Shown: piece by piece, positions 1 to 64,000 of the stretch
Layout of the letters: each line of letters begins with the position of its first letter
How positions within the stretch are numbered: position 1 is the stretch's first letter
DNA from: Candidatus Hydrogenedentota bacterium
Lineage (GTDB): Bacteria > Hydrogenedentota > Hydrogenedentia > Hydrogenedentales > SLHB01
Length of the DNA: 64,000 nucleotides
Direction of reading: 5' to 3'
Assembly (NCBI GenBank): GCA_029974275.1
Contig: JARKSN010000316.1
Span: 8,125-72,124, forward strand
Position numbers and translations under genes: made by a program
Notes under the pieces: model-generated
The model's database searches: none
What the model was told of the DNA's origin: nothing
What the model saw: the letters and a program-made list of their open reading frames with translations, nothing else

Positions 1-632
1 GCGGCGGGCGCGATGCGGTTCCATATCCACTGGGACAGTATTTCCGACGTGGCGTTTTCGAGGCCGGGCACGTCATTCAAACAGCGGTGATCCAGGCGAC
101 AATATACGTTATGGAGCGGTTCAAGCAATGGGTCGATCTGCGCCGCGGCGACCTCTACCCGGTAACTATGCCCATGCAGTCGATGGCACTTGTGGCCTTC
201 GGGGGTCATGGGCAGATGATGGGCCGCCTCGAACGAAAAACCGACGCGCACAGGCAATTCCTGCCACGGATCGGCGTCAAGCACGCAGGGCCGGTATGCG
301 CAATCGCCCATGATACGCACGCGCACATCCCGTAAACTTGGCACGGCGGCGCACAGCTTTCCGGAAAGCCATTTCCGCACGCTCCCCAACGTCGTATCCG
401 GCAAATCCACGATCCCTTCCAGCGAATGGTGGTCCATCGTTTCGTACAGCGGGCGGAAGGCCTTTTTGATGTCGCCAAAATCCACAACCCAGCCCGCCGC
501 GGGGTTTACCTCGCCTTCGACAACGACGTCGATGCGGTAACTGTGCCCATGGATGCGCGATGTCTTGTCGTCGCCGTGCGCGTTGACGTGGGCGGACTCG
601 ACGAAGAATTGTTTGACTAATTCGCTGCGCAC
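1..632 (-). CDS. queD: QueD-like 6-carboxy-5,6,7,8-tetrahydropterin synthase with two tandem T-fold domains (partial; runs off the window start)
   Basis: My manual minus-strand translation of 632..1 is one open frame, not listed in the ORF track because no stop lies inside the window. It has two QueD signatures: FFVESAHVNAHG..SRIHGHSYRIDVVVEGEVNPAAGWVVDFGDIKKAFRPLYETMDHHSL, then FSFEAAHHLPMTPEGHKCHRLHGHSYRVEV...LDHRCLNDVPGLENATSEILSQWIW. A GTG at 632..630 follows directly after the queE stop (635..633). Confidence 0.7.
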   Translation of the reverse strand, partial: MRSELVKQFFVESAHVNAHGDDKTSRIHGHSYRIDVVVEGEVNPAAGWVVDFGDIKKAFRPLYETMDHHSLEGIVDLPDTTLGSVRKWLSGKLCAAVPSLRDVRVRIMGDCAYRPCVLDADPWQELPVRVGFSFEAAHHLPMTPEGHKCHRLHGHSYRVEVAAAQIDPLLEPLHNVYCRLDHRCLNDVPGLENATSEILSQWIWNRIAPA

Positions 633-1304
633 TTACACGCCTCTTTGAGCCGGATGCCAGACAATTTTATGCAGTTGAAGCTGAAACCGAACCGGAAGTC
701 CATCCTCGAGAATCCACGCCGCCAAATCGCGCGGCGCTATCGCATCCAATACCGGCGAGAATAAAACCTCCTTACAGAGAGACGTCAGATCATACCGCGA
801 AACGACATCCCGGCTCCACTCGTAATCGGCCCGGTCGGCGATGACGAATTTTACCTCGTCGCGCGGCGTCAAGCGTGCGACGTTCGCCCAATCGTTGCGG
901 CCGCATTCGCCGCTGCCGGGGCACTTCAAGTCCATAATGCGGATCACCGTATCGGGCAAGCGATCGATCGGCAAGGCGCCGCAGGTCTCGCACAGCGTCG
1001 TAAATCCCTTTTCTATAAGCAGTTGAGCCAACGGCGGGCAGCCTTCCTGCAACAGCGGCTCGCCGCCGGTAATCTCGACCAGGCGACAATCGTGGCCCGT
1101 GCACCACGCAACCACTTCTTCGAGGGACATTTCCATGCCGTTTTCCCGCGCATGGGGCGTATCGCACCAGATGCAGTGGAGATCACATCCCGCCAAGCGC
1201 ACGAACAGACACGGCAATCCCGCCCACGACGACTCCCCCTGGATGCTATAAAAAAGCTCCGCTACCGTGACGTTCATGACGGCGTCCTTTGATTTCGTGT
1301 CCAA
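633..1304 (-). CDS. queE: 7-carboxy-7-deazaguanine synthase (radical SAM)
   Basis: FYSIQGESSWAGLPCLFVRLAGCDLHCIWCDTPHA carries the CxxxCxxC radical-SAM cluster motif and the QueE N-terminal signature. The true start is probably the internal MNVTVAELFYSIQGE. Confidence 0.85.
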   Translation of the reverse strand: MDTKSKDAVMNVTVAELFYSIQGESSWAGLPCLFVRLAGCDLHCIWCDTPHARENGMEMSLEEVVAWCTGHDCRLVEITGGEPLLQEGCPPLAQLLIEKGFTTLCETCGALPIDRLPDTVIRIMDLKCPGSGECGRNDWANVARLTPRDEVKFVIADRADYEWSRDVVSRYDLTSLCKEVLFSPVLDAIAPRDLAAWILEDGLPVRFQLQLHKIVWHPAQRGV

Positions 1305-1319
1305 GGCTACGGCAATCGG

Positions 1320-1598
1320 TTAACGGACGACCGATGCGAGCAGCGACGCGCCCATTTCGCGCACTATCCAAACGGCAAACAAGACCGCAGCGGGAGCGAA
1401 ATCCACGGGGCCCAGCGGCGGCAGTTTTCGGCGCGCAAAACCGAACGCGGGATCCGTGATGCGGCATATCCAACGGAACCGCCCGTACAGATCAATCTCC
1501 AGATAAGATCCAAACCATCGAAGCAAAACAAACAACATGTACAGGGTGCACAAATTGAAGAACCCTCGGGGAAGCATTGCTAGCATCGTGGTCGTCAT
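1320..1598 (-). CDS. YggT-family small membrane protein
   Basis: A 92 aa hydrophobic protein whose DPAFGFARRKLPPLGPVDFAPAAVLFAVWIV resembles the YggT/Ycf19 motif (R..LP..G.iDFSPiva). Confidence 0.5.
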   Translation of the reverse strand: MTTTMLAMLPRGFFNLCTLYMLFVLLRWFGSYLEIDLYGRFRWICRITDPAFGFARRKLPPLGPVDFAPAAVLFAVWIVREMGASLLASVVR

Positions 1599-2152
1599 GT
1601 GAATGCGAACTCCTCGATCGGCGTGTACACAGGGCCGTGCGGCGTGAGGCGGCTGTGAAATAGGGTCATGCCGGAAACGACGAACGCCCCGGCGTCGAAA
1701 TCGCGTTCGGCGTGCAGCGCATCAGAGGCCTCCAGAGCGAAACGGCTGTCTCTTACGCGCGCCAACGTGACATGAGGATGAAACGCCTTGGTTTCCGCAG
1801 GCAGCCCTATCGCCTGAGCGGCCCGTTCGCTCAACTCCTGCGCTTGCACGAGGCTGGCATCCGAGGCAACGAGTCCAACCCATAGAACGCTTGGACGTCG
1901 CAGGCTGGGAAACGCTCCGACGCCCTGGACGCGAACCTCAAAGGGACGCAGCGATGTTGCTGCGTCACGCAGGGTCTGGCGCAATCGGACGGATTGGCCG
2001 TCGTCAATGTCGCCCAAGAACCGCAAGGTCAGGTGCATCCGGTTCGGGTGGACATACGTGATGCCCGGGAGCCGCGGCAACCGCTCGAGCAACCGAGCGA
2101 TCTCGTTTCGCACGGAATCGGGAAATTCGATGGCAACGAAACTGCGCACCAT
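1595..2152 (-). CDS. thpR: RNA 2',3'-cyclic phosphodiesterase (2H phosphoesterase, LigT/ThpR)
   Basis: Two H-x-T-x motifs (HLTLRF and HVTLARV) at the LigT-typical spacing in a 185 aa protein. Confidence 0.85.
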   Translation of the reverse strand: MVRSFVAIEFPDSVRNEIARLLERLPRLPGITYVHPNRMHLTLRFLGDIDDGQSVRLRQTLRDAATSLRPFEVRVQGVGAFPSLRRPSVLWVGLVASDASLVQAQELSERAAQAIGLPAETKAFHPHVTLARVRDSRFALEASDALHAERDFDAGAFVVSGMTLFHSRLTPHGPVYTPIEEFAFT

Positions 2153-2182
2153 GCTTTCTCCAGAAAAGCCGCTTTTCCCCGA

Positions 2183-2893
2183 TTATGCCTGGGGAGCGTT
2201 TGTAATAAGGCGGCTCCACGCGGCGTCATCGGCGCATGCCGGGGGAATGCCGATGTCGGCAACGGCGACGCGCCCAAGATACGCGGCGGCGGCGGGGTTG
2301 TCAAAACCTCTCTTGGGGAATTGAAACGTCACCGTCACGTCCGCGCGAACGCACGCCCCGCACGGCGCGCCCGCATCGGCGTCCAAACCCGAGGGAAGGT
2401 CCACGGCCACCGTTGCGACGTCGGGCCATGCTTCGATCGCCGCGCGCGGCGCGCCGCACACTTCGCCCGAAATGCCCGTTCCCAACAAGGCGTCGACGAT
2501 CACATCGCAGCAGGACATCCCCGCGATGGCGCTGCGGGCCGCGTCTTCATCCGGCGCCTCGATCGTTTGCCCGCCCAGTCGCTCGTACACGCGCAAGAAT
2601 AACGCCGCGTCGCCTTGGATGTTCGATGGGGACGCAATCAGCACAGTGCGCACACGATGCCCCGCGAGCAGGGCCAATCGCGCGACGACAAACCCGTCCC
2701 CGCCGTTGTTGCCTTTGCCGCACACCACGCCGATCGTGCTGGACTGCGGGGCATTCCGTTCGCACAGCAACGCCGACACCTCGCGAAACACGGCGCCCCC
2801 GGCGTTGTTCATGAGCACAACGCCGGGGATGCCAAGTTCTTCGATGCAGCGCCGGTCGGCCTCGCGCATCTGCGCGGCGGTCAGACTTCGCAT
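2183..2893 (-). CDS. nnrE: NAD(P)H-hydrate epimerase (YjeF N-terminal domain)
   Basis: GVVCGKGNNGGDGFVVARLL matches the YjeF_N GxGNNGGDG signature. Confidence 0.85.
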   Translation of the reverse strand: MRSLTAAQMREADRRCIEELGIPGVVLMNNAGGAVFREVSALLCERNAPQSSTIGVVCGKGNNGGDGFVVARLALLAGHRVRTVLIASPSNIQGDAALFLRVYERLGGQTIEAPDEDAARSAIAGMSCCDVIVDALLGTGISGEVCGAPRAAIEAWPDVATVAVDLPSGLDADAGAPCGACVRADVTVTFQFPKRGFDNPAAAAYLGRVAVADIGIPPACADDAAWSRLITNAPQA

Positions 2894-2898
2894 GGCGG

Positions 2899-4365
2899 CT
2901 ACCTCTTGGTTTGCGCGCGATAGGTTACCGTGGCCTCGCCGTCTTTGGGCACGGTGACGGGGAACACCGCCGTCGCGGCGTCGCGCTTACTGAACTCCTG
3001 CGATTTCTCGAGGATGCGCCAATCGCCGTACATGCGCTCGACCACGTTTACCGTGACTTCCGTGTCCTTGTGATTGCGCACGACGATTTTGAACGCGCTT
3101 TCGCTGATGTTTTGGGCGGGTTGCTGGAAATCGGTCTGCGTGCGTTCCACGGCGATATCGAAGGCTTTGCCGATGCCCAAGCGCACTTCTTCGTTCTTCG
3201 GCGTATGCCTGATCCGGTCTTCGCCCGCGAATTGCAGTGCGCCGCTGCTGTCCTGCTTGTACACGCGCATCGTGCCCGCGGGCAGCGGAATGCCCAGATG
3301 CGCCTTCTCCGCGTTCATGAACTTCAATAGCACCGCGACGTCCTGCCTGATTGGCCCGGAATCCGGACGCATGAACGGCGTGAACAGGTCTTGGTCGCTC
3401 GACGTCTCGTATTCCTTCCTAATCCCCACTTGGGCCGCCGTCAGCAGGCTGATCTGCTTTGTCTGGTTTTGCTTGATGGTCGTGCGGCGCGGCACGGTGT
3501 AGAGATGGTACTCGGCGAAACTCTCTTCGCGCGGCGGGGCAGGCGCCATCATCCCCTCTGCATACCCCAACATGTCGGCTCGGACTTTGAGCTGCTGCGA
3601 GCGCGGCGCAAGATTCACGTCGCCCGCGACCAGTTTCAGCTCCGCGTTCGTGTACTCCGTGCCCGACTGGTTCGACAGCGTCACCCACCCCGCCAGGTCC
3701 ATCGTGGCGTCGTCCTTGGCGAGGGTCAGCACATAATCGACTTGCCACGTCACGCCGTCGGTGAGATAACTCACTTCGATCTTCTGGTTCGGCAGGGCGT
3801 TGTTCACCTCCCACACCAACGTGGGCTTGGCGATGAGGTTGGCCGGTATCTCCGGCAGCACGACGTTGCCGGGATGTCCCAAATAAATCCGATCGCCAAC
3901 TTTATAGATAGGCCCTTCGTTGTTGCTCAATAGGTCGGCGTCCACTTCTTGAAAGCCGATCTGGGTGCTGAAGTTCACAAGCTTCACTTTCTTTCCAACA
4001 TATTTTTCCATGAGTTTGTTCGGGCTCATCAGGTCGTATTCGTAATTCTGTTCGAGGATTGCAATCGACCCCGGCGCATCAAGCGATCGCAGGCTTACCG
4101 TCTCGGGGCGGATTTGCTGCGAAACGTCCATAAACTGGAGTTTGTGCTCGCCCGTTGGCGCCGACAGCGTGCGCACATCACGCACCAACGCGATGCCGCT
4201 GTTGTACGCGGTGACTCCGACGTCCACCCGATCGGCGAGGGTGCTCGCCACTCCCGAAGGCGCTGTGGGCGCGGAGACGGACGGCGCGGACGCTACGGGC
4301 TCTTGAGCGCATGCCAGCGCCGCGATGAACAGAACGAGCATTGCCGTCACGAACGATGTTTTCAT
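2899..4365 (-). CDS. Secreted protein of unknown function
   Basis: A 488 aa ORF with a clear signal peptide (MKTSFVTAMLVLFIAALACAQE) and no recognizable catalytic motifs. Confidence 0.6.
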   Translation of the reverse strand: MKTSFVTAMLVLFIAALACAQEPVASAPSVSAPTAPSGVASTLADRVDVGVTAYNSGIALVRDVRTLSAPTGEHKLQFMDVSQQIRPETVSLRSLDAPGSIAILEQNYEYDLMSPNKLMEKYVGKKVKLVNFSTQIGFQEVDADLLSNNEGPIYKVGDRIYLGHPGNVVLPEIPANLIAKPTLVWEVNNALPNQKIEVSYLTDGVTWQVDYVLTLAKDDATMDLAGWVTLSNQSGTEYTNAELKLVAGDVNLAPRSQQLKVRADMLGYAEGMMAPAPPREESFAEYHLYTVPRRTTIKQNQTKQISLLTAAQVGIRKEYETSSDQDLFTPFMRPDSGPIRQDVAVLLKFMNAEKAHLGIPLPAGTMRVYKQDSSGALQFAGEDRIRHTPKNEEVRLGIGKAFDIAVERTQTDFQQPAQNISESAFKIVVRNHKDTEVTVNVVERMYGDWRILEKSQEFSKRDAATAVFPVTVPKDGEATVTYRAQTKR

Positions 4366-4481
4366 AATGACATCTCCTTTCCTGACCGACCGGCGAGCCG
4401 CCGGTCCTTTTCTGCAGGATCATCTTAGCACACGGCGTCTTCTTGGACACCGTCCGGGAAAGAAAAGTTCGGCAGGGCGCG

Positions 4482-4514
4482 AAAAAAAAACGACCTGCCG
4501 CATAAAAGGGCAGG
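4482..4514 (-). terminator. Rho-independent terminator downstream of dnaA
   Basis: On the minus strand, a 6-bp stem (CCTGCC, 9-nt loop, GGCAGG; plus coordinates 4494-4514) is followed by a T9 run (plus-strand A9 at 4482-4490). This lies 24 nt below the dnaA stop. Confidence 0.6.
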
Positions 4515-4537
4515 CCGGTGGTACGTTTTGCGATGGA

Positions 4538-5923
4538 TTACGCCTGGGCGACTTTTTGAAGATGCGCCAGCACTTGTCGGGTTTCGGGATTATTGCGCGC
4601 TTTTTCGGCGATCTGCTGGCACGCGTACAGCACGGTTGTGTGGTCCTTGCCGCCGAAAGCCTCTCCAATTTCGCTTAGGGACAGATTCGGCACGAGGTCT
4701 TTGCATAAGAACATGGCGAGTTGCCTTGGGAAAGACACTTGCCGCTGGCGATTGCGGCTTTTGAGATCAGCGATGCGAAGATCGAAATACTCCGCGACGG
4801 CCCGCTGAATGTTTTCGATCGTGACAGGCTTGATTTTTTCCCGCCCGATAAGGTCGTGCAACACGTCTTCCGCAACGTGCAGGGTGATCTTGCGTTCGGT
4901 CAGTTTCGCGTACGCGAGCAGCGTGATGAGCGTGCCTTCGAGCTCGCGGATATTCGTGGCGACGTAGGTCGCGATGTAGCGGAGGACATCCGCGGGAACG
5001 ACGGCGTTTTCCTCTGCCGCCTTGTTCTGCAGGATGGCCACGCGCGTCTCGAGATCGGGGGGCTGAATATCCGTCACCAACCCCCACTCGAAGCGCGAGA
5101 GCAAGCGATCCTCCAATCCATTGATTTCCTTGGGTTGTCGATCGCTCGACAGGACGATTTGCTTATGCATGTCGAACAAGGCGTTGAACGTGTGGAAAAA
5201 TTCTTCCTGCGTGGCTTCCTTGCCCGCGATGAAATGAATGTCGTCGATCAGGAGCACGTCCACCTTGCGAAAACGCGCACGGAATTTTTGCGTCGATTTC
5301 TTCGCGATGCTTTCGATCAGTTGATTCGTGAAATCTTCCGACGAAATGAAGGCAACGCTGGCCTCGGGCCTGCGTTGAAGGACTTCTTGGCCGATGGCTT
5401 GCATCAGATGCGTCTTGCCAAGCCCGGTATCGCCGTACAGGAACAACGGGTTGTACGCGCGCGCCGGACTCTCGGCGACCGCACGCGCCGCCGCATGGGC
5501 AAAACGATTGCCCGCGCCGATGACGAAACGGTCAAAGGTGTAGCGATGATTGAATCCGTCAAAACGTTGATCCACGCGCGCCAGCGGGCGCTTGGGCGTT
5601 TGCGACCTATTGCTGGGTTTTCCTGCAGGACCGTCCTGCGGCGCAGGGGGCATGTCCGTGACTGGGCGGAAAAACACTTCGACAAAGCCGGGACTGCATT
5701 CGCGCATGCAATCGGAGATGGCCTCGATGTAATGATCGCGAAGCCAATCCGCGAAAAACTGACTCGGCACTCCTATGGTCAACGATCCGTTATCGTAGGA
5801 AACAAACCGGGTCTGAGAAAACCAATTCTTGTAGCTATGTTCATCGAGTCGTTCTTGCAAGCGGGTCTGCGCCAATTCCCAAGGATTATGTTTATCCGAT
5901 ACCATAGCCGCTCCCTGCATCAA
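4538..5923 (-). CDS. dnaA: Chromosomal replication initiator DnaA
   Basis: AAA+ Walker A in LFLYGDTGLGKTHLMQAIG, and a C-terminal DNA-binding domain (SLSEIGEAFGGKDHTTVLYACQQI). The true start is probably the internal MVSDKHNPWE. Confidence 0.97.
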   Translation of the reverse strand: MMQGAAMVSDKHNPWELAQTRLQERLDEHSYKNWFSQTRFVSYDNGSLTIGVPSQFFADWLRDHYIEAISDCMRECSPGFVEVFFRPVTDMPPAPQDGPAGKPSNRSQTPKRPLARVDQRFDGFNHRYTFDRFVIGAGNRFAHAAARAVAESPARAYNPLFLYGDTGLGKTHLMQAIGQEVLQRRPEASVAFISSEDFTNQLIESIAKKSTQKFRARFRKVDVLLIDDIHFIAGKEATQEEFFHTFNALFDMHKQIVLSSDRQPKEINGLEDRLLSRFEWGLVTDIQPPDLETRVAILQNKAAEENAVVPADVLRYIATYVATNIRELEGTLITLLAYAKLTERKITLHVAEDVLHDLIGREKIKPVTIENIQRAVAEYFDLRIADLKSRNRQRQVSFPRQLAMFLCKDLVPNLSLSEIGEAFGGKDHTTVLYACQQIAEKARNNPETRQVLAHLQKVAQA

Positions 5924-6163
5924 GCGTCTGCCTCGTCTCCGAGAAGATTAAAGAATAAGCGCAGGCTGGGCGTCTCTTCCGGACATTTCGAAAGCGAAAT
6001 GTTGCGTGCGAGCAGTCTTCCCAACCGCAATTTGAATCGCTCCCCCTGCCGGCGTTCCGTTGGTTTCTGTTCCTGCGTTACGTCTTGCATTCGTGCACAA
6101 CGCGCCGCGCACCCCACCCTTGGGAACGCCTCCAAACGCTACGCCCCCGTCGTTGCGCGAGCG

Positions 6164-6205
6164 TTATCCACACGTTATTCACAGGTTATTCACATGTTGT
6201 CCACA
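6164..6205 (+). promoter_or_regulatory. Array of four direct DnaA boxes with 11-bp phasing (candidate oriC or dnaA autoregulatory site)
   Basis: TTATCCACA (6164-6172), TTATTCACA (6175-6183), TTATTCACA (6186-6194), TTGTCCACA (6197-6205). All share one orientation, about 240 bp upstream of the dnaA start. Confidence 0.7.
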
Positions 6206-6233
6206 GGCCTATAAACAGGGCCTTTTCGCAACA

Positions 6234-6746
6234 TCAGGGGAGCGAGTTTGCCCCATCATCGGCCCCTTTGTCAAGGGGTTGATTATTCCCCGTACCGCAA
6301 AGGCCGCCGCTTCGCTTGATGCGCTGCCAGATCGCGTCTAACTCGGCAGGTTGGCAATCGGTCACAACGCGTCGCGAACCGTCGACTTCCGCCTCGAGTC
6401 GGGCAAAGCGATGCTGGAATCGTCGCGCAGCCGCGGCAAGCTCGCGTGCAGGATCGACGCCAAGAAAGCGGGCGAGGTTCACGGCCGTGAAGAGCAAGTC
6501 TCCTAATTCAGCCGCGGCCTCCTCGCGAGCAGAACGGCCAAGGGCCTCCTCAATTTCAGCGATTTCTTCGTGGATTTTCTCGGTCACGCCGGAAACATGG
6601 TCCCAATCGAATCCTGCGCGCGCCGCGTCCGCTTGAACGCGCCACGCCGTCTTGAAGGGTTCCGGCAGATCATGAGGAATGGGAACGGCGGCCCCGCACA
6701 CTGTGGGTTCTGGCAATGCGACGCCCTCCGCTTGTATGTGTCGCAC
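6234..6746 (-). CDS. MazG-family nucleotide pyrophosphohydrolase (single domain)
   Basis: FDWDHVSGVTEKIHEEIAEIEEA...ELGDLLFTAVNLARFLGVDP is the MazG EExxE/D core. The start is over-extended in the track. Confidence 0.75.
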   Translation of the reverse strand: MRHIQAEGVALPEPTVCGAAVPIPHDLPEPFKTAWRVQADAARAGFDWDHVSGVTEKIHEEIAEIEEALGRSAREEAAAELGDLLFTAVNLARFLGVDPARELAAAARRFQHRFARLEAEVDGSRRVVTDCQPAELDAIWQRIKRSGGLCGTGNNQPLDKGADDGANSLP

Positions 6747-7026
6747 CTGAGACGAGAGCCTTCAATGTTTCTCTTGGGACGGCGGCAATGGGAACTGCAC
6801 GATACGCGCCCCAACGCAGTATAGCAATGAAAGAGAAAATGCGCAACAGGAATGTGGGGCGCGTTTGGAGTCAGAGCGCGAGAGGAGTATGATTCCGTGA
6901 CTCTCACGGCATGGCTGCGCGAAACCAGGTTTTCCGGTCTCGGCATCACAACGTCGATTCTCGACTGCGTCGAGCGACGTGCGGCAGGGCGCGTAACGCG
7001 CATATCACCATGGAGGAAAGCGACGC

Positions 7027-9615
7027 ATGAAAAAAGGATCTCAATGTAGGATTGCGGCAGCGTGTGCCGTTGCCTGTCTGGCAGCGTTCGGAGCGTTTGC
7101 CCAGAACGACTCGCCGGTCTTCGATATCCCGTACGTTGGCAAGATGGAAGTGGATGGCCTTGGCGATCATTGGGGGGGGAAAGGCTTCAACGTCAACGTG
7201 ATGGTTGGCAAGACTGGCAACTACCAGACGCCGGGCAACTTCGATCCGCGTTTCCGTCTCGGCTGGAACGAAGAGGGGTTGCTGGTTTTTGTCACGGTGG
7301 TCGATGATATCCGTGAAGAGACGAAGGACGAGACTCTCCTGTGGGATCGCGACTCGATGGAGATCTTTGTCGCCAAAAAGCGCGGCTCGCAAGAACTGAT
7401 GCACATCGTGTTGACGCCCGGACAGATGCCCGAATTCCCGGGCGTTCGCTCCAAGCTCTTAGGGTTTCGCACCAGCGCGCCGCCGAAGCCGTTCACCGCA
7501 ACCATCGTCAGTGCGCCGGCGCATGACGGGTTCGCGTACACCGTCGAGGCCATGATCCCCTGGTCGAATCTTGGCATCGACGCCAAGCATGGAACGGAGT
7601 TCGGTTTTCAGATTTTTGTGAACGATGGCGACAAGACCCCGGCCCGGTTCCAGGCGGTGTGGTATCCGAAAACGCGCACGCACGAGAACCCCGATGCCAT
7701 GCACCGCGTTCGTCTGGCCGCTGAAGGCAGCCCGGACATTAACGCCAGCATCCGCGGCGACTATGACAATTTCGGGCGTTTCCGCATCGGCGTCGTCACG
7801 GCTGCGCCCATGGCGGGCAAGGAAGTCACGGTCACGGACGGGCAGAAGTTGCTCGGTTCGGGCCCGTTGCTGCTGAACAACGAGCGCGCTTCGCGCATCG
7901 TATACGCGCCGCTGCCGAAGATTGGCGAAAAATCCGGTGTCGCGCTTGTCCATGTTGATGGCAAGAAGGCCGCCGAACTGCCTATGCCGAGCCCGGATGA
8001 TCTACGCACGCGGTTTTTGTTGACGGCGCAGATCGTGTTTGACCCCTTTGTCTTCAGGGGCACGGCGTTTCCGACGCCCGACTTTGCCGACCCTGTGACC
8101 GCAGCGAACTATCTCGGCAATTACACGATCAGCACGAAGTTCTGTGACAAAGACTTCAACCTTGTGACCGCCGCCAAAGAGCCGGGCCGCTACGGCGCGG
8201 TTGTCGAGATTACCCCGGAGAACGGCAAGCCGTTTCACCGTTTTCGCACGGTCTATCGTATGCCCGCCGCGTTTGAAGACGTGAGCTGGGGCTTTTTTAA
8301 CAGCGATGCGTCGGTCGCGCTTCCGCCGGAGTTGGGGATTGAGCCTGCCGTCGAGGAGTCCAATTCCTGGATGCTCGATAACTACATGCATCGCTTGTTC
8401 GAGGACGCGTTCACCAACGATCCGCGGTGGGCCGGGATCTTGGCTGGGCTTGCGGATTCGCAGGCCCCTGCGACGCCCGGCCCCTTTGTCGCCGGGAACA
8501 ACGCCAAGGCTGTTGAGCGGCAGTGGTGGGTCGATTTCAAGCGTCATTACTACGGCACGGACAAAGAGTTCGCGAAGCCGTTCGAATGCCCTCGCCCGAT
8601 CGAAGGGCCGCCTGCCCCTGTCGTGAAAAAGGGATCGGCGAAACAGGCCGGCATGAAGAAGGACGTCGTCAAGAACATCGACGCGATCTGCACAGAATGG
8701 GCGAAGGAGAGCAAGGAGCCGTTCGGCGTGTGCATCGTGCGCAACGGCGTCATGTTCTTCCACAAGGCGTACGGCGAGAAATACGGCAAGCCGATGACCA
8801 CCGAGACGAAAACGTGGATGGCCTCGATCTCGAAGATGCTTGGCGGCACGCAGATGATGATGCTGGTGGACCAGGGAATCGTCGATCTCGACGCGCCGAT
8901 CGATGCGTATTTGCCGACGTTCCGCAACATCCCGGTCGAGACGCCGATCACCACGCGGCATTTGTTCACGCACACCGCCGGCACCTGGATGGGCCTCACG
9001 CAGAAGGGCTTCTATCCCGATCACTGGGGCGACGAGTGGAACGACCTCGAAGAGCTGATGTCGGAAGCCTACCCGACCTTGAAGGTCGGCAAGATTCAGG
9101 CCTACAACGGCCTCGGCTACGCCATTGCGGGCAAGATCATCGAGACGGTCACCGGCGAGGCGCAACCTTGCTACGCGAAAAAGCATTTCCTCGATCCGCT
9201 CGGCTGCACGCATACCGACATTGTCGACATGTCGGCGTATACGCGCAGTGTGCCGATGGATATGGCCAAGATCGGCCAGATGCTGCTGAACAAAGGCGCT
9301 TATGGCAACATGCGGTTCTTCAGCGAAGAGACCTTCAACAAAATGATGCCGGAGAAACAGACGAAACTGCTGGGCCCGAGCACGGACCTGGTGTGGGGCA
9401 TCGGCACGGTGTGGATGCCCGAACCGGGCCTCAGCCCCAAGACCTTCGCGCACGGCGCGGCGTCATCGGCCACGCTCCGTATCGACCCGGAGAACCAACT
9501 CGTCATCGTCATGACGCGCAACACCGCCGGGCCGAAATTCAACGACTATCACCCGAAATTCATCAAGGCCATTGTGGACGGCATGGTGAATCCGTGGGTG
9601 CCCCCGGCGAAATAG
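7027..9615 (+). CDS. Secreted two-domain protein: N-terminal CBM9-like carbohydrate-binding beta-sandwich plus C-terminal beta-lactamase-family serine hydrolase
   Basis: Signal peptide MKKGSQCRIAAACAVACLAAFGAFAQ. The C-terminal half has the S-x-x-K motif (ASISKMLGG), YNGLGYAIAG, and HGAASSATL (KTG-like). Confidence 0.7.
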   Translation: MKKGSQCRIAAACAVACLAAFGAFAQNDSPVFDIPYVGKMEVDGLGDHWGGKGFNVNVMVGKTGNYQTPGNFDPRFRLGWNEEGLLVFVTVVDDIREETKDETLLWDRDSMEIFVAKKRGSQELMHIVLTPGQMPEFPGVRSKLLGFRTSAPPKPFTATIVSAPAHDGFAYTVEAMIPWSNLGIDAKHGTEFGFQIFVNDGDKTPARFQAVWYPKTRTHENPDAMHRVRLAAEGSPDINASIRGDYDNFGRFRIGVVTAAPMAGKEVTVTDGQKLLGSGPLLLNNERASRIVYAPLPKIGEKSGVALVHVDGKKAAELPMPSPDDLRTRFLLTAQIVFDPFVFRGTAFPTPDFADPVTAANYLGNYTISTKFCDKDFNLVTAAKEPGRYGAVVEITPENGKPFHRFRTVYRMPAAFEDVSWGFFNSDASVALPPELGIEPAVEESNSWMLDNYMHRLFEDAFTNDPRWAGILAGLADSQAPATPGPFVAGNNAKAVERQWWVDFKRHYYGTDKEFAKPFECPRPIEGPPAPVVKKGSAKQAGMKKDVVKNIDAICTEWAKESKEPFGVCIVRNGVMFFHKAYGEKYGKPMTTETKTWMASISKMLGGTQMMMLVDQGIVDLDAPIDAYLPTFRNIPVETPITTRHLFTHTAGTWMGLTQKGFYPDHWGDEWNDLEELMSEAYPTLKVGKIQAYNGLGYAIAGKIIETVTGEAQPCYAKKHFLDPLGCTHTDIVDMSAYTRSVPMDMAKIGQMLLNKGAYGNMRFFSEETFNKMMPEKQTKLLGPSTDLVWGIGTVWMPEPGLSPKTFAHGAASSATLRIDPENQLVIVMTRNTAGPKFNDYHPKFIKAIVDGMVNPWVPPAK

Positions 9616-9913
9616 AGGAAAGCGGATCAACTGTCATCGCGAGGGGCGATGCGGGGCGCGACGAAGTCTCATCGCATCAGAGCCCTCGCGCCTCGGGGCA
9701 GTATTCCTGATGATTCCGATTGCTTCGCTTCGCGCGCAATGACCAGAAGCACGGTTTGGTGTGAAGAATGCGTGCCTTTGGCGGGGACGGCGTGCGAACC
9801 GACGAATTGGACCTGTCACAGCACTAACGCTACGCACCAAGGTGAAGACTCTTCGGCAACGAGGCCGTGTCGCGCTAGCCGGACTAGCGCGTGGCGGATG
9901 AGGTGTTCGACGC

Positions 9914-11809
9914 ATGCAAAGACAGACATTAGCTTTACTGGGCGTGCTGTTTCTGGCGGCAGCGCTGTTTCTGGTCAACCTGGGCGGCTACGACCTGTGG
10001 CCGCCGGATGAACCGCGATTCGCGCAGATCGCCCGCGAGATGCTGCAGTCGAGGGACTTCATCGTTCCCCACATCAACAACGAGGTGTACAGCGAGAAGC
10101 CTCCGATGCTCATGTGGGCCATCGCGGCGGTGTCGGCGCCGTTCGGCGACGTGAGCGAATGGACCGCGCGTTTCCCCTCCGTGGTGTCGGCGCTGGTCAC
10201 GGTCTTGTTCACGTATCTGTTGGCGCGGCGTCTCTACGGGCCGTGCGTCGCCGTGTGGTCGGGCCTCGTGTTGACGACGATGGCCCTGTTCTGGTGGGAA
10301 GCGCGATCGGTTCGCACAGACATGATGCTCACTGCGTGCCTCACCGTCTGCCTCTATGCGTTCTGGCGATGGCATCGCGAACGCAGCGCTGGCATGTTGG
10401 TATTGTTCTATACCGCGCTCGCCGTTGCGCTCTTGGTGAAAGGCCCGCCCGCGCTGGTGTTCACGACCCTGCTCGTCTTCGCGTTCTATTGGGGACAAAA
10501 AGACGAGCGCATTCAGTTCCACTACTTCATCGGTCTGCTCGTCGCCGCCGTGCCGGTCGTGCTCTGGCTTGGCCTGAAACACTTAAGCGCGCCCGCCGTC
10601 GCGGAAGGCGATGTGGCCGTGAGCGACAACCTCTTCCGCCAGACCATCGGGCGCTTCTTCCTGGGTGTGAGCCACGCGCAGTGGCCGTGGTACTACTTCA
10701 TCAACCTGCCCATCAACTGGTTGCCGTGGTCGTTGCTGTTGCCGTGGACCCTGCCGTGGGTGTGGAAGAAGCGCCACGAAGACGACCGCATGCGGCTGCT
10801 GCTCGCGTGGATGGTGCCCGCGTTCATCTTCTTCACCATTTGCATCGGCAAACGCCCGGTCTACCTGATCCCCATCTATCCCGTGGCTGCGATCCTGTTC
10901 GCGCGCAGCGCCCAGGAACTTCTGGAAAGGCCGCATGAGCGACTGCGCAGAATTTTGGCCCTGGGATGGCTGCAGATTCCAAACGTTATAGTTCTGGCAC
11001 TGTTTTCGGTAATGATAAGTCTGGAATACGGAGATCGTTTCCGGTTCCTCAGCCCTATCGCACAATTCGGCGAGCACTTGCCACGCACATATGTAACGTT
11101 CTGCGCTGTGCTCATGTTGGCAACTGTGCTCCTAACGATTTGGACCATTGTCGAGTCAGCGCGCAACATTCGATCTTTATTTGCGGGAAGTTTCTTTTTG
11201 TTCGCAGTAGCTAGCGCGTTGTGGGGGCTTCCGCTCCTAGACGAACACAAAGGCGCGAAGGATTTCTGTGCGCCGCTGCGGCAGCTTTCGGAGAAGCAAG
11301 TCGATTACCGTCTCTACTCGGTCGGGGTATCGCGCGAGGAGTACATTTTTTATAGCAAGCACGTACACGTGCCGGTGCTGATGGACTTGTTGCCCATTCC
11401 GCAGCAGCCCAGCATGAAGCCCATGGACATGGTCAAGCTACAGCGCACCTTGCGCAAACGTATTGCCAAGGCGGTTGAAAGCCACCCCATCGACGCTGGC
11501 GCCGCGCTCACCGACCAGGACCTTTTGGCGTTGCGCGCGGTGGTGCACGAAGCGGTGGTGGACGCGAAGATAGACCCTGTGCTGACGTCCGAGTTCGAGA
11601 AGGCGCTTGCCGACGCGCTGAACGCGTTTGCCGACACGATGCTCGAACCCAGCCCCGCGTTTTTCTTTGTGCAAGAAGAAGACTGGCGCTGGATACTGCC
11701 GTTGTGTCCGCGTTTGCACGCGTTGACGGTGCTCAAGTATGCGCGGGTCGGCAGCCGCAAGATGCTTATTGTCGCCAACGACGCAGGCGACCGGGCGATG
11801 AATCCGTGA
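9914..11809 (+). CDS. ArnT/PMT-like glycosyltransferase (GT39/GT83 family) with a C-terminal soluble extension
   Basis: N-terminal LGGYDLWPPDEPRFAQIAREMLQSRDFIVPHINNEVYSEKPPMLMW is the typical ArnT/PMT loop-1 signature, and there are at least 10 predicted transmembrane helices. Confidence 0.8.
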   Translation: MQRQTLALLGVLFLAAALFLVNLGGYDLWPPDEPRFAQIAREMLQSRDFIVPHINNEVYSEKPPMLMWAIAAVSAPFGDVSEWTARFPSVVSALVTVLFTYLLARRLYGPCVAVWSGLVLTTMALFWWEARSVRTDMMLTACLTVCLYAFWRWHRERSAGMLVLFYTALAVALLVKGPPALVFTTLLVFAFYWGQKDERIQFHYFIGLLVAAVPVVLWLGLKHLSAPAVAEGDVAVSDNLFRQTIGRFFLGVSHAQWPWYYFINLPINWLPWSLLLPWTLPWVWKKRHEDDRMRLLLAWMVPAFIFFTICIGKRPVYLIPIYPVAAILFARSAQELLERPHERLRRILALGWLQIPNVIVLALFSVMISLEYGDRFRFLSPIAQFGEHLPRTYVTFCAVLMLATVLLTIWTIVESARNIRSLFAGSFFLFAVASALWGLPLLDEHKGAKDFCAPLRQLSEKQVDYRLYSVGVSREEYIFYSKHVHVPVLMDLLPIPQQPSMKPMDMVKLQRTLRKRIAKAVESHPIDAGAALTDQDLLALRAVVHEAVVDAKIDPVLTSEFEKALADALNAFADTMLEPSPAFFFVQEEDWRWILPLCPRLHALTVLKYARVGSRKMLIVANDAGDRAMNP

Positions 11810-11833
11810 GCACATGTTGGCGGAACATTGGGC

Positions 11834-13525
11834 CTATTGCGTGAACGAGTTCGACGTGCTGGTTTTCGACCAGACGGCATAGCCGAGCGCTTCCAGAGTG
11901 TTTGCCGAGGTGAAGTTGGTATAGGTTCCGTACAAGATGTTGCTGGACTGGCGCAGACGCCACACGGTGTCGCCGAAAATGCCCGAGCCGCGCCATGTCC
12001 ACGTGATTGTGTTGCCTGTGACCTGTCCGGTCACGGTAAACAATCTCCGGCTTCTCTCCCCGGCGTACAGGAAGGCTCCCACGCCCGTCAGCGTTCCGTC
12101 GGGGGACTGTCGGCTGATGGTTACCTGCGCAAACTGATCGGCTTGGGGCGTGGAGGCCGTCACCGTGTCAAAATACGCGGCCGTCCACGTGCCTACCTGA
12201 CTCGGGATCGACTCGTACGTCCATTGCGCAACGCCGCGGCTGGCATATCGGCCATTGACGTCAAAGAACTGGTAGGTTCCCAGCAATGCCGAGCCCGTCA
12301 CCTCGAGGTTCCACTCGTAATGGCTGGCATTTCCGCGATCGCGCAAATCCAATCGCGCTTGTGAACCCACAAAAGAGCCGTTCGTCACATCATAGATGCG
12401 ATAGACGGGCTGACGGGCCGATTCATCGAGAATCTGAGCCGTTCCCGTCACCATGCCGTTGCTTTGCGCTTGAAGCGACATCGTCGCGAGGTAGGCGCTT
12501 CGCGTCTGATTCGCCGGATTGGCGACCGACGTGTCTTCGAACGCAGCTGTCCACGCATGCGTAATCGTGGAAGGGCCCGTGATAGAGGCCCGGTGCCAGG
12601 TGACCGTGCCTGCGCTGACCAACGAAGCGCCCTGCGCGCCGCCAAACAAGGCATACGAACTCAATATGCGATTGCCGTCAAAAACGGCGAACCAATCCAT
12701 GGGCGTGGCATCCAGATCGCCTCCCCCGAACGAAAATCCCAGTTCGGGCAGGCTGAGTGCGCTGCGCGTGATATTGAACCCCTGGGTCTGTGCGACGTCA
12801 TTCTCGCGCACGACCAGCAGATTCCCCGTGCCGTTCAGCGATTGTCCGCTCACCGCCAGCGCGAGTTCCGCAGTCCGATCTTTCTTGTTGGGCGGACCTC
12901 CGGGGATCGAGTCCGTGAAGGCGGCCACCCAGGAATCGTCCAGCGCTGCGTTGACGATGCCATACCACCGCGCCACTCCCGACCGCACGATCTCCCCCTG
13001 AGCGTCGACTGCGGCATACATGCCTACAATCTGACTGCCTGCGCGGCGCAGATGCCAGGTCGGCTCGAAGTCGAAGGGGCCGGACAAGCCCGAGCGGAAG
13101 ACCAGCGTGGCGTCGTCCCCAGAAGCCGTTCCCGTGACGGTGAAAGTCTTTGGCTCCGTATCGTAGGCAGTTCCGCCCACGCTGAATATGCGCACCACGC
13201 GGCCCGAACCGGAAATGGTTGTGCCGCTCTGCGTAAGCGTCAGGCGCGTGACATACTGATTTTTCCCGGTCGCCGCGGAAATATTCACGATATCATCGCC
13301 ATAGCTGGAGGCCCAACGCCCGCTGAATCGCGTATCCGGCGTGGAAGGCGTGCCTCCGCCTCCTCCTCCGCTCCCGCCCCCGCTGCTATCTCCGGACGGC
13401 TGGTCCACGCCGACGATGTCGCTTTTGCTCCACACATCGCCATCGCCCCCGCAACCGGAAAGCAAAACGCTCGCCGCGCTCAACACGAGACCCAACGCCA
13501 CCGCGGTTATCCATTTCGCAAGCAT
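11834..13525 (-). CDS. Lipoprotein with a Gly/Ser linker and at least five internal repeats of about 45 aa
   Basis: Lipobox LLSGC, then SSGGGSGGGGGGTPSTP. Repeated modules follow the pattern [IL]xGxY..F...G....G.A.W, for example GSALLGTYQFFDVNGRYASRGVAQWTY and SNILYGTYTNFTSANTLEALGYAVWSK. Confidence 0.65.
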   Translation of the reverse strand: MLAKWITAVALGLVLSAASVLLSGCGGDGDVWSKSDIVGVDQPSGDSSGGGSGGGGGGTPSTPDTRFSGRWASSYGDDIVNISAATGKNQYVTRLTLTQSGTTISGSGRVVRIFSVGGTAYDTEPKTFTVTGTASGDDATLVFRSGLSGPFDFEPTWHLRRAGSQIVGMYAAVDAQGEIVRSGVARWYGIVNAALDDSWVAAFTDSIPGGPPNKKDRTAELALAVSGQSLNGTGNLLVVRENDVAQTQGFNITRSALSLPELGFSFGGGDLDATPMDWFAVFDGNRILSSYALFGGAQGASLVSAGTVTWHRASITGPSTITHAWTAAFEDTSVANPANQTRSAYLATMSLQAQSNGMVTGTAQILDESARQPVYRIYDVTNGSFVGSQARLDLRDRGNASHYEWNLEVTGSALLGTYQFFDVNGRYASRGVAQWTYESIPSQVGTWTAAYFDTVTASTPQADQFAQVTISRQSPDGTLTGVGAFLYAGERSRRLFTVTGQVTGNTITWTWRGSGIFGDTVWRLRQSSNILYGTYTNFTSANTLEALGYAVWSKTSTSNSFTQ

Positions 13526-13585
13526 GCTGTCACCTCTATGGCTATTTCACCGTTCAGCAAAAAACGCGCACAGCCGCGTCGCCCA

Positions 13586-13807
13586 TTACACGGACAGTTC
13601 AAAGTTTTCCCGGATCACACTAGTCGATCCAATCTGCCGCAGGAGTTCTGTGCGATTGCCGCGCACCGTTTCCCGAATGGCGCCCTTCAGCATCTCGCGC
13701 GTTTCCTCGAGGGACGCAGCCTGGCATGTCACATGGGGCATTTCTTCCACCGTGCCCACCCACACCGAGCCGACCTGCCTGAAAACGCCTGTGAATTGGT
13801 AGTGCAT
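13586..13807 (-). CDS. HicB-like (UPF0150) antitoxin-fold protein, orphan
   Basis: MHYQFTGVFRQVGSVWVGTVEEMPHVTCQAASLEETREMLKGAIRE fits the HicB/UPF0150 pattern (y...e..g.y.a.vpelPg..tqG.tleEa..n..eAI). The track start at 13909 is over-extended. No hicA partner is adjacent. Confidence 0.5.
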   Translation of the reverse strand: MHYQFTGVFRQVGSVWVGTVEEMPHVTCQAASLEETREMLKGAIRETVRGNRTELLRQIGSTSVIRENFELSV

Positions 13808-13856
13808 ACCCTTCGCCTCCTGGCTTTGGACTCTCCTGTCTGGGATGGCGCTTTGG

Positions 13857-14873
13857 CTACCGACACGCCGAATTAACCGCCACCATTTTACCTGATCGGG
13901 CGGATGCATACGCAGCGACCGTCACCTCGACGGCGCGCAAGCCGTCCTCGCCGGTGATGGCGGGATCTCGCCGTTCTCGCACCGCGTCAACAAAATCGCG
14001 CACCAGGCCTTGATCGCTGTCGCCGCCCCAGTATGCCCAGAAACCCTTGCCGACATCGTCGCTGTAAACGCCAATTTTCTGATTAAACGCATCCACCGCC
14101 ACGACCCCTTTTTCGGCGACGATCTCGAGGGTTACATCGCCCCAGATCGGAAAAGTGCGCGCGCGGTTCCAACTCGCGATGTGGGAGACGATGATGCCGC
14201 CTTCCATCTCGAGGTGCAGGCTTCCCGTGTCGTCTGTGCCGATGCCCTTGTGGATGACGTTGCCGCACTCGCAATAGACCTTCGTGAACTCCTTGCCGGT
14301 CATCCAACGAACCAAGTCGATCACATGCACCGTGTGGTCCATCACCGCGCCGCCGCCGGAAAGATCGGTCTTCGCGAACCAGCCGCCCGGGAACTGGCCA
14401 TGGTTCGTGCAGGACATCGCGTAGATATCGCCCAGCGCCCCAGAGGCCGTTTGCGCGCGCACGGCCTTGATCGCCGGGATGTAGCGGCAGGGGAACGCCG
14501 TGCCCAAACCAACCTTTGCCTTGCGACACGCGGCTATCATGGCTTTTGCGTCGGCTACGGTCGTCGCCAAGGGTTTCTCGCACAGCACCCACTTGCCTGC
14601 TTTTGCGGCGGCCTCGACCATCGCGCGATGGTTGACGTTTTCCGACGTGACGATCACGCCCTGCGTGTCCATCGCGAGAAACTTGTTCATGTCCTTCACG
14701 AACGGCACGCCCAACTGCTCCGCCATCGCGCGGCCACGTTTGGCGTTGTCGTCCCAGATCGCGGTCAACGCGACATCGGTCATGCCCTTCAGCGCGTGCG
14801 CATACGACCACGCATGCATATGCGCAAAGCTCATGATGCCGATTTTCATCGCGGGAATGTCTGTCATGATCAT
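13857..14873 (-). CDS. Gfo/Idh/MocA-family NAD(P)-dependent oxidoreductase
   Basis: MKIGIMSFAHMHAWSYA Rossmann N-terminus plus the GKWVLCEKPLA motif. The likely start is MIMTDIPAMKIGI. Confidence 0.85.
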   Translation of the reverse strand: MIMTDIPAMKIGIMSFAHMHAWSYAHALKGMTDVALTAIWDDNAKRGRAMAEQLGVPFVKDMNKFLAMDTQGVIVTSENVNHRAMVEAAAKAGKWVLCEKPLATTVADAKAMIAACRKAKVGLGTAFPCRYIPAIKAVRAQTASGALGDIYAMSCTNHGQFPGGWFAKTDLSGGGAVMDHTVHVIDLVRWMTGKEFTKVYCECGNVIHKGIGTDDTGSLHLEMEGGIIVSHIASWNRARTFPIWGDVTLEIVAEKGVVAVDAFNQKIGVYSDDVGKGFWAYWGGDSDQGLVRDFVDAVRERRDPAITGEDGLRAVEVTVAAYASARSGKMVAVNSACR

Positions 14874-15847
14874 AGTTTCACCACCTTGCCCGTCTTCGCC
14901 GATTCCAGTGCGCCCAGAGCCATTTTCACCGCCGCCATTCCGTCTTCCGGCGTCACGCGCGGCGTGTTCTTCCCTTCGATCCAGCCAATGAAATCGCGCC
15001 ACTCGAGTTCATAGGGGCTGACGTCCACCGGACTTTCCGGCACGATCATCGTTGCCCCCTCGCCCGGTTTCGCGCGCATCATCGTCGAGATCGGAGCCTC
15101 GTTGCTGTCGAACGACACCATGCCCTTCTCGCCGCAGACCTCCGCACGCACGCGAAAACCGCCGGGATGCGCCCATGTGCCCACCACATTCGCAATGATG
15201 CCGTTTTTCATGCGGAAGGTCGCCAGGCTATAGTCCAGCTTTTCCGGCTCGCTGCGTTGAATGGCTTGGCAGAAGACGCGATCGGGTTCGCCGAAGACAT
15301 ACCGAATCCAATCGAAATCATGGATAATCGTGTCCATGGTGACCCCGCCGCTCTGCGCATAGTCGTGGAACCAGGCCTTCTCGCCCAGCGGAAAAATGCC
15401 GCCGCGATAGGTTTTCACAAAACCGGGCTTGCCAATCACGCCCGCCTGGACCTTCTCGCGAATGGCCTCGAACTCCTGGAAATAGCGAACGACGTGTCCG
15501 ACAAACAGCTTGATTTTTGCCTTCTTGGCCGCCGCGATGGCTTCCTTGCACTCGGCGATCGTCCGGCAAAACGGCTTCTCGCAGAAAATGTTTTTCCCCG
15601 CCTGCGCCGCGGCCGCCACGAACGGAAAATGGTTGGGCGTCGACGTGCACACCGCGACGATGTCCACGTCTTTCCGCGCCGCCGCCTCGATGCCGTTCGT
15701 GGTCGCGTCCGCGCCAAATGTCGTGGCCAGCGCCTCGGCCTTGGCCGCAGCCGTATCCGCGCACACCACGACGTTCAAGCCGATCGCCCGGACGATGTGG
15801 GCGTGCATCGTTCCCATTCCTCCGCAACCAATCACCGCTACGTTCAT
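14870..15847 (-). CDS. Gfo/Idh/MocA-family oxidoreductase (second, in tandem)
   Basis: MNVAVIGCGGMGTMHA...GKNIFCEKPF. A 4-nt overlap with the downstream paralog. Confidence 0.85.
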   Translation of the reverse strand: MNVAVIGCGGMGTMHAHIVRAIGLNVVVCADTAAAKAEALATTFGADATTNGIEAAARKDVDIVAVCTSTPNHFPFVAAAAQAGKNIFCEKPFCRTIAECKEAIAAAKKAKIKLFVGHVVRYFQEFEAIREKVQAGVIGKPGFVKTYRGGIFPLGEKAWFHDYAQSGGVTMDTIIHDFDWIRYVFGEPDRVFCQAIQRSEPEKLDYSLATFRMKNGIIANVVGTWAHPGGFRVRAEVCGEKGMVSFDSNEAPISTMMRAKPGEGATMIVPESPVDVSPYELEWRDFIGWIEGKNTPRVTPEDGMAAVKMALGALESAKTGKVVKL

Positions 15848-16062
15848 GTCATCTCTCCCTGACCCGACTCGATAAACGCCTTCCGCCTCATGAATTCGTC
15901 CGGATCGTATCCTCATTTACACACTCCGATCAATCGTTTGTGTCTGGGGGCAACGAGGCGACCCTGGCAGGGACTGACCTCTCGATACCGTACCTGAAAG
16001 AGTTACATAAAGTCTTTTCGGCTGCCTTCCTGCTGTCCCTGTCTGAATGCTACAATGCGCGC

Positions 16063-17136
16063 ATGCATCTGGTTGCGCTACAGGCGTCAGGATTTCGGAG
16101 CCTGACGGGGATTGATTTCCAGCCTACTCCAGGATTGAATGTCATTCGGGGGCATAATGCCCAGGGGAAGACGTCGCTCCTGGAGGCGTTGCTGTTTTTG
16201 GCGACGTCGAAGAGTCATCGCACGAATATCGAAGCGGAATTGGTGCGGGATTCGGACGTGGGCTTCCAACTCCGGTGCCGGGTGCAGCGCTGCGACCGCG
16301 AGGTGGTCACGGAGGCGAACTGGTTCAAGGGCGTCAAACGCTTCAGGGTCAACGGCGTCTCGCAACCGCGCACGAGTGATATCCTCGGCAAGGTGAATGT
16401 CGTGTTCTTCTCGCCGGAGGACGCGGCGCTGGTGCGTGGGTCGGCGTCGAACCGGCGACGATTTCTCGATATGGAGTTGTCGCAGCTTAGTCCCGGTTAC
16501 CTCTTTGCTCTCCAGCAGTATCGGCAGGTCTTGAAACAGCGCAACGAGCTCTTGCGCGCGTTCAAACCCGATCCGGCCTTGGTCGATGTGTGGGACGATC
16601 AACTCGCGTCGCATGGCGAGGTGTTGATCCACGAGCGCATGGCGTTCGTGCGCGAACTCAGCGCGTTCGCGGCGAAGGCGTATCGGCGTATCGCGGAGAC
16701 GGAAGACCTTGAGGTGCGGTATCAGCCGGACATCCCGCTGGATTCGCCCATCATCGAGGTGCTCAATGAAGCGCGCGAGAGTGACTTGCGCAATCGCGTG
16801 ACGACGCGCGGGCCGCATCGCGACGAGATCGTCTTGTTGGCGGGGGGGCGCGCCGCACGGCAGTTCGCATCGCAAGGGCAACAGCGCACGGCGGCCTTGG
16901 CGCTGAAATTGGCGGAACTCGAACTGGTCAAGGATCGCGTCGGCGAGTATCCTGTCCTGATGCTCGACGACGTGTTGTCGGAACTCGATCTAAAACGGTG
17001 CAAACGGCTGGTCGAGGCGATTCCGCGCGAGGCGCAGTGCCTGTTGACCACGACCGACCTCGAACGCTTGGACTCGATGTTTGGCGTGCCGTGCGCGAAT
17101 TTCTTCATTCAGGGTGGACGCCTTGAAAAGAAATAG
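16063..17136 (+). CDS. recF: DNA replication and repair protein RecF
   Basis: MHLVALQASGFRSLTGIDFQPTPGLNVIRGHNAQGKTSLLEALLFL (Walker A GHNAQGKTS) and a C-terminal YPVLMLDDVLSELD signature. The ATG is at 16063; the track ORF is over-extended upstream. Confidence 0.9.
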   Translation: MHLVALQASGFRSLTGIDFQPTPGLNVIRGHNAQGKTSLLEALLFLATSKSHRTNIEAELVRDSDVGFQLRCRVQRCDREVVTEANWFKGVKRFRVNGVSQPRTSDILGKVNVVFFSPEDAALVRGSASNRRRFLDMELSQLSPGYLFALQQYRQVLKQRNELLRAFKPDPALVDVWDDQLASHGEVLIHERMAFVRELSAFAAKAYRRIAETEDLEVRYQPDIPLDSPIIEVLNEARESDLRNRVTTRGPHRDEIVLLAGGRAARQFASQGQQRTAALALKLAELELVKDRVGEYPVLMLDDVLSELDLKRCKRLVEAIPREAQCLLTTTDLERLDSMFGVPCANFFIQGGRLEKK

Positions 17137-17467
17137 AAAAAATGATCCCGTCGGCATTGGCGACATCATCGCGGGTCTCAAGAAGACGACCCCGCTGGGC
17201 AAGCAACTCGAACTGGCGCAAATCTGGGAGCGCTGGACGGAAATCGCCGGGCCGAAATTGGCGCCGCACGGGCATCCGTATACGGTCAAAAAAGGGACGC
17301 TGCATATCCATGCCAACAGCCCGGTCTGGGTGCATCGGTACGGCTACGTAAAATGGGATCTTCTCAAAAAGGTGAACCTGATGGCGGGCCACGAATTGAT
17401 CTCCGATATCTTTATTGGGCTGGCCTCGGAAGACCCCAATCCTGCACAAGATAAAGTGGACAAATGA
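17081..17467 (+). CDS. DUF721 (DciA-like) protein in the conserved position between recF and gyrB
   Basis: ELAQIWERWTEIAGPKLAPHGHPYTVKKGTLHIHANSPVWVHRYGYVKWDLLKKVN matches the DUF721 pattern. The start is uncertain; it may overlap the recF 3' end. Confidence 0.7.
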   Translation: MACRARISSFRVDALKRNRKNDPVGIGDIIAGLKKTTPLGKQLELAQIWERWTEIAGPKLAPHGHPYTVKKGTLHIHANSPVWVHRYGYVKWDLLKKVNLMAGHELISDIFIGLASEDPNPAQDKVDK

Positions 17468-17509
17468 TTTAGATGCCCCAAAATATTGCGATTCCCTCCA
17501 GGGCCGACG

Positions 17510-17538
17510 TTGTATTTGCCTTCCGAATTTGATATACT
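17510..17538 (+). promoter_or_regulatory. Sigma70-like promoter candidate for gyrB
   Basis: TTGTAT (17510-17515), a 17-nt spacer, then TATACT (17533-17538), about 57 nt upstream of the gyrB ATG in a locally AT-richer gap. Confidence 0.4.
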
Positions 17539-17573
17539 CCGCTGTTCCCAAAACCAGGCGCAACGCACGGTAG

Positions 17574-20006
<2,433 letters not shown>

Positions 20007-20020
20007 GCGGGAGGTGAGCT

Positions 20021-21016
20021 ATGACTAGCCTGCCATTGTTTGGTTCGGTCCCTGACATTCGTGATCGCTACAAGAAGAACGCAGATGTTGTATTTTTCTG
20101 CGGCGACACGAACCAGTTTCTTCGCGATCTTCCGGACAAGGAAGTCAAGCTCATCATTACGTCGCCGCCGTATAATCTGGGCAAGGCATATGAGGACAAG
20201 GTTGCGCTGCACGACTACTTGGAGTCTCAGCGAGAGACCATCGCGCAATTGCTGCGGGTACTGCGGCAAGACGGGAGTCTGTGTTGGCAGGTCGGAAATT
20301 ACGTGGACAAAGGAGAGGTCTTCCCTCTCGATATTCTGTACTACAGCATGTTCAAGGACATGGGCCTTCATTTGCGTAACAGGATTATCTGGCGGTTTGA
20401 GCATGGGCTTCATGCGTCTCTTCGTTTCTCCGGCAGGTACGAGACGATACTCTGGTTCACGAAAACGAGGCACTACACGTTCAACTTGGACTCCGTCCGT
20501 GTGCCGTCGAAGTACCCGGGCAAGCGACATTATAAGGGGCCAAACAAAGGCAAGCCGTCGTGCAATCCGATGGGAAAGAATCCCTCGGATTACTGGGAGG
20601 TTGTCAAGCAGGATTGGGAAGAAGAGGTCTGGAATATTCCGAACGTGAAATGCAACCATCCCGAGAAGACATCTCATCCTTGCCAATTCCCGGTGGAACT
20701 TGTTGAACGTTGCGTGTTGGCGCTGACCGATCCCGGTGATATTGTCCTTGATCCCTATGCGGGCGTCGGGTCGTCGCTCATCGCAGCACTGAAACATAGT
20801 CGGAAAGCATATGGCGCGGAGAAAGAAGCCGACTACGTCGCCGAAGGAGCCGCGCGGATCAAGGCGTTCTATAATGGGACACTGCGTCTGCGGGAATTGG
20901 GGAAACCCGTCTACACACCTTCCGGGCGCGAGAAAGTATCGCGTCCTCCCGAGGAGTGGGGGGAAGGGACACAAGGACGCTTGTTGGAAGAACAGGGTGA
21001 CTACGGATGCGAGTAG
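20021..21016 (+). CDS. Type II DNA methyltransferase, beta class (N4-cytosine or N6-adenine; M.BglII/M.PvuII-like)
   Basis: Motif IV IITSPPYNLGKAYED comes before motif I VLDPYAGVGSSLIAA, which is the beta-class order. A strong RBS (GGAGGTGA) sits 5 nt upstream. Local GC is about 50% against roughly 63% in the flanks. Confidence 0.85.
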   Translation: MTSLPLFGSVPDIRDRYKKNADVVFFCGDTNQFLRDLPDKEVKLIITSPPYNLGKAYEDKVALHDYLESQRETIAQLLRVLRQDGSLCWQVGNYVDKGEVFPLDILYYSMFKDMGLHLRNRIIWRFEHGLHASLRFSGRYETILWFTKTRHYTFNLDSVRVPSKYPGKRHYKGPNKGKPSCNPMGKNPSDYWEVVKQDWEEEVWNIPNVKCNHPEKTSHPCQFPVELVERCVLALTDPGDIVLDPYAGVGSSLIAALKHSRKAYGAEKEADYVAEGAARIKAFYNGTLRLRELGKPVYTPSGREKVSRPPEEWGEGTQGRLLEEQGDYGCE

Positions 21017-21567
21017 ACAAGAAGTTCAGTTTCAACGGCGGCGAGGAGTACGTTTCCACGCATTTCCCGAGTGAGTTGCGGGAAGTCATGCGTGTCATTG
21101 GCGCTGTCGACGCGGCGTTGCACAAGAACAAAGTGTCCAAAGAAAAGACAATGCCTGGACGCGTTCTGTTCAACCCGAGACAACTGAACAAGGCGTTCAA
21201 GACGAGTTTTGAAGAACGCGAATGGTCGACAACACGAGTGAAATGCCAGGACGTTGTTCTTGATAACAACGTGCATGTGCCGTTGCCCAGTGGGGCCTTT
21301 CGCGAGATGGATTTTGTGAAACACCGTTTGGGCGTTGAAGTGCAACTGGGCAAATACGCATTCATGGTATACAACGTCTGTGCCAAGATGACAATCTTTC
21401 ATAATCTCGATGTGATAGATGCGGGAATCGAGATCGTCCCGATGAAATCTTTGGCAGACGAAATGTCAACAGGCGTCTCTTATTTTGAGCAGATTGTCTG
21501 GGACCTCACACATCGTGGCGTCTCGGATATTGATATCCCGGTTCTGGTTTTGGGAATTTCTGATTAG
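21007..21567 (+). CDS. BglII-family type II restriction endonuclease
   Basis: REMDFVKHRLGVEVQLGKYAF aligns to the BglII active site (DFGKRDTLVEVQF) with identical D-x8-E-x-Q spacing. The C-terminal IPVLVLGI resembles BglII VPIRLVGL. A 10-nt overlap with the methyltransferase gene. Confidence 0.75.
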   Translation: MRVDKKFSFNGGEEYVSTHFPSELREVMRVIGAVDAALHKNKVSKEKTMPGRVLFNPRQLNKAFKTSFEEREWSTTRVKCQDVVLDNNVHVPLPSGAFREMDFVKHRLGVEVQLGKYAFMVYNVCAKMTIFHNLDVIDAGIEIVPMKSLADEMSTGVSYFEQIVWDLTHRGVSDIDIPVLVLGISD

Positions 21568-21609
21568 CTGTAAAGTTAGGGCGTTGCGTCAACGAACGTT
21601 GAGAGAGAT

Positions 21610-24165
21610 ATGGAAACACCAAACGAACGTGTAGTGCCGATTGCGATCGAGCAGGAGATGAAGACCTCGTTCATGGACTATTCCATGAGCGTGATTGTGA
21701 GCCGCGCGTTGCCGGACGTGCGCGACGGCTTGAAGCCGGTGCATCGACGCATTCTGTACACGATGCACGAGATGGGGCTGGTGCACAATCGCGGGTTTCG
21801 CAAGTCCGCGGCCATCGTCGGCGACGCGATGGGGAAATACCACCCGCACGGCGACTCGGCTATTTACGACACCCTCGTGCGCCTGGCGCAGCCATGGAAC
21901 ATGCGCTATCCGCTCGTGGACGGTCAGGGCAACTTTGGATCGGTCGACGGCGACAGCCCGGCTGCGATGCGGTACACCGAATCGCGCATGGCGGCGATCA
22001 CGTCGCAGATGCTGGCCGACATCGAAAAACAAACGGTTAACACGCAACCCAATTACGACGGGCGTCTGCAGGAACCCGTCGTGCTGCCGTCGGCCATTCC
22101 CAATCTACTGGTTAACGGCTCGTACGGCATTGCCGTGGGCATGGCGACGAGTTGCCCGCCGCACAATTTGCGCGAAGTCTGTGACGCGGTCGTGCATCTC
22201 ATTGACAATCCCAAGGCGACCGTCGCAGACATGATGCGCTTCGTCAAAGCGCCCGATTTCCCGACCGGCGGCATCATCTACGGGTGCGAAGGCTTGCCCG
22301 AGGCATACCGCACCGGACGCGGGCGCATCACCGTGCGCGCCAAGGTCGCCATTGAACACGACCAGCGCGCCAATCGGGATCGCATCATCGTCAAGGAACT
22401 GCCGTATCAGGTCAACAAGGCGCGCCTGATCGAAAACATCGCGGAGTTGGTCAACGCCAAGACGGTCGAGGGCATCACGGACTTGCGCGACGAGTCCGAC
22501 CGCGATGGGATGCGCGTCGTCATCGAAGTGCGCAAGGGCGATGAGCCTCAGGTCATCCTGAATCAGCTCTACAAACACACGCAGCTGCAAGAAAACGCGA
22601 GCATTTTGATGCTGGCGCTGGTGAACAATCAGCCGCGCGTGTTGTCGCTGCTGGAAATGGTCGGCTACTACGTCAAGCACCGCGCCGAGATCGTCCGCAA
22701 GCGCACCGAGTACGACCTGCGCCAAGCCGAGGCGCGCGCGCATATCGTCGAAGGACTGCTCAAGGCCATCGACCATATCGACGAAGTGATCGAGATCATA
22801 CGTTCGTCGGAAGACGCCGATCAGGCCCGCGTGCGATTGGGCGATCGCTTCGGTTTCACCGAGATTCAGGCCAACGCGATCCTCGCCATGCGCCTGCGCC
22901 GATTGACCGGTCTCGAACGCGAGGAGTTAGAGAAGGAATACGCCGACTTGCTCAAACAGATCGAGCACTTCCAGCGCATTCTGTCGAGCGAACGCACGAT
23001 TTTGGCCGAGGTCCGCCGCGAGATACTCGAAGTTCGGAACAAATACGGCGACGACCGCCGCACGATTATCTTGGGCGAGACCTCGGAATTCGCCATCGAA
23101 GATCTCATCGCCGACGAGAACATGGTCGTGACGGTGTCGAACCAAGGCTACATCAAGCGCGTGCCCGTCAGCACCTACCGCAAACAGCGGCGCGGCGGCA
23201 GGGGCGTTGCCGGCATGGAGACGAAGGAAGAAGACTTTGTGCGCGACCTGTTCATCGCGTCGGCGCACCAATACATGCTCTTCTTCACGAACCTCGGGCG
23301 CGTGTACTGGCGCAGGGTGCATGAATTGCCCAAGGCCAGCCGCACGGCCCGTGGTCGCGCGATCGTGAATGTGCTTGACCTCACGGGAGACGAACGCGTG
23401 ACGGCATGCTTGCCGGTGCGCGACCTCAAGGAAGAGGGCAAGTTCGTTTTCATGGTGACCGCCAACGGCACGATCAAGAAGACCGAACTCACCGCTTTCA
23501 GCAATCCGCGCGCGGCGGGCATTATCGCGATCGATCTCGACAAGGGCGACGATCTCATCGACGTGCAGATCACCTCGGGCAACGACAACATCCTGATCGC
23601 CACGTACAACGGTTTGGCGATTCGTTTTCCCGAAAAAGACGTCCGCTCCATGGGGCGCGGCGCGCGCGGCGTGATTGGCATTCGCCTGGAAAAAGGCGAT
23701 CGCGTGATCGGCGTTTCCATCGCCGAGGACGACATGACGGTTCTCAGTGTAACAGAAAGGGGCTTCGGCAAACGGACAAAGGTCGGCGAATACCGGCTGC
23801 AACACCGAGGCGGACAAGGTATCATCAACATCAAGACCAGCGACCGCAACGGCAACGTCGTGGGCATGCTCACCGTCGACGACGAAGACGAGATTGTCGT
23901 CGTCAGCACGGACGGCATCGTGATCCGCACGCCCGTCAAGGACATCCGCACGATAGGCCGCAACACGCAAGGCGTCAAGATCATGTCCCCGACCGAAGGC
24001 GCGCAGGTCAGCGCCGTCGCCCGCGCATTGGCCGAAAGCAAGGAAGAACACCTGACGGAAACCGCCGCGACCTTGGGCGAAGCGCAGCAAATTTCGCCCG
24101 GTTTGTCGACGCAAGACGATGAGAACGGTCTTTTTTCCGAAACGGACGAAGACGAAAACGCGTGA
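21610..24165 (+). CDS. gyrA: DNA gyrase subunit A
   Basis: [19 protein letters not shown]...AAMRYTE (active-site Tyr region) and C-terminal beta-pinwheel repeats. Confidence 0.97.
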
Positions 24166-24255
24166 GTCTTTTTCCCTTGCGTCCGCGCAATGTTGGACTT
24201 TGACGGACGAGGTGTGATAGTCTAATCATGTTTGGCATAGCCGAACGAAACGAGG

Positions 24256-24331
24256 GCGCTCGTAGCTCAGGGGATAGAGCACTAGCCTCCGGAGCTAGGT
24301 GTCGCAGGTTCGAATCCTGCCGAGCGCGCCA
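24256..24331 (+). tRNA. tRNA-Arg (anticodon CCG)
   Basis: A manual cloverleaf fold. The acceptor stem is GCGCTCG/CGAGCGC, the D arm GCTC-AGGGGATA-GAGC, and the anticodon stem CTAGC/GCTAG with loop CTCCGGA. The T arm is GCAGG-TTCGAAT-CCTGC, with discriminator G and an encoded CCA. It closely resembles E. coli tRNA-Arg(CCG). Confidence 0.9.
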
Positions 24332-24578
24332 TTCTCTATTCCAGCCCCCAGAGCGAGGGCGGGAATAGTACGAGTAGCGGAAACGTTTTGATAATGTCGG
24401 GGTATTACCATGACTATGGCGCGCCGATCCCCTGCCCGCCATTGACGCGAGAGTCGGGGGGGCAAAGACAGTCTCGGATAGGGGCGTGTTTCACGGCGGT
24501 GGCTCTGTTTGTCACCAGAGACCGTGGCCCCTTTGTAGATAAAGCGGAAACGAAAAGAAGAATAGTGCGGAGGAGACC

Positions 24579-25106
24579 ATGAACAGCAAACGCGGTTTCG
24601 TATTCACAGTCCTTGCGGCAAGCCTGATTTTGATGCTGGCGTTGGGAACGGGTTGCGCCAGCAAAAAACAGCCCAAAATCACGCCGACCCCTGGCCCGGC
24701 AGTCGAGCAGCAAGGAAGCGGCGATGGACAGCCGGACATCGACGTAACCAGCAAAATGTGGGTGCCTTTTGAAGGCCTGTCGACGGTGCACTTCGATTAT
24801 AATAAATACGATCTGCGCGCCGACACCCGCGCCAAGCTCAACAAAAATGCGGAGCTTATCAAGGCCCAGCCGGACGTCCTGGTCCAGATCGAAGGCCACT
24901 GCGACGAACGCGGCACCCAGGAATACAACCTGGCCCTCGGCGAGAAACGCGCCCTGGCCGTCCGCGACTACCTGGTGAAACTTGGCATCTCCGGCGATCG
25001 CATCGTCACCATCAGCTACGGCGAAGAAAAGCCGGTCGACGGCGGTCACGACGAAGCCGCTTGGTCGAAGAATCGCCGGTGCGAGTTCAACAAGGCCGCG
25101 CGATAA
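24579..25106 (+). CDS. pal: Peptidoglycan-associated lipoprotein (OmpA-like)
   Basis: Lipobox LALGTGC. The OmpA_C core is NKYDLRADTRAKLNKNAELIKAQPDVLVQIEGHCDERGTQEYNLALGEKRALAVRDYL. Confidence 0.85.
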   Translation: MNSKRGFVFTVLAASLILMLALGTGCASKKQPKITPTPGPAVEQQGSGDGQPDIDVTSKMWVPFEGLSTVHFDYNKYDLRADTRAKLNKNAELIKAQPDVLVQIEGHCDERGTQEYNLALGEKRALAVRDYLVKLGISGDRIVTISYGEEKPVDGGHDEAAWSKNRRCEFNKAAR

Positions 25107-25149
25107 GCGTCTTTCGGGCCAACGTGGCTGACGAAACGAGGGGAACAAG

Positions 25150-26076
25150 ATGGACGCGTGGATGAAAAGAGCGGTGACGACTCTGGCCGTGCTCGTTCTG
25201 GCGGGATGCGCCACCGACAACCGGGAAGTCATCAACAGCACGTACCGCAGCGTTAGGAACCTTGAGAAAAACACGTCAACCTCGGTTGACCAGTTGAACA
25301 AGGCCACCGCGGACCTGTCGACGCGTCTGGATTCGAGCGACCAGGAGACGCGCGAACTAAAGGGCATGGTTCAGGAAACCCAGGCCAAGCTCGATAAAAT
25401 CGACGCCAAGCTCAACGAGTTGACCCGAAATCTCTACAAACTCAGCGGGTTGACGCCTCCCCCCGGGGCGGCGTCAACCTCGCCGCAGAGCGTCCTCGTC
25501 GATTCGATCAAGGTGGAAGACCAGCCCGCGCCCCTTTCGTCCGTGCCGACCTCCGCCCCGCCCGTCCAAACGAGCCCCCAGGCGGCCCCCGCTGCGGTTC
25601 CGACCGTTCCCGAGCCCAGCGAGGAAAAAATCCTCGCGGAAACTCCTACGCCGTCGGCTCCCGCCGCACAGCCCGAAGCGCCCCTTTCAGCAGACAGCGC
25701 CGTGGCCGAATACAATCAGGCGATGAAGTCATTCAAAGCCAATGACTTTGGCGCTGCCGCGCAACAATTCGGCGATTTCGTGAAAAAGTACCCGAACACC
25801 GAAAATTCGGCCAACGCCCAATTCTGGAAGGCCCAGAGCATCGACAAGCTTGGCAAAGCGGAAGAAGCCATCCGAGAATATGAAAAAGTCAAGGCTTCCT
25901 ATCCGACAAGCCCCAAGGTTCCCGTGGCGATGTACAAACAAGCTGGCGCCTACCTCAATCTTGGACAGAGGCAGCGAGCGATAGACCTCCTGAAACAACT
26001 GGTGGAAAACTATCCAATGCACAACGCAGCCGTCTTGGCTAAGAGCGAGTTGCAAAAGCTTCAAGCTCAGAATTGA
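25150..26076 (+). CDS. YbgF/CpoB-like periplasmic protein (coiled coil, Pro/Ala linker, TPR)
   Basis: Signal peptide, an N-terminal coiled coil (ETRELKGMVQETQAKLDKIDAKLNELTRNLYKL), a Pro/Ala-rich linker, and C-terminal TPRs (ANAQFWKAQSIDKLGKAEEAIREYEKV...). Confidence 0.7.
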   Translation: MDAWMKRAVTTLAVLVLAGCATDNREVINSTYRSVRNLEKNTSTSVDQLNKATADLSTRLDSSDQETRELKGMVQETQAKLDKIDAKLNELTRNLYKLSGLTPPPGAASTSPQSVLVDSIKVEDQPAPLSSVPTSAPPVQTSPQAAPAAVPTVPEPSEEKILAETPTPSAPAAQPEAPLSADSAVAEYNQAMKSFKANDFGAAAQQFGDFVKKYPNTENSANAQFWKAQSIDKLGKAEEAIREYEKVKASYPTSPKVPVAMYKQAGAYLNLGQRQRAIDLLKQLVENYPMHNAAVLAKSELQKLQAQN

Positions 26077-26196
26077 CGTTTCCGGAAGCCATTGAATCCA
26101 TGGCGACCCACGCGCGCGGGAGTGTCCCTTCCGCGCGCGTTTTTCCAATACGCGGCAGAACTGTGCCTAGAACGACCCCGGGAGGCATGCACCCTC

Positions 26197-27207
26197 ATGC
26201 GGCATTACCTAGGATTGGACGCGGGCGGAACCAAGACGCATTGCCTCGTCGCCAACGAACGAGGCGACATACTCGGATTTGGCGCCGCTGGATCAGGCAA
26301 TTACGAATGCCTCGGCATTGAACCCGCCGCTACGGAAAACCGCAAGGCCGTCCAAACGGCCCTTGCCGAAGCCCAATGTGCACTGCAAGACATCTCAAGC
26401 ATCGGCATGGGCATTGCCGGAGCCGACTTGCCCGAAGACTACGACATGCTCGAACGCGAGATATACACCCCGCTTTTCGGCGCGACCCGCCGGACATTTC
26501 GCAACGATTCAATGGCAGGACTGCGCGGCGGCACTCGCCACCCCAGCGGCATTGTCATCGCCTGCGGAACAGGATGCGTGTGTGCAGGCCGCAGTCGCAG
26601 CGGACAGGAAGTCCGCGTCGGCGGACTCGGCGACAAATCGGGGGATGAGTGCACAGGATCCGAAATAGGACGCATCGCCCTTCGCCGAGTTTGGCAGGCC
26701 CGAGAGGGAATCATTCCGCCCACGATCCTGACCGACAAGTTCGTCGCCCGAGCCGAATGCGCCCATGTCGACGATCTGTTCTATCGCATGTACCGCGGAC
26801 AACTCGACGAAAGAGCCCTCGAGCCCATGGCCAAGCTCGTATTCGACGCCGCGCTTGAAGGCGACGCGGCCTCCTGTGATATCCTAGAACACGGCGGCCG
26901 GTACCTCGGGATGATGGTGAACGCTGCGGCGCGATCCCTCGGCGTAACCCAGGAAGCTTTCGAAGTGGTTATGGCGGGCAGCGTATTCAAGGGATCAAGC
27001 CCCATCTTGATCGACGCCATGCGCACGGCGATTCATCGGGTCTCGCCCCATGCCGCGCTGGTCATGCCCTTGTTCGAGCCCGTGGTGGGCGCTTTGTTGA
27101 TGGGCATGGATATGGACGGAGCCGTGACGGACGAGGTGTACGACAACCTTGCCAGGAGCCTCGGGGAAGCCGAGAAACGCTATCACGTCCGGCTGAAGGC
27201 GGAATAA
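26197..27207 (+). CDS. BadF/BadG/BcrA/BcrD-type ATPase, N-acetylglucosamine-kinase-like
   Basis: LGLDAGGTKTHCLV, IVIACGTGCVCAG, and GGLGDKSGDECTGSEIG align to eukaryotic-type NAGK (GGTRS / GTGSNC / GGWGHFLGDEGSA). The start is set at MRHYLGLDAGG. Confidence 0.75.
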   Translation: MRHYLGLDAGGTKTHCLVANERGDILGFGAAGSGNYECLGIEPAATENRKAVQTALAEAQCALQDISSIGMGIAGADLPEDYDMLEREIYTPLFGATRRTFRNDSMAGLRGGTRHPSGIVIACGTGCVCAGRSRSGQEVRVGGLGDKSGDECTGSEIGRIALRRVWQAREGIIPPTILTDKFVARAECAHVDDLFYRMYRGQLDERALEPMAKLVFDAALEGDAASCDILEHGGRYLGMMVNAAARSLGVTQEAFEVVMAGSVFKGSSPILIDAMRTAIHRVSPHAALVMPLFEPVVGALLMGMDMDGAVTDEVYDNLARSLGEAEKRYHVRLKAE

Positions 27208-27211
27208 CAAC

Positions 27212-28411
27212 ATGAAGATGCAACGTGGGCGCAAAATTCATTGGACGTGGGCACTAGCCGGGGCCATCCTCGCCCTGTACGTGACCGGTTGTAGCCCGCA
27301 GCCCTCCCCCAAGAACGATGACGACTTCCTCGAGCGCATAAAGAGCGAAACATCGGCGAATCCTTCCATCGCCCAGGAAGGAGTGGGGGCGTTGCCCCCG
27401 GCGGCGGCCAGTCCTTCGAACGCCGCGCCCGCTATCGAATTGAACGCCTCCACCGTCGACCTAGGCGTCGTTCCCAACGACAACTACTATGTGACAACCG
27501 TCCCCGTATACAATCGCGGCGCAGCGGACCTGGTGATAGGCGATGTGCAGACCACCTGCGCCTGCACGATGGGAAAAATGAAAGAGGCCACGATCAAGCC
27601 CGGTTCCCAAGGCGAACTGGAGATCACCATCGTTCCCTACAAAATCCCCGGATTTTCCTCGCAGAAAACCCTGATTATTCTCTCAAACGATCCCAAGCAC
27701 CCCCGTCTGAGCTTGGAAGTGCATTGCAAAGTCGATCCCGAATTCGAAGTCGAGCCAAGTGAAATCGTGTGGGGAAAAATCCAAAAAGGCGAACGTGCGG
27801 AATCCATTCTCCATTTCCGCGCCCTTCAAAACGTCAAAATCGCAGGACAGCCGGACCAGCCCGTCACCGTGGGCGGAGTCACCGCCATTGGACAGCCCCG
27901 CGGTTTGTCGTCCGAGATCGAACCACTTCCCGAAGACGCGTGGACCGCTCCGGGCCTGCCGGAATACCGGATACGCCTTATGCTGGATACGACCGAACTG
28001 CCGTTGGGCGCCTACGCGGCGTCCTTTCAAATCGTCACCTCCGCGCCGCGCGTGCCGCGTTTCATGAGCGGCGTCAAGGCCGAAATCGTCTCCTTCTACG
28101 CAATCGCCCCCCCCACGATCACCGTTCAGAAAATACAACCCGGGGAGACTATCAAGGACGCCGCCGTCATTTCCTCGCAAAGCCAAGCGTTCGAGTTGAA
28201 GGACGTCGCCGTTGGTGGCGATAGCTTGACCGTTGCGACCCGTCCCGGGCCTTCGCCCAACAGCGTTGCGATCGATCTGACCGCGGCGCCAAACGCCCTG
28301 GAAGGGCACAAACAGGAAACCATTACATTCACACTGTCGTCAGGCGACGAGACCTTGAAGGACTCCATCCGCGTTTTCGCGATAGTCTCGAAATCGCCAA
28401 CGACCCCATAG
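27212..28411 (+). CDS. DUF1573-domain lipoprotein
   Basis: Lipobox YVTGC. The DUF1573 signature is DLGVVPNDNYYVTTVPVYNRGAADLVIGDVQTTCACT. Confidence 0.6.
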   Translation: MKMQRGRKIHWTWALAGAILALYVTGCSPQPSPKNDDDFLERIKSETSANPSIAQEGVGALPPAAASPSNAAPAIELNASTVDLGVVPNDNYYVTTVPVYNRGAADLVIGDVQTTCACTMGKMKEATIKPGSQGELEITIVPYKIPGFSSQKTLIILSNDPKHPRLSLEVHCKVDPEFEVEPSEIVWGKIQKGERAESILHFRALQNVKIAGQPDQPVTVGGVTAIGQPRGLSSEIEPLPEDAWTAPGLPEYRIRLMLDTTELPLGAYAASFQIVTSAPRVPRFMSGVKAEIVSFYAIAPPTITVQKIQPGETIKDAAVISSQSQAFELKDVAVGGDSLTVATRPGPSPNSVAIDLTAAPNALEGHKQETITFTLSSGDETLKDSIRVFAIVSKSPTTP

Positions 28412-28452
28412 CCGTTATCTCAGCCAACGCACAATCGCAGGAGATCCACGCC

Positions 28453-28836
28453 ATGGCCTTGTTCGGACGGCGAGACAAAGATGCCGCGAAGACCGCTGCG
28501 CCGGCAGGTCTGCGCCCCACAATGGGCCGGATCGCCTACTGCCGCGTCTGCGCCAAGGACCAACCGATGACCCGCTGTTGGATGCGCACCGCCTATCTTG
28601 TCCAGTGCATGTGCTGCGGCCTCGCCTTCGAGGACCCTGCCGCGTTGTATCGCCGCAATCAGCCGGCTTGTCCCCGTTGCGGCGAATTCCTGGAACACCC
28701 CGGTTTTGAATACGGACTGTGCGACGGGTGTGGATCGAAGTACGAGCTCGTGAGCGGCGCCAAGCCCGGCCTGCTGCCCAATAAGCGCCAGCGCGATGAA
28801 ATGAGCAAACAAGGGAAAGCTTGGAGCAGATACTGA
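28453..28836 (+). CDS. Small zinc-ribbon protein (multiple CxxC pairs)
   Basis: CRVC...CMCCG...CPRCG...CDGCG; its stop overlaps the next start (ATGA-type coupling). Confidence 0.4.
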   Translation: MALFGRRDKDAAKTAAPAGLRPTMGRIAYCRVCAKDQPMTRCWMRTAYLVQCMCCGLAFEDPAALYRRNQPACPRCGEFLEHPGFEYGLCDGCGSKYELVSGAKPGLLPNKRQRDEMSKQGKAWSRY

Positions 28837-28837
28837 C

Positions 28838-30286
28838 ATGCTGACGAACGAAATCAGGGATCGCCTTCAACGGCACGGGCAAGAGCGAGTGCTTCGGTTC
28901 TGGGACCGCCTTGACGACGAGGCCTGCGGGACGCTGGGCGCGCAGCTGGCGACCATAGATTTTGAACTTATGGATCGGCTCATCGAGAAATGGATTCGCA
29001 ACACGCCGTCCGCGGAAAGATTCAACGCCATCGATCCGGTGCCGCTGATTCCCGAGGCCGATCTTTCGCGACCGGACGCCCGCGAGGCCTGCGCCGCTGG
29101 CGAAGACGCCCTGCGCCAGGGACGCGTAGGGTTGATCCTCGTTGCCGGCGGACAAGGAACCCGTCTGGGTTTTAGCGGCCCCAAAGGTTCTTACCCCATT
29201 GGCCCCATTTCCGGGCGCAGTCTCTTCGCGTATCATGCGGAGAAGATACGCAATCTGCAACGCCGGTATGCCTGCACGCTGCCATGGTACATCATGGTTA
29301 GCGCCGCCAACCGCGCCGCCACCGAGGCTTTTTTCCGCGAACACGACTATTTCGGCTTGCGCGTCCAAGACATCCGCTTTTTCCAGCAACGCATGATCCC
29401 GTGCGTCGACGACAATGGCGCCTTCATGCTCGACGCTCCCGGGCGGCTTGCCATGAACCCCAATGGCCACGGAGGCTGCATTCCCGCGATGGTCGAGAGC
29501 GGAATTACGAAAGACGCCCGGGAACGCGGCGTTGACACGCTCAGCTATTTCCAAGTCGACAACTGGGCGGCCAAGGTCGCCGATCCATTTTTCATCGGCT
29601 ACCATGTCCTTCGCGGCGGCGAAATGTCCTCGAAGATCAACCGTCGCAACGGACCCCGCGAAGCCGTCGGCGTCCACTGCCTATGCGACGGCGAATACCG
29701 CGTCATCGAATACTCCGAACTCGATATCTATCCGCAACTCTTGGAACTCGATGCTCATGGGAAGCCGGTCTACCTTGCCGGCAATCCCGCGATTCACATC
29801 CTTTCCGTGCCGTTTATCGAACGGGTATCTCACAATTTCCGCGAATTCCCGTGGCACTTGGCGCATAAAAAGATCGCCTGCATCGATGACGCCGGCGTGC
29901 GCATTGTCCCGGACAAGCCCAACGGCTACAAGTTCGAGACCTTTGTGTTCGACGCCCTCCGCTTCATTCGCCACGAGCCAATCGCATTGCTGATTCGCCG
30001 TGACGGCGAGTACACCCCCACGAAACAGTTCGAAGGAGACAACAGCGTTACGGCTGCGCGCGCGAGCATGGCCCGCTTCTGGGGCGAATGGCTCGACGAG
30101 GCCGGCGTCGCGACGCCGCGCGACGGACAGGGCAACGTCGCCGTGGACATCGAGATCAGTCCCGACTTCGCTTATTCGAAAGAGGAATTCATGGATCGCA
30201 TGAAAGGCTGCACTCTGGACATCAACGGCGGCATTTCCATTTCCGCCGACGGTTCCATCGAATACGCCGACAACAGGCGCGCGTGA
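28838..30286 (+). CDS. UDPGP-family UDP-sugar / UDP-N-acetylglucosamine pyrophosphorylase (UAP1-like)
   Basis: The nucleotide-binding loop is LILVAGGQGTRLGFSGPKGSYPIGPISGRSLF, and the overall length of 482 aa fits the UAP1/UDPGP family. Confidence 0.8.
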   Translation: MLTNEIRDRLQRHGQERVLRFWDRLDDEACGTLGAQLATIDFELMDRLIEKWIRNTPSAERFNAIDPVPLIPEADLSRPDAREACAAGEDALRQGRVGLILVAGGQGTRLGFSGPKGSYPIGPISGRSLFAYHAEKIRNLQRRYACTLPWYIMVSAANRAATEAFFREHDYFGLRVQDIRFFQQRMIPCVDDNGAFMLDAPGRLAMNPNGHGGCIPAMVESGITKDARERGVDTLSYFQVDNWAAKVADPFFIGYHVLRGGEMSSKINRRNGPREAVGVHCLCDGEYRVIEYSELDIYPQLLELDAHGKPVYLAGNPAIHILSVPFIERVSHNFREFPWHLAHKKIACIDDAGVRIVPDKPNGYKFETFVFDALRFIRHEPIALLIRRDGEYTPTKQFEGDNSVTAARASMARFWGEWLDEAGVATPRDGQGNVAVDIEISPDFAYSKEEFMDRMKGCTLDINGGISISADGSIEYADNRRA

Positions 30287-30289
30287 CGG

Positions 30290-33200
30290 CTACGGAGAGG
30301 AGACGCGACGGGGACGCTTGCGATCCGAGACAGCCTTGAACAATCCTTCGGAACGCGTGCAGACCCATGTGCACGAAAATGCCGCATCTCCCAAAATGTC
30401 CGCCACGTCCCTCAATGGCTTCCGGCCAAGACGCCACGCATCGTTGCTGACCGCATACATGGAATCCCCCTTTCCTCGGAGAAGTCCGTCCGCTTCCACC
30501 CGAAGAATCCCGCCGTCCGGAGCGGGCGTCTGAAACGACCACGGTTGTTTGCCGAAGCAGAGATCGATGACGGCATGGCCGACTTCACATCGAAACGAGG
30601 TTGCCTCCATCGCCGAGGTTCTCGCCCAGATCGCGGGCCGGCCATCGACATCGTCAAAAACGCGTACTCGCTCCACGCCCCGGATCCTGTTTTTCTCGTC
30701 GCCGATCACGAGCCGCGCATCCCGCAACGCCTGTTTACCATCCTCGTGCCACGGCAACAGGAGGATGCCGCCCAAAGAACCCACGGCTACGTATTCCAAA
30801 GCAGGAAGCATGGCTGCCGAAGTCAACACATCAAACGCCATCGCGCGACAATTTCCGATGTCGATCAGCGCCGCATAATCCGCTGGGGATGCCGTGAACG
30901 GCGCGGACGCGAGATCGCTCCAGGCATACCGAGGCTCCGACGACCATGCCAAGGCCGGAGCTCGCAACACGACCGTATCTCCAACGCGAAAGGCGTTCCC
31001 CGTGGTTTGGGCATCGATCTCTTCCCAAGCCAGGGGGCCGTCTTTCCACGAACTCCGATGAAACCGCCACGAAACCGTTTCGCCGGTCCCCTCCCTCTGA
31101 GCAGTGAAAAAACTTCCGAGCTCCGCTTCCCGGATGCGGTCGATGCGCCGAGGGCAGGGTTTGATGTCGCGAAGAACGAGACGATTCTCCTCGATTGCAT
31201 TCAAACACAGGAAGGAAGAACCGCCATTTTCGGGGTTTTGACTGTGGGTCGCGAGAAGCCACAGTTTCTCCTTTCCCGGAAAGGATTCCAGCGCGCATCC
31301 TGCGTCGGCAGCATCGAACACGAAGCGACCATCCGCCAGCAGGCGATCGTCGGAGATATCCGGAATTCGAGAACGGAGCAGAGGGGCATTCTTCGAAAGC
31401 AGGTCGCGCGGAATCCAGCTTTGGGTTAGTTCGAGGCGGCGTTTTCCCAACATGCCGTCGTCCTGAAACGCAACCATCAGATGCGCCACGCTGCGCAACG
31501 ACGGAGACGCGTCGATGCGTTCCAATCGCCACGGCCCTTCCATGCAAGAGACATGATACTGAGGGAATTCGGCGTCGCCGCCCACAACCACTCCCGTGCG
31601 CTTCCCATTTGCGCGGGCGACATCGCACCGTGTTTGCCCGCGCAACACGGTCAGCGTCATGGGATATTGGCCTGCCTGAGCAAGATCAACCCGCGCCAGC
31701 CCTGCCTGCGTCACCAGGACTCCGGTCCTGTTGTCGTCGAGCAATCCGATGGCATGCGTTATGTCCCACGCAAACCGATCCTCATGCCACCAATCCGGGA
31801 TCGGAAGCGGTTGCGCGCCGGTTTCCTCTGCTTCCACGCACGGCGTGAGAGACATGTCCGTTTTCGAGATGGGACGCCACACGATGTTTCCGACCTGTCC
31901 CTCGACTTGCGGCGTTTCCAGTTTTTCGCTCTGCCACGAAGCATCCGCAGCGGCGGAAGTCTGAAATGTCCATAGCCGATGCTTTTCGCGCGCCGTCAGA
32001 CGCAGCGCCGCCCCCCCGATTAAGCTCGGAACGCAATCCGAAGGCATGTCCGAAGGCGGCGCGAAGCACGCCATGATCGTTGCAGGGGATCTCGGATCGC
32101 GTTTCACGACGCATCGGCCAGGAACGAACACGTACAAACCTTCATTGAAGGAAGCGAACGATGCCCCGCGATCGAAAAAGAACCTGCTGCCGTCAAACAC
32201 GGATTTTCCGTCGAAGGCGCGAAACGACACCTTGCCTTCGCGACATGCGATCCGCAATGCGGGGGTGCTTATCTCCGATTCCGGATCGTGGGAGAGGGGC
32301 GTTTCGGATTTGTCCACTCGTTGGAACGGTCTTGCTTGCAGTCTCCAGAATCCATCTTCCGTTTCCAACGTAATAGGCCCATCCGAAACGTCGCGGCGCA
32401 GCCATGTAACGAGGTCATCTCGGAATTTCCAATTTCCAGCCGTTGTCTGCCGCCAGGAACGCGTCCGGTTCGCTTCATCAAGACGGACGATCCGCAGTTC
32501 CGTTTCCATGCCGGGACGTCGGGTCAAGCGCCACTGCCAGCCGCCGTTCTCCACGACGCTGGTTTGCGCGAGGGCATCCGGACCGGTCAGCAGGGTCAGT
32601 TGGCCATCTTGCCACAAGGCAACGAACCGGCTATTCATTTCTATGGCAACGCGCGCTGGACCTTCCAGACGAACCAGCGATCCGTTGCGGAATCGCTCAT
32701 CAACAACCTGTAACCGGAACGAGTCGGCATCGCGAACCGTCAGCCCCAGATCGGTTATCAACACAAGAGAACCGTCCGAGAGGATTTCCATATCCTTCGT
32801 GCACAAGAACGAAAACGTATCCCCCGACGAAGCCCAGACGGGCCTTTCGGCGCGCGACGCATCGCTCCATGCAATATCGAGTCCATTTTCGGGACCCGCC
32901 CGGAAATCCAGTTGTTCTCCTGCGACATCGACTCTGGCCGCCGTCTTCGTCGAAAGCGTTTCCTCAAACCGCAACGTCCCTTCGGACGCTTCCTCCACGA
33001 GGCGCGTTGTCCGGTCCGCAAACGTAAGCTGGATTCTGTCGTAGGAAAACCATTGCGCCGACACCAGGTCCTTGCCAAGCACGCGTTCTCGCCGGGTTTC
33101 CTCCAGCTCCGTCGAGTTTTTCCCCGGCATCAAGACCGCCAACTCACCTCGTTGAACCGTATATACATTGCCCGATGGCCCCAGCGCGGCGCCGTCGTAG

Positions 33201-36200
33201 ACATCTTCCTCGAACCCTCCAGGCTTGGCGTGAAGGGAGCGCCATGCGCCATGCGCGTTTCGCCAGCAGTGCGTTACGCCCTCCTCGCGAGAGACCTTGA
33301 AAACCTCCGTCTCGAGCAAGAGCCCGTCGCCCGGACGGACCATCGAAACGCCCCCCTTTTCCAGCATTTCGGCCAGCATGGCCCCAGAGACAGGCAATCG
33401 CGAGACAACCGCCCCGGAATCCGCCTGCACCGAGACAATGCCGGTTTGAGATTCGCGCTCGATGACGCCATAGGTCTGGTCTTTGGCGCGAAACCATCCA
33501 TAAAACGTGTATCCGGGAATGGGGGAAAGGAGACGTCGCAACCTGCCCTCAGCCGGATCGTACTGGGCCACGCTTCCCTGAATGTCTATGAAATAAACCT
33601 TGCCGTTGGAGCATTGCGCATATACGGTTTCTCGCGGATCGAATCCTGCCTCATCGAGCGCGCCGCCGCGCGCGTATTCGACGCAGGGAGCTGCAATGTC
33701 GCGCCATTCCATCATCGACAAGCGCCCGTCGGCGACGAACGCCATTCGGACCACGCCCCGATCATCCACCCGAATGCCGCCCTGGCGCACGTTCTCGGGG
33801 ATGGATGTCACCAAGCGTTGATGAAGGTCTTTTCCGACGAAAAGGACATCCCGATCGTCTGCAATGACCATTCCCGAGGAACTCGAAGCGCAGTGCTGCG
33901 GCGTCTGCTTCAGTTCGAGCGGCATTTCGCGCCAAGTGCCGCATGCGTGATCATAAACGCCCAGCGATGGATCGGGACCTACGAACACGACGCTGGAATC
34001 GTCTCGTTGCCAAGCGAAGATGGCTTTTTCCACGAGACGCCGCATGCCGCGGGCAGACCCAAAGCTATCCGCCTTCCATTGTGCGGAGGTTTTCCCTGAA
34101 ATCGGCGTCCAACGGACCAGAGAACCCTCGGCGTTGAGCGCCCAAACCCGCTGACCAGGAGCCTTTGAACCGGCCAGTTGCACCGCTGCCTTGCGCCCTC
34201 CAGGAATCTCGCGCCATGCGTTGTCGTATTGGTGGAACAACCGCCCGTCTTGCAGCCGGGCGAACACGATACCGGCGGCAGAGCATAAATCTGTCACCGG
34301 CGAGGGGGAAGAGCCGGATACGATTCCAAGCTGCGCATATGTCGCCGTATCGTTGTGGTAGGCGATCACGTGGCCGCCAGGGCCCGATGCAAGCATCGCG
34401 TTTTCGCCTGACGGCGCGATGGCGGTCGCACGACTCGGTTCGAAAGGAAAACCGCCCTTCCCAAATACGCCAGTGGAAATTCGGTCCGACACAAGACGCA
34501 GACAGCCGTCCTTGTATAGATAGACAAGGTCTTCGCCGGTCAAGCGAATCTGTTTCACCGTTTCCGGGCTGTCAGGGGAAGCGATCCAGCCGCGATCTTC
34601 GCCCATGTCGCCCGTATTCGAGGCATATTGGATGCACCGATCGCCCTTAAGAAAGGCCACCCGCCACCACTCCGACTTGCTTTCTCCGTCGCCCCGCACG
34701 TAAAGGCACGCATCCCCCAGAAACGAGGAAGAGGAGGCGGCGTCGGCGCCTAGGGTCGGCGCATGCCCTGTGCAAAAACGCCTAGGAAACCCGGTTTTTG
34801 GATAATCGTATCGGTAAATCTCGCCATTTTCCCCTAACCCCAAGAACACGCCATGGCACGAGACGACATGTTTGGCAGGACACTGGTTAAACGGGTCCAA
34901 CGCTCGCCAGTGGCTTTGCCGTTTTGGGTCGTATGCATAGCAATACGCCGCGCCGTTGCTATCCACCGCCAAGACCCCGTCGGGAAGGGCTTCCAATGCC
35001 CTGAATCCGCTTGCCCGCCGCCGCTCGTCAATCGTTCTATTTCCCTCCTGTCCGTGCCACAACGCCATGGATGCATCCTGATACCCGTGCGTATGGGCGT
35101 CATACAAAAACGTCCCGCGGTTCGTCGCGAAAAGCATCCCTTCGTCGACGGTTTTGATGCTCCGGACCTCCAGCGCGCCGACAGCGCCCTCGGGCTTCCA
35201 GCCGTTTCCGGACCTGATCGTCTCGTGTTGGCCTTGCGCCATGGGAGCCCTGGCCAGCCGAACCTCAAGCGCGGATCCGCCGGATGTGGCCTGATAGAGA
35301 CATAGCCCGCCGTCGGGGCTTACCGCCGCCGGCCCTGTGGCGTTCGCGTCGAGAACGACTACGTTTTTCGATAGGTCCTGATTTTCGGAAGCGTTTACAA
35401 GCAGCAATCCGGCATCCGTAGCCACCAGCGCTGCGCTCCCGTGCGACCCAGGAACCGTATCGATGGACGATATATTCGGACATGTCGCCACTCCGATGAG
35501 CCGGCGTTCTGTCGCATCGTAACGGAACAACGCGTTGGCCGTAGCCATCCACGTGGCGCTTTCATCTTGAGCCACCCGCGTGATGCTTGTCACGGCGTCG
35601 AGCTTCGGCGCTGTTTCGGGCTGATGCGTGAAATAGGGCCCCGCCCATCCCGCATCGGGATCGAAGAGCCAAGTGGAACCGTGCGAGTCTTGCGCCCATG
35701 CACTGTGTCCTTCATACGGGGCGTCGAGCTGGACAGCGGCCTGGGTATGCAGTTCGCCGCGATCCAGAAAATTCAGCGTTTGGCGATCTGCGCAACGGAC
35801 GCCTCCTTCCCGAAGCGTAAGCCAGACGCGATCGCGCGTCAGGCCGACATCCGCCATGTCAACCGCCGAGGCCTGGCCTGTTTGCCAGGAACGGTCTCGT
35901 TGCAATGTCCCATCCGAAAGAGGACTAAAGGTGTAGCGCGCCACGCCCGCGCCTCGAAGCGCCACTAGCCATCCCGACGCATCGAACGCATTGCCTTGCA
36001 CCTCCGCCTCCACGCTGCCGACAGAGGCGTGATGGCGCCAGTAGGGATTTTCAGGCGCCCCCAGCCACGAATTCATCGCTATCCCGCTTTTTCCATGCGT
36101 CGCATGGGACCGCTCGATAGCCTGTCCCGACGTCAAGACGAGAAACTCATCCGGTCCTTTGCCATTTGTGACGTCGAGCGTTGGATTTGGGATATGACGC

Positions 36201-36667
36201 TGCCGGACAAGACGGCTTTGCTTGTGGAGGATTGTCAGACCGTCCGATGTTCCCAGCGCCAGCCAATTTCCGTTTGACGCCATGGACGTGAATACCGTGC
36301 GCGTGTAATCCCAGAAGGGGCGTACGTCGCGCACATGGTCAAGGGTGTTCCAGGGAAACATCCACGGCAGCCTGGGGTTCACGGCAAACACCGACATCGC
36401 CGCACCCGAAAACAGGCATGCAGTCAGGAGCCCCCCCAGCGCCCAGACCGATATCGCTCGACGAGCGTAATCGTAGGGAAAGCTCGATATCTTGTAAGCG
36501 TTTGGTCGCAGTGAGGTTTCGGATGCTCCATGCTGCCGCGCGAAGTCTTCCGCCAAAGCATCGACGAAGCGAATCCGCCCCAGAATTCCTTCCTGCCACT
36601 CGCGCGGAACTCGCCGCCGCCACGCGCCCAGCAAACGGCGCAGTGTATTCAGGGCCAGCGCTTGCAT
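30290..36667 (-). CDS. Giant single-pass membrane protein with Reg_prop-like beta-propeller repeats (2125 aa from ATG 36667; 2241 aa if the TTG at 37015 is used)
   Basis: An Arg-rich cytoplasmic N-terminus, then one TM helix (ISVWALGGLLTACLFSGAAMSVFAV), then about 1900 aa of beta-rich repeats (NGNWLALGTSDGLTILH, TWMATANALFRYD, GMLFATNRGTFLYD). No catalytic motifs are evident. The ATG at 36667 overlaps the CHAT-gene stop (TGATG). Confidence 0.7.
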   Translation of the reverse strand: MQALALNTLRRLLGAWRRRVPREWQEGILGRIRFVDALAEDFARQHGASETSLRPNAYKISSFPYDYARRAISVWALGGLLTACLFSGAAMSVFAVNPRLPWMFPWNTLDHVRDVRPFWDYTRTVFTSMASNGNWLALGTSDGLTILHKQSRLVRQRHIPNPTLDVTNGKGPDEFLVLTSGQAIERSHATHGKSGIAMNSWLGAPENPYWRHHASVGSVEAEVQGNAFDASGWLVALRGAGVARYTFSPLSDGTLQRDRSWQTGQASAVDMADVGLTRDRVWLTLREGGVRCADRQTLNFLDRGELHTQAAVQLDAPYEGHSAWAQDSHGSTWLFDPDAGWAGPYFTHQPETAPKLDAVTSITRVAQDESATWMATANALFRYDATERRLIGVATCPNISSIDTVPGSHGSAALVATDAGLLLVNASENQDLSKNVVVLDANATGPAAVSPDGGLCLYQATSGGSALEVRLARAPMAQGQHETIRSGNGWKPEGAVGALEVRSIKTVDEGMLFATNRGTFLYDAHTHGYQDASMALWHGQEGNRTIDERRRASGFRALEALPDGVLAVDSNGAAYCYAYDPKRQSHWRALDPFNQCPAKHVVSCHGVFLGLGENGEIYRYDYPKTGFPRRFCTGHAPTLGADAASSSSFLGDACLYVRGDGESKSEWWRVAFLKGDRCIQYASNTGDMGEDRGWIASPDSPETVKQIRLTGEDLVYLYKDGCLRLVSDRISTGVFGKGGFPFEPSRATAIAPSGENAMLASGPGGHVIAYHNDTATYAQLGIVSGSSPSPVTDLCSAAGIVFARLQDGRLFHQYDNAWREIPGGRKAAVQLAGSKAPGQRVWALNAEGSLVRWTPISGKTSAQWKADSFGSARGMRRLVEKAIFAWQRDDSSVVFVGPDPSLGVYDHACGTWREMPLELKQTPQHCASSSSGMVIADDRDVLFVGKDLHQRLVTSIPENVRQGGIRVDDRGVVRMAFVADGRLSMMEWRDIAAPCVEYARGGALDEAGFDPRETVYAQCSNGKVYFIDIQGSVAQYDPAEGRLRRLLSPIPGYTFYGWFRAKDQTYGVIERESQTGIVSVQADSGAVVSRLPVSGAMLAEMLEKGGVSMVRPGDGLLLETEVFKVSREEGVTHCWRNAHGAWRSLHAKPGGFEEDVYDGAALGPSGNVYTVQRGELAVLMPGKNSTELEETRRERVLGKDLVSAQWFSYDRIQLTFADRTTRLVEEASEGTLRFEETLSTKTAARVDVAGEQLDFRAGPENGLDIAWSDASRAERPVWASSGDTFSFLCTKDMEILSDGSLVLITDLGLTVRDADSFRLQVVDERFRNGSLVRLEGPARVAIEMNSRFVALWQDGQLTLLTGPDALAQTSVVENGGWQWRLTRRPGMETELRIVRLDEANRTRSWRQTTAGNWKFRDDLVTWLRRDVSDGPITLETEDGFWRLQARPFQRVDKSETPLSHDPESEISTPALRIACREGKVSFRAFDGKSVFDGSRFFFDRGASFASFNEGLYVFVPGRCVVKRDPRSPATIMACFAPPSDMPSDCVPSLIGGAALRLTAREKHRLWTFQTSAAADASWQSEKLETPQVEGQVGNIVWRPISKTDMSLTPCVEAEETGAQPLPIPDWWHEDRFAWDITHAIGLLDDNRTGVLVTQAGLARVDLAQAGQYPMTLTVLRGQTRCDVARANGKRTGVVVGGDAEFPQYHVSCMEGPWRLERIDASPSLRSVAHLMVAFQDDGMLGKRRLELTQSWIPRDLLSKNAPLLRSRIPDISDDRLLADGRFVFDAADAGCALESFPGKEKLWLLATHSQNPENGGSSFLCLNAIEENRLVLRDIKPCPRRIDRIREAELGSFFTAQREGTGETVSWRFHRSSWKDGPLAWEEIDAQTTGNAFRVGDTVVLRAPALAWSSEPRYAWSDLASAPFTASPADYAALIDIGNCRAMAFDVLTSAAMLPALEYVAVGSLGGILLLPWHEDGKQALRDARLVIGDEKNRIRGVERVRVFDDVDGRPAIWARTSAMEATSFRCEVGHAVIDLCFGKQPWSFQTPAPDGGILRVEADGLLRGKGDSMYAVSNDAWRLGRKPLRDVADILGDAAFSCTWVCTRSEGLFKAVSDRKRPRRVSSP

Positions 36668-38010
36668 CACATCGTTCGTCTCATGCGACGGAAGTGTCGG
36701 CGGAATGGAGAAATCCGCATCCTCGGCGAGGTCTTCCAAAAAACATCTCCAGACATCCCAGCGGACCTCAGTCGAGAAATCCTCTGTAAGCGCCAGCCAC
36801 ATGGTCGCGCACGAACTTCCCAGCCGCGCCGCCAGTTCCGTCGGTTGCAGGGCGCGCACCAGATGAAACTGGTTGTGTATCGCGCGAACCGCCATTGTTT
36901 CAGGCTGGTTCTCGTGGTGCAGTAAAAGGTGCAGAAAACGTGCGTACGACTCACCGTTTCTGATGGATTCAGGGCCCACCGGGTAAAGAACTCCGCGGCG
37001 AGTTTGACGACGCAATGGATAGCGAGCGGCGGATCCTGGGAATCAAGCGCCGGCGTCTGGGCCTGATGCATCCCCAGCCGGATGTCGATGCTGGCGCCGA
37101 CGAAAAAACGAACCCCGGCGTCGAGGAAGGCATGCGGATATGAGAGCCCCTGCTCTTCGCGGCCTGATGGGTCACGTCCCGCGCTGTAGCAACAGCACGC
37201 GTACACCAGTTCCGGGACGATGCGTCTTTGGTTGGGTGCGGTGGATGATGTCTGGTCTGCGCGCAGAAAACGCCGGAGATCGGAAATCGACAGCACGTGT
37301 CCCGGGTGCAACAGCCAACCTCTTCCCTTGTCCGACGGGTCGGACAAATGACCCAAGAAAAAAACGGCGCGATGCTTGCGAAATATCTCGATCAAGAGGT
37401 CGAAGCGCCCCGCATCGTCGCCTTTGAGCCGTTGAAATTCCTCGCCGCTGAAGGTGTCCACAATCAAGTAAGGTTGCAACTGCCTCTGGAGCGATTTGGC
37501 CTGAGACTCGAACAATTCGTTTCCGTCCCCTGTCGCGTAGAGAATGGCAAGAGTTCTTTCGGGCGGCCGGTCGACAGGCGGACACGCCAAGTGGTCTATG
37601 ATCCGGTAGACAGGGCCTAGGGTGTCGAGCCATTTCTCGCCTGCGGGGAGCAGTTCTGGCAGCAGCTCACAGGATTGATAGGTGAGGATCAGCGTCAATG
37701 GAAGAGGCGGCGTGGAGGACTGCATGGCTTGGGTCACCAGATCGAAGCCCTTTTCCCATCCGATAAAACTAAGCAAATCGGCGCCTGCCGCCACAGGATA
37801 CGGTCGTAGCGGATCGTCGAGAGCCTCCTTCATGGATGCGTGCATTCGCCCGATCGCGCCGTGCAGGAGAGAATCCCAACGCTTTCCGGGATCAACGATG
37901 GGGTGCGATAGGGGAGCCGATGTCTTGTCCGCCGCTGAAAAGATAACCAGAAGGGGGGATTGCCCTTCTTCGGGATAATGAAGCGAGAATGTTGCGGATG
38001 CCTCGTTCAT
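36667..38010 (-). CDS. CHAT-domain (caspase-like) protease-family protein, cytoplasmic
   Basis: Catalytic-dyad-like motifs AVFFLGHLSDP (His) and PELVYACCCYSAGRD (Cys), with the spacing typical of the CHAT/caspase fold. No signal peptide. ATGA overlap with the upstream gene. Confidence 0.7.
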   Translation of the reverse strand: MNEASATFSLHYPEEGQSPLLVIFSAADKTSAPLSHPIVDPGKRWDSLLHGAIGRMHASMKEALDDPLRPYPVAAGADLLSFIGWEKGFDLVTQAMQSSTPPLPLTLILTYQSCELLPELLPAGEKWLDTLGPVYRIIDHLACPPVDRPPERTLAILYATGDGNELFESQAKSLQRQLQPYLIVDTFSGEEFQRLKGDDAGRFDLLIEIFRKHRAVFFLGHLSDPSDKGRGWLLHPGHVLSISDLRRFLRADQTSSTAPNQRRIVPELVYACCCYSAGRDPSGREEQGLSYPHAFLDAGVRFFVGASIDIRLGMHQAQTPALDSQDPPLAIHCVVKLAAEFFTRWALNPSETVSRTHVFCTFYCTTRTSLKQWRFARYTTSFIWCAPCNRRNWRRGWEVRARPCGWRLQRISRLRSAGMSGDVFWKTSPRMRISPFRRHFRRMRRTM

Positions 38011-38930
38011 GCGGGGGTGTTCTCGCCAGCGTCCGGCGCTGTGCCCGCCACTACGGGCAATTCGATCGTCACCTCGCGCAACTCGCCCGAACGGGTCGCA
38101 CCGGATAGAAATAGACGCAACGGTTCGGTCGTCGGCGGTGCAATCCGGAAATCGATCCCTCCTTCCCTGCGCAGGTCTCGAGCGCCCGTGGCAGGACGCT
38201 CGGAAGTTCCCAGCGCCACCGAGAGGGGAAACGAGGTTTCCCCGACGAGGTCACAATGGCATACCCAATAGACGGCCTCTCCGTCCTTGAGATATTCCTC
38301 CCGCAGAGTGATCCGGATCGTCACGCCAAAATCCTGGACGGGTGCATCCAGAAGAATTCGGTCCGGATACTCCGTCAAAGCAGGCACAGGTTGAATCCCC
38401 GTGCAGGTCCAGATGCCTACGCGCAGTCCTGGCTCAAACGCGGTTTCCAGCATTCGGATCCCGGCATGCGCGGCCTCCGATACGTGTTCCGCAAGCCGCC
38501 ACTTCTTGCCACGCAACACCAGCATTTGAGACGGGAAGGCGCCGACGCACGAGTGGGCGAAGTCCAGCCATTCGCGGCGTTGCTGGTTCATGTCGAGCAG
38601 GAGTGCCTTGGTCGCTTCTGGGAAAGGCTCGATGCCTTGGGTATGCGTTGCAACCGGTTGCTCGGTTTCCTCCTTCCAAAATTCAAGCGCGGCAAGGATG
38701 CTGTCAAGACCGGCTTGCGCGACATGGGGATCTGTTTCAAGATTCTTGATCACGGTAAGAAAACGGTCGAATTCATCGGCGGCCCGTTTCCGGAAAAAAG
38801 ACACGGCCTCCCGAATATCCGCTTCGGGCACGTTTTCTCCCGCAAGATAGTCAAGAATCATGTTTCGAGCCCTCTGTGCCGCGTCAATATCAGCTTGAGC
38901 GGGCACGATAGGCCGACTATTGGAATCCAT
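38007..38930 (-). CDS. Hypothetical protein (307 aa), coupled to the CHAT gene
   Basis: The ATG at 38930 is confirmed. The stop overlaps the CHAT start (ATGA at 38010-38007). Acidic, helical N-terminus; no known motifs. Confidence 0.6.
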   Translation of the reverse strand: MDSNSRPIVPAQADIDAAQRARNMILDYLAGENVPEADIREAVSFFRKRAADEFDRFLTVIKNLETDPHVAQAGLDSILAALEFWKEETEQPVATHTQGIEPFPEATKALLLDMNQQRREWLDFAHSCVGAFPSQMLVLRGKKWRLAEHVSEAAHAGIRMLETAFEPGLRVGIWTCTGIQPVPALTEYPDRILLDAPVQDFGVTIRITLREEYLKDGEAVYWVCHCDLVGETSFPLSVALGTSERPATGARDLRREGGIDFRIAPPTTEPLRLFLSGATRSGELREVTIELPVVAGTAPDAGENTPA

Positions 38931-38938
38931 GTTGTCTC

Positions 38939-40600
38939 CTATTTCATCTGTTTGAGAAGCTTGAGCAGGTGATCACGCTCGTCACCCAAGGCGGGATTCA
39001 GGGTGTCCGCGGTGTTCTCAGAACTCCTTTTCCGCTCTTGATGCAGGTACCAGCCCGGGGAAACGAAAAAGTCAATGCGCCAATCAGGCATCTTTGCTTG
39101 CGTGTGGACACGCGTTAGTTTTTGGTCGCATTGATCCGCGCGGAACCGTTCCAGGGCCTCGCACAAGCGGGCCTTGTCGCGCGGCTCGGTGTTTGGGCTG
39201 ATCAGCCCTGCCGATCGGGCCGAATCGAGCATTGCGCGCACGCGCTGACATGCTTTCTCCGGCTCAAGCTTCGTGTCAACGAGCACGCGAGCGAGAAATG
39301 CCCAAGCCAGAGTCTCTTCGTCACGCGCGGCCCTGCCCAACGCGGCCAGATGGCGCAGTGTGGGAAGGTCCGTCTTGTCCCATCCGGTTTCTTGGGCGAC
39401 TTTTTCCAGCACGGCCATATCGCCTGGAGGCTCTGGAGATGTCGCCCTGAGGCCAGCGACCAGAGCCGTCATGCGTTGCCGCAGTCTGCGCCGCGGCGTG
39501 TAAAGGTCTGATGGGCTGATGGTTATATTAGGCGCTGATTCCAATTCGCGCTCCATTTCCTCGTCGGAGATGTCCCCGTTTTTCCACATATGCAAGACAA
39601 GATCTTTCCAGATAACTTTCACTCGGCTCTGCGCCTTGACCTGGAAAAAGGTTTCCACCAACTGGTAGCGCTCGCGAATCATCGTCAGGCGCTCCATATC
39701 GTCTTCCGGCTCCGGCGCGGGAGGAGCAGAGGGCGGCTGGGGCGTGTTGCAGTTGCTGCGAAGGATGTTTTCCGCCACGGCGGCAATCCAATGGGGCAAC
39801 GGCCCTGCGTATCGGTAGCCCCCGTCGGGATCCTCCCAGTGTTCGAGCACCCGCAGGACGGCTTCCGAGACGGCAGCATCCGCGGTCCATTCTCCGGCTC
39901 CGCATGACCATCGCGCTTGGAGAGTCTTCGATATTTTCCCGAGTAAGCTTGCTAACTCCTGTTCGGCCTTCTGGATAGACATCGTTTGGCATGTCCTGGT
40001 AGCCAGAAAACGAACAACGGGATACCAAGTGAGGAGGTTGTCCGCGATTTGTTCGATCTGAGGTTGAGCGTAGGTAGCGATGAGGGAAGGGCGGAACTTG
40101 CGACGGATATATTCCCGAAGTTCCGGAATCAATGCGGGTGGAGCAGAGGCAAGAACAAGCTGATCGAAACGGCGAAGAAGTTTTTCGTCGGGGACGCCGC
40201 GATTGTTCCAAAACGCCCGCACCCGATCCATGAACGATCTTGGATTGTGTTGCAGCGTTCCCAAGCGGGTGGGCGCAATGTCCTTCTTAAACGCGTCGGC
40301 CATCGCAACGCACTCATTGTAGTGAGAGTCATTCTGGACGAGTTCTTCAAGTGCGAGGCCGGCATTCGCGGCAAGCGCTTCGATCAGCTCCAGCAGCGGA
40401 ATGTTTTGTCTGGCGCAGTTTTCGATGGCTCTAGGCGATGGCGTCGAGGAAGACAGGCGGGTCTGGGGGGCGGAGAGTTCTGTGGCGACTATTTTGGCAA
40501 GCAAGGTCGCGTCAAGCTGCGTTCCCAGGACCTTCTCACATATTTTATGAATATCATTGCAATGCGGCGCGTCAGACAAAGCAGGACTTTCTTGTTCCAT
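38939..40600 (-). CDS. Hypothetical alpha-helical protein (553 aa), first gene of the CHAT operon
   Basis: A long ORF preceded by an AT-rich gap (40601-40700). No catalytic motifs recognized. Confidence 0.6.
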   Translation of the reverse strand: MEQESPALSDAPHCNDIHKICEKVLGTQLDATLLAKIVATELSAPQTRLSSSTPSPRAIENCARQNIPLLELIEALAANAGLALEELVQNDSHYNECVAMADAFKKDIAPTRLGTLQHNPRSFMDRVRAFWNNRGVPDEKLLRRFDQLVLASAPPALIPELREYIRRKFRPSLIATYAQPQIEQIADNLLTWYPVVRFLATRTCQTMSIQKAEQELASLLGKISKTLQARWSCGAGEWTADAAVSEAVLRVLEHWEDPDGGYRYAGPLPHWIAAVAENILRSNCNTPQPPSAPPAPEPEDDMERLTMIRERYQLVETFFQVKAQSRVKVIWKDLVLHMWKNGDISDEEMERELESAPNITISPSDLYTPRRRLRQRMTALVAGLRATSPEPPGDMAVLEKVAQETGWDKTDLPTLRHLAALGRAARDEETLAWAFLARVLVDTKLEPEKACQRVRAMLDSARSAGLISPNTEPRDKARLCEALERFRADQCDQKLTRVHTQAKMPDWRIDFFVSPGWYLHQERKRSSENTADTLNPALGDERDHLLKLLKQMK

Positions 40601-40809
40601 GAATTTTCCAATGCAGATATATGAATAAAACCAATGATATGGGGTCCCCCAAAGAAGAATACATATCCCAAACTACGATGCTAGCATACGCTTCTGTTCA
40701 GGATCAATGGTGGTGGAACGCTCAGGACCATTGCCCGAGGTTTGACCCCACCGAAAAGCGCGATCGTGAGGCAGGCTTGAACGAAGGGAAAGGGGGAATG
40801 AGGGCAATC

Positions 40810-41787
40810 TCAAACCGTGACGACGGCGCCCGCGCGGGCGGATTCGTACAAGGCGTCAATGACCCGCATGTTGGCGATGGCGTCTTCTATGCTCCATCGG
40901 AGCGGATCGCGCGTGCGGCAAGCGCGCACGAAGTCTTCGATTTCAAGCGCATAGGAATTGGCCGCCGGCACGTTGACCACTTCCTCGCGATCGCCCCGGC
41001 GCAATAGAAACGTGGCGCGCTCGTTGCCGGGAAGCCACGGCGAGGGAATGAGGATCGAGCCGTCGGCGCCTTCAATCTCGGCGGTCTCTCTCGCGTATGA
41101 CTCGATGCCGCATTCGAGGTGCGCGAGGATGTTGTTGGGGAACTCCAGGATGCCGAGCATCAGATCGTCGACGCTGGTGCGGCGTTCGAATGCGGCTACG
41201 CGGATAGGTTCTGCGCCGGCGACAAGCCGCGACAGGTTCACGCAGTAACAACCGACGTCCATGAGCGAGCCGCCAGCCAGTGCGGCGTCGGCGATAATGC
41301 TGTCCCGGCTGTGCATCCGGAATGAAAACGCGCTGCGGATCGTCGTAATAACGCCGAGGGCGCCATCCTGTATCAGGCCGAAGATGCGGTCGTACTGCGG
41401 GTGATAACGGTACATGAACGCTTCGCCGAGGGGCAGGCGCTTTTGCGCCGCCACGTCGGCGACCCGGCGGGCTTCGGCGGCGTTGGCCGCGAAAGGCTTC
41501 TCGCACAAAACCGGCAGTCCCGCCTCGAGGGCCTTGATGGTCCACTCCGCGTGCAAGCTATTCGGCAACGGATTATACACGCAGTCAATCTCGGCGGAGT
41601 CGAGCATCTCCTGGTACGATCCGAATACCCGCGGAATGCCTTGCTCCTTTGCCCATTCAAGGGCGCGCGTGTATTCGCGACTCGCCACGGCTTGCACGCG
41701 GGTGTCGTAGCATTCGGCCATGGCCTTGATGAAGGTGCGCGCGATCTTCGCCGTGCCCAGAATGCCCCACCGGACTTCGTTCATCAT
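40810..41787 (-). CDS. Gfo/Idh/MocA-family oxidoreductase (third paralog)
   Basis: VRWGILGTAKIA...GLPVLCEKPFA. The likely start is MMNEVRW. Confidence 0.85.
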   Translation of the reverse strand: MMNEVRWGILGTAKIARTFIKAMAECYDTRVQAVASREYTRALEWAKEQGIPRVFGSYQEMLDSAEIDCVYNPLPNSLHAEWTIKALEAGLPVLCEKPFAANAAEARRVADVAAQKRLPLGEAFMYRYHPQYDRIFGLIQDGALGVITTIRSAFSFRMHSRDSIIADAALAGGSLMDVGCYCVNLSRLVAGAEPIRVAAFERRTSVDDLMLGILEFPNNILAHLECGIESYARETAEIEGADGSILIPSPWLPGNERATFLLRRGDREEVVNVPAANSYALEIEDFVRACRTRDPLRWSIEDAIANMRVIDALYESARAGAVVTV

Positions 41788-42034
41788 GCTACGCCTCCCC
41801 GTGCGCCGGCCGCGCCGCGATTTTGGGTTCATGCCCAAGCGTCAAGCGAGTATACATAAGAGCGGGGGGCGCAACAAAAAGAAGCATTGGCCGCCAATCG
41901 CCCCGATGGAATGGCAGCGACTCCCATCGCTCCACGACGGCACGTGATTTTCTTCGAGCGATTGTGGGAAGACGCGGGGAACGTATGCTAGACTTTTCCC
42001 CTGCGGCGCAAAGGTCGTGACGCGGGAGGATGCC

Positions 42035-42820
42035 ATGCCGGAATATATCGGGACGCACATGGATGCGGGATGTTTGTGGATGACGCTGCAGCGCCCCAAG
42101 GTGAATGCGCTCAACGTGGAACTTCTGCGGGAAATTCGGGAGACGGTTCAGGCTGCCGAAGCCGATGCGGCGATTCGGTGCATGGTCATTCATGGCGGCG
42201 CAGGGAAATTTTTCAGCGGCGGCGCGGATATCCCATCGATCCAGGACGCGCTGGGGAGCGATCCGTTCGCGAAAGGCGCGTTGCTTTCAGAGGGACAGCA
42301 GACGATGAATGTCATCGAAGGCTGCGGCAAGCCTGTTATCGCGGCGGTGAATGGCGCGGCCCTAGGCGGAGGATGCGAGTTGGCGTTGGCGTGCCATCTG
42401 CGCCTTGCTTCGACGGAGGCGACGTTTGGCCAGCCCGAAATCAATCTCGGCATCATGCCGGGCTGGGGCGCAACGTACCGGCTCGCGAGGCAGATCGGTC
42501 ATGCGAGGGCATTGGATTGGATGCTGACGGGCCGTATGGTCGACGCGCAAGAGGCCTACGAGGCGGGCCTGCTCTGTAAACTCGTGAAGGCCGAGGAACT
42601 GGAGGCGGCCGCGCAAGAGCTTGCGGGCACGGTGAGCCGAAAGTCGCCGCTGGCAATGCGGGCGATTCTGGAAACCGTCCAAAATCAGGCCTTGCATCCT
42701 GCCGATGCCAGCGAGCTGGAGACTCGCGGGTTTCAACGATGCATGGCAAGCCACGATGCCGTTGAAGGCGTTTCGGCCTTTCTGGATAAGCGGACGCCGC
42801 ATTTTACGGGAGAATCATGA
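42035..42820 (+). CDS. Enoyl-CoA hydratase/isomerase (crotonase family)
   Basis: IHGGAGKFFSGGADI oxyanion-hole motif and GAALGGGCELALACHLRLAS. Confidence 0.85.
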   Translation: MPEYIGTHMDAGCLWMTLQRPKVNALNVELLREIRETVQAAEADAAIRCMVIHGGAGKFFSGGADIPSIQDALGSDPFAKGALLSEGQQTMNVIEGCGKPVIAAVNGAALGGGCELALACHLRLASTEATFGQPEINLGIMPGWGATYRLARQIGHARALDWMLTGRMVDAQEAYEAGLLCKLVKAEELEAAAQELAGTVSRKSPLAMRAILETVQNQALHPADASELETRGFQRCMASHDAVEGVSAFLDKRTPHFTGES

Positions 42821-45276
42821 CAGTGAGGCGTTTAGGAACGTTTGCATGCGCGATAGGAGCGGCGGCGTTGCTGTCCGTATCCGCACAGGCGCTAGAAGCG
42901 GGCGCGGCAAAGGTGGACATTACGCCCGGCCTTGGCACGCCGCTGAATGGATATGGGGCGCGGCTGGGACAAGGGGCGGCGGCGGTGCACGACCCTATCA
43001 CGGCCCGGGCGCTCTACCTGGAGGACGGCCAGACGCGCCTGCTGCTGGTTGCGGCCGATCTGTGCGTCATCAATCGCGAATTGCGCGATCGCGCGCTGGA
43101 ATTGGCGCCGCGCGATGTGCCGCCTGAAAACATTTTTCTTGTCGCGACGCACAATCACAGCGGGACGGGGGGGATGGTGCGCCCCCTGATCTTTCGATCG
43201 ATTTCGGGCCGCTTCATGCCGGAGGTGTTGGAGGCCGCCGCCCAAAAGTTCGCGGAGGTTATGCGCGCGGCCATCGGGGCTCGCCAACGTGCGGCCATCG
43301 GCTATGCGACGTTCCAGCAGAACGATCTGTCGCGCAACCGCCGCGTGCCAGACGGTCCTGTGGACACGCAGGTGGGCGTGATTCGCGTTGAAAACGCCGA
43401 CGGACGTCCCATCGCCGTCATGGCCAATTTCGCCGCGCATCCCACGAACGTTCCCGAAGAAGACGCCCTCTCTGTTTCCGCCGATTATTGCGGTTTCTAT
43501 TATACGGAACTCGAGGCGTTGTTGGGCGAAAGCGCGATCGCCCTGTTCACCAATGGCGCGGAAGGCGATCAAAAATGCGCCGCGCCGCATGGCGAAGATG
43601 GCTGGGCCAAAACCGAGGCGGTGGGACGGTTGCTTGCCCAACGCGTAAACGAGGCCGCCCAGAAAATTCGGTGCGACGAAAGCGCGCTGCGGGTCGCCTC
43701 CGCGCAGGTCACTCTTCCGAAAACCCTCGCGGATTCGTTTCTCCCGCAGGACACGACGCTGAAGACCATCGAAATCAATGATTTGCTGCTGACGTTTTTC
43801 CCGGGGGAGCCGTGCGTCGACATTGGGCTCGAATTGCGGAAACGGACGTTGGCGCGCGGATACGGGGCTCAATTTTCCGTGGGACTTTCGAATGATCATC
43901 TCATGTATTTCGTGCCTCGTTCGATCTACAGCACGACGAGCTACGAATCTTCCATGAACTTCTATGGACCGGGCATCGAAGACTTTTTTTACCGCGAATT
44001 CAGCAAGCTCATGAGCCGAGGAACGCCGGAGCCCGACCCGGAGCGGCCTGCAGAGCCGGAGATCGCAGCATTGCCCGGATCGCGTCGCATAACATTGACA
44101 GGTTCCGCTTACGCGATTGGATACATGCGCGGAATGGCGTTTGCCGAGGAAATTCGCGCGCATTATCGGGACCGCGTTTGGGCCCGGGTTGAGTCCAAGG
44201 CATGGACCCCCAAGACGGGCTTGTGGAATCTGGCCCCTCCGTTCCTCAATCAGACGCCGTTGGCGTTGTCCTTTCTCGCTTTCAACGCGAGGCCTTTGCT
44301 GAAAGGGCTTCCAGACGACTTTCTGCGCGAGGTTGAAGGCATGGCCGATGCCTGCGCGTTGCCCTTCGATGCGGTTTGGCTTTCACAGTGCGCGCCAGTT
44401 TTCGAGGTGCAGGCGCGGTCTGAAGACATCTACCGCCAGCCCTACTGTACGATGTTCGCGTTGACGGGCAAACGTACGGAACGGGATGGCGTTCTGATCG
44501 GTCGCAATTTCGATTGGCCTGCGGCGGAGGCGATCGTCGTGGAGGATGTGAAGCCTGCGACAGGGCGTCGGTTCGTGGCGATTGGTTTTCCGTGGACGGC
44601 AGGGGTGTTTACAGGAATGAATGACGCGGGCCTTGTGCTATGCGCCGAGAGGGTGGAAGCCCTCGGAACGCCTTCTTTGACCGGTCCGCCGATCGAAATG
44701 GCGTTGCGTCAGACCTTGCAGACCGCGGGAACGCTTCCGGAAGCCTTGGCGCAATTGCAGGCGGCTTCGCATCTGCGCGGGTTTCATGCGCTCGTGGCCG
44801 ACGCGGCGTCGTTGGATGCGCGCATCATCGAATACGGCGCGACGCAAGTTGTCCGCGCGCCTGTCGAGGGTCTGCTGCTTGGAATCGATCCGGCGAGCCC
44901 CAACGCGGACGACTCCGGCAGCAAACGCTACGCGCGGGCGGCAGAGCTTATCGGCGACAAACAAGCGCTTGCTGCGCCGCGCGTTCAAGAAATCCTTTCG
45001 GACGGCGATCCCGCGCAAAACGGAACGGCGCGCATCTTTAACGAGCAGACGCGCTGCTCCGTGGTTTTTCAGCCCAGGATTCGCCAGATCCGCGTCGCGT
45101 TTCCGGATGAGAGCGGCAAACCGGGGCCTTACACGGTGGTGCGCCTTGGCGAAGTCGACGACGTGCAGCCCCAAGCAGCGACTGGAAGCAGTCGCGACGC
45201 CGCCAAGATCGCGACGCAGCAAAACCGCCGGGCTTCTTCCAGCGGAACGCGTTCTAGCCGCAAGGAGGGGTCGTGA
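42817..45276 (+). CDS. Secreted fusion protein: neutral/alkaline-ceramidase-like N-terminal domain plus Ntn-hydrolase (acid-ceramidase/NAAA/choloylglycine-hydrolase-like) C-terminal domain
   Basis: Signal peptide. The N-terminal domain has KVDITPGLGTPLNGYGARLG...HDPITARALYL...VAADL and ATHNHSGTGG (compare the neutral ceramidase G..DITP / THTHSGPGG). The C-terminal domain has YCTMFALTGKRTERDGVLIGRNFDW (compare ASAH1 [21 protein letters not shown]). ATGA overlap with the crotonase gene. Confidence 0.6.
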   Translation: MTVRRLGTFACAIGAAALLSVSAQALEAGAAKVDITPGLGTPLNGYGARLGQGAAAVHDPITARALYLEDGQTRLLLVAADLCVINRELRDRALELAPRDVPPENIFLVATHNHSGTGGMVRPLIFRSISGRFMPEVLEAAAQKFAEVMRAAIGARQRAAIGYATFQQNDLSRNRRVPDGPVDTQVGVIRVENADGRPIAVMANFAAHPTNVPEEDALSVSADYCGFYYTELEALLGESAIALFTNGAEGDQKCAAPHGEDGWAKTEAVGRLLAQRVNEAAQKIRCDESALRVASAQVTLPKTLADSFLPQDTTLKTIEINDLLLTFFPGEPCVDIGLELRKRTLARGYGAQFSVGLSNDHLMYFVPRSIYSTTSYESSMNFYGPGIEDFFYREFSKLMSRGTPEPDPERPAEPEIAALPGSRRITLTGSAYAIGYMRGMAFAEEIRAHYRDRVWARVESKAWTPKTGLWNLAPPFLNQTPLALSFLAFNARPLLKGLPDDFLREVEGMADACALPFDAVWLSQCAPVFEVQARSEDIYRQPYCTMFALTGKRTERDGVLIGRNFDWPAAEAIVVEDVKPATGRRFVAIGFPWTAGVFTGMNDAGLVLCAERVEALGTPSLTGPPIEMALRQTLQTAGTLPEALAQLQAASHLRGFHALVADAASLDARIIEYGATQVVRAPVEGLLLGIDPASPNADDSGSKRYARAAELIGDKQALAAPRVQEILSDGDPAQNGTARIFNEQTRCSVVFQPRIRQIRVAFPDESGKPGPYTVVRLGEVDDVQPQAATGSSRDAAKIATQQNRRASSSGTRSSRKEGS

Positions 45277-46841
45277 GCGAGGTTGTTCGGGTGTTTACGC
45301 CAGGCGATGCGCGACGCAGACGGCGACGTGGGCTCTATCGCCGCATGGCGCTGGCGGTGGGCGTTCTTGTGATTCTCTATTTGATGGTCAGTTCATGGGA
45401 CCGTCGTTCGTATAGCCAATTCGTTCCAAAAGACCAAAAATATGGCGTGGTCATCACCGATCTCCTGAGACATCGCGACGCGTTGGCGCAATCCGCAGTG
45501 TGGCGGGCGTTGCCGCCCTCTATCGGCGCGAACGGCATTCCAGCCTTACTGACATCAAGCACAGGGCTTCCAGAGTGGGTGCTTAACAATCTGATTGGCG
45601 GACCGTGCTACATCACGGGTCAAGACATCGTCGCCTTTCGCGACGTCGTAATCATCACGCGCATGACGATGATTGGCAAGCAACTGGAGCGGTTAAGCGC
45701 CTTCGCTTCTGCGATCGAGAACGATCCCGCGGGCGGGCTCCGCCTGCGCCATGTACGGGGAACCAGCGTTTATTTTGCCGTGCGCGGACGTCTTTTCCTG
45801 CTGTCACGATCCCGCGACGCGCTGATCCGTTCCCTGACGCTCCGGCCCGAGGATGTCGTCTCGGATGATCCGTTGCTGACCCAGACCGCCAAGTCCGGCA
45901 CCGAACACGTGCGCGGCATGGTGATATTATCGCCGGACGACCCCCTCGGCAAGCACATCCGTTCGCTACGTTTCGCCTTGCGCATCGACGCCGCCGCGGC
46001 GCACCTGCGCTGCCGCGTGAAGCTAGATGAGAGTCTTGAGGCCTCTCTCTCTCCCCTGTTGACCGATCTTGGCCCTAAGCCGTTGATCGCGCCGCCTGAC
46101 GGCATGATCGGGCTTTCGGCCAATCTCGGACATCCCATCAAAGACGTGTGGGCGTCGCTCGCTCCGGCCCTTCCCTACCCGATTTTTGCCGCGCAACAGT
46201 GGGAAGCCTGGCAGACCGTCTCGCCCGGGCGACAACCGGGATGGTTGCACATGCTGACGGGGTTGCTGGGCCTGGCGGGCCCAGGGTTCGCCCTGAGCGT
46301 GAGCGGTGTCGACCAGAACGAAATGCTGCCATTGCCGTTGCTCGTCGGACTATTCGAGGCCCCAAACGACGCCATCCAGAAGGCTGCCGCGTCGTGGCCG
46401 CCGTTGCCGGATACGGCAAAACCGTGGGATAGCATTCCCCGCTATGAGACCGACCACAAATGGATTCGTCTGCCGTTGATAGGCGGCCCGTCGTTGGAAC
46501 CTGTGGCGGCGCCGTATGGCGATGCACACTTATTGTTCAGTTCAAGCAGGACTGTGGCCGAAGCGATGTTGACCCAGCCCCAACCCCCTCAGCCCCTGGC
46601 CACGCCGGGCAATCTGTGCCTTCAGATCAAGCCGCTCGATTGCGTGCAAGCTCTCGCCGATGCCGGCCAGCAATTGGCGGACAGCAATCTGTTGCGCGGA
46701 TATGCGCCGGATTCGTTTAGGGCCGACGCGGCGCGGTGGATCGAACAAGCTCAAAACGTCCGGTCGCTTTCGTTTTTGCTGACGCGCGACAACGGCGAAC
46801 TTGCCGCTCAGGCTGATCTATTCTGCACAACCGGCGACTAG
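45273..46841 (+). CDS. Membrane-anchored hypothetical protein (N-terminal TM anchor)
   Basis: N-terminal RRRRRRGLYRRMALAVGVLVILYLMV anchor. A GTGA overlap with the preceding gene. Confidence 0.55.
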   Translation: MSEVVRVFTPGDARRRRRRGLYRRMALAVGVLVILYLMVSSWDRRSYSQFVPKDQKYGVVITDLLRHRDALAQSAVWRALPPSIGANGIPALLTSSTGLPEWVLNNLIGGPCYITGQDIVAFRDVVIITRMTMIGKQLERLSAFASAIENDPAGGLRLRHVRGTSVYFAVRGRLFLLSRSRDALIRSLTLRPEDVVSDDPLLTQTAKSGTEHVRGMVILSPDDPLGKHIRSLRFALRIDAAAAHLRCRVKLDESLEASLSPLLTDLGPKPLIAPPDGMIGLSANLGHPIKDVWASLAPALPYPIFAAQQWEAWQTVSPGRQPGWLHMLTGLLGLAGPGFALSVSGVDQNEMLPLPLLVGLFEAPNDAIQKAAASWPPLPDTAKPWDSIPRYETDHKWIRLPLIGGPSLEPVAAPYGDAHLLFSSSRTVAEAMLTQPQPPQPLATPGNLCLQIKPLDCVQALADAGQQLADSNLLRGYAPDSFRADAARWIEQAQNVRSLSFLLTRDNGELAAQADLFCTTGD

Positions 46842-46875
46842 AGAGGACGAATCGGTGGCCAGGCCGGTATCCATG

Positions 46876-48354
46876 AAATATGACATGTCCCATTCACCCG
46901 CGATTGTGTGGTTTCAGCAGGACCTTCGCCTTACAGACAATCCGGCGCTCTTCGCAGCGGCCGATCGAGGCCCGGTGGCGCCCGTCTACATTCACGCGCC
47001 GGAAGAAGAAGGGGAGTGGGGCCTAGGCGCGGCGAGTCGTTATTGGCTACATCAGTCCCTTGTCGCATTGGACGCTTCTTTGCAAGCGCGCGGCCTGCGC
47101 TTGGCGCTGCGACGCGGCCCGACGTTGGACGCCTTGCGCACGATCGCCGCCGAAACCGGGGCGCGATCGGTTTTCTGGAACCGTCGCCACGACCCCGTTG
47201 GCGCCGCGCGGGAAGCCGCGGTCGAACAGGCGCTGCGCGCGGACGGCATCGAGACGTTTCCACACGTTTCCGCGCTTCTCTTCAACCCGGATCGTATCCG
47301 AACCCAGCAAGGGGGGCCATACAAGGTTTTTACGCAGTTCTGGCGCGCTTGCCAGGCCTCTGACGAACCGCCGTCGCCGTGTGCCGCCCCATCGTCCCTG
47401 CGCGGGCCGGAATCATGGCCCCATTCCGAGAAAATCGAGGCGCTTGGGTTGGAGCCGCGCGTTGATTGGGCGGCCGGGATTCGCGGCGCATGGCGTTTCG
47501 GCGAGGCGGCGGCTCGGGACCGTCTGGTTTGTTTTCGAGACGAAGCGCTGGAGCGGTATGCGACGGGACGCGACGCGCCCGCGGAGGAGTTGACCTCGCG
47601 ACTGTCTCCGCACCTGCACTTCGGCGAACTATCGGTGCGCCAAGCATGGCACACAATTCAGGAAGCTGCGCTGCATCGGCCCGGCAATAACATCGACGTT
47701 TCGGCGCAACGCTTTTTGACCGAGCTGGGTTGGCGCGAGTTTGCACATCACTTGCTAATCCACTTTCCCAACACGCCGACGCAGCCGCTGCGTCCGGAGT
47801 TTGCGCGTTTCCCGTGGCGCCGCGATCCCGATCGTCTGTGCGCGTGGCAACGTGGACAAACCGGATATTCTATCGTCGACGCGGGCATGCGCGAGCTATG
47901 GGCCACTGGGTGGATGCACAACCGCGTCCGCATGATCGCGGCGTCGTTCTTGGTGAAGGACCTGTTGCTGCCGTGGCAAGAAGGGGCCCGGTGGTTTTGG
48001 GACGCGCTGGTTGACGCGGACCTTGCCAACAACACCTTTGGGTGGCAGTGGAGCGCGGGGTGTGGCGCGGATGCGGCTCCGTATTTCCGCATTTTCAACC
48101 CCGTGACGCAAGGTGAACGTTTTGATCCGCAAGGCCGGTACGTGCGGCGCTGGGTCCCCGAACTTGCGGCGCTTCCAGACGCGCATATTCATCGACCGTG
48201 GGAAGCGCCCCGCGATGCCCTGGCCCGTGCGTCCATAACGTTGGGGCATGACTATCCCGCCCCGATCATCGATCATCGCGAGGCCCGGCAGGAAGCTTTG
48301 CTTGCGTTCCAGCGGATTCGCGCAATGGCCTCGGCCCCCCAAAAACTGGTATAG
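46876..48354 (+). CDS. phr: Deoxyribodipyrimidine photolyase / cryptochrome family
   Basis: IVWFQQDLRLTDNPAL at the N-terminus. The FAD-binding region is TGYSIVDAGMRELWATGWMHNRVRMIAASFLVKDLLLPWQEGARWFWDALVDADLANNTFGWQW. Confidence 0.9.
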   Translation, partial: KYDMSHSPAIVWFQQDLRLTDNPALFAAADRGPVAPVYIHAPEEEGEWGLGAASRYWLHQSLVALDASLQARGLRLALRRGPTLDALRTIAAETGARSVFWNRRHDPVGAAREAAVEQALRADGIETFPHVSALLFNPDRIRTQQGGPYKVFTQFWRACQASDEPPSPCAAPSSLRGPESWPHSEKIEALGLEPRVDWAAGIRGAWRFGEAAARDRLVCFRDEALERYATGRDAPAEELTSRLSPHLHFGELSVRQAWHTIQEAALHRPGNNIDVSAQRFLTELGWREFAHHLLIHFPNTPTQPLRPEFARFPWRRDPDRLCAWQRGQTGYSIVDAGMRELWATGWMHNRVRMIAASFLVKDLLLPWQEGARWFWDALVDADLANNTFGWQWSAGCGADAAPYFRIFNPVTQGERFDPQGRYVRRWVPELAALPDAHIHRPWEAPRDALARASITLGHDYPAPIIDHREARQEALLAFQRIRAMASAPQKLV

Positions 48355-48385
48355 TGACGCAAACGAAGATTGAGCGCAGGACCAC

Positions 48386-49090
48386 ATGCGAGAACGGAAA
48401 TCCGCCATGACCTCTCCCGAGAACGCCAGAAAGAGCAAGCGCTCTTTTTCCGCCCGCTTGGCCCGGAGCACGCGCACGCGCATGATCTCCGGCTTGTTGG
48501 TGCTCGTGCCCCTGGTGGTCACGTACTTTGTGCTCCAGTTCCTGTACAAAATGTCCGTGGGCACCTTGCTCCCCCTATTGAACAAGGTCGATCTGCAACT
48601 CCCCGAGTACGCCAAGCCCCCCGTGGCTCTGCTTGTCGTGTTTGTCGCGATTTATGTGGCGGGTCTTCTCGCGGGCAACTATGTGGGCCGCAAAGTGATT
48701 GCCTTGGGCGAGGCCATTCTCCGTCGCATTCCCGTAGTCAAGACGGTCTATTCCGCTTCAAAACAGGTTGTAGACACTTTCAGCATCAAGGACAAGCAAG
48801 GATTCAAACGAGTCGCCTTGGTCGAATATCCGCGACCTGGCATCTACGCATTGGGGTTTGTGACCGGAGAGATCCGCCTTCCGGATGGACGGAACTGTTA
48901 TATTGTATTCATACCGACCTCGCCTAACCCAACCTCGGGTTTTTTGGAGGCCGTGCCCATGAGCCAGGCGGAATTGCTCGACCTGTCGATCGAGGAGACG
49001 CTTCGGGTTGTCATGTCCGCCGGCATTTTATCGCCGGAGTCACTGGTTCGCGCCTCGGACGCATCTCCGGAGAAAACGGAGACGTCATGA
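48386..49090 (+). CDS. DUF502-family membrane protein
   Basis: [21 protein letters not shown]...[19 protein letters not shown]...ALGFVTGE matches the DUF502 pattern. Confidence 0.75.
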
Positions 49091-49500
49091 AATTCGCGAC
49101 CGAGTATCTTTACTTCACGACCCAGCGAAAGCGCGAATACCTCAACATCACCCCCGCCGTCGAGGGCATTGTCGCCAAGAGCGGCGTGCGCGAGGGCATG
49201 GTCCTCGTGAGCGCGATGCACATCACGGCGGGCGTGTATGTCAACGATGCGGAATCAGGGCTTATCCAGGACATCGATGAATGGCTGGAGAATCTGGCCC
49301 CGTTCCGCTCGGACTACCGCCACCATCGCACGGGCGAAACGAACGGCGACGCGCATCTGAAAAGCCTGCTCATTCACCATGAAGTCGTTGTGCCCATCAC
49401 CGAAGGCCGTCTCGACCTCGGACCATGGCAACAAATCTACTATGCCGAGTTCGACGGCCAACGGCGCAAACGTTTGGTCGTCAAGGTCATGGGCGAGTAG
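49087..49500 (+). CDS. YjbQ-family (UPF0047) secondary thiamine-phosphate synthase-like protein
   Basis: [24 protein letters not shown]...[35 protein letters not shown]. Confidence 0.85.
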
Positions 49501-49506
49501 CCTCGC

Positions 49507-50412
49507 ATGCCCAGCGTCAAAAAATCCTTCTATACGACCGTCGATCACGATTTTGAGGTCGAACATGTCGAAGAAGTCGCGTGCAATCTCTGCCACGCGA
49601 CGGCATACGACGTTTTGGCGCAAGAGCTGGGTTTTGACATCCGCGAATGCTCGAACTGCGGACTCGTGTACGTTTCCCCACAGCCCGCGGCGAATGAAAT
49701 CAAGCGTTTCTACGAGGGCATGTACACCTCGCAAACCGCCGCCGACGCCGCGACCCGTTCCATCGGCGCGGTCGAGCGCCATCTCAAGCGCGTGGTGCTT
49801 GCGCGGAAACCCGAGGGCGGACGCCTCCTCGAAATTGGCTGCGGCTATGGGAATTTTTTGCGGCAGTTCGTGAGCCCGCGATGGACCTTGACCGGCGTCG
49901 AAACCGCAACCAATGCCCTGGCGCACGTGCGCAGGACTGTCCCCGGCGTGACGTTGGTCGAGGGAACCGTCGAAGAATCGGACTTTCCTCCGGCGAGCCA
50001 GGACTGCATCGTGATGATCGCGGTCCTCGAGCACATGAAAGACCCGAAAGGCGTGCTGGCGCGCGTCACGCGTTGGCTTGCTCCGGGCGGGCTCTTGCTC
50101 GTGCAAACGCCCTACATCGCAAACTTCATCCGGGCCAAACGCTGGTTTCCCAAGTTGCCGATACATTTTGAAGCGCCGCGGCATCTGTTCGATTTTTCGC
50201 CGTCGACATTGCCGCGATACTTTGCGGAAGCGGGCCTGCGCGACGTTCGCACGGAGATCGCGCGCCCGTATTCAAGCACGGGCCCTCTGGGCTCGCTGCT
50301 CATTTGGGGCGTCAAGGCGCCGGGTTTGTTGTTGTATGCGCTTACGGGAGGACGCTACGTGTATCCCTATTCGAGCGCCATTGTGGTGCACGGCGTGCGC
50401 GAACGCGCCTAG
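49507..50412 (+). CDS. Class I SAM-dependent methyltransferase with an N-terminal Cys4 zinc-ribbon
   Basis: CNLCHA...CSNCG, followed by LLEIGCGYGNFL (motif I). Confidence 0.8.
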   Translation: MPSVKKSFYTTVDHDFEVEHVEEVACNLCHATAYDVLAQELGFDIRECSNCGLVYVSPQPAANEIKRFYEGMYTSQTAADAATRSIGAVERHLKRVVLARKPEGGRLLEIGCGYGNFLRQFVSPRWTLTGVETATNALAHVRRTVPGVTLVEGTVEESDFPPASQDCIVMIAVLEHMKDPKGVLARVTRWLAPGGLLLVQTPYIANFIRAKRWFPKLPIHFEAPRHLFDFSPSTLPRYFAEAGLRDVRTEIARPYSSTGPLGSLLIWGVKAPGLLLYALTGGRYVYPYSSAIVVHGVRERA

Positions 50413-50418
50413 ATCGCC

Positions 50419-51666
50419 GTGGGGAAGAAACAAGGAGACGCCACTGTGCAAGCTGTGATCATGGCTGCGGGTCAATCGACGCGCACCTACCCGTTGACCC
50501 TCACGCGGCCCAAGCCGCTGCTTCCGCTTCTGAACAGGCCGGTGCTCGCACACCAGCTCGACGCGCTGCATGGAACCATCGACGAGGCGATCCTCGTCGT
50601 CGGCTACATGCGCGAACAAATCGAGACAGCATTTGGCGATGACTATCGCGGAATCCGCCTGCGGTACGTCGTGCAGGAAGAGCAGAAAGGCACGGGGCAC
50701 GCAATTCTGCAGAGTGCGCCGCACATCAAAGGCCCCTTCCTCGCCATGAACGGAGACGACCTGTATGCCGCGACGGACCTTCGACGGTTGGCGGCGTCGG
50801 ACGATCCCGCAGCTCTTGTGAAGCATGTCGAGGACCCGCGGCTCTATGGCATCTACGAAGCGGACGGCGATGGTCGCGTCAAGCGTCTCGTCGAGAAACC
50901 TGCGGAGGTGTTCTCGACCCTGGCCAACGTGGGCGCATACCGCTTCGAGCCGTCCGTGTTCGACGTTTTGAAGCGCACGCAGCCCTCCGCGCGGGGAGAG
51001 ATCGAGATCACATGCGCCATCCAGGCCCTCGCGGAACAGGCGACGTTCCGCGTCGTCGAAATGGAAAGCTACTGGCTTCCCATCGGGTATCCGTGGCATC
51101 TGCTCGACGCCAACGAATATCTGCTGAATGCCTGGCTCGAACATCGCATTGAAGGCGAAGTGAGCCCCGCCGCGCACATCAACGGACGCGTCAACATTGG
51201 CAAAGGAACCGTCGTCCGTTCTGGCGTCGTCATCGACGGGCCGGTCCTCATCGGCGAAAACTGCCATATTGGCCCCAACTGCTGGCTACGGCCCGGCGCC
51301 ACGATTGGCAATCACTGCAAGGTTGGCCACGGCGTCGAGATCAAGAACTCGATCCTGATGGATCATGCCGCCGCGCCGCATCTCAACTATGTCGGCGACA
51401 GCATCATTGGCGAACGCACCAACCTTGGTTGCGGCACGGTGACCGCGAACGTCCGCCACGACGGAAAGAATATTGCGTCCGTTGTGAAAGGCGAAGTCAT
51501 CGACAGCGGGCGCAGAAAACTGGGCGCCATCATCGGCGATCACGTGCATACGGGGATCAACACGTCCATCTACCCAGGCCGCAAGTTCTGGCCGCACACA
51601 TACAGCTTTCCGGGCGAGGCCGTCCGCAAAGACGTCGTCGATACGCGCCGCACGCCGCAAAAATAA
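50419..51666 (+). CDS. Bifunctional-type sugar-1-phosphate nucleotidyltransferase with a C-terminal left-handed beta-helix (GlmU-like)
   Basis: N-terminal VIMAAGQSTRTYPLTLTRPKPLLP (NTP_transferase). C-terminal hexapeptide repeats IGKGTVVRSGVVIDGPVLIGENCHIGPNCWLRPGATIGNHCKVGHGVEI. Confidence 0.8.
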   Translation: MGKKQGDATVQAVIMAAGQSTRTYPLTLTRPKPLLPLLNRPVLAHQLDALHGTIDEAILVVGYMREQIETAFGDDYRGIRLRYVVQEEQKGTGHAILQSAPHIKGPFLAMNGDDLYAATDLRRLAASDDPAALVKHVEDPRLYGIYEADGDGRVKRLVEKPAEVFSTLANVGAYRFEPSVFDVLKRTQPSARGEIEITCAIQALAEQATFRVVEMESYWLPIGYPWHLLDANEYLLNAWLEHRIEGEVSPAAHINGRVNIGKGTVVRSGVVIDGPVLIGENCHIGPNCWLRPGATIGNHCKVGHGVEIKNSILMDHAAAPHLNYVGDSIIGERTNLGCGTVTANVRHDGKNIASVVKGEVIDSGRRKLGAIIGDHVHTGINTSIYPGRKFWPHTYSFPGEAVRKDVVDTRRTPQK

Positions 51667-51703
51667 GCCGTTGGGGGGCGTAACCGCCGAATGATCCGCT
51701 TCG

Positions 51704-52135
51704 CTAGGACTCTATCGAAGGATCCGAATCTGGGCGGTCATCCGGAAGGTTCAGGAGACTTTTCAGGGCGCCAAATGCTTGCATGCCCGAGGGGGGCGCC
51801 GCATCGCGATAGACGGCTGCGGCTCCCCGAGCGCCGGTGCGTTCATAGGCCTCGTGCGCATCGTCGTGACAGTACAAACACAGGAGCTCCCAATTGCTGC
51901 CATCGCTCGGGTTGTTCTTGTGATTGTTGTCTTTGTGGTGCACGGTGAGCTCGCGGAGGTTTTTCCCGGAAAATTCCCGGCCGCATCGGGCGCAAACATG
52001 GGGAAACAAAACAAGGGCCTGCTCACGATAGGCCGATTGCGATGGCGTCTTCTCGAACCGAAGAGCAGCGGGAGTCGCCTGTTTTTCCAGCTTCGAAGGT
52101 TTCCGTTTCTGCGGCATGAGTTTCTCCTGTTTCAC
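51704..52135 (-). CDS. yajD: HNH nuclease YajD-like
   Basis: YREQALVLFPHVCARCGREFSGKNLRELTVHHKDNNHKNNPSDGSNWELLCLYCHDDAHE is near-colinear with E. coli YajD. Confidence 0.8.
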   Translation of the reverse strand: MKQEKLMPQKRKPSKLEKQATPAALRFEKTPSQSAYREQALVLFPHVCARCGREFSGKNLRELTVHHKDNNHKNNPSDGSNWELLCLYCHDDAHEAYERTGARGAAAVYRDAAPPSGMQAFGALKSLLNLPDDRPDSDPSIES

Positions 52136-52146
52136 TCGGGCGGAGT

Positions 52147-52503
52147 CTACCCCATTATCGGTTTTTCGAACTCGACATCGCAGTAGAGGCAGCGGCTATG
52201 CCGCGACGACGAGACGCGATGGCAGACAGGACATTCGACCGCCATCGCGGTCATGCGACCGTCCTGGACTCCGTCGCGCAAATCGATCTCGAGAGCCTTT
52301 TCTTCAAGCTGTCTGTCGGTAAGCTTGGCGCGTTCGCGCAGCAGTTCCCACAGAGCTTGATTGAGAAGTTGCAGACGCCCGATGGTCTGTTCCAACACGC
52401 GCATGCGCTGTTCAAGACTTGCGGTCTGGGAACGCGCCTGCGTGTCGGCCGTATTCGGCGCGGAGCCGCTTCCTGCATACCAGATGCCACCCATGCCTAA
52501 CAT
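52147..52503 (-). CDS. Hypothetical coiled-coil protein with a C-terminal zinc ribbon
   Basis: Coiled coil (LEQRMRVLEQTIGRLQLLNQALWELLRERAKL), then CPVCH...CLYCD. Confidence 0.4.
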   Translation of the reverse strand: MLGMGGIWYAGSGSAPNTADTQARSQTASLEQRMRVLEQTIGRLQLLNQALWELLRERAKLTDRQLEEKALEIDLRDGVQDGRMTAMAVECPVCHRVSSSRHSRCLYCDVEFEKPIMG

Positions 52504-52558
52504 GACGATTCCCTCCTTGTTTCAGCAGCGCCCATCAGGTTGGCCGCGCATGCCGCTG

Positions 52559-53584
52559 TCAGAACAGTGCAGTCTGCTGCGGCGCCTCGGGCGGTTTAAG
52601 GCCGATGTGGACGTATGCGCGGGGCGTGGCGACGCGGCCCTGCTGGGTGCGCTTGATGAACCCAACTTGGATCAGAAACGGCTCATGGACTTCTTCAAGC
52701 GTCTGGGATTCCTCGCCCACCGCAACGGCTAGCGAGGAGAGTCCCACCGGGCCGCCATTGAATTTCTCAATCAGTGTATGCAGGATGGCGCGATCCATGT
52801 CGTCCAACCCAAGTTCATCGACGCGCAACAACCGCAACGCAGCGTCCGCCATTTCCTGCGTGATGGCGCCCGTTCCCTTCACCTGTGCATAGTCGCGCAC
52901 GCGCCGCAACAGGCGGTTTGCAATACGCGCCGTGCCACGCGACCGCGACGCAATCTCCAGCGCGCCGTCGGAATCGATCGGCACATCGAGAATCCGTGCC
53001 GCACGAATAATGATCGCCTGCAACTCCTTCGGCGAATAGAACTCAAAACGGCACGTGTCGCCGAACCGCGCGCGCAACGGCGGCGTTAGTAGCCCCGCCC
53101 GCGTCGTCGCGCCAATCAACGTGAACGGCTTCAACCCAATCTTCATCGAACGCGCCGTCGGCCCGCGCCCGAGCAAGATGTCCACCTCAAAATCCTCCAT
53201 CGCCGAATACAGCGTTTCCTCGACGGCGTGGTTCAGGCGATGGATCTCGTCGATGAATAGAACGTCGTGCGCTTCAAGCCCCGTCAAGATCGCCGTCAGG
53301 TCCGCTTGCCGCTCGATGACCGGACCGGAAGTGGCCTTAAAGTCCACGCCCATCTCGTTCGCGAGAATACGTGCGAGCGTCGTCTTGCCCAGCCCCGGCG
53401 GGCCGTTCAGCAGCAGATGGTCGAGCGGCTCGTTGCGTCCCTTCGCCGCGAGAATCGCGATGCGCAGTTTTTCCTTGATCGGGTCCTGTCCCGGAAAATC
53501 CTCCAGCCGTTGCGGGCGGATCTGCTCGTCAAACACTGTCTCGTCCGACAGCGGTTTGGGATCGAGGACATCGTCCTGTGACAT
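52559..53584 (-). CDS. ruvB: Holliday junction branch-migration helicase RuvB
   Basis: [23 protein letters not shown] (Walker A) and Walker [10 protein letters not shown]. The ATG at 53584 is confirmed (MSQDDVLDP). Confidence 0.95.
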
Positions 53585-53588
53585 GTGC

Positions 53589-54332
53589 TTACCTTTGTTT
53601 CCGGGCCCGAATACACAGAAAAACGGGGCGACGCCGTTCATCCAGCAACTCCGGCTGGGCGGCTTCCGCCTCGGGCGTTGCATGGGGTTCCAACAGACGA
53701 TCAAGAACAAAGCCGTTGTCCGCCAACGCATTCACCCACGTGCCTATCGTGCGATGATATTTCACCACACCCCGCACGATCCAGTCTATTTCACGCCGGC
53801 CTTCTTCATGATAATGGTCCAACGCCCAAAACAACCGCGTCCCGTTTTCGTCACAAAACCAGGACGAACCCCGCGGATTCCGGGTCGCCGTCACAACGGG
53901 ATGCTCGGTCGAAAACACCAACACGCCACCCGGCGCTAAGCAACGATGCACCCGAGCGAGCATCGCGCCAAGGTCCTCCACGTAATGAAACATGAGCGAA
54001 CTCACGATCACGTCATACGCATGCTCTGGTTCATCCAACTCCTCGACGGCCTCCTGCCGAAACGACACGCCGTCAAGCCCGCGCGACGCCGCAACGACCA
54101 ACATCCGTTCGGACAGGTCAATGCCAACCACCGATGCCGCGCCCTGCGCTCGCAGATATGCACACATCCCGCCCGTGCCGCATCCAAGGTCCAGTACCCG
54201 TCGCCCCGCCACGTCCGGCAACAACGAACGTACAGCGGGATCGTCGATGACAGTGTTGAAAGAGAGCGGATTTTCGCGTAATCGTGCGTACCCGTCGAAA
54301 AAGTCAGGGTTGTCGTAGATGTTTTGTTGCAT
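53589..54332 (-). CDS. Class I SAM-dependent methyltransferase
   Basis: [33 protein letters not shown] (motif I and post I). It sits between ruvA and ruvB. Confidence 0.85.
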
Positions 54333-54392
54333 GTGGATAGCTCCTGCGAATGTCGCGAGGGACTCACGCCACGGGTTCAAGAAGCGGTACGC

Positions 54393-54995
54393 TCACACCT
54401 TCGCCATGGAGCGAAGCGCCGTTTTCAGAACATCTTCATCGGCGGCATCTGGCCCAAGTTTCTTGCGGGCGGATTGGGCGGCTCTTTTTGCCTCGCCGAG
54501 GGTGCAGCCGAGCGAACACAATGCGGCGACGACATCGTCCGTGTCGGCATCCTCTGCGCTTTCGGGCGCGCCGAGGATGGCGTCGAGTTCGGCGTCCTGA
54601 CCGAGTTTGGCCTTCATTTCGAGGACGATGCGTTGGGCCATCTTCTTGCCGATGCCGCTGATTTTGGTGAGCGCGGTGACGTCGTTCTGTTGCACGGCGC
54701 GCCCAAACTCTGCCACGCTCACGCCGGACAACACGGCCAGCGCGACCTTCGGTCCGACGCCTGTCACGCCGAGCAGCATGCGGAACAACGTCCGCTCGTC
54801 CTCGCGCAGGAAGCCGAAGATCTGGAACGCGTCCTCCCGGATGTAGCAGTGCGTCAATAGCGTGACGGTCTGGTCTTCAGTGACGCGCCGTTGCGTCGAG
54901 CCCGGCACCCAGACCTCATACCCCACGCCGCCGACGTCGAGTTCGACATGTGCTAGCGCTTTGCGCGCCACTGTACCTCGTAGAAATGCAAACAT
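54393..54995 (-). CDS. ruvA: Holliday junction DNA helicase RuvA
   Basis: MFAFLRGTVARKALAHVELDVGGVGYEV...LLGVTGVGPKVALAVLSG...LTKISGIGKKMAQRIVLEMK (HhH motifs). The ATG at 54995 is confirmed. Confidence 0.93.
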   Translation of the reverse strand: MFAFLRGTVARKALAHVELDVGGVGYEVWVPGSTQRRVTEDQTVTLLTHCYIREDAFQIFGFLREDERTLFRMLLGVTGVGPKVALAVLSGVSVAEFGRAVQQNDVTALTKISGIGKKMAQRIVLEMKAKLGQDAELDAILGAPESAEDADTDDVVAALCSLGCTLGEAKRAAQSARKKLGPDAADEDVLKTALRSMAKV

Positions 54996-55034
54996 GACCG
55001 TATGGTAGCCAGGCGCACGCAGGAAGTCCAGCAG

Positions 55035-55070
55035 TGGAGGGGAAGCGGCTTGTGGAGGGGAAGCGGCTTG
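55035..55070. repeat. Perfect 18-bp tandem direct repeat (TGGAGGGGAAGCGGCTTG x2)
   Basis: Read directly at 55035-55052 and 55053-55070. It lies in the divergent intergenic region between ruvA (minus) and the 55105 plus-strand gene. Confidence 0.9.
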
Positions 55071-55104
55071 TTGACCGCCAAGGCGCGCGGAGATAGACTT
55101 AGGC

Positions 55105-56193
55105 ATGCGTCGTTTGTTGCTCCTATTCATGATGCTTGCGCCGTTCGTTGCGATGGCGGAGGAGATGGTCGCCAATCCTGGCTTCGAGGACATCATTGGC
55201 GATATGCCGGCGCGTTGGCATATTTTTGTGCAGCCGATGGAAGGCGCTCACGGAGCGCTGGATGCCAAAGTCGCCCATGAAGGCCGTTGTTCGATCCGCT
55301 TGCACAACCCGCGCCGCTACGAGAAAGAACCCGCCAACAATTGGAGCCAGAACATCATGCGCGGTTTGGGCGGACGCGTCCTGGTCGTCAAGGGATTCAT
55401 CAGGACCCAGACCGCGACCGAGGCCTCCATTTGGCTTCAGTGCTGCAAGAAGAAACCTTGGACGGTCCTTAGCCTTTCGAGCACGGATGATGCGACGCCC
55501 ATATACGGCACCCGTGACTGGGCCCCTGTGGAAATGCGCGTCGAGACGCCGGCCAACACGGAATGCTTGGTGGTGCGTTGCGTCCTGAAGGGGCAGGGCA
55601 CGGCATGGTTTGACGACATCAGCGTTGAAGACGCAGGTCCCGCGCACGAATCCGCCCCCCCAACAACCAGCGAACCGCCATCCGCCGCCGCGGCCGCTTC
55701 GGACGGCTCCCTCTCGAACCCGGCGAAACCAAAAGTGGAACCCTTGATTCCGGTAGCGCCAATGCCGCCAAAGCAGCCGGAGCTTCCCGCCGTCCCTGAG
55801 GTGTCAGATGCGGCGGTTTCATGGACGAAACCGACTTCGCCGTTGGTTCCAATTCCGAAAAAGAAGTCGGAGGCTTCTTTCGAAGCGCTGGGGGATCCAG
55901 CGGTCGATCGGGACACGAGCGCATGGTCAACAGATAGCGAGTGGCGCCGTGCGTATAAAGCGGTGGAGTCCGCCAACGCAGCGCTCAGACGCAGGAACGA
56001 GGACCTCGAACGCCAGGTGGCGGAACTACACAAACAGTTGCAGGCCGTGCAGAGCGATGTGAGGAAACTGCAGGACCGGCACGTCGCCGAAGCGACGCTC
56101 GATCCGCCTTCCAATGCGCGGCCAACGCCGTTTCTTGCCCCCCAAGACGATCCATTGCTGACGCCGCACGCCGATCCAGAGGAGCGACCCTAA
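55105..56193 (+). CDS. Secreted protein: N-terminal CBM4/9-like beta-sandwich, Pro/Ala linker, C-terminal coiled coil
   Basis: Signal peptide MRRLLLLFMMLAPFVAMA. The motif ANPGFEDIIGDMPARWH...GTAWFDDISVE is typical of carbohydrate-binding-like modules. C-terminal RRRNEDLERQVAELHKQLQAVQSDVRKLQ. Confidence 0.55.
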   Translation: MRRLLLLFMMLAPFVAMAEEMVANPGFEDIIGDMPARWHIFVQPMEGAHGALDAKVAHEGRCSIRLHNPRRYEKEPANNWSQNIMRGLGGRVLVVKGFIRTQTATEASIWLQCCKKKPWTVLSLSSTDDATPIYGTRDWAPVEMRVETPANTECLVVRCVLKGQGTAWFDDISVEDAGPAHESAPPTTSEPPSAAAAASDGSLSNPAKPKVEPLIPVAPMPPKQPELPAVPEVSDAAVSWTKPTSPLVPIPKKKSEASFEALGDPAVDRDTSAWSTDSEWRRAYKAVESANAALRRRNEDLERQVAELHKQLQAVQSDVRKLQDRHVAEATLDPPSNARPTPFLAPQDDPLLTPHADPEERP

Positions 56194-56369
56194 TGATCCA
56201 GTTTCTCTTGCTTGTCGTTATCGCAATCATTTTTGGGGCGGTTGCTGGGGGAATTGTCTGGCATTCGTGGACCATACTGGACAAGGTGTTGCCTCCCGCG
56301 GCGGAAACCGATCCTGAGGAACCTTCCCCGCGAAGGCCGCGCGACGGCGAGAAGACCCGGGGGAAATAG
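56193..56369 (+). CDS. Unannotated 58-aa small membrane protein
   Basis: MIQFLLLVVIAIIFGAVAGGIVWHSWTILDKVLPPAAETDPEEPSPRRPRDGEKTRGK has one TM helix. Its ATG overlaps the upstream TAA (TAATG at 56191-56195). It is below the track's 60-aa cutoff. Confidence 0.4.
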   Translation: MIQFLLLVVIAIIFGAVAGGIVWHSWTILDKVLPPAAETDPEEPSPRRPRDGEKTRGK

Positions 56370-56605
56370 GCCATGCTCATCAGAACGGCACGAGACCGCA
56401 GATGAATTCCGATCGGAAACCGCGTCCCTATATCGGGGTGCATTTCAAGTGTTGCAACGTCTACATTCGCGTCTATCTCGACCGTTTCGGCAGGACATTC
56501 AGCGGCCATTGCCCCAAGTGCATGCGCAGAATCGAGATCAAAGTCGGCCCCGGCGGCAGCGCATCGCGCTTCTGGACAGCGAAATGATGGCGCGTTCGCA
56601 ACCCA

Positions 56606-57496
56606 TCACGCCCCGATATCCAGGGTGGGCCCTGTTTTTGACAGACGTTCCGCACGCAGTTCCGGATGGACCCTGTACGCTTCGAGCACTTCATGCGTCC
56701 GGACTTCCGGCCATGTCATGTCTGCCAATCGGTCGATCAAGGCTGTGTCGTCTTTCGTGAAGGCGTTTTCCGGCCGGTCGATCATTGGGGCGCTGTCCCA
56801 CGGGAAAAACTCGAGTTTGTTGAGACACATAACGTCGCGGACCACATTCGCCCGAACGTAGTGGATGCCCCAGACGTTCAACATGCCGCACAGATTCGGG
56901 TCCGTCATGCCGGTTCGGCAGCGCCGCCACATATCCCCGGCCACCGCGAAACGATCGGGCTGCAAATCATAGGGATCGAATGCGATGCGGAATGCGGCGC
57001 GATGCAAGTCGTCGATTTGCGCATCGACAAGCACCCATCGTCGCTGGGCGACGTCCCAATACTCCGCCACCCAGTGATCGCCGAACTTCCCCTTGTGAAA
57101 ATACGCCTCGAATCCGCAGCGCACGCGCGCCGGAACGCCCTGACTGCGCAATATCGAACAGAGCAGCACGGAGAAATGGCGGCAGCTTGCGACAAGGCGG
57201 CGCTCGGGAGGGCGCTGAATCCAAAACGGAGCCGGATCATGCGCGAGCAGAGCCGGAAGCAGCGCGGCCGTCTCGGCGATCTGCACCTCCTGCATCCGGT
57301 CTTCCGGAACCAGGAAGCCATATTTTTTGGCGTGAAACACATGGATGAGGAGGCCTTGCAACATCGCGCAAAGCGCGGGTGCGTCATGCGGGAGACCCTG
57401 ATACAAATGCGCAAACGGCCCGGGATCGGTAATCGGGCTATGTTCGCGATAAAAATCGGACGAATCAAGGTTCATGATCGTTCCCTGCTGCATCAC
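56606..57496 (-). CDS. Transglutaminase-like cysteine peptidase-fold protein
   Basis: The C/H/D triad context is CRHFSVLLCSILRSQGVPARVRCGF...DHWVAEYWD...WVLVDAQ. Confidence 0.8.
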   Translation of the reverse strand: MMQQGTIMNLDSSDFYREHSPITDPGPFAHLYQGLPHDAPALCAMLQGLLIHVFHAKKYGFLVPEDRMQEVQIAETAALLPALLAHDPAPFWIQRPPERRLVASCRHFSVLLCSILRSQGVPARVRCGFEAYFHKGKFGDHWVAEYWDVAQRRWVLVDAQIDDLHRAAFRIAFDPYDLQPDRFAVAGDMWRRCRTGMTDPNLCGMLNVWGIHYVRANVVRDVMCLNKLEFFPWDSAPMIDRPENAFTKDDTALIDRLADMTWPEVRTHEVLEAYRVHPELRAERLSKTGPTLDIGA

Positions 57497-57508
57497 TCCA
57501 CGCTCGAA

Positions 57509-58414
57509 TCAACTGCTGGGGCCGGCGCGGCGCGAATCCCGCTGGAGCGACTGAAGAAACTCGGGATCAAGCGAAATGCCAAGCCGCTGACATTCGCGCA
57601 CGGCCTGCCACGCACGGTCGTAGTCCTTCCGTTTCCAATAGGCCACCGCCAGGCCCTTGCGCACGGACGGATTCTTGCGATCGTACGCAAGCGCGGTAAG
57701 CCATGTCGTGAGCGCATTGTCGTACTGCTCAAGATTGAAATAGCAGAGCCCCAAGTTGTAGTAGTCGTCCGCGAAACCTGGATCCAGATCGATCAAGCGC
57801 TTAAACGCCGCGATGCCTTCCTTATAGCGTTCGGTGCGGTACAAGACCTTGGCCAGTTCCGCGTTCACGTCGACGTCCTCAGGCTTCATCGCGGACAACC
57901 GTTGCAGCGGTTCGAGCAATTCTCCCGGATCGCCGTCAAGAAGAAGAACCACCATATTCTGGAGAGTCACCTCGTCGTTTGGCTGAATGTCCAACGCTGC
58001 GCGGTAGGCCGCGAGGGCCTCATCGCGCTTTCCGAGGTTGCGTAAGCACAAGCCCTTGTTGCATAGGGCCGCCATGTGCTGCGGGTCTAGCCGCGCCGCC
58101 TCGTCGTAATGGACGCAAGCCTCCTCAAAACGCTTTTGATCGAACAGAGCGTTGCCCAAACGATAATGCGCGCCGGCGTCATCGGGAGAAGATTTTACAG
58201 CGTCTTCGAGCGCCTTGAACTCTTTGGCGGCATGGGTCTGACTCATGGATTGCGGCGCGGTTTCGTGCGTGCGCGATTCCCTACGGTGCAGGTCGCGCGC
58301 GGCTTGCGGCCGAGTGGGGGTGGCGCACCCTGTAAGGATCATGATCGCCGCGAAGCCAAGGATCCACAATCCGCTCCCTGCAATTCGATTGGCCGCTTTC
58401 CTGCCGATACACAT
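57509..58414 (-). CDS. TPR-repeat lipoprotein
   Basis: The ATG at 58414 is confirmed (MCIGRK...). Lipobox ILTGC, with at least six TPR-like repeats (AHYRLGNALFDQKRFEEACVHYDEAARLDP, etc.). Confidence 0.8.
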   Translation of the reverse strand: MCIGRKAANRIAGSGLWILGFAAIMILTGCATPTRPQAARDLHRRESRTHETAPQSMSQTHAAKEFKALEDAVKSSPDDAGAHYRLGNALFDQKRFEEACVHYDEAARLDPQHMAALCNKGLCLRNLGKRDEALAAYRAALDIQPNDEVTLQNMVVLLLDGDPGELLEPLQRLSAMKPEDVDVNAELAKVLYRTERYKEGIAAFKRLIDLDPGFADDYYNLGLCYFNLEQYDNALTTWLTALAYDRKNPSVRKGLAVAYWKRKDYDRAWQAVRECQRLGISLDPEFLQSLQRDSRRAGPSS

Positions 58415-58493
58415 GCACTTCCGCTCCTCTTTGGAGATGCTTCGCGCTGATCGCGATGACACGCATGCTGGATTTCCCATGCGCATCACTACA

Positions 58494-59204
58494 CTAGGGA
58501 TTACGAGGCAGCGAAACAAGTCGCTCCTGGCCATGCGGATCAGCACTGGCCAAAAGATGACGCGTCACGTCCGCCAGCGAATCGTACACGGCCTCCGGTT
58601 CGAGCGCCTCGAGGACTGCACGGGTGGCGTACCCCGTCGTTACGCACAAACAGCGAGCGCCTGCCGCGTGCGCGGCCAGCACGTCAAAATGCGTGTCGCC
58701 GACAAATGCCATCGCGTGCGCCGGAACGCCAAGCGCCTCGGCGGAAGCCAGCACCGCTGCCGGGTGCGGCTTCGGATGATTCACTTCGCGCGGACCAATG
58801 CGCGACTCGAAAAAATCCAGCACTCCCAAATGCGCAAGAATCCTTTCCGAATACGTCCGCAGCTTGGAAGTCGCAAAACCAATGCGCATGCCCGATGCTC
58901 GAAGCTGCTCCAGCGCCTCGCGGGCTCCCGGGAGCAGAAAGGTCTTGTCGCACATCACCGACGCGTAGTACTCCCGATACACGCGCGCGCACGTCGCCGG
59001 ATCGCGCTTCGAAAACAGGGCGAACTGATCCTCAAGAAGGTGGCCAATAGTGCCCACAAGAGCGTCCCGTTCCGGTCGCGGCTCGCCCAGCGTGTCAAAG
59101 GTGTGGAAGAACGACTCCACGATTGCCTCGGTCGAATCGATGATCGTCCCGTCAAGATCGAAGGTTACGGCCAGAACGCGGTCGTGTCGTGCGGCATTGA
59201 GCAT
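58494..59204 (-). CDS. HAD-family hydrolase (phosphoglycolate-phosphatase-like)
   Basis: Motif I VTFDLDGTIIDS, and motifs II/III (GFATSK...FVGDTHFD). Confidence 0.85.
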   Translation of the reverse strand: MLNAARHDRVLAVTFDLDGTIIDSTEAIVESFFHTFDTLGEPRPERDALVGTIGHLLEDQFALFSKRDPATCARVYREYYASVMCDKTFLLPGAREALEQLRASGMRIGFATSKLRTYSERILAHLGVLDFFESRIGPREVNHPKPHPAAVLASAEALGVPAHAMAFVGDTHFDVLAAHAAGARCLCVTTGYATRAVLEALEPEAVYDSLADVTRHLLASADPHGQERLVSLPRNP

Positions 59205-59234
59205 GAGATGAAGAATCCAATGGTTGCGCCAGGC

Positions 59235-59849
59235 CTAATCGATGCGCACGCGGCGGCCTTCGATATGCACACGGCCTTCGGCGATGAGTTGAATGGCCCT
59301 GGGAAATAATTCGCGCTCGCAGGTCTGCACGCGCGCCGCAAGGGCGTCCGGAGTGTCGTCGTCAAGCACGGGCACGCTTGCTTGGAGGATGATCGGGCCG
59401 TGGTCGTACTGATCGTCGACAAAATGCACCGTTGCGCCGGTCAACTTCGCGCCATACGCGAGGACAGCTTCGTGCACGTAGTGGCCGTACATGCCTTTCC
59501 CGCAGAATGCCGGGATCAGCGCCGGGTGCACGTTGAGGATGCGCCCCGCGAAGTCCTTGGGCACTTCCAGCAGACTCATGAACCCTGCCAAAGCGACAAA
59601 GTCCACCGGGTGCTGGCGTACGGTCCGCCATAATGCCGCGTTGAAGTCCGCACTCGATGCAAAATCCTTGCGGTTGACGACAACGGCCGGGATGCCGTGC
59701 CTGCGTGCGCGTTCGATCCCATAGGCGTCCTGGCGAGAGCTGACGACGCACGTCACCCGCGCGCTCAATTCGCCGCGATCGATGCGATCGACGAGATTCT
59801 GCAGCGTTGTGCCGTTGCCCGAAAGCAGTACGGCGAGGTTTAGCGCCAT
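59235..59849 (-). CDS. purN: Phosphoribosylglycinamide formyltransferase
   Basis: LAVLLSGNGTTLQNL...ILNVHPALIPAFCGKG...HFVDDQYDHGPII. Confidence 0.9.
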   Translation of the reverse strand: MALNLAVLLSGNGTTLQNLVDRIDRGELSARVTCVVSSRQDAYGIERARRHGIPAVVVNRKDFASSADFNAALWRTVRQHPVDFVALAGFMSLLEVPKDFAGRILNVHPALIPAFCGKGMYGHYVHEAVLAYGAKLTGATVHFVDDQYDHGPIILQASVPVLDDDTPDALAARVQTCERELFPRAIQLIAEGRVHIEGRRVRID

Positions 59850-59870
59850 GCCCACTCCGTTTTCCGCGCG

Positions 59871-60707
59871 TCACTCCGGCCAGAGACCGGAGTAGACTTC
59901 CGTGGCGGGGCCTTCCTGGTAGACGCAGCCGTCGTCGGCCCATTCAATGGTGAGCGCGCCGTAGACGAGGCGCACGTCGACCCGGCGATCGACGCGCCCG
60001 GTGATCATGCTGGCCAGCGCCGAGCCGCACGATCCGCTGCCGCTGGCCATGGTGATGCCGCTGCCGCGCTCCCAGATGCGCATGACGATGGCGGCGTGAT
60101 CGATGACGCTGACGAACTCCACGTTCGTGCGCTGGGGGAACGCCGGATGATTCTCGATTTTCGGGCCAATCTCGGCAAGGTTGACGGCCGTGGCGTCGTC
60201 GACGAACACCACGGCATGCGGATTCCCGACGTTGGCGCAGGTGACTTTCACCTGGCAATCGCCAAGGTCGAGCGGCTCTTCAATCACGCGTCCAGGCGGG
60301 CCGATCATCGGAATTTCCGCGCGCTCGAACTTGGGCTTTCCCATGTTTGAACGAACCGTCAGGACGTTGCCGTCCCGAACATTCAAGCGCACGCGGTTTG
60401 GCCCGGCGAGCGTGTCAATGACAAAATCGGTCTTATGCGTCATGCCACGCTCGTACACGTACTTGGCGAAACAGCGGATGCCGTTGCCGCAGGTCTCGGC
60501 TTCGCTGCCATCGGCGTTGAATATCCGCATCCTGAAATCGCCCGACTCGCCCGGCAGCACGAGGATGATGCCGTCCGATCCGGCGCCCAGATGGCGGTGG
60601 CTCATCCGGCGGGACAACTCGGCGGGATCGGCGACCGCATATTTTTCGCCGTTTATAAAAAGATAATCGTTCCCCAGCCCGTGGAGTTTCGTGAATTCGA
60701 TGGCCAT
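59871..60707 (-). CDS. dapF: Diaminopimelate epimerase
   Basis: FTKLHGLGNDYLFING...GNGIRCFAKYV...SGSGSCGSA (the two catalytic Cys regions). Confidence 0.9.
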   Translation of the reverse strand: MAIEFTKLHGLGNDYLFINGEKYAVADPAELSRRMSHRHLGAGSDGIILVLPGESGDFRMRIFNADGSEAETCGNGIRCFAKYVYERGMTHKTDFVIDTLAGPNRVRLNVRDGNVLTVRSNMGKPKFERAEIPMIGPPGRVIEEPLDLGDCQVKVTCANVGNPHAVVFVDDATAVNLAEIGPKIENHPAFPQRTNVEFVSVIDHAAIVMRIWERGSGITMASGSGSCGSALASMITGRVDRRVDVRLVYGALTIEWADDGCVYQEGPATEVYSGLWPE

Positions 60708-60718
60708 ATCGTTGTCTT

Positions 60719-61735
60719 TCAGGAGTTGTTCTGGGCGTTTTCCGCAAACGCGATCGCGCCCAAAACCAAGCGTTCGATCAAGACGGGAAACGAAATGCCC
60801 GCCACCGCCGCCGCCTGCGGAAACAAGGAAGTCTCCGTCATTCCCGGAATCGTGTTGATCTCAAACCACACAGGTCCCCGGTCGGTCAGTATCATATCAC
60901 TGCGGCTCAGCCCGCGGCAACCAAGGGCGTCATGGGCCTTGACGGCATACTCTTGCACGAGGCCCGTCATGTCTTCCGGAATGCGTGCAGGCGTGATTTC
61001 TTCAGAAGCGCCCGGATCATACTTGGCGGCGTAATCGAAAAATTTCGACGTCAGCGGGCGTATTTCCGTCACGGGCAAAGCCCACGGGCGCCCCCCCGGA
61101 GCAACATCCATCACGCCGCACGTCAACTCGACGCCCTCTAGGAATTCCTCCACCAGAACGGTGTCGCCATACGAAAGCACGTCCAACAAGGCGGATTCAA
61201 AATGTTCCGCAGTGTCCGGAATGGCCATGCCAATGCTGGACCCCTGGCATGGGCTTTTGATCACGCAGGGAAAACCGATCCGCGTCGTGATCCGGGCGAT
61301 CGTCTCGTGCGGCACGGAGTCCCATTCGCGCCGCGTAATGATTTCATGCCGCGCCACGGGCACGCCCGCTTGGCTGACAACGGCCTTCGAACGTATCTTG
61401 TCCATGGCAAGGGCGCTGGCCGCGCAGCCCGGACCGGTGTACGGAATGCCAAGCATGTCGAACATCCCTTGAATGCGTCCGTCCTCGCCGAAAGGACCGT
61501 GCAGCGCGAGGAACACGCAGTCAATCCGCAACGCCATCAACTGGGGCAAGGCCTCATGCACATCGATGGCAGGCGTTCCGAGCAGTTTCCACTTTCCATT
61601 GCGCGTAATCGTGATGGGGGTGACGTTGAATTTGTCGCGATCGATGCTGCCAACGACCATCGCGCCGGTCTTCACCGAAACATCGTGTTCAGAACTGATG
61701 CCGCCCATCAGGACGGCCACGTGATGCTTTCTCAT
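60719..61735 (-). CDS. ddl: D-alanine--D-alanine ligase
   Basis: HVAVLMGGISSEHDVSVKTG...LHGPFGEDGRIQGMFDMLGIPYTG (ATP-grasp). Confidence 0.9.
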   Translation of the reverse strand: MRKHHVAVLMGGISSEHDVSVKTGAMVVGSIDRDKFNVTPITITRNGKWKLLGTPAIDVHEALPQLMALRIDCVFLALHGPFGEDGRIQGMFDMLGIPYTGPGCAASALAMDKIRSKAVVSQAGVPVARHEIITRREWDSVPHETIARITTRIGFPCVIKSPCQGSSIGMAIPDTAEHFESALLDVLSYGDTVLVEEFLEGVELTCGVMDVAPGGRPWALPVTEIRPLTSKFFDYAAKYDPGASEEITPARIPEDMTGLVQEYAVKAHDALGCRGLSRSDMILTDRGPVWFEINTIPGMTETSLFPQAAAVAGISFPVLIERLVLGAIAFAENAQNNS

Positions 61736-61901
61736 GTGCAGGGCCACTCCTCCCGCAAACCCACGCCGCTGCATTCTCCCGGCGCGCTATCGCCTCGCCG
61801 TCCCCTATCCATGACGTTCGCTATCGTGGGCGTTGGTGGCCACAGGATAGCACAAAAGCATTGTCGACGCGAAGAACTGAAAAAACGGGAGAATCCGGTA
61901 G

Positions 61902-63539
61902 CTACGTCGCAAGCTTGATGATACGCACTTTGCTGGGAGCATCCACGTGCGTATCGACGGAGCCGTCAGCGCGTTTGCGGTGCTGGACTTTGACCGGACC
62001 GAAGGGCGTGGCCATTGAGCCGCTGGCGTATTCGAGGTCGCCGAGATGCGGGCGCACGCGAACGGAAGCGCAGCCAGGTTCGACCGGCGCAAGGCCGAGC
62101 ACGTGTTCGATGAGCCATGCCGCCGGACCGCCCGCCCAGCCGTGACAAAAACTGTGGCGCAGGCCCTTGTAACAGTAGTTGCCGAAGTCGGCATGCAAGT
62201 CCTTCTTGCCCGGCGGGACGAGTTCGTCGATGCGTCCGGCGTTCTCGGTCCATTCGAGTTGGAAGTCTTCCCAGAACGTCGTTGCGCCGCAATCGAGCAT
62301 CGCGCCCCAGTATTTGCGAATGACGTCCAGCGCACCGGTATAATCGCCCGCAAGCGCCCGCGCCTGGAGGACGTAGTAGCCGTAAAAAGTGCTGAGATCG
62401 GACAGGGGATTCGCGGCAAGCGTTTCGCGGTTTGTTTTCTCTGCATCAGCCAAGCCTGCCAGGACAAGCATTGCATTCGCGACTTTTCGCGGCGAGGGCG
62501 GGGGGGCATATCGCCGCAACTGTTCCGCCGCCAACTGGCATGCCGCTTTCTCCTCGTCGGCGTCGAGAAGGTCGCACAACTCCGCGCCTGCGGCCATCGT
62601 CATCGTCATCAGCGCCTGCAAACCCACGTGGATCGCGCCAGGGTCCTCGCTCGACGGCCAATCGAGAAAACGTCCGCCCGTCAACTGCTCGCGCCCGTCT
62701 TCGGCGATATGCGTGCGCAGGTGTTTCAGCAGCGGCAACAGGTAATCTCGCTGTTTGCGCAGATAGCCGGCATCGCCGTGGAAACGGTGCCACGCATGAT
62801 GCACCAATACCCACCACATCGAATACGAACTGATGCCGTGCATCCACTCGGGCAGCGGCCAATGATCGCGGACATAGTCCAGCGTCTCCTCGACCACGCG
62901 CTGCCGCCCGAAGACGTTGCAGATCACCATCGTTTCGGGATGCAAATCGCCGATCCACGCCAGCCGGTCGCGTTTGATGCCGTCCCACACGAGGTCTTGC
63001 ATGCAGCAGTGCACGGTGTATGTCGCCGTGCGCCAGATGGCGTTCAAACGCTCGTCGTTGCATTCGAACGATCCCTGATATTCGATCGGGCGCATCAACG
63101 ACACCGCGCGCACATGCTTCAGTTCAAGCCGTTCGTTGGGTTCGACGAGATCGAGGCGCACGAAACGAAACCCCGTGTTGCCAATCTCCGTCTGACCGAA
63201 CCAGGGGATATCGCAGAGGGTGTTGTGGATTGCGTGGTCGTTGTCGGTATTACCCATGGCTTCACTGACCGATTCGCCAAAGCGCACGCGCACTTGTATG
63301 GGTTTGTGCGACGGCGTTATCGCATTCACGATCTGCACGCCTCCATGGAGTTCGCGCCCGAAATCCAGCAACAGGCCCGGCTCGCGACCGTCTTTGCTCT
63401 CCAGAATGCACATGCCCTCGCCCAACGTCAGCAACGAATCCGCGCCTTGCGGGGTCGCTGCTCCGTCCGTCGTCCATACCACGCGGGCGGGCGCAATATA
63501 CGTTCGTTCACGCGGGTCGCGGGCGGCGTTCGAATTCAT
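61902..63539 (-). CDS. Six-hairpin glycoside hydrolase, alpha-L-rhamnosidase (GH78)-like
   Basis: LVWDGIKRDRLAWIGDLHPE matches the GH78 catalytic (alpha/alpha)6 motif DG.KRDR..W.GD, with an N-terminal beta-sandwich. Confidence 0.6.
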   Translation of the reverse strand: MNSNAARDPRERTYIAPARVVWTTDGAATPQGADSLLTLGEGMCILESKDGREPGLLLDFGRELHGGVQIVNAITPSHKPIQVRVRFGESVSEAMGNTDNDHAIHNTLCDIPWFGQTEIGNTGFRFVRLDLVEPNERLELKHVRAVSLMRPIEYQGSFECNDERLNAIWRTATYTVHCCMQDLVWDGIKRDRLAWIGDLHPETMVICNVFGRQRVVEETLDYVRDHWPLPEWMHGISSYSMWWVLVHHAWHRFHGDAGYLRKQRDYLLPLLKHLRTHIAEDGREQLTGGRFLDWPSSEDPGAIHVGLQALMTMTMAAGAELCDLLDADEEKAACQLAAEQLRRYAPPPSPRKVANAMLVLAGLADAEKTNRETLAANPLSDLSTFYGYYVLQARALAGDYTGALDVIRKYWGAMLDCGATTFWEDFQLEWTENAGRIDELVPPGKKDLHADFGNYCYKGLRHSFCHGWAGGPAAWLIEHVLGLAPVEPGCASVRVRPHLGDLEYASGSMATPFGPVKVQHRKRADGSVDTHVDAPSKVRIIKLAT

Positions 63540-63621
63540 TGGGCCTCCATTGAATGTTGTGCGCGCATCGGTTTCGGGAAAAGGCAGGGGGATCCTTTTT
63601 CAAAAGAGATTCGCCCGGCGG

Positions 63622-63996
63622 CTATTGTTTTGTCTTCTTCTCCGTAATCAACACGGGCGTTCCCTCGGCAATGCGATCATACGCTTCGATGACATCATCA
63701 TTGCGCAGGCGGACGCAGCCGTGCGACGAAGGCGTGCCGATCTGGTCTTCGGCATTGGTGCCGTGGATATAGATGCACCGCGCCATGCTGTCGACTTTGC
63801 CGCCTTTGTTCTTGCCCGGCTCAAGACCGTCGAGAAACAACACCCGAGTGAGGACGAGATCGTCTCTCGCGTCGTCGCCCGGCTTCCATATCAGGGCGGT
63901 GGCTTTGCCGCCGCGAAACACGCGTCCCCACGGCTCGCCGTTGCCGGTCTTGCGCGCCACCACATGCCAGCCTAACGGAGTTTTGAGACTGTCCAT
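63622..63996 (-). CDS. L,D-transpeptidase catalytic domain (YkuD) protein; the N-terminus may lie beyond the window
   Basis: IYIHGTNAEDQIGTPSSHGCVRLRNDDV carries the H...SHGC.R active site. Confidence 0.8.
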   Translation of the reverse strand: MDSLKTPLGWHVVARKTGNGEPWGRVFRGGKATALIWKPGDDARDDLVLTRVLFLDGLEPGKNKGGKVDSMARCIYIHGTNAEDQIGTPSSHGCVRLRNDDVIEAYDRIAEGTPVLITEKKTKQ

Positions 63997-64000
63997 CTCC

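Follow-up and report, generated by a model that had tools for sequence, protein, structure and literature searches.

Four phased DnaA boxes precede dnaA in the 64-kb stretch of Candidatus Hydrogenedentota DNA that was analysed (the window), and on a modest balance of probability they are the operator through which DnaA regulates its own gene, located in the transcribed leader of the dnaA promoter, and not a replication origin. They form part of a module whose order is fixed among relatives: a mazG-like gene, TTGACA-N17/18-GCAnACT, an inverted repeat, two to six boxes directed toward dnaA, and a leader of approximately 250 nt. This module has a defined sequence anatomy and is conserved across the phylum in a fixed register, and its inverted repeat and boxes are lost together. 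From the sequence it is predicted that the promoter is active, that DnaA binds to the array, and that binding there represses dnaA.

The array and its genomic setting

Direct reading and a pattern search both place the four boxes at 6164-6205 of the plus strand, in a single orientation and with 2 bp between neighbours (Table 1). The start-to-start spacing is therefore exactly 11 bp, and the head-to-tail arrangement reported in the first-pass annotation is confirmed. The array sits 259-300 nt 5' of the dnaA ATG, and its boxes read TGTGGATAA toward dnaA. The perfect box, B4 (6164-6172), is the likely nucleation site for DnaA. Head-to-tail spacing of 11 bp supports ATP-DnaA oligomers in the oriC of E. 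coli and T. maritima (PMC10316083). An autoregulatory operator is expected to have consensus boxes in the dnaA promoter or leader, and here there are four with at most one mismatch. Moreover, the cognate DnaA would be expected to recognise TTATCCACA-type boxes, as its domain IV motifs (PRQ.AM and GG(K/R)DHTTV) align with those of E. coli DnaA and the protein matches the TIGR00362 equivalog.

Beyond the array, the minus strand carries TTGACA and CAAACT, a pair that probably forms a sigma-70-type promoter, with transcription predicted to start near 6238. The -10-like CAAACT is a poor match to TATAAT, retaining the sigma-70 A at position 2 and T at position 6. In the alignment of 43 loci, the -35 reads TTGAC(A/T), positions G29, C30, A31, A33 and T35 of the -10-like element are invariant, and pattern mapping places the -35 to -10 spacing at a fixed 17-18 bp across relatives. 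TTGAC-N17/18-GCAnAcT is found 39-53 nt 5' of the first box in approximately 40 loci, and the first good box follows the -10 after either 39-40 nt or 48-53 nt. The longer-gap class has one additional degenerate box, and thus the register between promoter and array is kept. The pattern TTGAC-N17-20-CANACT occurs once in the 64 kb and was therefore rejected as a motif shared by promoters of this genome in general. A comparable TTGACG-N17-TAATCA precedes the tRNA-Arg gene in the window. Inspection of the alignment by eye revealed no consistent match to an IHF site or to a second promoter overlapping the boxes.

The inverted repeat starts approximately 20 nt past the -10-like element and abuts the first box. 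In almost all array-bearing loci it has a GC stem of 4-7 bp and a T-rich centre (consensus gCCyTtATTTTAcaGGg); the sequence of the stem varies among loci, while its complementarity is kept. The repeat is missing wherever the boxes are missing, even where the promoter is retained. A small hairpin in the RNA is thus disfavoured, and the element is better explained as a DNA inverted repeat that would act with DnaA at the DNA level. A structured RNA in the leader/promoter region was also rejected: a search of this region against Rfam gave no match at E <= 1 (across the whole window, only the tRNA-Arg was matched), the leader folds no better than shuffled sequence (z = -0.16), and RNAalifold found no consensus structure in the 43-sequence alignment. 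The leader ranges from 170 to 415 nt among relatives and is unconserved; its GC content is 0.60 here, and it averages 0.57 in relatives against a locus background of 0.59. A Shine-Dalgarno sequence, GGGAG, is located at 5911-5915, 5 nt before the dnaA ATG.

Table 1. Features of the dnaA region and of the recF region in the window.
Feature	Position	Strand	Sequence or remarks
DUF4139 gene	2899-4365		Next gene after the dnaA terminator
Intrinsic terminator 3' of dnaA	~4482-4517	-	GC hairpin, then T9 (direct reading)
dnaA	4538-5905	-	455 aa; TIGR00362, 546 bits (cut-off 344); Pfam DnaA_N, Bac_DnaA, Bac_DnaA_C
Leader, array to dnaA start	5906-6163	-	258 nt; unconserved; background GC
DnaA box B4	6164-6172	+	TTATCCACA; perfect consensus; dnaA-proximal
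DnaA box B3	6175-6183	+	TTATTCACA; 1 mismatch
DnaA box B2	6186-6194	+	TTATTCACA; 1 mismatch
DnaA box B1	6197-6205	+	TTGTCCACA; 1 mismatch; promoter-proximal
AT-cored inverted repeat	6206-6222	.	GGCC-CTGTTTATA-GGCC on the minus strand; abuts B1
mazG-like nucleotide pyrophosphohydrolase gene	6234-6746	-	Pfam MazG, PRA-PH; single MazG domain
-10-like element	6245-6250	-	CAAACT; 18 bp after the -35; invariant core G-C-A-n-A-c-T, 6251-6245
-35 element, putative dnaA promoter	6269-6274	-	TTGACA; TTGAC invariant in 43 aligned Hydrogenedentota loci
recF	16063-17136	opposite to dnaA	
dciA	17081-17467	opposite to dnaA	

The last 13 codons of the mazG-like gene, which NCBIfam MazG models match below their cut-offs, overlap the putative dnaA promoter, and the order mazG to dnaA is retained in approximately 45 related loci. 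At the other end of dnaA, the earlier observation that a terminator follows the gene in place of dnaN also holds, as a hairpin with T9 is succeeded by the DUF4139 gene. A tblastn search, with an E. coli DnaN sequence as the query, found dnaN neither in the 64-kb window nor within 10 kb of dnaA in 63 Hydrogenedentota loci. The same search located dnaN just 3' of dnaA in 11 outgroup loci, with gyrB-gyrA then following in most. In the window, recF, dciA, gyrB and gyrA lie 10-18 kb away and are encoded on the opposite strand, with gyrB and gyrA separated by a BglII-like restriction-modification pair. Among five relatives reached via their RecF homologues, recF and dciA stay paired, with gyrB-gyrA directly after them in one and approximately 6 kb further on in another, and dnaN was found beside recF in none of the five. 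On two long contigs of relatives, recF-dciA lies approximately 67 kb and 186 kb from dnaA. The dnaA-dnaN-recF-gyrB cluster of the ancestor has therefore come apart across the phylum.

Conservation and repeated loss

The closest homologues of this DnaA have 62-76% identity and all derive from metagenome-assembled genomes, most of which are labelled Candidatus Hydrogenedentota; several are labelled otherwise (e.g., Nitrospiraceae) and are taken to be mis-binned. Arrays were counted in the 59 Hydrogenedentota loci whose sequence extends 400 nt or more upstream of dnaA. Of these, 41 have at least two boxes in an 11/22/33-bp register, eight have a single or unphased box, and ten have none. The orientation toward dnaA is shared by 117 of the 118 upstream boxes, and the spacing is exactly 11 bp in 46 of 69 cases. 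Two boxes form the modal array (28/59 loci), and the four in the window are near the upper end. Box density per locus is 1.86 in the bin from -500 to 0 and approximately 0.05 elsewhere within +-10 kb of dnaA.

That the four boxes reflect chance, or a low-complexity tandem repeat with no DnaA function, is practically negligible as an explanation. The sequence is indeed a short 11-bp tandem repeat. However, 200 first-order Markov simulations of 64 kb each yielded not one same-strand box pair at exactly 11 bp, in comparison to three consecutive pairs in the window itself, and the arrangement, orientation and position are the same in the 41 array-bearing genomes even though their flanking sequences have diverged. 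Boxes with at most one mismatch number 14 in the 64-kb window against 4.95 expected (0/100 shuffles gave 14), and nowhere else in the window do three or more boxes (at most two mismatches) fall within 150 bp.

If the array were the sole origin, then it should be retained wherever DnaA-dependent replication is retained, and this is not what was found. In twelve Hydrogenedentota loci, neither the region upstream of dnaA nor the rest of the sequenced flanks, which reach up to +-10 kb (L031, L036 and L040), contains a box array or cluster. Among these, mazG and the promoter are both kept in L040 and L051, the promoter is kept in L016 and L061, and mazG is kept in L020, L031 and L048; in these seven loci the inverted repeat and boxes were lost in place. 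The L040 and L051 lineage has array-bearing sisters in L027, L030 and L034. When mapped on a rough neighbour-joining tree of DnaA, array losses occupy five or more separate places in a phylum that otherwise has the array, and the array-less genomes retain DnaA domain IV with its DNA-contacting motifs unchanged. An operator can decay in place again and again, but a sole origin cannot. Therefore, repeated loss in place points to an operator rather than to a sole origin.

Origin hallmarks and rival readings

A cluster of DnaA boxes, as is expected of oriC, is present, though with four boxes here and two in most relatives. An origin should additionally have an adjacent AT-rich DNA unwinding element (DUE) on the appropriate side of the boxes. 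In the sequence of R1 and the 13-mers of E. coli oriC, the T-rich strand lies 5' of TGTGGATAA-reading boxes, and the unwinding side in the window is thus the promoter side. Combined with the '5'-tail' scaffolds of one report (PMC8287927) and the bottom-strand numbering of another (PMC8235120), this sequence gives the rule that the T-rich or trio strand which is unwound and bound by DnaA is the one 5' of TGTGGATAA-reading boxes. An AT-richer stretch had earlier been proposed as the unwinding element, and this proposal is rejected: the patch (AGAAGATTAAAGAATAAG, 5942-5959; 22% GC, 37-54 nt 5' of the dnaA ATG) spans just 18 bp, falls between the boxes and dnaA, which is the wrong side, and is unconserved in relatives, in which the leader is at background GC. 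On the promoter side, the sole AT feature is the 8-10 bp core of the inverted repeat, which is clamped by GC. The segment from the -10 to the boxes is on average 11 GC points below the locus background in relatives, and in this window it has 56% GC against a background of 60%. No 100-bp window between 4300 and 7200 falls below 45% GC, and the lowest-GC 40-mers of the 64-kb window are located away from the array. An adjacent AT-rich DUE is not present by these measures. The first-pass annotation had stated that the absence of further boxes or a DUE in a wider scan would reduce the array to a dnaA autoregulatory operator; neither was found, which tells against oriC.

DnaA-trios were also sought. 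Runs of at least three NAN within 0-16 bp are present in 6 of 50 loci, compared with 17% of shuffles and 7 of 50 loci on the control side, and the window has at most two such trios. The array does have the tandem DnaA boxes, 2-3 bp apart, of a basal unwinding system (BUS). Trios were not found on the TGTGGATAA strand 5' of the boxes in the number that a BUS has, and with no enrichment on the correct strand, DnaA-trios and a BUS were rejected. For the motif TT[AG]TT, 23 occurrences were counted on the strand whose polarity is E. coli-like and none on the other, a strand bias that weakly favours an origin.

A switch of strand composition or gene orientation would also be expected at an origin. 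The first-pass annotation had looked to a GC-skew switch to decide the matter, and none was found at the array within the +-10 kb around dnaA that the skew and orientation tests covered, without a positive control for skew in the phylum. Mean GC skew over the 59 loci does not change sign at the array, and the orientation-corrected difference across it is 0.001 +- 0.008, or 0.013 +- 0.010 without the nearest genes. In the 58 kb of the window to the right of the array, the corrected skew (dnaA-sense strand) is +0.017 +- 0.010, which is of the wrong sign by 1.7 standard errors. The AT-skew difference is 0.026-0.033 and fades beyond 5 kb; the conserved neighbouring genes probably account for it. 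Of the genes 5-10 kb upstream, 64-74% have the orientation of dnaA and point toward the array, and these would therefore meet forks from it head-on. Gene orientation does not switch at the array within +-10 kb. Other candidate sites did not emerge either. The best parS match near dnaA is only at chance level, with three mismatches. The window has no other box cluster, the region upstream of recF (15849-16062) has no boxes, and no DnaA-box clusters were found around recF in the five relatives. In total, the Hydrogenedentota sequence sampled around dnaA and recF amounts to approximately 1.2 Mb and contains no other DnaA-box cluster.

These results bear on the earlier suggestion that the array is the best origin candidate: it is indeed the sole box cluster in the window, but the step from there to oriC is unsupported. 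That the array and the AT-cored inverted repeat are oriC or an essential part of it, dual use as an operator included, is unlikely though by no means negligible. They would then be a compact, one-directional DnaA oligomerisation region that opens the promoter-side T-rich element, possibly aided by transcription. Consistent with this, no other DnaA-box cluster exists in the 64 kb or within +-10 kb of dnaA in 63 relatives, and the array adjoins dnaA, the dnaA-dnaN operon being typically near oriC (PMC7198777). Its direct repeats have a 2-bp interspace like those of the E. coli left DOR and an engineered T. maritima oriC (PMC10316083). The TGTGGATAA-reading boxes have the conserved AT core on their 5' side, which is where E. 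coli and BUS origins unwind, and the core lies within the segment of lowered GC; the TT[AG]TT bias runs in the same direction. Furthermore, the inverted repeat and boxes are inherited and lost as one unit, and recF, dciA, gyrB and gyrA are just approximately 10 kb off in this genome. Against an origin, however, stand the shortness and GC clamp of the core within a segment that here is barely below background, the chance level of the trios, the absence of a GC-skew switch together with the wrong sign to the right of the array, and the upstream genes pointing mostly toward it. Most relatives have two boxes only, the element would itself be transcribed within the dnaA leader, and the unit has been lost in place at at least five tree positions with flanks kept and DnaA unchanged. 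A novel type of minimal origin is rather unlikely; in it, 2-4 one-directional boxes would open a GC-clamped, 8-10 bp T-rich element within the initially transcribed region of dnaA, transcription from the promoter would replace a long DUE and trios, and array-less genomes would have relocated their origins.

The array could instead be a site for DnaA titration or nucleotide-state control, of the type of datA, DARS or the B. subtilis clusters, at which DnaA would be buffered or recycled, without control of dnaA transcription or firing of replication. Such a role would suit the array, in which weaker phased boxes adjoin a high-affinity one and which is conserved phylum-wide. Stable complexes of DnaA with intergenic sites outside the origin are reported for B. 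subtilis (PMC2533591). However, the array is always just upstream of dnaA, in a position fixed to the dnaA promoter, which suggests that it controls dnaA; this coupling makes a titration or recharging site improbable. The datA locus needs more boxes plus an IHF site; inspection of the alignment by eye gave no consistent IHF consensus. An inverted box repeat is mentioned for the DnaA-reactivating sequence of E. coli (PMC10316083), whereas here all boxes but one are direct.

An operator, the reading preferred here, accounts for the position of the array downstream of a phylum-wide promoter-like element in fixed register. The boxes point almost uniformly toward dnaA, the modal two-box array is of operator size, and it is the sole enrichment of DnaA boxes within +-10 kb of dnaA. 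The in-place losses with DnaA domain IV unchanged, and the lack of origin hallmarks (a DUE, trios beyond chance, and switches of skew and orientation), also favour an operator, and the position matches the upstream half of the two-part layout of outgroup loci. In E. coli, B. subtilis, V. harveyi, Streptomyces and mycobacteria, it is established that DnaA regulates its own synthesis via boxes at the dnaA promoter (PMC8203912). Several points weigh on the other side. The -10 element matches TATAAT poorly, phased boxes with an AT-cored element on the unwinding side also describe a DnaA oligomerisation region beside a DUE, relatives have lowered GC from the -10 to the boxes, and no other box cluster was found in the 1.2 Mb sampled. 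In addition, an upstream box cluster can serve as operator and as part of oriC at once, as in B. subtilis and Pseudomonas.

Proposed mechanism and relation to known systems

As an operator, the module might work as follows. Transcription would start near 6238 from the sigma-70-type promoter (TTGACA, 6274-6269, and CAAACT, 6250-6245, of the minus strand), and the transcript would cross the inverted repeat (approximately +16 to +32), the four boxes (approximately +33 to +74) and the 258-nt leader before reaching the dnaA ATG at 5905. DnaA would nucleate on the perfect dnaA-proximal box and, as DnaA-ATP accumulates, would spread head-to-tail over the three boxes with one mismatch; since the boxes are spaced by 2 bp, all four sites are on one face of the helix. 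The oligomer would grow toward the promoter until it abuts the inverted repeat and the initially transcribed region, where it would block promoter escape or elongation, and dnaA expression would drop when active DnaA is abundant. The inverted repeat would belong to the operator as a DNA element. The non-template strand is its T-rich one, and this strand is oriented relative to the boxes as is the DnaA-bound T-rich strand of the E. coli DUE. More speculatively, the oligomer might capture this strand as the transcription bubble passes.

A literature search found nothing on replication control in Hydrogenedentota, a phylum known here from metagenome-assembled genomes only. The analysis defines a phylum-wide regulatory module before dnaA, consisting of a promoter, an inverted repeat and phased DnaA boxes, in a phylum where the classic dnaA-dnaN-recF-gyrB cluster has been dismantled. 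It also cautions that DnaA boxes beside dnaA are insufficient for calling an origin. The array is somewhat more probably than otherwise a phylum-specific DnaA operator of an established type, with an unusually regular architecture that includes an inverted repeat. If this is true, then it would be a clean, natural phased array suited to the sensing of DnaA-ATP and placed downstream of the transcription start. In contrast, if the array is an origin, then it would be an unusually minimal, transcription-coupled oriC. The fixed geometry of the module makes either reading readily testable in vitro.

Among known systems, autoregulation at the dnaA promoter (E. coli dnaAp1/p2, with box R and ATP-DnaA boxes; PMC8203912) resembles the array in that boxes lie in the dnaA promoter or leader and that a high-affinity site is flanked by weaker ones, favouring cooperative ATP-dependent occupancy. 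Unlike in those systems, the Hydrogenedentota boxes are all direct repeats at 11 bp, lying at approximately +33 to +74 from the predicted start, a conserved AT-cored inverted repeat stands between promoter and boxes, and repression is a prediction. The E. coli left DOR (R1, R5M, tau2, I1 and I2) and the minimal oriC of T. maritima (PMC10316083) have in common with the array boxes of the same orientation with a 2-bp interspace, and a T-rich strand 5' of TGTGGATAA-reading boxes. However, the array differs from these origins in having two to four boxes and no 13-mer-like or 20-40 bp DUE, IHF site or TAG trios. Similarly, the BUS of B. subtilis (boxes 6 and 7 plus trios; PMC8287927, PMC10721633) has a tandem box pair with a 2-3 bp gap and, after it, a short GC cluster, but its trio repeat, (NAN) at least three times within 0-16 bp, has no counterpart beyond chance in the array.

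Bipartite origins offer a further comparison. The incA/incB regions of B. subtilis and oriC1 of H. pylori (PMC3479198, PMC10316083) are also clusters just upstream of dnaA that overlap its promoter. The upstream cluster of H. pylori does not unwind, and hence the origin is described as bipartite (PMC3479198). In contrast to such origins, no boxes follow dnaA in Hydrogenedentota, and a second cluster with a DUE is lacking 3' of the gene, where dnaN is gone and a terminator is present. The outgroup loci (L064-L071) keep dnaA-dnaN; boxes precede dnaA in them, and boxes of both orientations occupy the dnaA-dnaN spacer. Judged by position, the Hydrogenedentota array would correspond to the upstream half of a two-part origin, and the DUE-bearing half may have moved with dnaN, as in cyanobacteria. 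In S. elongatus, dnaA and dnaN are separated and oriC is next to dnaN (PMC7198777). Hydrogenedentota likewise have dnaA and dnaN unlinked, and S. elongatus may thus provide a precedent for an origin that stays with dnaN while dnaA retains its own regulation.

DnaA-box-like sequence and contig ends at related dnaA loci

A DnaA-box-like 9-mer, TTTTCCACA, is present within the dnaA coding sequence of the window, and in many relatives it is repeated at equivalent positions (+690..+760). Across the dnaA loci, 13 DnaA-box-like matches fall in the +500..+1000 bin. The recurrence of the 9-mer inside dnaA is probably a side effect of a conserved peptide.

Five of the contigs from metagenome-assembled genomes (MAGs) that carry related dnaA loci stop within the dnaA leader, just downstream of the expected position of the box array. 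Those of L010, L052, and L054 begin 128-143 nt upstream of dnaA, and those of L001 and L045 begin ~288 nt upstream; three of the five come from the same study. Possibly the assembly broke there because an element is repeated or its coverage is discontinuous. Additionally, some dnaA loci clearly of the Hydrogenedentota type have been deposited under foreign taxon labels (Bathyarchaeia archaeon, Nitrospiraceae, and FCB group), including L040 (DATKVG010000071.1) and several loci labelled Nitrospiraceae or Nitrospirales. The contigs concerned are likely to be mis-binned or mislabelled.

In a clade without a DnaA-box array or cluster upstream of dnaA (L012, L015, and L021), a conserved non-coding stretch occupies the place of the mazG-like gene, ~500-620 nt upstream of dnaA, with the pattern …GGGCAACCGGAGAAAATTTCT…CTTGCGC…N…TATACTGG…. 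This stretch looks like a promoter and a conserved transcript, and it matched no Rfam family at gathering score.

AT-richness and large ORFs of the window

The AT-richness maximum of the window (25% GC over 40 bp, 40599-40640) is located in the spacer of two minus-strand genes, 38939-40600 and 40810-41838, and is distant from every DnaA box cluster. A giant ORF of 2241 aa had zero Pfam matches at E <= 1e-5, and further large ORFs of the window are also without a Pfam family (38007-38930, 38939-40600, 45273-46841, 56666-58045, and 58245-59309).

The recF region

The recF mRNA appears to be leaderless or almost leaderless (16040-16066); an extended -10 (TGCTACAAT) lies upstream of the gene, and its end is ~7 nt from the ATG at 16063. 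The NCBI protein cluster length for RecF of the window is 398 aa, which implies a start called upstream, running into the neighbouring oxidoreductase gene. The two GFO/IDH/MocA-family gene calls there overlap each other. A long plus-strand ORF (15517-17136) that joins the antisense of these genes to recF is spurious.

Features of the window
Feature	Position	Strand	Remark
DnaA-box-like 9-mer	5191-5199	minus	within dnaA
GFO/IDH/MocA-family oxidoreductase	13857-15002	minus	neighbours the next
GFO/IDH/MocA-family oxidoreductase	14870-15916	minus	
dciA	17081-17467		PF05258
N6/N4 methyltransferase	20021-21016		part of BglII-like pair
BglII-type endonuclease	21007-21567		part of BglII-like pair
Giant ORF	30290-37015	minus	

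From 16063 to 24331, recF, dciA, gyrB, gyrA, and tRNA-Arg stand in a consecutive row, in which gyrB and gyrA are split by an inserted BglII-like restriction-modification pair. Among relatives, the conserved core of this region is recF-dciA.

Follow-up and report, generated by a model that had tools for sequence, protein, structure and literature searches.

A BstYI-family restriction-modification cassette, probably acquired horizontally, between gyrB and gyrA of a Candidatus Hydrogenedentota bacterium

How did a restriction-modification (RM) module come to lie between gyrB and gyrA, and how could it be expressed there? The question arises from a stretch of 64,000 nt, here called the window, from Candidatus Hydrogenedentota bacterium (GCA_029974275.1, contig JARKSN010000316.1, positions 8,125-72,124). 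In the window sequence, gyrB, a methyltransferase gene (M), an endonuclease gene (R) and gyrA follow one another in that order on the + strand. A sequence-only reading of this DNA had described the two inner genes as a BglII-like cassette co-oriented with gyrBA, with spacers of 14 and 42 nt, a 10-nt overlap and a ribosome-binding site; strand and anatomy are as it described them. The interpretation that we consider probable is that of an intact, horizontally acquired BstYI-family type IIP RM cassette, M then R, in the gyrB-gyrA spacer.

The gyrB gene (17595..20006, 803 aa) ends in a TAG stop codon at 20004-20006 and matched the Pfam families DNA_gyraseB, Toprim, HATPase_c and DNA_gyraseB_C. 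The 14-nt spacer that follows (20007..20020) carries a Shine-Dalgarno sequence, GGAGGTGA, at 20010-20017, 3 nt before the start codon of M (20021..21016, 331 aa). R (21007..21567, 186 aa) begins inside the 3' end of M, and the overlap is ATGCGAGTAG (21007..21016). A spacer of 42 nt (21568..21609) separates R from the ATG of gyrA at 21610 (21610..24165, 851 aa; DNA_topoisoIV, E 3e-165, and DNA_gyraseA_C). When spacers were compared across relatives, its 3' end, GTTGAGAGAGAT, resembled the sequence that precedes their gyrA, GTTGAGGAAAACG, and it is probably ancestral host spacer. The neighbours at the locus are recF, dciA, gyrB and gyrA. A tRNA-Arg gene, the sole match in an Rfam scan of the window, lies after gyrA and does not adjoin the cassette.

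R matched PF09195 (Endonuc-BglII) over residues 13-184 of 186 (E 3.3e-22; 79.4 bits against a cutoff of 26) and PADLOC REase_II (E 7e-36); an NCBIfam search with R gave no match. Among PDB sequences the best agreement was with BstYI (1sdo, E 2.2e-34), compared with E 1.2e-3 for BglII. The alignment with BstYI covers the whole length, has both starts at residue 1 and shows ~32-40% identity. The residues D102 (nt 21310-12), E111 (21337-39) and Q113 (21343-45), in DFVKHRLGVEVQL at residues 102-114, align with D119, E128 and Q130 of BstYI, which leaves the D-X8-E-X-Q variant of the PD-(D/E)XK site intact. D102, E111, Q113 and K116 are invariant in 39 R homologues. K116 is the equivalent of BstYI K133, and the position of BstYI S172 is T or S across the same homologues. 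We take K133 and S172 to be the residues of BstYI that recognize the outer base pairs; a text search of the literature for BstYI and Lys133 found nothing.

An AF2 model of R (pLDDT 88.3, pTM 0.85) was compared with known structures by Foldseek. All 15 significant matches were BstYI, BamHI, BglII or OkrAI; the TM was 0.89 (rmsd 2.3) for the BstYI-DNA complex 1vrr_A, versus 0.73 and 0.61 for BglII or BamHI. Residues 80-96, a low-confidence stretch of the model, are 17 aa shorter than the corresponding segment of BstYI (its residues 80-113). From sequence and model, R is assigned to the BglII/BstYI family, with BstYI by far the closer of the two enzymes. The family and the catalytic motif named in the sequence-only reading are borne out, and R has the likeness to BglII/BstYI without which that reading would have dropped its nuclease call, but the nearest characterized enzyme is BstYI and not BglII.

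The BstYI system of Geobacillus stearothermophilus Y406 (R^GATCY; 1sdo, 1vrr, 2p0j) has the same Pfam family, catalytic triad, K133 equivalent and predicted fold, and the hosts of the cassette family avoid RGATCY. It differs in its host, a thermophilic Firmicute as against an uncultured Hydrogenedentota, and in the sequence identity and segment length given above. Like R, BglII (AGATCT) and BamHI/OkrAI (GGATCC) are GATC-core family members with this fold class (Foldseek E between 1e-7 and 3e-8); BglII is much more distant from R in sequence. In the BglII and BamHI systems the genes stand in other orders and are accompanied by one for a controller (C) protein. Unlike them, the gyrBA cassette has no C gene: M and R overlap, and the 14-nt and 42-nt spacers have no room for an extra ORF.

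M matched PF01555 (N6_N4_Mtase; E 7.6e-50, 170 bits against a cutoff of 26.7) and PADLOC MTase_II (E 4e-77). Motif IV, SPPY, occupies residues 48-51 (nt 20162-20173) and the AdoMet motif I, DPYAGVGS, residues 244-251 (nt 20750-20773); this order, IV (S/DPPY) before I (FxGxG), is the one that the beta class requires (motif definition in PMC2890505). Profile and motifs identify M as a beta-class SPPY amino-methyltransferase of the N4/N6 type, as had been proposed. SPPY is a variant of motif IV in the beta class, and M.BamHI, M.BglII and possibly M.BstYI are m4C enzymes (PMC2890505). The presence of SPPY rather than DPPY favours m4C for M. Because of this motif, and because M.BamHI and M.BglII, beta-class methylases of related GATC-core systems, are of the m4C type, M is predicted to protect host DNA by N4-methylation of the inner cytosine, RGATm4CY.

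The closest solved structure to M is the N6-adenine enzyme M.RsrI (E 1.5e-29); the m4C enzymes M.PvuII (9e-15) and N4CMT (2e-18) are less similar. All NCBIfam matches of M fell under their cutoffs (adenine-MTase, 125 vs 292), and sources label its homologues 'adenine-specific'. The proximity to M.RsrI and the naming of the homologues run against the m4C assignment.

By analogy with BstYI, R would act as a homodimer cutting R^GATCY, and RGATCY is the probable target. The sequence-only reading had proposed a GATC-core hexamer, AGATCT or RGATCY, and looked to site under-representation as evidence. RGATCY is indeed depleted in the window (O/E 0.54, P 1.5e-4) and in eight other carriers pooled (0.55, P 1.6e-5), compared with 0.89 in relatives without the cassette. 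In carriers the depletion is of similar strength for each of the four RGATCY variants (0.47-0.71). The window's cassette itself contains six GATC sites and no RGATCY. Of the two hexamers RGATCY is favoured, because BstYI is the closest characterized enzyme and the depletion spans all four variants. The depletion is not specific proof, because several relatives without the cassette at gyrB-gyrA are depleted too (O/E 0.24 in L016, 0.45 in L017 and 0 in L008 and L031).

To place the insertion, we compared the window with the 31 loci whose gyrB is closest to its own (65-74% identical); most of them carry a Hydrogenedentota label, and their gyrA is 71-90% identical to that of the window. In all 31 relatives, which are spread over the phylum tree, gyrA follows gyrB directly, without M or R; this empty site agrees with the insertion claimed earlier. 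The nearest homologues of R and M are 66-73% identical and mostly labelled Chloroflexi; among the homologues of M at 65-73% identity, many are named from Chloroflexi (Roseiflexus, Chloroflexus, Caldilinea, Anaerolineae). More distant ones (53-56%) sit on small plasmids in the same M-R order. The Chloroflexota chromosomal and small-plasmid copies thus have the same genes, order and overlapping stop/start as the gyrBA cassette, at 53-73% identity, and differ in their insertion sites and in an M/R overlap of 4 nt (ATGA or GTGA) instead of 10. They include copies in Chloroflexus aggregans DSM 9485 (CP001337.1, ~2740501-2742056), in Roseiflexus, on Acinetobacter pANC7970.3 and on a Spirosoma plasmid, and are annotated by NCBI as 'BglII/BstYI family type II restriction endonuclease'. 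On these comparisons we regard the cassette as horizontally acquired into the gyrB-gyrA spacer. The donor was probably a Chloroflexota lineage, or a plasmid circulating among them.

Composition agrees in part. The cassette is the lowest-GC 1.6-kb stretch of the window (0.521 vs a mean of 0.599, sd 0.019; lowest 0.16% of windows), and the flanking genes have 57.8% and 60.4% GC. The dip reported earlier is real, but the contrast is 52% against 58-60% and not ~50% against ~63%. Third-position GC was rejected as proof of recent transfer: the values for M (0.645, z -0.7) and R (0.594, z -1.4) fall within the range of host genes (mean 0.70, sd 0.075). With a GC contrast this modest and a GC3 inside the host range, base composition could not by itself establish recent transfer; the real evidence for transfer is the phylogenetic distribution.

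No direct repeats, terminal inverted repeats or target duplication bracket the cassette, where just chance-level repeats of 10-22 nt were seen. Across seven loci of the family, sequence conservation is confined to the ORFs, so that the cassettes show no shared ends, and neither an integrase or transposase nor a tRNA-adjacent att site was found at the locus; the absence of integrase, repeats and controller had been noted correctly. RM gene complexes are known as mobile units that insert into operon-like clusters (Kobayashi and co-workers; PMC2993543, PMC2853133). The gyrBA cassette resembles those units as a type II pair without linked mobility genes in a conserved co-directional array, with an empty site in related genomes. 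Their insertion with long target duplication (repeats of about 40-100 bp) does not apply here, because flanking direct repeats are lacking. Essential gyrBA as an RM insertion target was not found in the literature searched, and a search for elements 'between gyrB and gyrA' returned no report of inserted elements. The location had been called unusual. It is inside an essential operon, but it is less exceptional than implied, because RM insertion into operon-like clusters has been described (PMC2993543, PMC2853133).

Promoters were sought with an E. coli-type sigma-70 consensus, which may be unsuited to this phylum. No promoter-like or convincing terminator-like site was found on the + strand between 18820 and 24200, nor was either kind found in the 14-nt spacer. 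Promoter-like hits did not exceed those in shuffled sequences; terminator-like hits did so modestly (16 vs 8.9, sd 2.9), and a weak terminator-like hairpin lies inside the 3' end of R (21536-21555). The sole + strand match upstream of gyrB is a candidate operon promoter at 17457..17484, sigma-70-like with 9/12 consensus positions, which is weak evidence.

The cassette is probably expressed from the gyrB promoter region as well; it would have neither promoter nor terminator of its own and be transcribed by read-through; gyrA would therefore now be transcribed through the cassette. M would be translated from its own strong Shine-Dalgarno sequence, 14 nt after the gyrB stop. The start of R within the 3' end of M suggests translational coupling, and such coupling through the 10-nt overlap would keep the translation of R at a lower level. 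With this arrangement M would be expressed before R without a C protein. We infer both the co-transcription with gyrBA and the stability benefit of the location.

The timing and the integrity of the insertion can be read in other ways. The cassette may be an old, vertically inherited resident instead of a recent gain, its horizontal origin not being in doubt. The host-like GC3 of M and R would fit this, as would the RGATCY depletion of the host genome, which takes time. The closest available relative has 74% GyrB identity, and a metagenome scan with the variable GyrB C-terminus gave none closer; its best match was 48% identical, the scan being saturated by the universal YKGLGEMN motif. Against an old resident stand the absence of the cassette from all 31 relatives over the phylum tree, an overall GC that is the window minimum, closest homologues in another phylum and a cassette family that is compositionally foreign in most of its hosts; we consider long residence somewhat unlikely. 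That an assembly or binning chimera created the juxtaposition is scarcely credible, even though the public MAG that carries the cassette bears a Chloroflexi label but Hydrogenedentota-like gyrase genes, and its contig diverges from the window upstream of 17203. The same cassette occurs in that one NCBI MAG contig and in two independent Logan assemblies with zero differences inside it, which made an estimate of dN/dS between strains impossible. The window and two of these three further assemblies read through both junctions at an identity of at least 99.5%; the third is without the gyrB side.

Specificity, expression and activity allow alternatives as well. Specificity could differ from that of BstYI because R is only ~32-40% identical to it and has the shorter, low-confidence segment at residues 80-96, and BstYI, BglII and BamHI use distinct recognition strategies on one fold (PMC2731914). 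A GATC-core or other RM system that recognizes GGATCC, AGATCT or a new degenerate site is, however, rather unlikely, given that R is nearer to BstYI than to BglII/BamHI by E (2e-34 vs 1e-3) and TM, that K116 is invariant and the S172 position S or T, and that the four RGATCY variants are similarly depleted. We give about the same low weight to an unrecognized promoter of the cassette, and maybe another for gyrA inside or after R, which would make the operon context incidental. The scan was limited to the sigma-70 consensus with hits not above shuffles, and in five of nine homologous loci an upstream gap of 105-270 nt has room for a promoter. At gyrBA, though, the Shine-Dalgarno sequence takes up the whole 14-nt gap, so such a promoter would have to lie inside the gyrB coding sequence. 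In other carriers M overlaps the gene before it or starts 1 nt behind it (hypF in L172, an aminotransferase gene in L180, and L176), which suggests that the cassette family often leans on upstream transcription. Decay of R, with M serving mainly as an epigenetic or orphan methylase, is a common fate of RM systems, and one Roseiflexus-type population has a truncated 86-aa R beside an intact M (L179 vs L180). For the window we judge it very unlikely: R is full length with the same start residue as BstYI, retains every one of the 58 residues that are invariant in the family, the catalytic triad included, and is identical in four assemblies.

Insertion within arrays of host genes is a habit of the cassette family. 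Elsewhere its members lie at hypF|hypC and aminotransferase|rsmD junctions and upstream of dnaB. The gyrB-gyrA spacer of other lineages holds a HEPN-MNT toxin-antitoxin pair, a GNAT gene or IVS-protein elements, and it exceeds 200 nt in 8 of 31 loci, compared with 3 of 15 for dciA-gyrB and 1 of 15 for recF-dciA. The idea of the gyrB-gyrA spacer as a unique hot spot was weakened, as the other two spacers also expand occasionally. As a tentative and doubtful extension, the cassettes may form an ORF-bounded, promoterless 'operon hitch-hiker' family that lands at junctions of highly expressed, indispensable operons, borrows host transcription and relies on stop-start coupling. If so, RM expression would be tied to the supercoiling-responsive expression of gyrase, imprecise loss of the cassette would be lethal twice over, and the HEPN-MNT pair in the same spacer would represent the same strategy with a different addiction module.

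Taken alone, the module is an ordinary one: NCBI already names type II RM systems of the BstYI family as such in other genomes. Its position provides a clear case, found in nature, of an addiction-type module in an essential operon, with empty and occupied sites that can be compared, and one in which gyrA would now have to be transcribed through genes of foreign origin. Expression of the cassette family appears to depend on host operon signals, and other small cassettes, selfish or accessory, have colonized the gyrB-gyrA spacer independently. The locus gives a tractable system for asking how minimal RM units move without recombinases, and whether embedding in an operon stabilizes them or couples defence to DNA topology. 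It also yields a predicted specificity, RGATm4CY, for a large, uncharacterized and mostly Chloroflexota clade that includes cultured strains.

The four genes at the junction, all co-oriented on the forward strand in both the ORF map and the raw sequence, are gyrB (17595-20006, stop codon TAG at 20004-20006), the methyltransferase gene M (20021-21016, 331 aa; Pfam N6_N4_Mtase, E 8e-50), the endonuclease gene R (21007-21567, 186 aa; Pfam Endonuc-BglII, E 3e-22), and gyrA (21610-24165). Both gyrase genes were confirmed with Pfam. The 14-nt spacer between gyrB and M holds GGAGGTGA at 20010-20017, 3 nt upstream of the M ATG; M and R overlap by 10 nt (ATGCGAGTAG), and 42 nt separate R from gyrA. The sequence-only reading had described a restriction-modification (RM) cassette of this layout between the two gyrase genes, and all of its structural statements were correct, since the ORF map, the raw sequence, and Pfam agree. 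Elsewhere in the window, ARAGORN and Rfam placed a tRNA-Arg(CCG) at 24256-24331, 90 nt downstream of gyrA, and a minus-strand ORF of 2241 aa occupies 30290-37015.

R matched the solved structure of BstYI, an R^GATCY endonuclease, over its whole length and from residue 1 in both proteins (E 2.2e-34), and BglII at only E 1.2e-3. Residues D102, E111, and Q113 of R align with D119, E128, and Q130 of BstYI, and K116 and T155 with K133 and S172, which we take to be the readers of the outer R:Y pair. Among 39 family sequences, D102, E111, Q113, and K116 were invariant, and position 155 was T in 34 and S in five. The AlphaFold model of R (pLDDT 88.3) superposed on the BstYI-DNA complex with a TM of 0.89 and an rmsd of 2.3 Å; its remaining significant PDB matches were only BamHI, BglII, and OkrAI, all of which cut GATC-core hexamers. 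The one notable difference from BstYI is the segment at residues 80-96, which is 17 aa shorter and was modelled at pLDDT 65-73.

The motif order of M, with SPPY (motif IV, residues 48-51) before the AdoMet motif DPYAGVGS (244-251), marks it by sequence as a beta-class amino-methyltransferase, and its closest solved relative was M.RsrI (E 1.5e-29). SPPY is the alternative to DPPY as the beta-class motif, and the N4-cytosine methyltransferases include M.BamHI, M.BglII, and possibly M.BstYI (PMC2890505). By analogy with these enzymes, the SPPY motif leads us to infer that M makes m4C.

Site counts also bear on the target. The window contained 404 GATC sites (6.3 per kb) and 29 RGATCY sites against 53.8 expected under an order-4 Markov model (observed/expected, O/E, 0.54; Poisson P 1.5e-4), with O/E values of 0.41 for AGATCT, 0.49 for AGATCC/GGATCT, and 0.68 for GGATCC. 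The cassette itself had six GATC sites and no RGATCY. Eight unrelated loci with homologous cassettes together had 41 RGATCY sites versus 74.6 expected (O/E 0.55, P 1.6e-5), each of the four variants being depleted, and 31 relatives without the cassette had a pooled O/E of 0.89. This depletion supports RGATCY as the target but is not decisive, because some non-carrier loci (L016, L017, L008, and L031) were depleted too and these genomes may hold other RM systems. A recognition site with a GATC core is very likely, and we lean towards RGATCY as the full site. Several other palindromes were rarer in the window than the same model predicts, notably CGGCCG (19 vs. 37.7, O/E 0.50) and GGCGCC (40 vs. 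60.1, O/E 0.67), a hint that additional RM systems have put pressure on this genome.

The host array was compared with the 31 closest GyrB loci (65-74% identity; no closer GyrB relative than 74% was among the loci found), from MAGs mostly labelled Candidatus Hydrogenedentota and a few otherwise. In all 31, gyrA directly follows gyrB (median spacer 79 nt), and none encodes M or R at this locus; 14 also share the recF-dciA-gyrB order of the window. Given these empty junctions and the shared order, the window has the ancestral gene array plus an insert. A chimeric assembly was ruled out by the recovery of the same cassette and junctions in other assemblies: a public MAG contig (GCA_002068755.1, MWAU01000010.1) and two Logan assemblies carry it with zero differences, and both junctions are spanned by the MAG contig and one Logan contig, the other Logan contig lacking the gyrB side.

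The nearest homologues of R and M (66% and 73% identity) belong to a very large clade (5011 R and >8000 M matches) whose named members are Chloroflexota, namely Roseiflexus, Chloroflexus aggregans, Caldilinea, Promineofilum, Ardenticatenaceae, and Anaerolineae. Chloroflexus aggregans DSM 9485 and Roseiflexus castenholzii carry M homologues of 66-67% identity. Remoter copies (53-56%) keep the M-R order and lie on small Acinetobacter and Spirosoma plasmids, where NCBI already names their R "BglII/BstYI family type II restriction endonuclease". Together with the empty relatives, the Chloroflexota homologues and plasmid copies make horizontal acquisition well supported, and we hold with high confidence that this is a horizontally acquired BstYI-family RM cassette. 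The base composition had been read as a further sign of transfer, from a GC of about 50% against about 63% in the flanks. The cassette is indeed the lowest stretch of the window (52.1% vs. a mean of 59.9%, sd 1.9%, in 1.6-kb windows), but the flanking genes are at 57.8% and 60.4% rather than 63%. The GC3 values, 0.645 for M and 0.594 for R, fall inside the variation among 41 host ORFs (0.70 ± 0.075), so codon positions 1 and 2, and with them the amino-acid composition, account for much of the dip.

From window position 17203 onward, the public MAG contig (L001) matches the window at 99.5% identity. Upstream of the match (window 17150-17203 against L001:1-6221), L001 has genes for a histidine kinase and a pst phosphate-transport operon where the window has recF; the relatives share the recF-dciA-gyrB order of the window, unlike L001, and the divergence reflects either a rearrangement between strains or chimerism of the contig. 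L001 also lacks window 19913-19936, 24 nt or eight in-frame codons of the conserved gyrB C-terminal region (around DDMFITLMG); this gap is either natural or was introduced in assembly. Its MAG is labelled "Chloroflexi bacterium ADurb.Bin360" although the gyrase genes of the contig are Hydrogenedentota-like, which suggests that it is probably mis-binned or mislabelled.

Members of the cassette family recur at other sites, wedged within host gene arrays in the same orientation as the surrounding genes. In an Ardenticatenaceae MAG (JACKCE010000008.1; L172:5015-6570) it lies between hypF and hypC of a hydrogenase-maturation operon, the M start codon overlapping the hypF stop and R ending 21 nt before hypC, with a GC of 39% versus 54-57% in the flanks; cassette GC is well under flank GC in most hosts. 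Two Roseiflexus-type loci (L180:6001-7553 and L179:6001-7566) have it between an aminotransferase gene, which overlaps M by 4 nt, and rsmD-coaD, 8 nt before rsmD; in L179, R was called as only 86 aa beside an intact M, an apparent decay to an orphan methylase. In further hosts it is directly upstream of dnaB or of rpe (16 nt). Elsewhere the BstYI-type cassette closes tandem RM islands that also hold NotI-like or EcoO109I-like systems: L181:1749-7556 (Chloroflexus aggregans DSM 9485, CP001337.1 about 2736249-2742056) has three consecutive M-R pairs, one NotI-like, L176:3227-6570 a NotI-like R and D12 M pair 1 nt upstream of the cassette, and L173:2086-6573 an EcoO109I-like pair. In an Anaerolineae-type host (L084:6677-9289 and L085:6677-8674), the dnaB that follows the cassette contains an intein, with an extra LAGLIDADG homing-endonuclease domain in one population that is absent in the other.

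Cargo of other kinds, small and co-oriented, was found in the gyrB-gyrA spacer of further Hydrogenedentota lineages. In Candidatus Hydrogenedens sp. RI_113 (WGMK01000015.1; L024:10416-11247), an 832-nt spacer holds a co-oriented MNT and HEPN toxin-antitoxin pair (NTP_transf_2, E 7e-10; HEPN, E 2e-14) in overlapping ORFs at about 10426-10779 and 10776-11189, a second kind of addiction module at the site of the RM cassette; the spacer of its sister lineage L027 is empty. A 583-nt spacer has a co-oriented GNAT acetyltransferase gene (L028:10460-10915; Acetyltransf_1, E 1.5e-15), and two different lineages have 23S_rRNA_IVP four-helix-bundle genes between gyrB and gyrA (L022:10434-10927 and L006:10404-10873; Pfam E 2e-36 and 9e-37, 44% mutual identity). 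Inverted arrays of short tandem repeats bracket each of the latter (GGGTATC... / ...CCCGAAAC in L022, GAGTCAG... / ...CTGACTC in L006), and those of L022 fold into a long closing stem round the whole ORF (MFE -171.8 kcal/mol, z -4.3), as in rRNA intervening sequences. These features point to a small mobile element that RNase III may process inside the gyrBA transcript. Three enlarged spacers had no clear ORF (L032, 414 nt; L015, 303 nt, 42% GC; L021, 214 nt, 39% GC).

Each of the four cargo carriers (L024, L028, L022, and L006) has nearest neighbours with an empty spacer, so the cargoes are independent gains. A specific hot spot was not demonstrated, because the control spacers dciA-gyrB and recF-dciA of the same array are occasionally expanded too; the gyrB-gyrA spacer is rather a permissive, recurrently used site. 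Among the control spacers, that from dciA to gyrB spans 1.35 kb in one relative (L020:6655-8001) and holds no convincing ORF, and that from recF to dciA spans 2.27 kb in another (L011:711-2980) and holds opposite-strand ORFs.

No recombinase, controller ORF, or flanking repeat was found with the cassette, and a comparison of seven loci revealed no conserved DNA beyond the M and R ORFs. The final ~13 nt upstream of gyrA resemble the pre-gyrA sequence of the relatives. From this ancestral-like end and the absence of conserved DNA outside the ORFs, the mobile unit is essentially SD-M-R. Neither a promoter-like nor a convincing terminator-like site was found with the cassette, although the promoter model may not fit the host phylum, and dependence on read-through from gyrB is fairly probable. 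Transcription would start in the promoter region of gyrB, where 17457-17484 is a weak candidate promoter, and would continue through the cassette into gyrA. M would be translated from its own strong SD and R at a lower rate, coupled through the 10-nt overlap; this coupling may stand in for a C protein, setting methylation ahead of restriction.

Type II RM systems are established as mobile units; they have been described as entering operon-like gene clusters and as inserting with no mobility genes linked to them (PMC2993543; PMC2853133). The long target duplication mechanism of those units does not apply to the window cassette. Our literature search on elements between gyrB and gyrA found no report. 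The cassette is intact, was correctly recognised, and belongs to the BstYI family; its type of location is noteworthy but, given the insertions already described in operon-like clusters, not unprecedented. What it adds to the known picture is the operon-wedging pattern of the family and the parallel insertion of a toxin-antitoxin pair in the same spacer.

Follow-up and report, generated by a model that had tools for sequence, protein, structure and literature searches.

The DdvS/DdvA pair of Myxococcus xanthus consists of an ECF sigma factor and an anti-sigma factor that spans the membrane and bears a TPR-CHAT domain in the periplasm (PDB 8rot), and regulates a CBASS-CRISPR island (PMC11506125). 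MoxR-vWA-centred ternary conflict systems, comprising an FtsH type and a beta-propeller type (PF20030, bpMoxR), have been reported from planctomycetes, and caspase-like effectors and inactive kinases can be among their components (Kaur, Burroughs, Iyer, Aravind 2020, PMC7159879). Both resemble in part the locus described here or the much larger gene array from which it appears to derive. This locus was followed up by predicting structures, comparing gene neighbourhoods and searching exhaustively with HMMER.

Within the 64-kb stretch of DNA analysed (the window), four minus-strand ORFs lie in series where the earlier note had placed an operon. These are g1 (38939-40600, 553 aa), g2 (38007-38930, 307 aa), the gene-3 ORF (36667-38010, 447 aa) and the giant ORF of g14 (30290-37015, 2241 aa from the first TTG; 30290..36667, 2125 aa from the ATG at 36667, the true start being uncertain). 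The proposed overlaps are borne out, with ATGA at 38010-38007 and TGATG at 36669-36665, as is the AT-rich segment upstream: positions 40601-40700 are 38% GC against 0.60 in the window, in which only 0.1% of 100-nt windows are at or below 40% GC and the lowest-GC 100-nt stretch begins at 40540. Because its proximal 100 nt are the window's most AT-rich stretch, the minus-strand intergenic leader (40601-40809) is a candidate promoter region, possibly that of g1; no sigma-70 consensus was found within it. None of the four proteins was recognized by Pfam, NCBIfam or PADLOC. The suggestion of a defence module finds no backing in the surroundings: the flanks consist of housekeeping genes, PADLOC gave no system-level match, and the locus does not lie in a defence island. 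Unlike DdvS/DdvA, it has no CBASS or CRISPR genes nearby.

The first two proteins had been left as unknowns, with a sigma/anti-sigma relay as a secondary guess, and it is this guess that the profile matches fit. On its family profile, g1 is a divergent, extended ECF-sigma-like protein with a predicted region-2-like segment at about residues 215-290. Over region 2, the profile of this family, which exceeds 50 proteins, matches PDB entries of ECF sigma factors (CnrH, E 0.0027; also sigmaE, SigW and SigH), and 5 of 29 members are hit by Pfam Sigma70_r2 (best 1.5e-8), the window protein itself having no Pfam match. Orthologues of g1 head the arrays on contigs L008, L006 and L010. The second protein, g2, belongs to a CHCC-motif anti-sigma-like family, with a helical N-terminal and a beta-rich C-terminal part. 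Its homologues include the gene that follows g1 in L008 (E 9e-9) and, in L006, the N-terminal portion of a g2-CHAT fusion (E 2e-7); one further protein (P0077) is a g1-g2 fusion, and Pfam zf-HC2 weakly matches three of seven family members. The motif C...H-x3-C-x2-C is kept in all six relatives and is degenerate in the window, where the three Cys of the zinc motif are lost and only His96 is retained. No TM segment is predicted in either protein.

The likeness to DdvS/DdvA thus lies in a sigma/anti-sigma pair genetically coupled to a separase/craspase-type CHAT fold, in the CHCC-type motif of the anti-sigma domain in g2 relatives, and in the fusion of g2 itself to a Pfam CHAT domain in L006. 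The differences are that the window g2 has no TM helix and has lost its Cys ligands, that g1 is two to three times longer than an ECF sigma factor, and that the CHAT-like domain resides on a separate cytoplasmic protein, where a pseudokinase and an AAA+ ATPase follow it in relatives.

That third protein had been described as a 447-aa cytoplasmic CHAT protease. The motifs FFLGHLSD and YACCCYSAG are present in the ORF as claimed, no TM segment is predicted, in keeping with a cytoplasmic location, and the CHAT-type fold holds; a Pfam CHAT match does not, none being found even at E<=10. The domain, of separase/CHAT fold (clan CD-like), occupies codons 1-354 (36949..38010, minus strand), contains a candidate dyad of His221 and Cys273/274, and is complete up to the last core helix. 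It shares 11-16% identity with separase and with Csx29, the TPR-CHAT "craspase" of type III-E CRISPR, and unlike these it has no Pfam CHAT match, TPR repeats or CRISPR context. Nor is the 447-aa protein a natural unit. Alignment of the window to the family profile stops at residue 354, and none of the three frames holds the conserved block that comes next. In 39 relatives of 1100-1600 aa the domain stands at the N-terminus, in one of them (P0044) behind an extra Metallophos domain, and in the four long relatives scanned with Pfam it continues into Pkinase and AAA domains. The last 93 codons and stop of the window ORF (36667..36948, minus strand) overlap the open extension of the giant-gene frame. 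Arg makes up 23% of this tail, Trp 6% and Cys 5%, its net charge is +22, and because of this Arg-rich, highly charged composition it is taken to be an out-of-frame translation; the giant frame that overlaps it has a normal, protein-like composition. The deletion junction falls at about 36913-36950, at the 5' end of the tail.

In the giant protein g14 a short, Arg-rich N-terminus leads into one TM helix, beyond which lies a mostly beta ectodomain of about 2000 aa. The single, strongly predicted helix (AISVWALGGLLTACLFSGAAMSVFAV; 36380..36457, minus strand; Kyte-Doolittle 19-residue window maximum 1.76) agrees with the single helix proposed earlier and corresponds in the alignment to the hydrophobic segment near the N-terminus of P0002, the sole known homologue (27% identity, 92% coverage). 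Pfam yielded no match to g14, whether to a kinase or to any other housekeeping family. Of the Reg_prop-like propeller that had been proposed, the propeller receives a structural hint and the family assignment fails, Reg_prop being unmatched even at E<=10. The top Foldseek matches of the g14 AlphaFold2 model are all beta-propellers, the best being BT4663/BT4673 (E~1e-9), Bacteroides hybrid two-component sensors with Reg_prop double beta-propellers, although the model is poor (pLDDT 38.7, TM~0.2). The modelled ectodomain probably contains beta-propellers, and like that of BT4663/BT4673 it would lie outside the cytoplasmic membrane, after the N-terminal TM helix. Unlike those sensors, g14 has no histidine kinase, receiver or HTH domain and is three times larger.

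The intact array is found on metagenome contigs from other organisms as 14-15 genes in one direction. An identical overlap of 6808 nt joins L010 and L003 into a 59-kb contig that carries g1 through g14 on one strand. The array opens with the extended ECF-sigma-like protein (g1) and the CHCC-type anti-sigma-like protein (g2), followed by a protein of about 1200 aa that joins the separase/CHAT-fold domain to a pseudokinase (HGN replaces HRD) and an AAA+ ATPase (g3). Two further AAA+ proteins (g4 and g6), the small proteins g7-g8, a MoxR of the Pfam "bpMoxR" type (g9), a membrane protein (g13) and the giant single-pass membrane protein (g14) follow, with g5 and g10-g12 carrying no assignment. Genes g3-g11 are found again in this order in L006, L008 and L011, as is the start of the array in L009. 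P0002 is the last array gene on the 59-kb contig; that g14 always comes last rests on this single contig, because only one giant-protein homologue is known.

The window matches the 59-kb contig in g1 (3e-49), g3 residues 1-346 (4e-49) and g14 (1e-227) only, and tblastn found none of g4-g13 across its 64 kb. On that contig about 16 kb, with ten or eleven other conserved genes, separate the first three genes from g14. The three AAA+ modules, the pseudokinase and MoxR are present in every intact array and are all missing from the window. The self-contained four-gene system of the earlier note is therefore the two ends of an array, with the middle interval missing and gene 3 truncated; its four families do co-occur elsewhere, but only as array genes 1-3 and the last. 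Searches of 5.8 billion and 1.8 billion proteins and of contig collections turned up no other locus with the four-gene layout.

The parent array shares with the MoxR-vWA ternary systems a bpMoxR-matching MoxR, classical AAA+ proteins with the AAA domain in the C-terminal half, several unclassifiable helical or mixed proteins, and a membrane-anchored, probably beta-propeller-rich component. Unlike them, it has no detectable vWA after MoxR or elsewhere and no Ubl, E1, E2 or JAB genes, and the window lacks both MoxR and AAA+ genes. The published description (PMC7159879) does not include the sigma/anti-sigma pair or the CHAT-like-pseudokinase-AAA fusion; the terms sigma factor and anti-sigma each occur zero times in it.

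Close relatives show further loss. In L004, about 98% identical to the window, a 7.35-kb segment (33049..40397, minus strand, by blastn) is absent, which removes g2 and the g3 remnant entirely, most of g1, and the giant gene as far as about codon 1206; TTCC microhomology marks the junction, and the parts it joins are out of frame. At the g3/giant junction, a second assembly (L001, GCA_022706165.1) lacks 20 bp (36879..36898, minus strand), the only blastn gap, flanked by ACA microhomology, and otherwise differs in a run of 36 N; this loss fused the gene-3 frame to the giant frame. L012 has a g1 and a g2 broken by frameshifts and, of g3, just the N-domain, with unrelated cell-division genes behind it; it is an independent array remnant. 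In both L012 and L013 the ORF stops near the gene 3 domain boundary, and the N-domain-only form could be tolerated or even selected. Between the window and L004 the 3' half of the giant gene has a dN/dS of 0.41, against 0.02-0.27 in eight flanking genes; being significantly below 1, it indicates some purifying selection during much of their divergence.

The locus is, with good probability, an internally deleted remnant of the array, its middle lost from the window, which makes it probably a relic in decay rather than a four-gene system that is new. About 15.7 kb would have been lost from this genome, probably one of Candidatus Hydrogenedentota, beginning directly behind the CHAT-like domain in g3 and ending shortly before g14. 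Left over are g1, g2, a 354-codon g3 stump and g14, and the stump runs on in the wrong frame through 93 codons to a fortuitous stop at TGATG. That the deletion occurred here, rather than an expansion elsewhere, is inferred from parsimony. A relic is supported by the architecture of the relatives, the cut at residue 354 and the junk tail, the whole array on the 59-kb contig and its conserved core, the decay in L004 and L001, relaxed selection, the Cys loss in g2 and the L012 remnant. Against it stand four open ORFs, including 6.4 kb of giant gene, the giant gene's dN/dS significantly below 1, an essentially whole CHAT-like domain with its dyad intact, and the operon-like ATGA and TGATG couplings; g4-g13 could also sit elsewhere in the genome, outside the window.

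Most of these same features would suit a streamlined module that arose by deletion and whose four genes still work as a minimal envelope-sensing proteolytic relay, a reading to which the N-domain-only ORFs of L012 and L013, ending near the same boundary, and the in-frame CHAT-giant fusion encoded by L001 also lend themselves. It is nevertheless unlikely given the junk tail, the lost zinc ligands of g2, the absence of all three AAA+ modules, pseudokinase and MoxR, the deletion of most of the locus in L004, the broken g1 and g2 of L012 and the want of any second genome with the arrangement. Far less probable is an ancestral system of CHAT protease, giant periplasmic propeller protein and two partners: contiguous, coupled ORFs, a CHAT-type fold and the presence of all four families on one foreign contig speak for it, yet the families lie ten or eleven genes apart there, 39 long relatives carry the domain N-terminally, homology breaks abruptly, the two ORFs overlap out of frame, and the database searches returned no other such layout. 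It is largely refuted by the array on the 59-kb contig and by the break in homology after residue 354. Equally improbable is an assembly chimera at the junction, or programmed -1 ribosomal frameshifting into one protein of ~2500 aa. The source is a metagenome-assembled genome, and the protein-like giant frame, which meets no stop codon in the 348 nt upstream of ATG 36667, lies -1 relative to the gene-3 frame, but an independent Logan assembly (L002) has the same junction, 100% identical over 5107 nt, and GCA_022706165.1 has it with the 20-bp difference; no X XXY YYZ slippery heptamer occurs in register anywhere in the overlap, and no relative has such a fusion.

In an intact array, the giant envelope protein together with the ATPases would probably sense or transmit an extracytoplasmic or invader-related cue, which would turn on the CHAT-like protease; this in turn may act on the anti-sigma-like protein or another target, releasing the sigma-like factor. 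Stripped of the ATPase core, the circuit in the window would probably be non-functional or at best residual. The parent array, poorly described so far, is of more interest than the window locus.

Four open reading frames lie on the minus strand of the window: g1 of 553 aa (38939-40600), g2 of 307 aa (38007-38930), a g3 ORF of 447 aa (36667-38010) and a giant ORF (30290-37015) that encodes 2241 aa from its first TTG or 2125 aa from the ATG at 36667. The gene calls of the earlier note therefore stand, as do the start/stop couplings it described, namely the ATGA at 38010-38007 between the 307-aa and 447-aa ORFs and the TGATG at 36669-36665, where the 447-aa stop overlaps the in-frame giant ATG. 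The 553-aa and 307-aa genes are separated by a gap of 8 nt. The proposed AT-rich leader (40601-40700) has 38% GC against 60% for the window, and the 100-nt stretch of lowest GC in the entire 64 kb begins at 40540. No sigma-70 consensus promoter was found in 40601-40700. On the minus strand of 40660-40720, a GAAC and a CGTA spaced by 18 nt (tcctGAACagaagcgtatgctagcatCGTAgttt) loosely recall an ECF-type -35/-10 pair, by eye and without statistical support. In a hydropathy scan, the only strong transmembrane helix was one close to the N-terminal end of the giant ORF, in keeping with the single helix first proposed; the g1, g2 and g3 ORF products showed none.

Searches of Pfam, NCBIfam and PADLOC with the four proteins at E values up to 10 returned nothing useful. 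A defence-island context for the locus was not borne out, and the flanking genes are ordinary: on one side GyrA, tRNA-Arg, a TPR protein, a BadF-type ATPase, a DUF1573 protein and a UDPGP-family protein, and on the other a GFO/IDH/MocA oxidoreductase, an enoyl-CoA hydratase, a ceramidase-like protein and a photolyase. At >=90% identity, the GyrA protein falls in a cluster with proteins named Candidatus Hydrogenedentota. Unrelated to the locus is an unusual fusion of a neutral-ceramidase N-terminal domain to an AAT (acyl-CoA:6-APA acyltransferase-like) domain in an 819-aa protein (42817-45276, plus strand), which is adjoined by a 522-aa ORF without a Pfam match (45273-46841, plus strand).

The 447-aa ORF returned only itself from a word-indexed homologue search. 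When the three smaller proteins were joined into one query for an exhaustive phmmer search, 116 matches in three groups were obtained, among them about 50 relatives of residues 1-340 of the ORF; 39 of these are proteins of 1100-1600 aa that carry the domain at the N-terminus. Pfam assigns these long relatives a protein-kinase domain and, at the C-terminus, a classical AAA domain, and no CHAT domain. The kinase module is probably a catalytically dead pseudokinase, because HGN[LV] replaces HRD in the catalytic loop of 15 long relatives (e.g. residues ~520-600 of P0009). One long relative, P0044 (1607 aa; 5927-10750 of array contig L011), has a calcineurin-like phosphoesterase (Metallophos) domain ahead of the CHAT-like-kinase-AAA portion.

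Both motifs by which the 447-aa protein had been called a CHAT protease, FFLGHLSD and YACCCYSAG, are present. At the profile level the call was not supported, as the Pfam CHAT model (PF12770) matched neither the window ORF at E<=10 nor four full-length relatives, and phmmer searches of PDB sequences were empty for both the CHAT-like and the 553-aa proteins. At the fold level it was upheld by structure matches and by the positions of the dyad. The g3 model has the caspase-hemoglobinase fold of the separase/CHAT type, scoring 15.2 against separase, 15.1 against the CHAT protease Csx29, 14.3 and 14.1 against human separase, and 13.7 and 12.6 against TPR-CHAT, with gingipains at ~11 and the CHAT domain of DdvA and SAVED-CHAT each at 10.9. 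Separase and CHAT matches aligned over ~260 residues, and gingipains and DdvA over 208-232, compared with ~150 residues and scores of <=10 for generic flavodoxin-like folds. H221 and C273/C274 are conserved at >=90% among 25 sequences and are situated at the ends of model strands 215-219 and 268-271, the caspase-type positions of a His...Cys dyad after strands 3 and 4. On this modelled structure, the g3 domain is a putative separase/CHAT-fold protease of a family that the Pfam CHAT model misses. The family numbers about 50 members, mostly metagenomic and including the planctomycete Candidatus Scalindua; a scan of a genome collection with the g3-domain alignment found one 2.7-kb Scalindua rubra contig only, and no relatives of either this family or the giant protein were found among viral contigs.

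The window copy of g3 departs from this family within the ORF. A profile of the relatives aligns to it at 283.7 bits and ends at residue 354 (...FFTRWALNPSETVS), which is position 329 of 444 in the profile, and the conserved block that follows in the family, EHLY.AK..CGF.LLT.LYQIY, is missing in all three frames. The last ~93 residues of the ORF comprise 23% Arg, 6% Trp and 5% Cys and carry a net charge of +22, a composition that marks this tail as out-of-frame translation in GC-rich DNA. Thus, the window g3 leaves its family where the ORF turns junk-like. The overlapping frame of the giant gene, open from 37015, has an ordinary composition, and codon-position GC did not discriminate the coding frame in the 36667-37015 overlap. 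From the end of g3 homology to the ATG at 36667 is ~290 nt. The giant frame upstream of that ATG (36667-37015) is open for ~116 codons of normal protein composition with no match in the parent arrays, and may be a residual C-terminus from an upstream gene since lost, or else may extend the giant protein at its N-terminus. A phmmer match (E 0.001) of this stretch to g5, a gene of the parent array, drew negative scores from a g5 profile and was discarded as chance.

What lies beyond the truncated domain elsewhere is seen on the metagenome contigs that encode the ~1200-aa relatives of g3, where a conserved co-directional array runs from sigma-like g1 and anti-sigma-like g2 through the CHAT-like-kinase-AAA gene g3, an AAA gene (g4), an unannotated gene of ~550 aa (g5), a second AAA gene (g6), two small genes (g7-g8) and a MoxR gene matching Pfam bpMoxR (PF20030; g9) to more unannotated genes from g10 onward. 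The bpMoxR gene is found on L003/L010, L006, L008 and L011. The giant protein is placed in this array through its homologue P0002, whose upstream genes on L003 are orthologues of the downstream genes in the g3-relative arrays and keep their order (for instance, E 1e-174 to 1e-191 for g6 and 1e-136 to 1e-151 for MoxR). L003 and L010, the latter bearing the g3 relative P0015, share an identical 6808-nt overlap and belong to the same 59,386-nt contig; therefore a single contig bears g1 through g14. All on one strand, it encodes g1 (470 aa), g2 (283 aa), a PIG-L gene, g3 (1184 aa), g4-g13 and g14 (2090 aa). Because the giant protein has one known homologue, the place of g14 in the array rests on this one contig. 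Downstream of P0002, at 17007-24317 of L003, are a 509-aa unknown protein, a 1240-aa ResIII/Helicase_C protein, a 99-aa protein and, on the opposite strand, a ParB_N/HTH_ParB protein, which may represent a mobile-element or defence-type neighbourhood.

On the 59,386-nt contig the window matches only g1 (E 3e-49), residues 1-346 of g3 (4e-49) and g14 (1e-227). No trace of g4-g13 was detected by tblastn within the 64-kb window, and the interval lost amounts to ~15.7 kb on the contig. It is most economical to suppose that the window lineage inherited the full array and then lost its middle. The breakpoints would lie just past the g3 CHAT-like domain on the left and just upstream of g14 on the right, such that the g3 stump would read out of frame to a chance stop that overlaps an ATG. 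The array contigs and the missing g4-g13 point to deletion rather than to the stand-alone four-gene system that the earlier note had proposed, and to present the locus as a novel defence or signalling module of four genes would be a mistake arising from that deletion. An assembly artefact at the g3/giant junction is unlikely, since independent assemblies carry it: one of them, the Logan assembly L002, matches the window without a difference for 5107 nt across the junction. Programmed -1 frameshifting from g3 into the giant gene was also considered, and was rejected as no slippery heptamer lies in register. The assembly GCA_022706165.1 (L001) lacks 20 bp, corresponding to 36879-36898 of the window (compare L001 position 2366), at an ACA microhomology, and its two frames become one ORF; it otherwise differs from the window by a run of N, which is not an indel. 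This allele predicts a single membrane-anchored CHAT-giant fusion protein.

Further loss is seen in close and distant relatives. L004, a metagenome contig of ~98% DNA identity that is syntenic with the window on both flanks, is without 33049-40397 of the window; at its junction, marked by a TTCC microhomology, codon 66 of g1 runs out of frame into the rear half of the giant gene. This deletion is considered real, because so short a microhomology cannot come from k-mer assembly. Over the 3' half of the giant gene, the window and L004 differ by 49 non-synonymous and 39 synonymous changes (dN/dS 0.41), with no stops and no indels, while dN/dS for eight flanking genes is 0.02-0.27. Selection on the giant gene is relaxed yet below neutrality. 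The window, L001 and L004 together provide a small natural series of array decay through three nested or independent deletions. Another remnant, independent of that in the window, occurs in an organism of 67.5% GC (L012, 1126-3999), with g1 and g2 split by frameshifts and only a 323-aa g3 N-domain left, followed by unrelated cell-division genes (an FtsW-MurG-MurC-FtsQ-FtsZ cluster). Some of these frameshifts may be sequencing errors, as the contig name suggests a long-read assembly. On a further contig, L013, the ORF of the g3 N-domain ends at residue 337, which is 11 nt short of the contig end. That forms consisting of the N-domain only recur near the same boundary, that all ORFs of the window remain open and that the g3 dyad is intact are the points in favour of some function being kept by the remnant, which nonetheless seems unlikely.

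The g1 family comprises more than 50 proteins of ~450-670 aa in the exhaustive phmmer search. A profile of 29 members matched the ECF sigma factors CnrH, sigmaE, SigW and SigH over region 2 (E 0.003-0.03) in the PDB, ECF sigma factors making up 10 of the 14 matches listed. Pfam Sigma70_r2 was found in 5 of the 29 members (best 1.5e-8), and the window g1 alone gave no match. For sigma region 4, no Sigma70_r4 match was found in the window g1 or any family member, and the PDB matches cover region 2 only; an 'RRRLRQR' segment in g1 is suggestive of region 4 by eye only. The family may be described as long ECF-sigma-like proteins, each with a CHCC anti-sigma-like partner.

That partner, g2, had three matches only in the exhaustive search. 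Among them was P0077 (968 aa), in which a 553-like part is fused to a 307-like part in one chain. A C...H-x3-C-x2-C motif occurs in all six g2 relatives and is of the CHCC type known from the anti-sigma domain of DdvA (PMC11506125). The window g2 reads THTQGIEPF, with the His kept and the Cys lost, so that the zinc-binding anti-sigma motif is not intact there. Pfam zf-HC2 gave weak matches in 3 of 7 family members (best E 0.019) and none in the window g2, and a g2-family profile found no anti-sigma structure in the PDB. The gene adjoins g1 in L008, L010 and L013. The motif, this position beside a sigma-like gene, the P0077 fusion and a fusion to a Pfam CHAT domain in L006 together lead us to read g2 as a putative sigma-binding, anti-sigma-like protein. 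The L006 fusion (2565-4562, minus strand; the same as 6379-8376 of L007) is a 665-aa protein in which a g2 module is joined to a genuine Pfam CHAT domain; its gene is divergent from g3 and adjoins the sigma-like gene. Its architecture is close to that of DdvA, although no obvious transmembrane segment is annotated in the L006 protein. Just upstream of the array in L007 (55-4604) lie a canonical ECF sigma factor (229 aa, regions 2 and 4), a weakly matching zf-HC2 anti-sigma factor (257 aa) and a 1040-aa TPR-CHAT protein, a second and conventional sigma/anti-sigma/CHAT set beside the array.

For the giant protein, the sole homologue from the word-indexed search was P0002 (2090 aa; 27% identity, 92% coverage), and a genome-collection scan with the giant alignment found nothing. 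No Pfam match was obtained, including to Reg_prop (PF07494) or TPR repeats, and self-BLAST revealed no internal repeats; the Reg_prop label given earlier was accordingly not confirmed at the profile level. Neither the giant protein nor P0002 matched HisKA/HATPase_c, receiver or HTH domains in Pfam or NCBIfam, which speaks against the housekeeping alternative of a hybrid two-component sensor. An AlphaFold2 model of residues 96-760, built from two sequences only, was almost wholly beta with a pLDDT of 38.7, too poor to establish the fold. All 50 of the Foldseek matches listed for this poor model are beta-propeller proteins, the best being the periplasmic sensor domains of BT4663 and BT4673 (E~1e-9, with a TM-score of only ~0.2), and P0002 has a weak, sub-threshold beta-propeller match. 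Judged from these matches, the ectodomain of the giant protein is likely beta-propeller-rich.

Among described systems, PADLOC-DB 2.0 holds no meaningful match for the window proteins, and its resemblance to the parent array is at the domain level only, between the kinase and PD-T4-6/mad6/MkoA and between the AAA modules and IetA/TRIP13. Closer in kind are the FtsH-type and beta-propeller-type MoxR-vWA ternary systems of planctomycetes and related phyla (Kaur et al. 2020; PMC7159879), which comprise divergent vWA proteins, extra classical AAA+ proteins and unclassifiable accessory proteins, along with a membrane-anchored, propeller-containing third component. In the beta-propeller subtype, this component combines a TM segment and beta-propeller regions with an N-terminus that varies (PMC7159879). 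The parent array has the MoxR subtype and general character in common with these systems, whereas the window is without a MoxR AAA+ ATPase (tblastn) and without a vWA protein. In the array, no vWA domain was found in the gene after MoxR (g10) by Pfam at E<=10 or by profile against the PDB; vWA domains in these subtypes are highly divergent (PMC7159879). Conversely, the sigma/anti-sigma pair and the CHAT-like-pseudokinase-AAA fusion of the array are missing from the published description. As a possible third component, the window giant has a TM helix and, from its poor model, beta-propeller-like Foldseek matches; no TPR repeats were detected in it. The window locus lacks the defining features of every system compared, and is therefore rated a degenerate form of a known system type.

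By analogy with DdvS/DdvA (PMC11506125) and ATPase-gated conflict systems (PMC7159879), we infer that in the intact array the giant envelope protein and the AAA+/MoxR modules would transmit or gate a signal, that this signal would activate the separase-fold protease, and that the protease might release the sigma-like factor by acting on its anti-sigma-like partner or on some other target. A bolder proposal is that the parent array is an undescribed envelope-spanning signalling or conflict machine and, at the same time, that its four-gene derivative in the window is a naturally minimised, still functional version. The machine would be built of an extended ECF-sigma-like protein, a CHCC anti-sigma-like protein, a separase-fold protease-pseudokinase-AAA+ protein, two more AAA+ proteins, bpMoxR and a giant single-pass beta-propeller protein that would sense an extracytoplasmic cue, the ATPase-gated protease then freeing the sigma-like factor. 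We regard this combined proposal as quite improbable; if the minimised version were true, a protease domain, its regulators and a sensor would suffice.

The locus itself is of modest interest, and its value is indirect in having led to the g3-domain family, the g1 family and the parent array, which is the better experimental target. This conserved array of 14-15 genes brings the g1, g2 and g3 families together with a bpMoxR, a giant membrane protein and three classical AAA+ modules. It extends what is described computationally for MoxR-centred conflict systems, as well as sigma/anti-sigma-CHAT regulation of the DdvS/DdvA type.

Follow-up and report, generated by a model that had tools for sequence, protein, structure and literature searches.

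The closest described systems to the protein studied here come from two groups of amidases. The neutral ceramidases, such as PaCDase of P. aeruginosa (2zws/2zxc) and human ASAH2 (4wgk), are exported enzymes in which the zinc-containing catalytic domain is accompanied by a C-terminal beta-sandwich domain. The second group is the Cys-Ntn hydrolase superfamily. Within it, IAT (PenDE; 2x1c/2x1d/2x1e) is a peroxisomal, acyl-CoA-using enzyme of peptidase family C45, whose Cys nucleophile follows a flexible junction with Gly as the P1 residue. To our knowledge, the characterised C45 enzymes, IAT and insect Tan, act on small soluble non-lipid amides. Acid ceramidase (ASAH1) and NAAA, of family C89, combine the Ntn superfold and a helical alpha subunit with a Cys-Thr N-terminus and its Arg and Asp partners, and acid ceramidase requires a lipid-presenting helper, the separate accessory protein saposin-D (PMC5915598).

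In the window, a 64,000-nt stretch of DNA from a Candidatus Hydrogenedentota bacterium, we found that one ORF (42817-45276, + strand, 819 aa), hereafter the fusion, joins a neutral-ceramidase-type zinc domain at its N-terminus to a complete Cys-Ntn proenzyme domain at its C-terminus, both of which score far above chance. The motifs quoted in an initial sequence-only reading were all located (DITPGLGTPLNGYG at aa 34, HDPITARAL at 58, ATHNHSGTGG at 110, YCTMFALTGK at 543 and GRNFDW at 562). Its central proposal, one polypeptide with two unrelated amidase folds, was borne out by three independent methods that support the domain identities: domain profiles, a family profile searched against the PDB, and a fold search. 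The AlphaFold2 model of the 819-aa fusion has a pLDDT of 86.1 and a pTM of 0.85, and the latter suggests that the zinc and C45 domains are held in a fixed mutual arrangement. No second fusion paralog was found within the window. The idea that two separate genes were merged by a sequencing, assembly or frameshift error is practically ruled out by full-length sequences with both domains, which number in the hundreds and come independently from many samples and sources, by a single uninterrupted fusion ORF at six independent loci, and by the confident, compact model.

The fusion begins with a Sec-type signal peptide (aa 1-25, 42817..42891, +; MTVRRLGTFACAIGAAALLSVSAQA, then LEAG) according to a rule-based reading, and the same n-h-c pattern, ending in AxA and followed by [L/F]EAG, is found in essentially all of the 36 aligned relatives (48-58% identity). 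This supports the secretion proposed earlier, and export is a trait shared with neutral ceramidase. The precursor without its signal peptide is ~86 kDa. At the opposite end, aa 780-819 (45154..45273, +) form a species-specific, disordered Ser/Arg-rich tail (pLDDT 30-38), which is missing in most relatives and whose DNA holds the AAGGAGG ribosome-binding site of the following gene.

The N-terminal domain (aa 26-405, 42892..44031, +) shares the catalytic-domain fold of neutral ceramidase, even though the identity between the two is just 17-20%. PF04734 matches it with 70.1 bits against a gathering cut-off of 32.1 (E 2e-19), the family profile of the domain retrieves neutral ceramidase from the PDB with an E of 5e-25, and the best Foldseek match is 2zws (E 4e-25), with 4wgk at 1e-22. 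From the alignment to 2zws and 4wgk, the zinc ligands would be H112 (43150), H208 (43438), E331 (43807) and Y364 (43906), with H114 (43156), R175 (43339) and Y376 (43942) as accessory residues, all on the + strand; their ligand and catalytic roles are those reported for 2zws and 4wgk. All seven residues align to the corresponding motifs of 2zws and are invariant in 36 of 36 relatives, and the zinc-ligand positions on which the ceramidase-type assignment had been made to depend are thus occupied.

The proposed specificity for ceramide or other sphingolipids, on the other hand, was not borne out. Against the neutral-ceramidase equivalog NF041649, whose cut-off is 1200 bits, the N-domain reaches 47.9 bits. 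The ceramidase C-terminal domain was not found in the fusion by Pfam search, and the C45 module stands where neutral ceramidase has its beta-sandwich. In addition, the segment aligned to 2zws residues 223-393, midway in the catalytic domain, is shorter by ~85 residues. This trimmed catalytic domain, far under the equivalog cut-off, may therefore have a different pocket. It clusters with many standalone bacterial proteins of ~400-450 aa, which make up a large family, none of which, as far as we know, has been characterised.

The C-terminal half is a member of peptidase family C45. A linker and a mainly helical pro/alpha segment (aa 406-543, 44032..44445, +) precede the beta chain (aa 544-779, 44446..45153, +). 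NF040521 (C45_proenzyme) matches from aa 428 onward with 126.6 bits against a cut-off of 85 (E 1.3e-36), covering profile positions 1-311 of 313, and PF03417 matches with 32.2 bits against 23.2 (E 1.1e-7). In the fold search, the best match to aa ~405-790, including the pro/alpha segment, is IAT (2x1c/2x1d/2x1e; E 4e-16 to 3e-15, TMt 0.77-0.79; identity ~16%), which ranks above NAAA, acid ceramidase and BSH/PVA. CV2077 (3gvz), an uncharacterised bacterial C45-like protein and the sole bacterial solved structure found by the sequence profile (E 3.4e-6; TMt 0.72), has a single domain, unlike the fusion, and gives no functional clue.

The profile searches thus place this region in an Ntn family, as anticipated, while the label of acid ceramidase, NAAA or penicillin V acylase had to be replaced by C45 (PF03417, NF040521), as neither PF02275 nor PF15508 matches the fusion at E <= 1 in Pfam. 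Membership in C89 (acid ceramidase/NAAA; PF15508) was rejected. The fold likeness to these precursors, helical alpha subunit included, is significant but second-tier and at the superfamily level only (6dxw, E 4e-11, TMt 0.61; 5u84/5u81, ~2e-9, TMt 0.62), the family profile reaches E 0.13 against the NAAA beta chain, and the Arg and Asp lie at +19/+22 from the Cys rather than at +16/+19; the acid ceramidase and NAAA precursors belong to the same superfamily but to another family. C59 (PVA/BSH; PF02275) was rejected as well, with no profile match and third-tier fold matches (E 1e-7 to 1e-6, TMt ~0.5); the fusion has a pro/alpha segment of ~130 residues, whereas C59 proteins have the Cys at residue 1-2 without a long alpha segment.

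The predicted nucleophile is Cys544 (44446-44448, +), with R563 (44503), D566 (44512), N602 (44620) and R704 (44926) as its partners, and these five residues are invariant in 36/36 relatives. In the AlphaFold2 model, the helices of the alpha segment extend over aa 431-532, and residues 535-541, right before Cys544, have a pLDDT <50, as is expected for a self-cleaving junction, here predicted at Y543|C544. All 36 relatives have F, L, Y or M as P1 residue, in contrast to the Gly of IAT. The earlier description of a C-terminal Ntn hydrolase of ~280 aa starting at Cys-Thr therefore needs adjustment: the Cys-Ntn fold stands, as do the Cys-Thr (36/36 relatives) and a beta chain of 276 aa from Cys544, whereas the whole C45 module begins near aa 406-428 and the Cys-Thr is lost in a large sister group.

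The likeness to IAT raises a different reading of this module, namely that it is an acyltransferase rather than a hydrolase. It would take an acyl group from the zinc domain, whether released or still held there, and attach it to another amine, so that N-acyl groups are edited (transamidation) and not removed. The top fold match is itself an acyltransferase, the NCBIfam family name includes 'acyltransferase/hydrolase', and the two sites appear to lie within one rigid particle, as judged from the pTM. Furthermore, neutral ceramidases are capable of the reverse reaction, and acyl transfer is known for bile salt hydrolases. We nevertheless regard transamidation as quite unlikely, since IAT needs acyl-CoA, which is lacking outside the cytoplasm, whereas the fusion carries a signal peptide; we saw no sign of an acceptor substrate, and the link to an enoyl-CoA hydratase gene fits the release of free fatty acids. 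Also unlike IAT, the C45 alpha segment of the fusion is covalently joined to a second enzyme.

The fusion gene lies in a conserved operon, in the order enoyl-CoA hydratase (ECH), fusion and an orphan membrane-anchored protein of ~520 aa, and this triad recurs at five independent loci with differing flanks. The ECH (crotonase) gene (42017..42820, +; PF00378, 1.4e-55) encodes a cytoplasmic protein without a signal peptide that keeps both catalytic Glu motifs (GGGCE, Glu121; QPE, Glu141). Its stop and the start of the fusion share 4 nt (ATGA), and in L001, L004, L005 and L006/L007 an ECH gene immediately precedes the fusion. At the other junction, the fusion stop and the partner start overlap by 4 or 8 nt in 8/8 loci, with a strong ribosome-binding site.

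The partner (45273..46841, +, 522 aa) is recognised by this overlap and by its 34-46% identity to the genes downstream of the fusions in L001, L004, L005, L006 and L009. It is composed of an Arg-rich N-terminal tail, one transmembrane helix (~aa 24-43) and an extracytoplasmic alpha/beta domain of ~480 aa. Pfam gave no match for it even at E <= 10, NCBIfam gave none, no sequence relatives were found in the PDB, and an internal duplication was not significant (hhalign probability 6.5%). Its model has a pLDDT of 86.7, and the sole fold match, TP0453, is weak (E 6.5e-4, TMt ~0.43). The helper role of saposin-D invites an analogy with the partner, although the partner is unrelated to saposins. None of the three triad proteins matched PADLOC, which rules out a known anti-phage defence system. 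Upstream of the operon, neither a riboswitch nor any other RNA element was found, the whole window having one tRNA only, and a promoter/terminator scan of 41500-48800 was uninformative, as it returned sites no commoner than in shuffled sequence.

Considering the domains, the export signal and the triad together, we propose, with a probability of roughly 55%, that the fusion is a self-cleaving, exported (periplasmic or secreted) N-acyl amidase with two active sites that is assisted by its partner and feeds fatty-acid catabolism. After Sec export and removal of the signal peptide, the C45 module would cleave itself between Tyr543 and Cys544, yielding a ~57 kDa chain, made up of the zinc domain and the C45 alpha segment, and a ~29 kDa C45 beta chain; the two would remain associated as one rigid particle. 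At the first site, a zinc-activated water would act via H112/H208/E331/Y364 with the assistance of H114/R175/Y376; at the second, Cys544, by then N-terminal, would contribute its thiol and its free amino group, assisted by R563/D566/N602/R704. Both sites may cut non-peptide N-acyl amide bonds, most likely those of amide-linked acyl chains in lipids or similar molecules derived from dead microbial biomass. The partner, anchored in the inner membrane and translationally coupled to the fusion, would tether the enzyme and/or pass substrate to it, and the freed fatty acids would enter beta-oxidation, the pathway of the co-transcribed ECH. Members of the Hydrogenedentota are predicted to degrade lipids, fatty acids and lysed biomass, and beta-oxidation is widespread among them (PMC10866078). 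In a distant fusion clade, a Ser alpha/beta hydrolase is either fused to the protein or encoded next to it, the two forms being homologous (E 7e-14), which fits a stepwise removal of ester- and amide-linked acyl groups.

The same chemistry might instead do a housekeeping job. On this view, enzyme and partner would form a complex that works at the outer face of the inner membrane on lipids or glycolipids of the cell's own envelope, remodelling or recycling them, and amide-linked acyl chains might, for instance, be clipped off during envelope biogenesis; foreign material would not be digested. The pair is conserved across the phylum among core genes, and in the window the fusion lies among housekeeping genes (gyrA, ruvB, photolyase) and not in a catabolic island. 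The membrane in which the partner is anchored is that of the cell itself, and degenerate forms of the fusion with the partner retained suggest a structural or binding role in the envelope. In addition, L004 and L005 are flanked by sugar-nucleotide and glycan genes (DegT aminotransferases, epimerases, a GT2 glycosyltransferase, an LbH acyltransferase and a radical SAM enzyme), a set commonly seen in envelope glycan synthesis. Such flanks, however, are found at only two of the eight loci, the link to ECH suggests the breakdown of fatty acids, and a distant active clade has no partner gene at all. We therefore consider a purely housekeeping role possible, but rather unlikely.

Several features of the locus and its relatives count against the catabolic proposal, namely the housekeeping surroundings, the glycan flanks of L004 and L005, the weakness of the lipid-related fold match of the partner and the one-clade ECH link. 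The small-amide precedents that we know of among C45 enzymes, the trimmed N-domain and the degenerate relatives that retain the partner also count against it.

A search for the same architecture, as the sequence-only reading had suggested, returned more than 258 protein clusters of 770-840 aa that carry both domains. About 70 representatives (50% clustering) align over the full fusion length, and the fusion, widespread in metagenomes, is present in at least Hydrogenedentota and Planctomycetota. A scan of genome contigs recovered one Hydrogenedentales genome only, together with two Faecousia matches that are standalone N-domain relatives; its reach is narrow since a single-sequence query gives narrow patterns. 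All 12 inferred catalytic positions are invariant in the 36 relatives and intact in 129 retrieved fusions. In a large sister group, the catalytic residues of one or both sites are gone, including the Cys-Thr and the zinc ligands. In counts that ignore shared ancestry, both sites are kept in 34 cases (Z+C+) and lost in 23 (Z-C-), while the zinc site alone is kept in 10 (Z+C-) and the Cys site alone in 3 (Z-C+). The losses of the two sites thus go together, consistent with both serving one pathway.

Under strict criteria, at least 23 cluster representatives lack key residues at both sites, and three doubly degenerate fusions were shown to retain the overlapping partner gene, indicating that the pair has some value independent of catalysis. 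By extension, the window fusion could mainly serve the partner as a subunit for binding or scaffolding, without catalysis, its intact catalytic residues being incidental. This is very improbable, as the 12 residues are strictly invariant across relatives of only 48-58% identity, which indicates strong selection on catalysis in the window clade, and the ECH gene is unique to that clade, being absent beside the degenerate and distant fusions.

Both domains come from known amidase superfamilies and are already labelled by annotation pipelines; the novelty lies in their combination and setting, with zinc ceramidase-type and Cys-Ntn folds in one exported protein, a strictly linked orphan membrane protein and an operon link to beta-oxidation. 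A search of a literature library found no paper describing the fusion, in agreement with the earlier remark that no characterisation of the combination was known, and nothing relevant on PF04734 or PF03417 or on ceramidase in Hydrogenedentes. If both sites act sequentially on amide-linked lipids, for which lipid A, ornithine and other aminolipids, sphingolipids and lipopeptides are candidates, the fusion would explain how a phylum predicted to feed on the lipids of dead cells reaches acyl chains that lipases cannot release. The family is also an entry point to the short PF04734 proteins of bacteria, thousands in number, and to their C45 proteins, the majority of which seem to be uncharacterised, and the relatives that lost one or both sites but kept the partner are a ready system for studying the change from enzyme to pseudoenzyme.

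A bolder extension, which we hold to be doubtful, is that the fusion and its partner form a membrane-tethered periplasmic machine, so far confined to Hydrogenedentota, by which complex lipids are relieved of their amide-linked acyl chains. Such a machine would be the bacterial counterpart of lysosomal acid ceramidase and saposin, with both known soluble ceramidase-type folds in one particle, and the pair of the large sister lineage, without catalysis, would have been re-used for lipid binding or handling. If true, this would amount to a new envelope lipid-processing system with a natural enzyme-to-pseudoenzyme series. In a distant fusion clade, a Ser alpha/beta hydrolase is either fused to the protein or encoded next to it, the two forms being homologous (E 7e-14), which fits a stepwise removal of ester- and amide-linked acyl groups.

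The 819-aa ORF on the + strand (42817..45276) matched two Pfam families above their gathering scores, PF04734 (neutral/alkaline ceramidase, N-terminal) with 70.1 bits and PF03417 (acyl-CoA:6-aminopenicillanic acid acyltransferase) with 32.2 bits, and the motifs quoted in the sequence-only reading were all found, each at its expected place. NCBIfam NF040521, 'C45 family autoproteolytic acyltransferase/hydrolase', was also detected (126.6 bits, E 1.3e-36), with residues 428-756 of the fusion covering positions 1-311 of the 313-position profile. The AlphaFold2 model, built from 36 relatives (mean pLDDT 86.1, pTM 0.85), resolves into two folds when compared with the PDB by Foldseek. Its matches include the neutral ceramidases 2zws, 2zxc and 4wgk (E 4e-25 to 1e-22) and the isopenicillin N acyltransferase (IAT) structures 2x1c, 2x1d and 2x1e (E 4e-16, TMt 0.77-0.79), followed by the NAAA precursor 6dxw (E 4e-11, TMt 0.61), acid ceramidase 5u84 and 5u81 (E about 2e-9), and CV2077 (3gvz), after which come bile salt hydrolases and penicillin V acylase (1e-7 to 1e-6). 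The proposal that two unrelated amidase folds share one polypeptide was confirmed.

The C-terminal module is a Cys-Ntn hydrolase as had been proposed, but its label as acid ceramidase/NAAA (C89) or PVA/BSH (C59) does not hold, and the family is C45 (IAT type). PF15508 and PF02275, the profiles suggested for it, were not reported on the fusion even at E <= 1, and we therefore rejected membership in C89 or C59. Since, in addition, the fusion family profile reached the NAAA beta chain at E 0.13 only, the likeness to NAAA and acid ceramidase is at the superfamily level. The N-domain likewise differs from true neutral ceramidases, in that it lacks their C-terminal beta-sandwich domain and is ~85 residues shorter between the segments aligned to 2zws residues 223 and 393. 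It reaches 47.9 bits against the NCBIfam neutral-ceramidase equivalog cut-off of 1200 bits, and the ceramide or sphingolipid specificity suggested earlier is therefore unsupported. The N-domain is a superfamily member, for which the name 'ceramidase' is unjustified.

The fusion begins with a predicted Sec-type signal peptide (aa 1-25) ending AQA-LEAG, and this n-h-c pattern with an AxA-[L/F]EAG end is seen across the whole fusion family. The zinc amidase domain (aa 26-405) is followed by a mainly helical region comprising the linker and the C45 pro/alpha segment (aa 406-543), with a disordered loop at aa 535-541, by the beta chain from Cys544 up to aa 779, and by a disordered, species-specific tail (aa 780-819). 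In the alignment of 36 relatives with 48-58% identity to the window protein, H112, H114, R175, H208, E331, Y364 and Y376 are invariant and line up with the zinc-binding and catalytic motifs of 2zws. C544, R563, D566, N602 and R704, a combination usual for Cys-Ntn amidases (Cys/Arg/Asp/Asn/Arg), are invariant in the same alignment; the zinc-ligand positions and the Cys, whose absence would have spoken against the sequence-only reading, are both retained in these relatives. The residue preceding Cys544 is F, L, Y or M in every aligned relative, and a self-cut at this predicted junction is calculated to leave chains of 56.7 and 29.3 kDa. In acid ceramidase, roles of Cys143, Arg159 and Asp162 have been described (PMC5915598). 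The tail (window 45154-45273) is Ser/Arg-rich, is shared with a few other species (e.g. in P0032) and is missing from most relatives; the DNA coding for it also contains the ribosome-binding site of the next gene.

The fusion gene lies between two overlapping genes. Upstream, an enoyl-CoA hydratase (ECH) gene (42017..42820, +; PF00378, 1.4e-55) with both catalytic Glu motifs intact (2/2) overlaps the fusion start by 4 nt, and downstream, a gene for a 522-aa partner (45273..46841, +), preceded by AAGGAGG, overlaps the fusion stop by 4 nt. The order ECH-fusion-partner is repeated at other loci (L001, L004, L005, L006/L007) whose outer flanks are all different, and a 4- or 8-nt overlap between fusion and partner was present at 8/8 loci. 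The partner product has one predicted transmembrane helix, a large extracytoplasmic domain (aa 45-522) and an Arg-rich tail. It is 34-46% identical across loci, its named homologs are all from Hydrogenedentota, and no match was found in Pfam, NCBIfam or PDB sequences. For its confident model (pLDDT 86.7), a single structure matched, and weakly so: TP0453, a treponemal lipoprotein that inserts into membranes (E 6.5e-4, TMt about 0.43). A short motif is shared by both halves of the partner (aa 167-190 and 411-434; AVRGRLFLLSRSRDALIRSLT and YGDAHLLFSSSRTVAEAMLT), and hhalign gave no significant support for an internal duplication (probability 6.5%).

A search for the same architecture, proposed in the sequence-only reading, showed that it is common in metagenomes, where >258 clusters (90% identity), almost all with lengths of 770-840 aa, contain both Pfam domains. 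Our exhaustive search of 1.84 billion representatives gave 11,503 matches at E <= 0.001, 300 of them below 1e-30; about 70 representatives aligned to the fusion over its full length, with identity down to roughly 27-30%, and proteins consisting of the N-domain alone, about 400-450 aa in length, ranked next below them. The window comes from a Candidatus Hydrogenedentota MAG; P0188, one of the distant active fusions, belongs to a MAG of Candidatus Brocadiia (Planctomycetota). An artefact as the origin of the fusion was excluded. Both domains have already been named by annotation pipelines (e.g. the JGI name of the fusion P0008), and literature searches for the two-domain combination found no paper describing it, in agreement with the earlier remark that no characterization of it was known. 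The architecture is widespread but uncharacterised, its orphan partner is conserved, and it has radiated into pseudoenzymes.

This radiation appeared when every retrieved full-length fusion was aligned to the family HMM. All 12 catalytic positions are kept in 129 fusions, and many representatives at 35-47% identity to the window protein have lost the zinc site and the Cys, singly or together. Pairwise alignments show that the catalytic residues are specifically replaced amid well-conserved flanks, as in P0132 (H112G, H208L, E331T, Y364A, C544G, R563H, D566S). A rough neighbour-joining tree built from 70 sequences places the doubly degenerate forms in a largely contiguous group adjoining the window's clade, with single-site losses on its edges; both sites are intact in 34, both lost in 23, only the Cys site lost in 10 and only the zinc site lost in 3, counts that are phylogenetically non-independent. 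Some 'Cys-lost' forms have Ser or Thr at this position, which could still serve as the Ntn nucleophile. C544S and R563C recur jointly in P0047, P0092 and P0139, otherwise close relatives, and could mean that Ser has taken over as nucleophile and that function is not lost. At three loci encoding fusions with catalytic residues of both domains replaced (P0162, L009 6001-8427; P0132, L010 5001-7283; P0140, L011 2931-5276), a ~525-aa partner gene still overlaps the stop codon while ECH is absent upstream, indicating that the fusion-partner pair is the conserved core and that ECH goes with the catalytically intact clade. This retention of the partner weighs against simple scavenging, and a scaffold role of the fusion is a rival reading of very low probability.

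Beside the distant active fusions, both the partner and ECH are absent. In some of these proteins, of about 1100 aa, a third domain follows at the C-terminus, an alpha/beta hydrolase (ABHD18/S9/DLH-like) containing a GxSxG motif (P0159, P0172, P0187, P0209 and P0228; L012 5500-8802, L013 6001-9339). At L014, a separate alpha/beta-hydrolase gene (8434-9447, -), homologous to this third domain (blastp E 7e-14), adjoins a two-domain fusion. The triple fusions and this single adjacency connect the two amidases with a serine hydrolase.

The best-supported reading is that the fusion is an exported amidohydrolase with two putative active sites and predicted self-cleavage. The partner may hold it at the inner membrane or serve it from there, and the fusion would free acyl chains from N-acyl amides, presumably lipids, for fatty-acid catabolism. 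This amidohydrolase reading fits the ECH link, the esterase link of the distant clade and the genome-predicted lifestyle of Hydrogenedentota, for which degradation of lipids, fatty acids and lysed biomass is predicted and beta-oxidation is widespread (PMC10866078). Acid ceramidase works with the helper saposin-D (PMC5915598), a parallel to the fusion and its partner that is no more than an analogy. The housekeeping neighbourhood of the window gene and the glycan-synthesis genes flanking two loci weigh against simple scavenging, and so do the known substrates of characterised C45 enzymes, which are small soluble amides. Envelope-lipid remodelling is a second, less likely rival reading. A third, unlikely one is acyl transfer in place of hydrolysis.

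Directly after the partner gene lies a photolyase gene (46801-48354, +; PF00875 and PF03441), which was not found beside the fusion-partner pair at other loci. Its true start is probably further downstream because the listed TTG start overlaps the partner 3' end by 41 nt. On the other side, three consecutive ORFs of 447, 307 and 553 aa (36667-40600, -), all without a Pfam match, lie just upstream of a Gfo/Idh/MocA oxidoreductase gene (40810-41838, -). The ORF at 30290-37015 (-) is very long (2241 aa), matched no Pfam family at E <= 1e-4 and has a third-position GC of 0.66, slightly below that of the neighbouring genes; it may encode a giant surface protein, or the ORF may be over-extended. The window also contains gyrA (21610-24165, +), a single tRNA gene (24256-24328, +), a BadF/BadG/BcrA/BcrD-type ATPase gene (26092-27207, +) and ruvB (52559-53731, -), which mark the region as an ordinary part of the chromosomal core.
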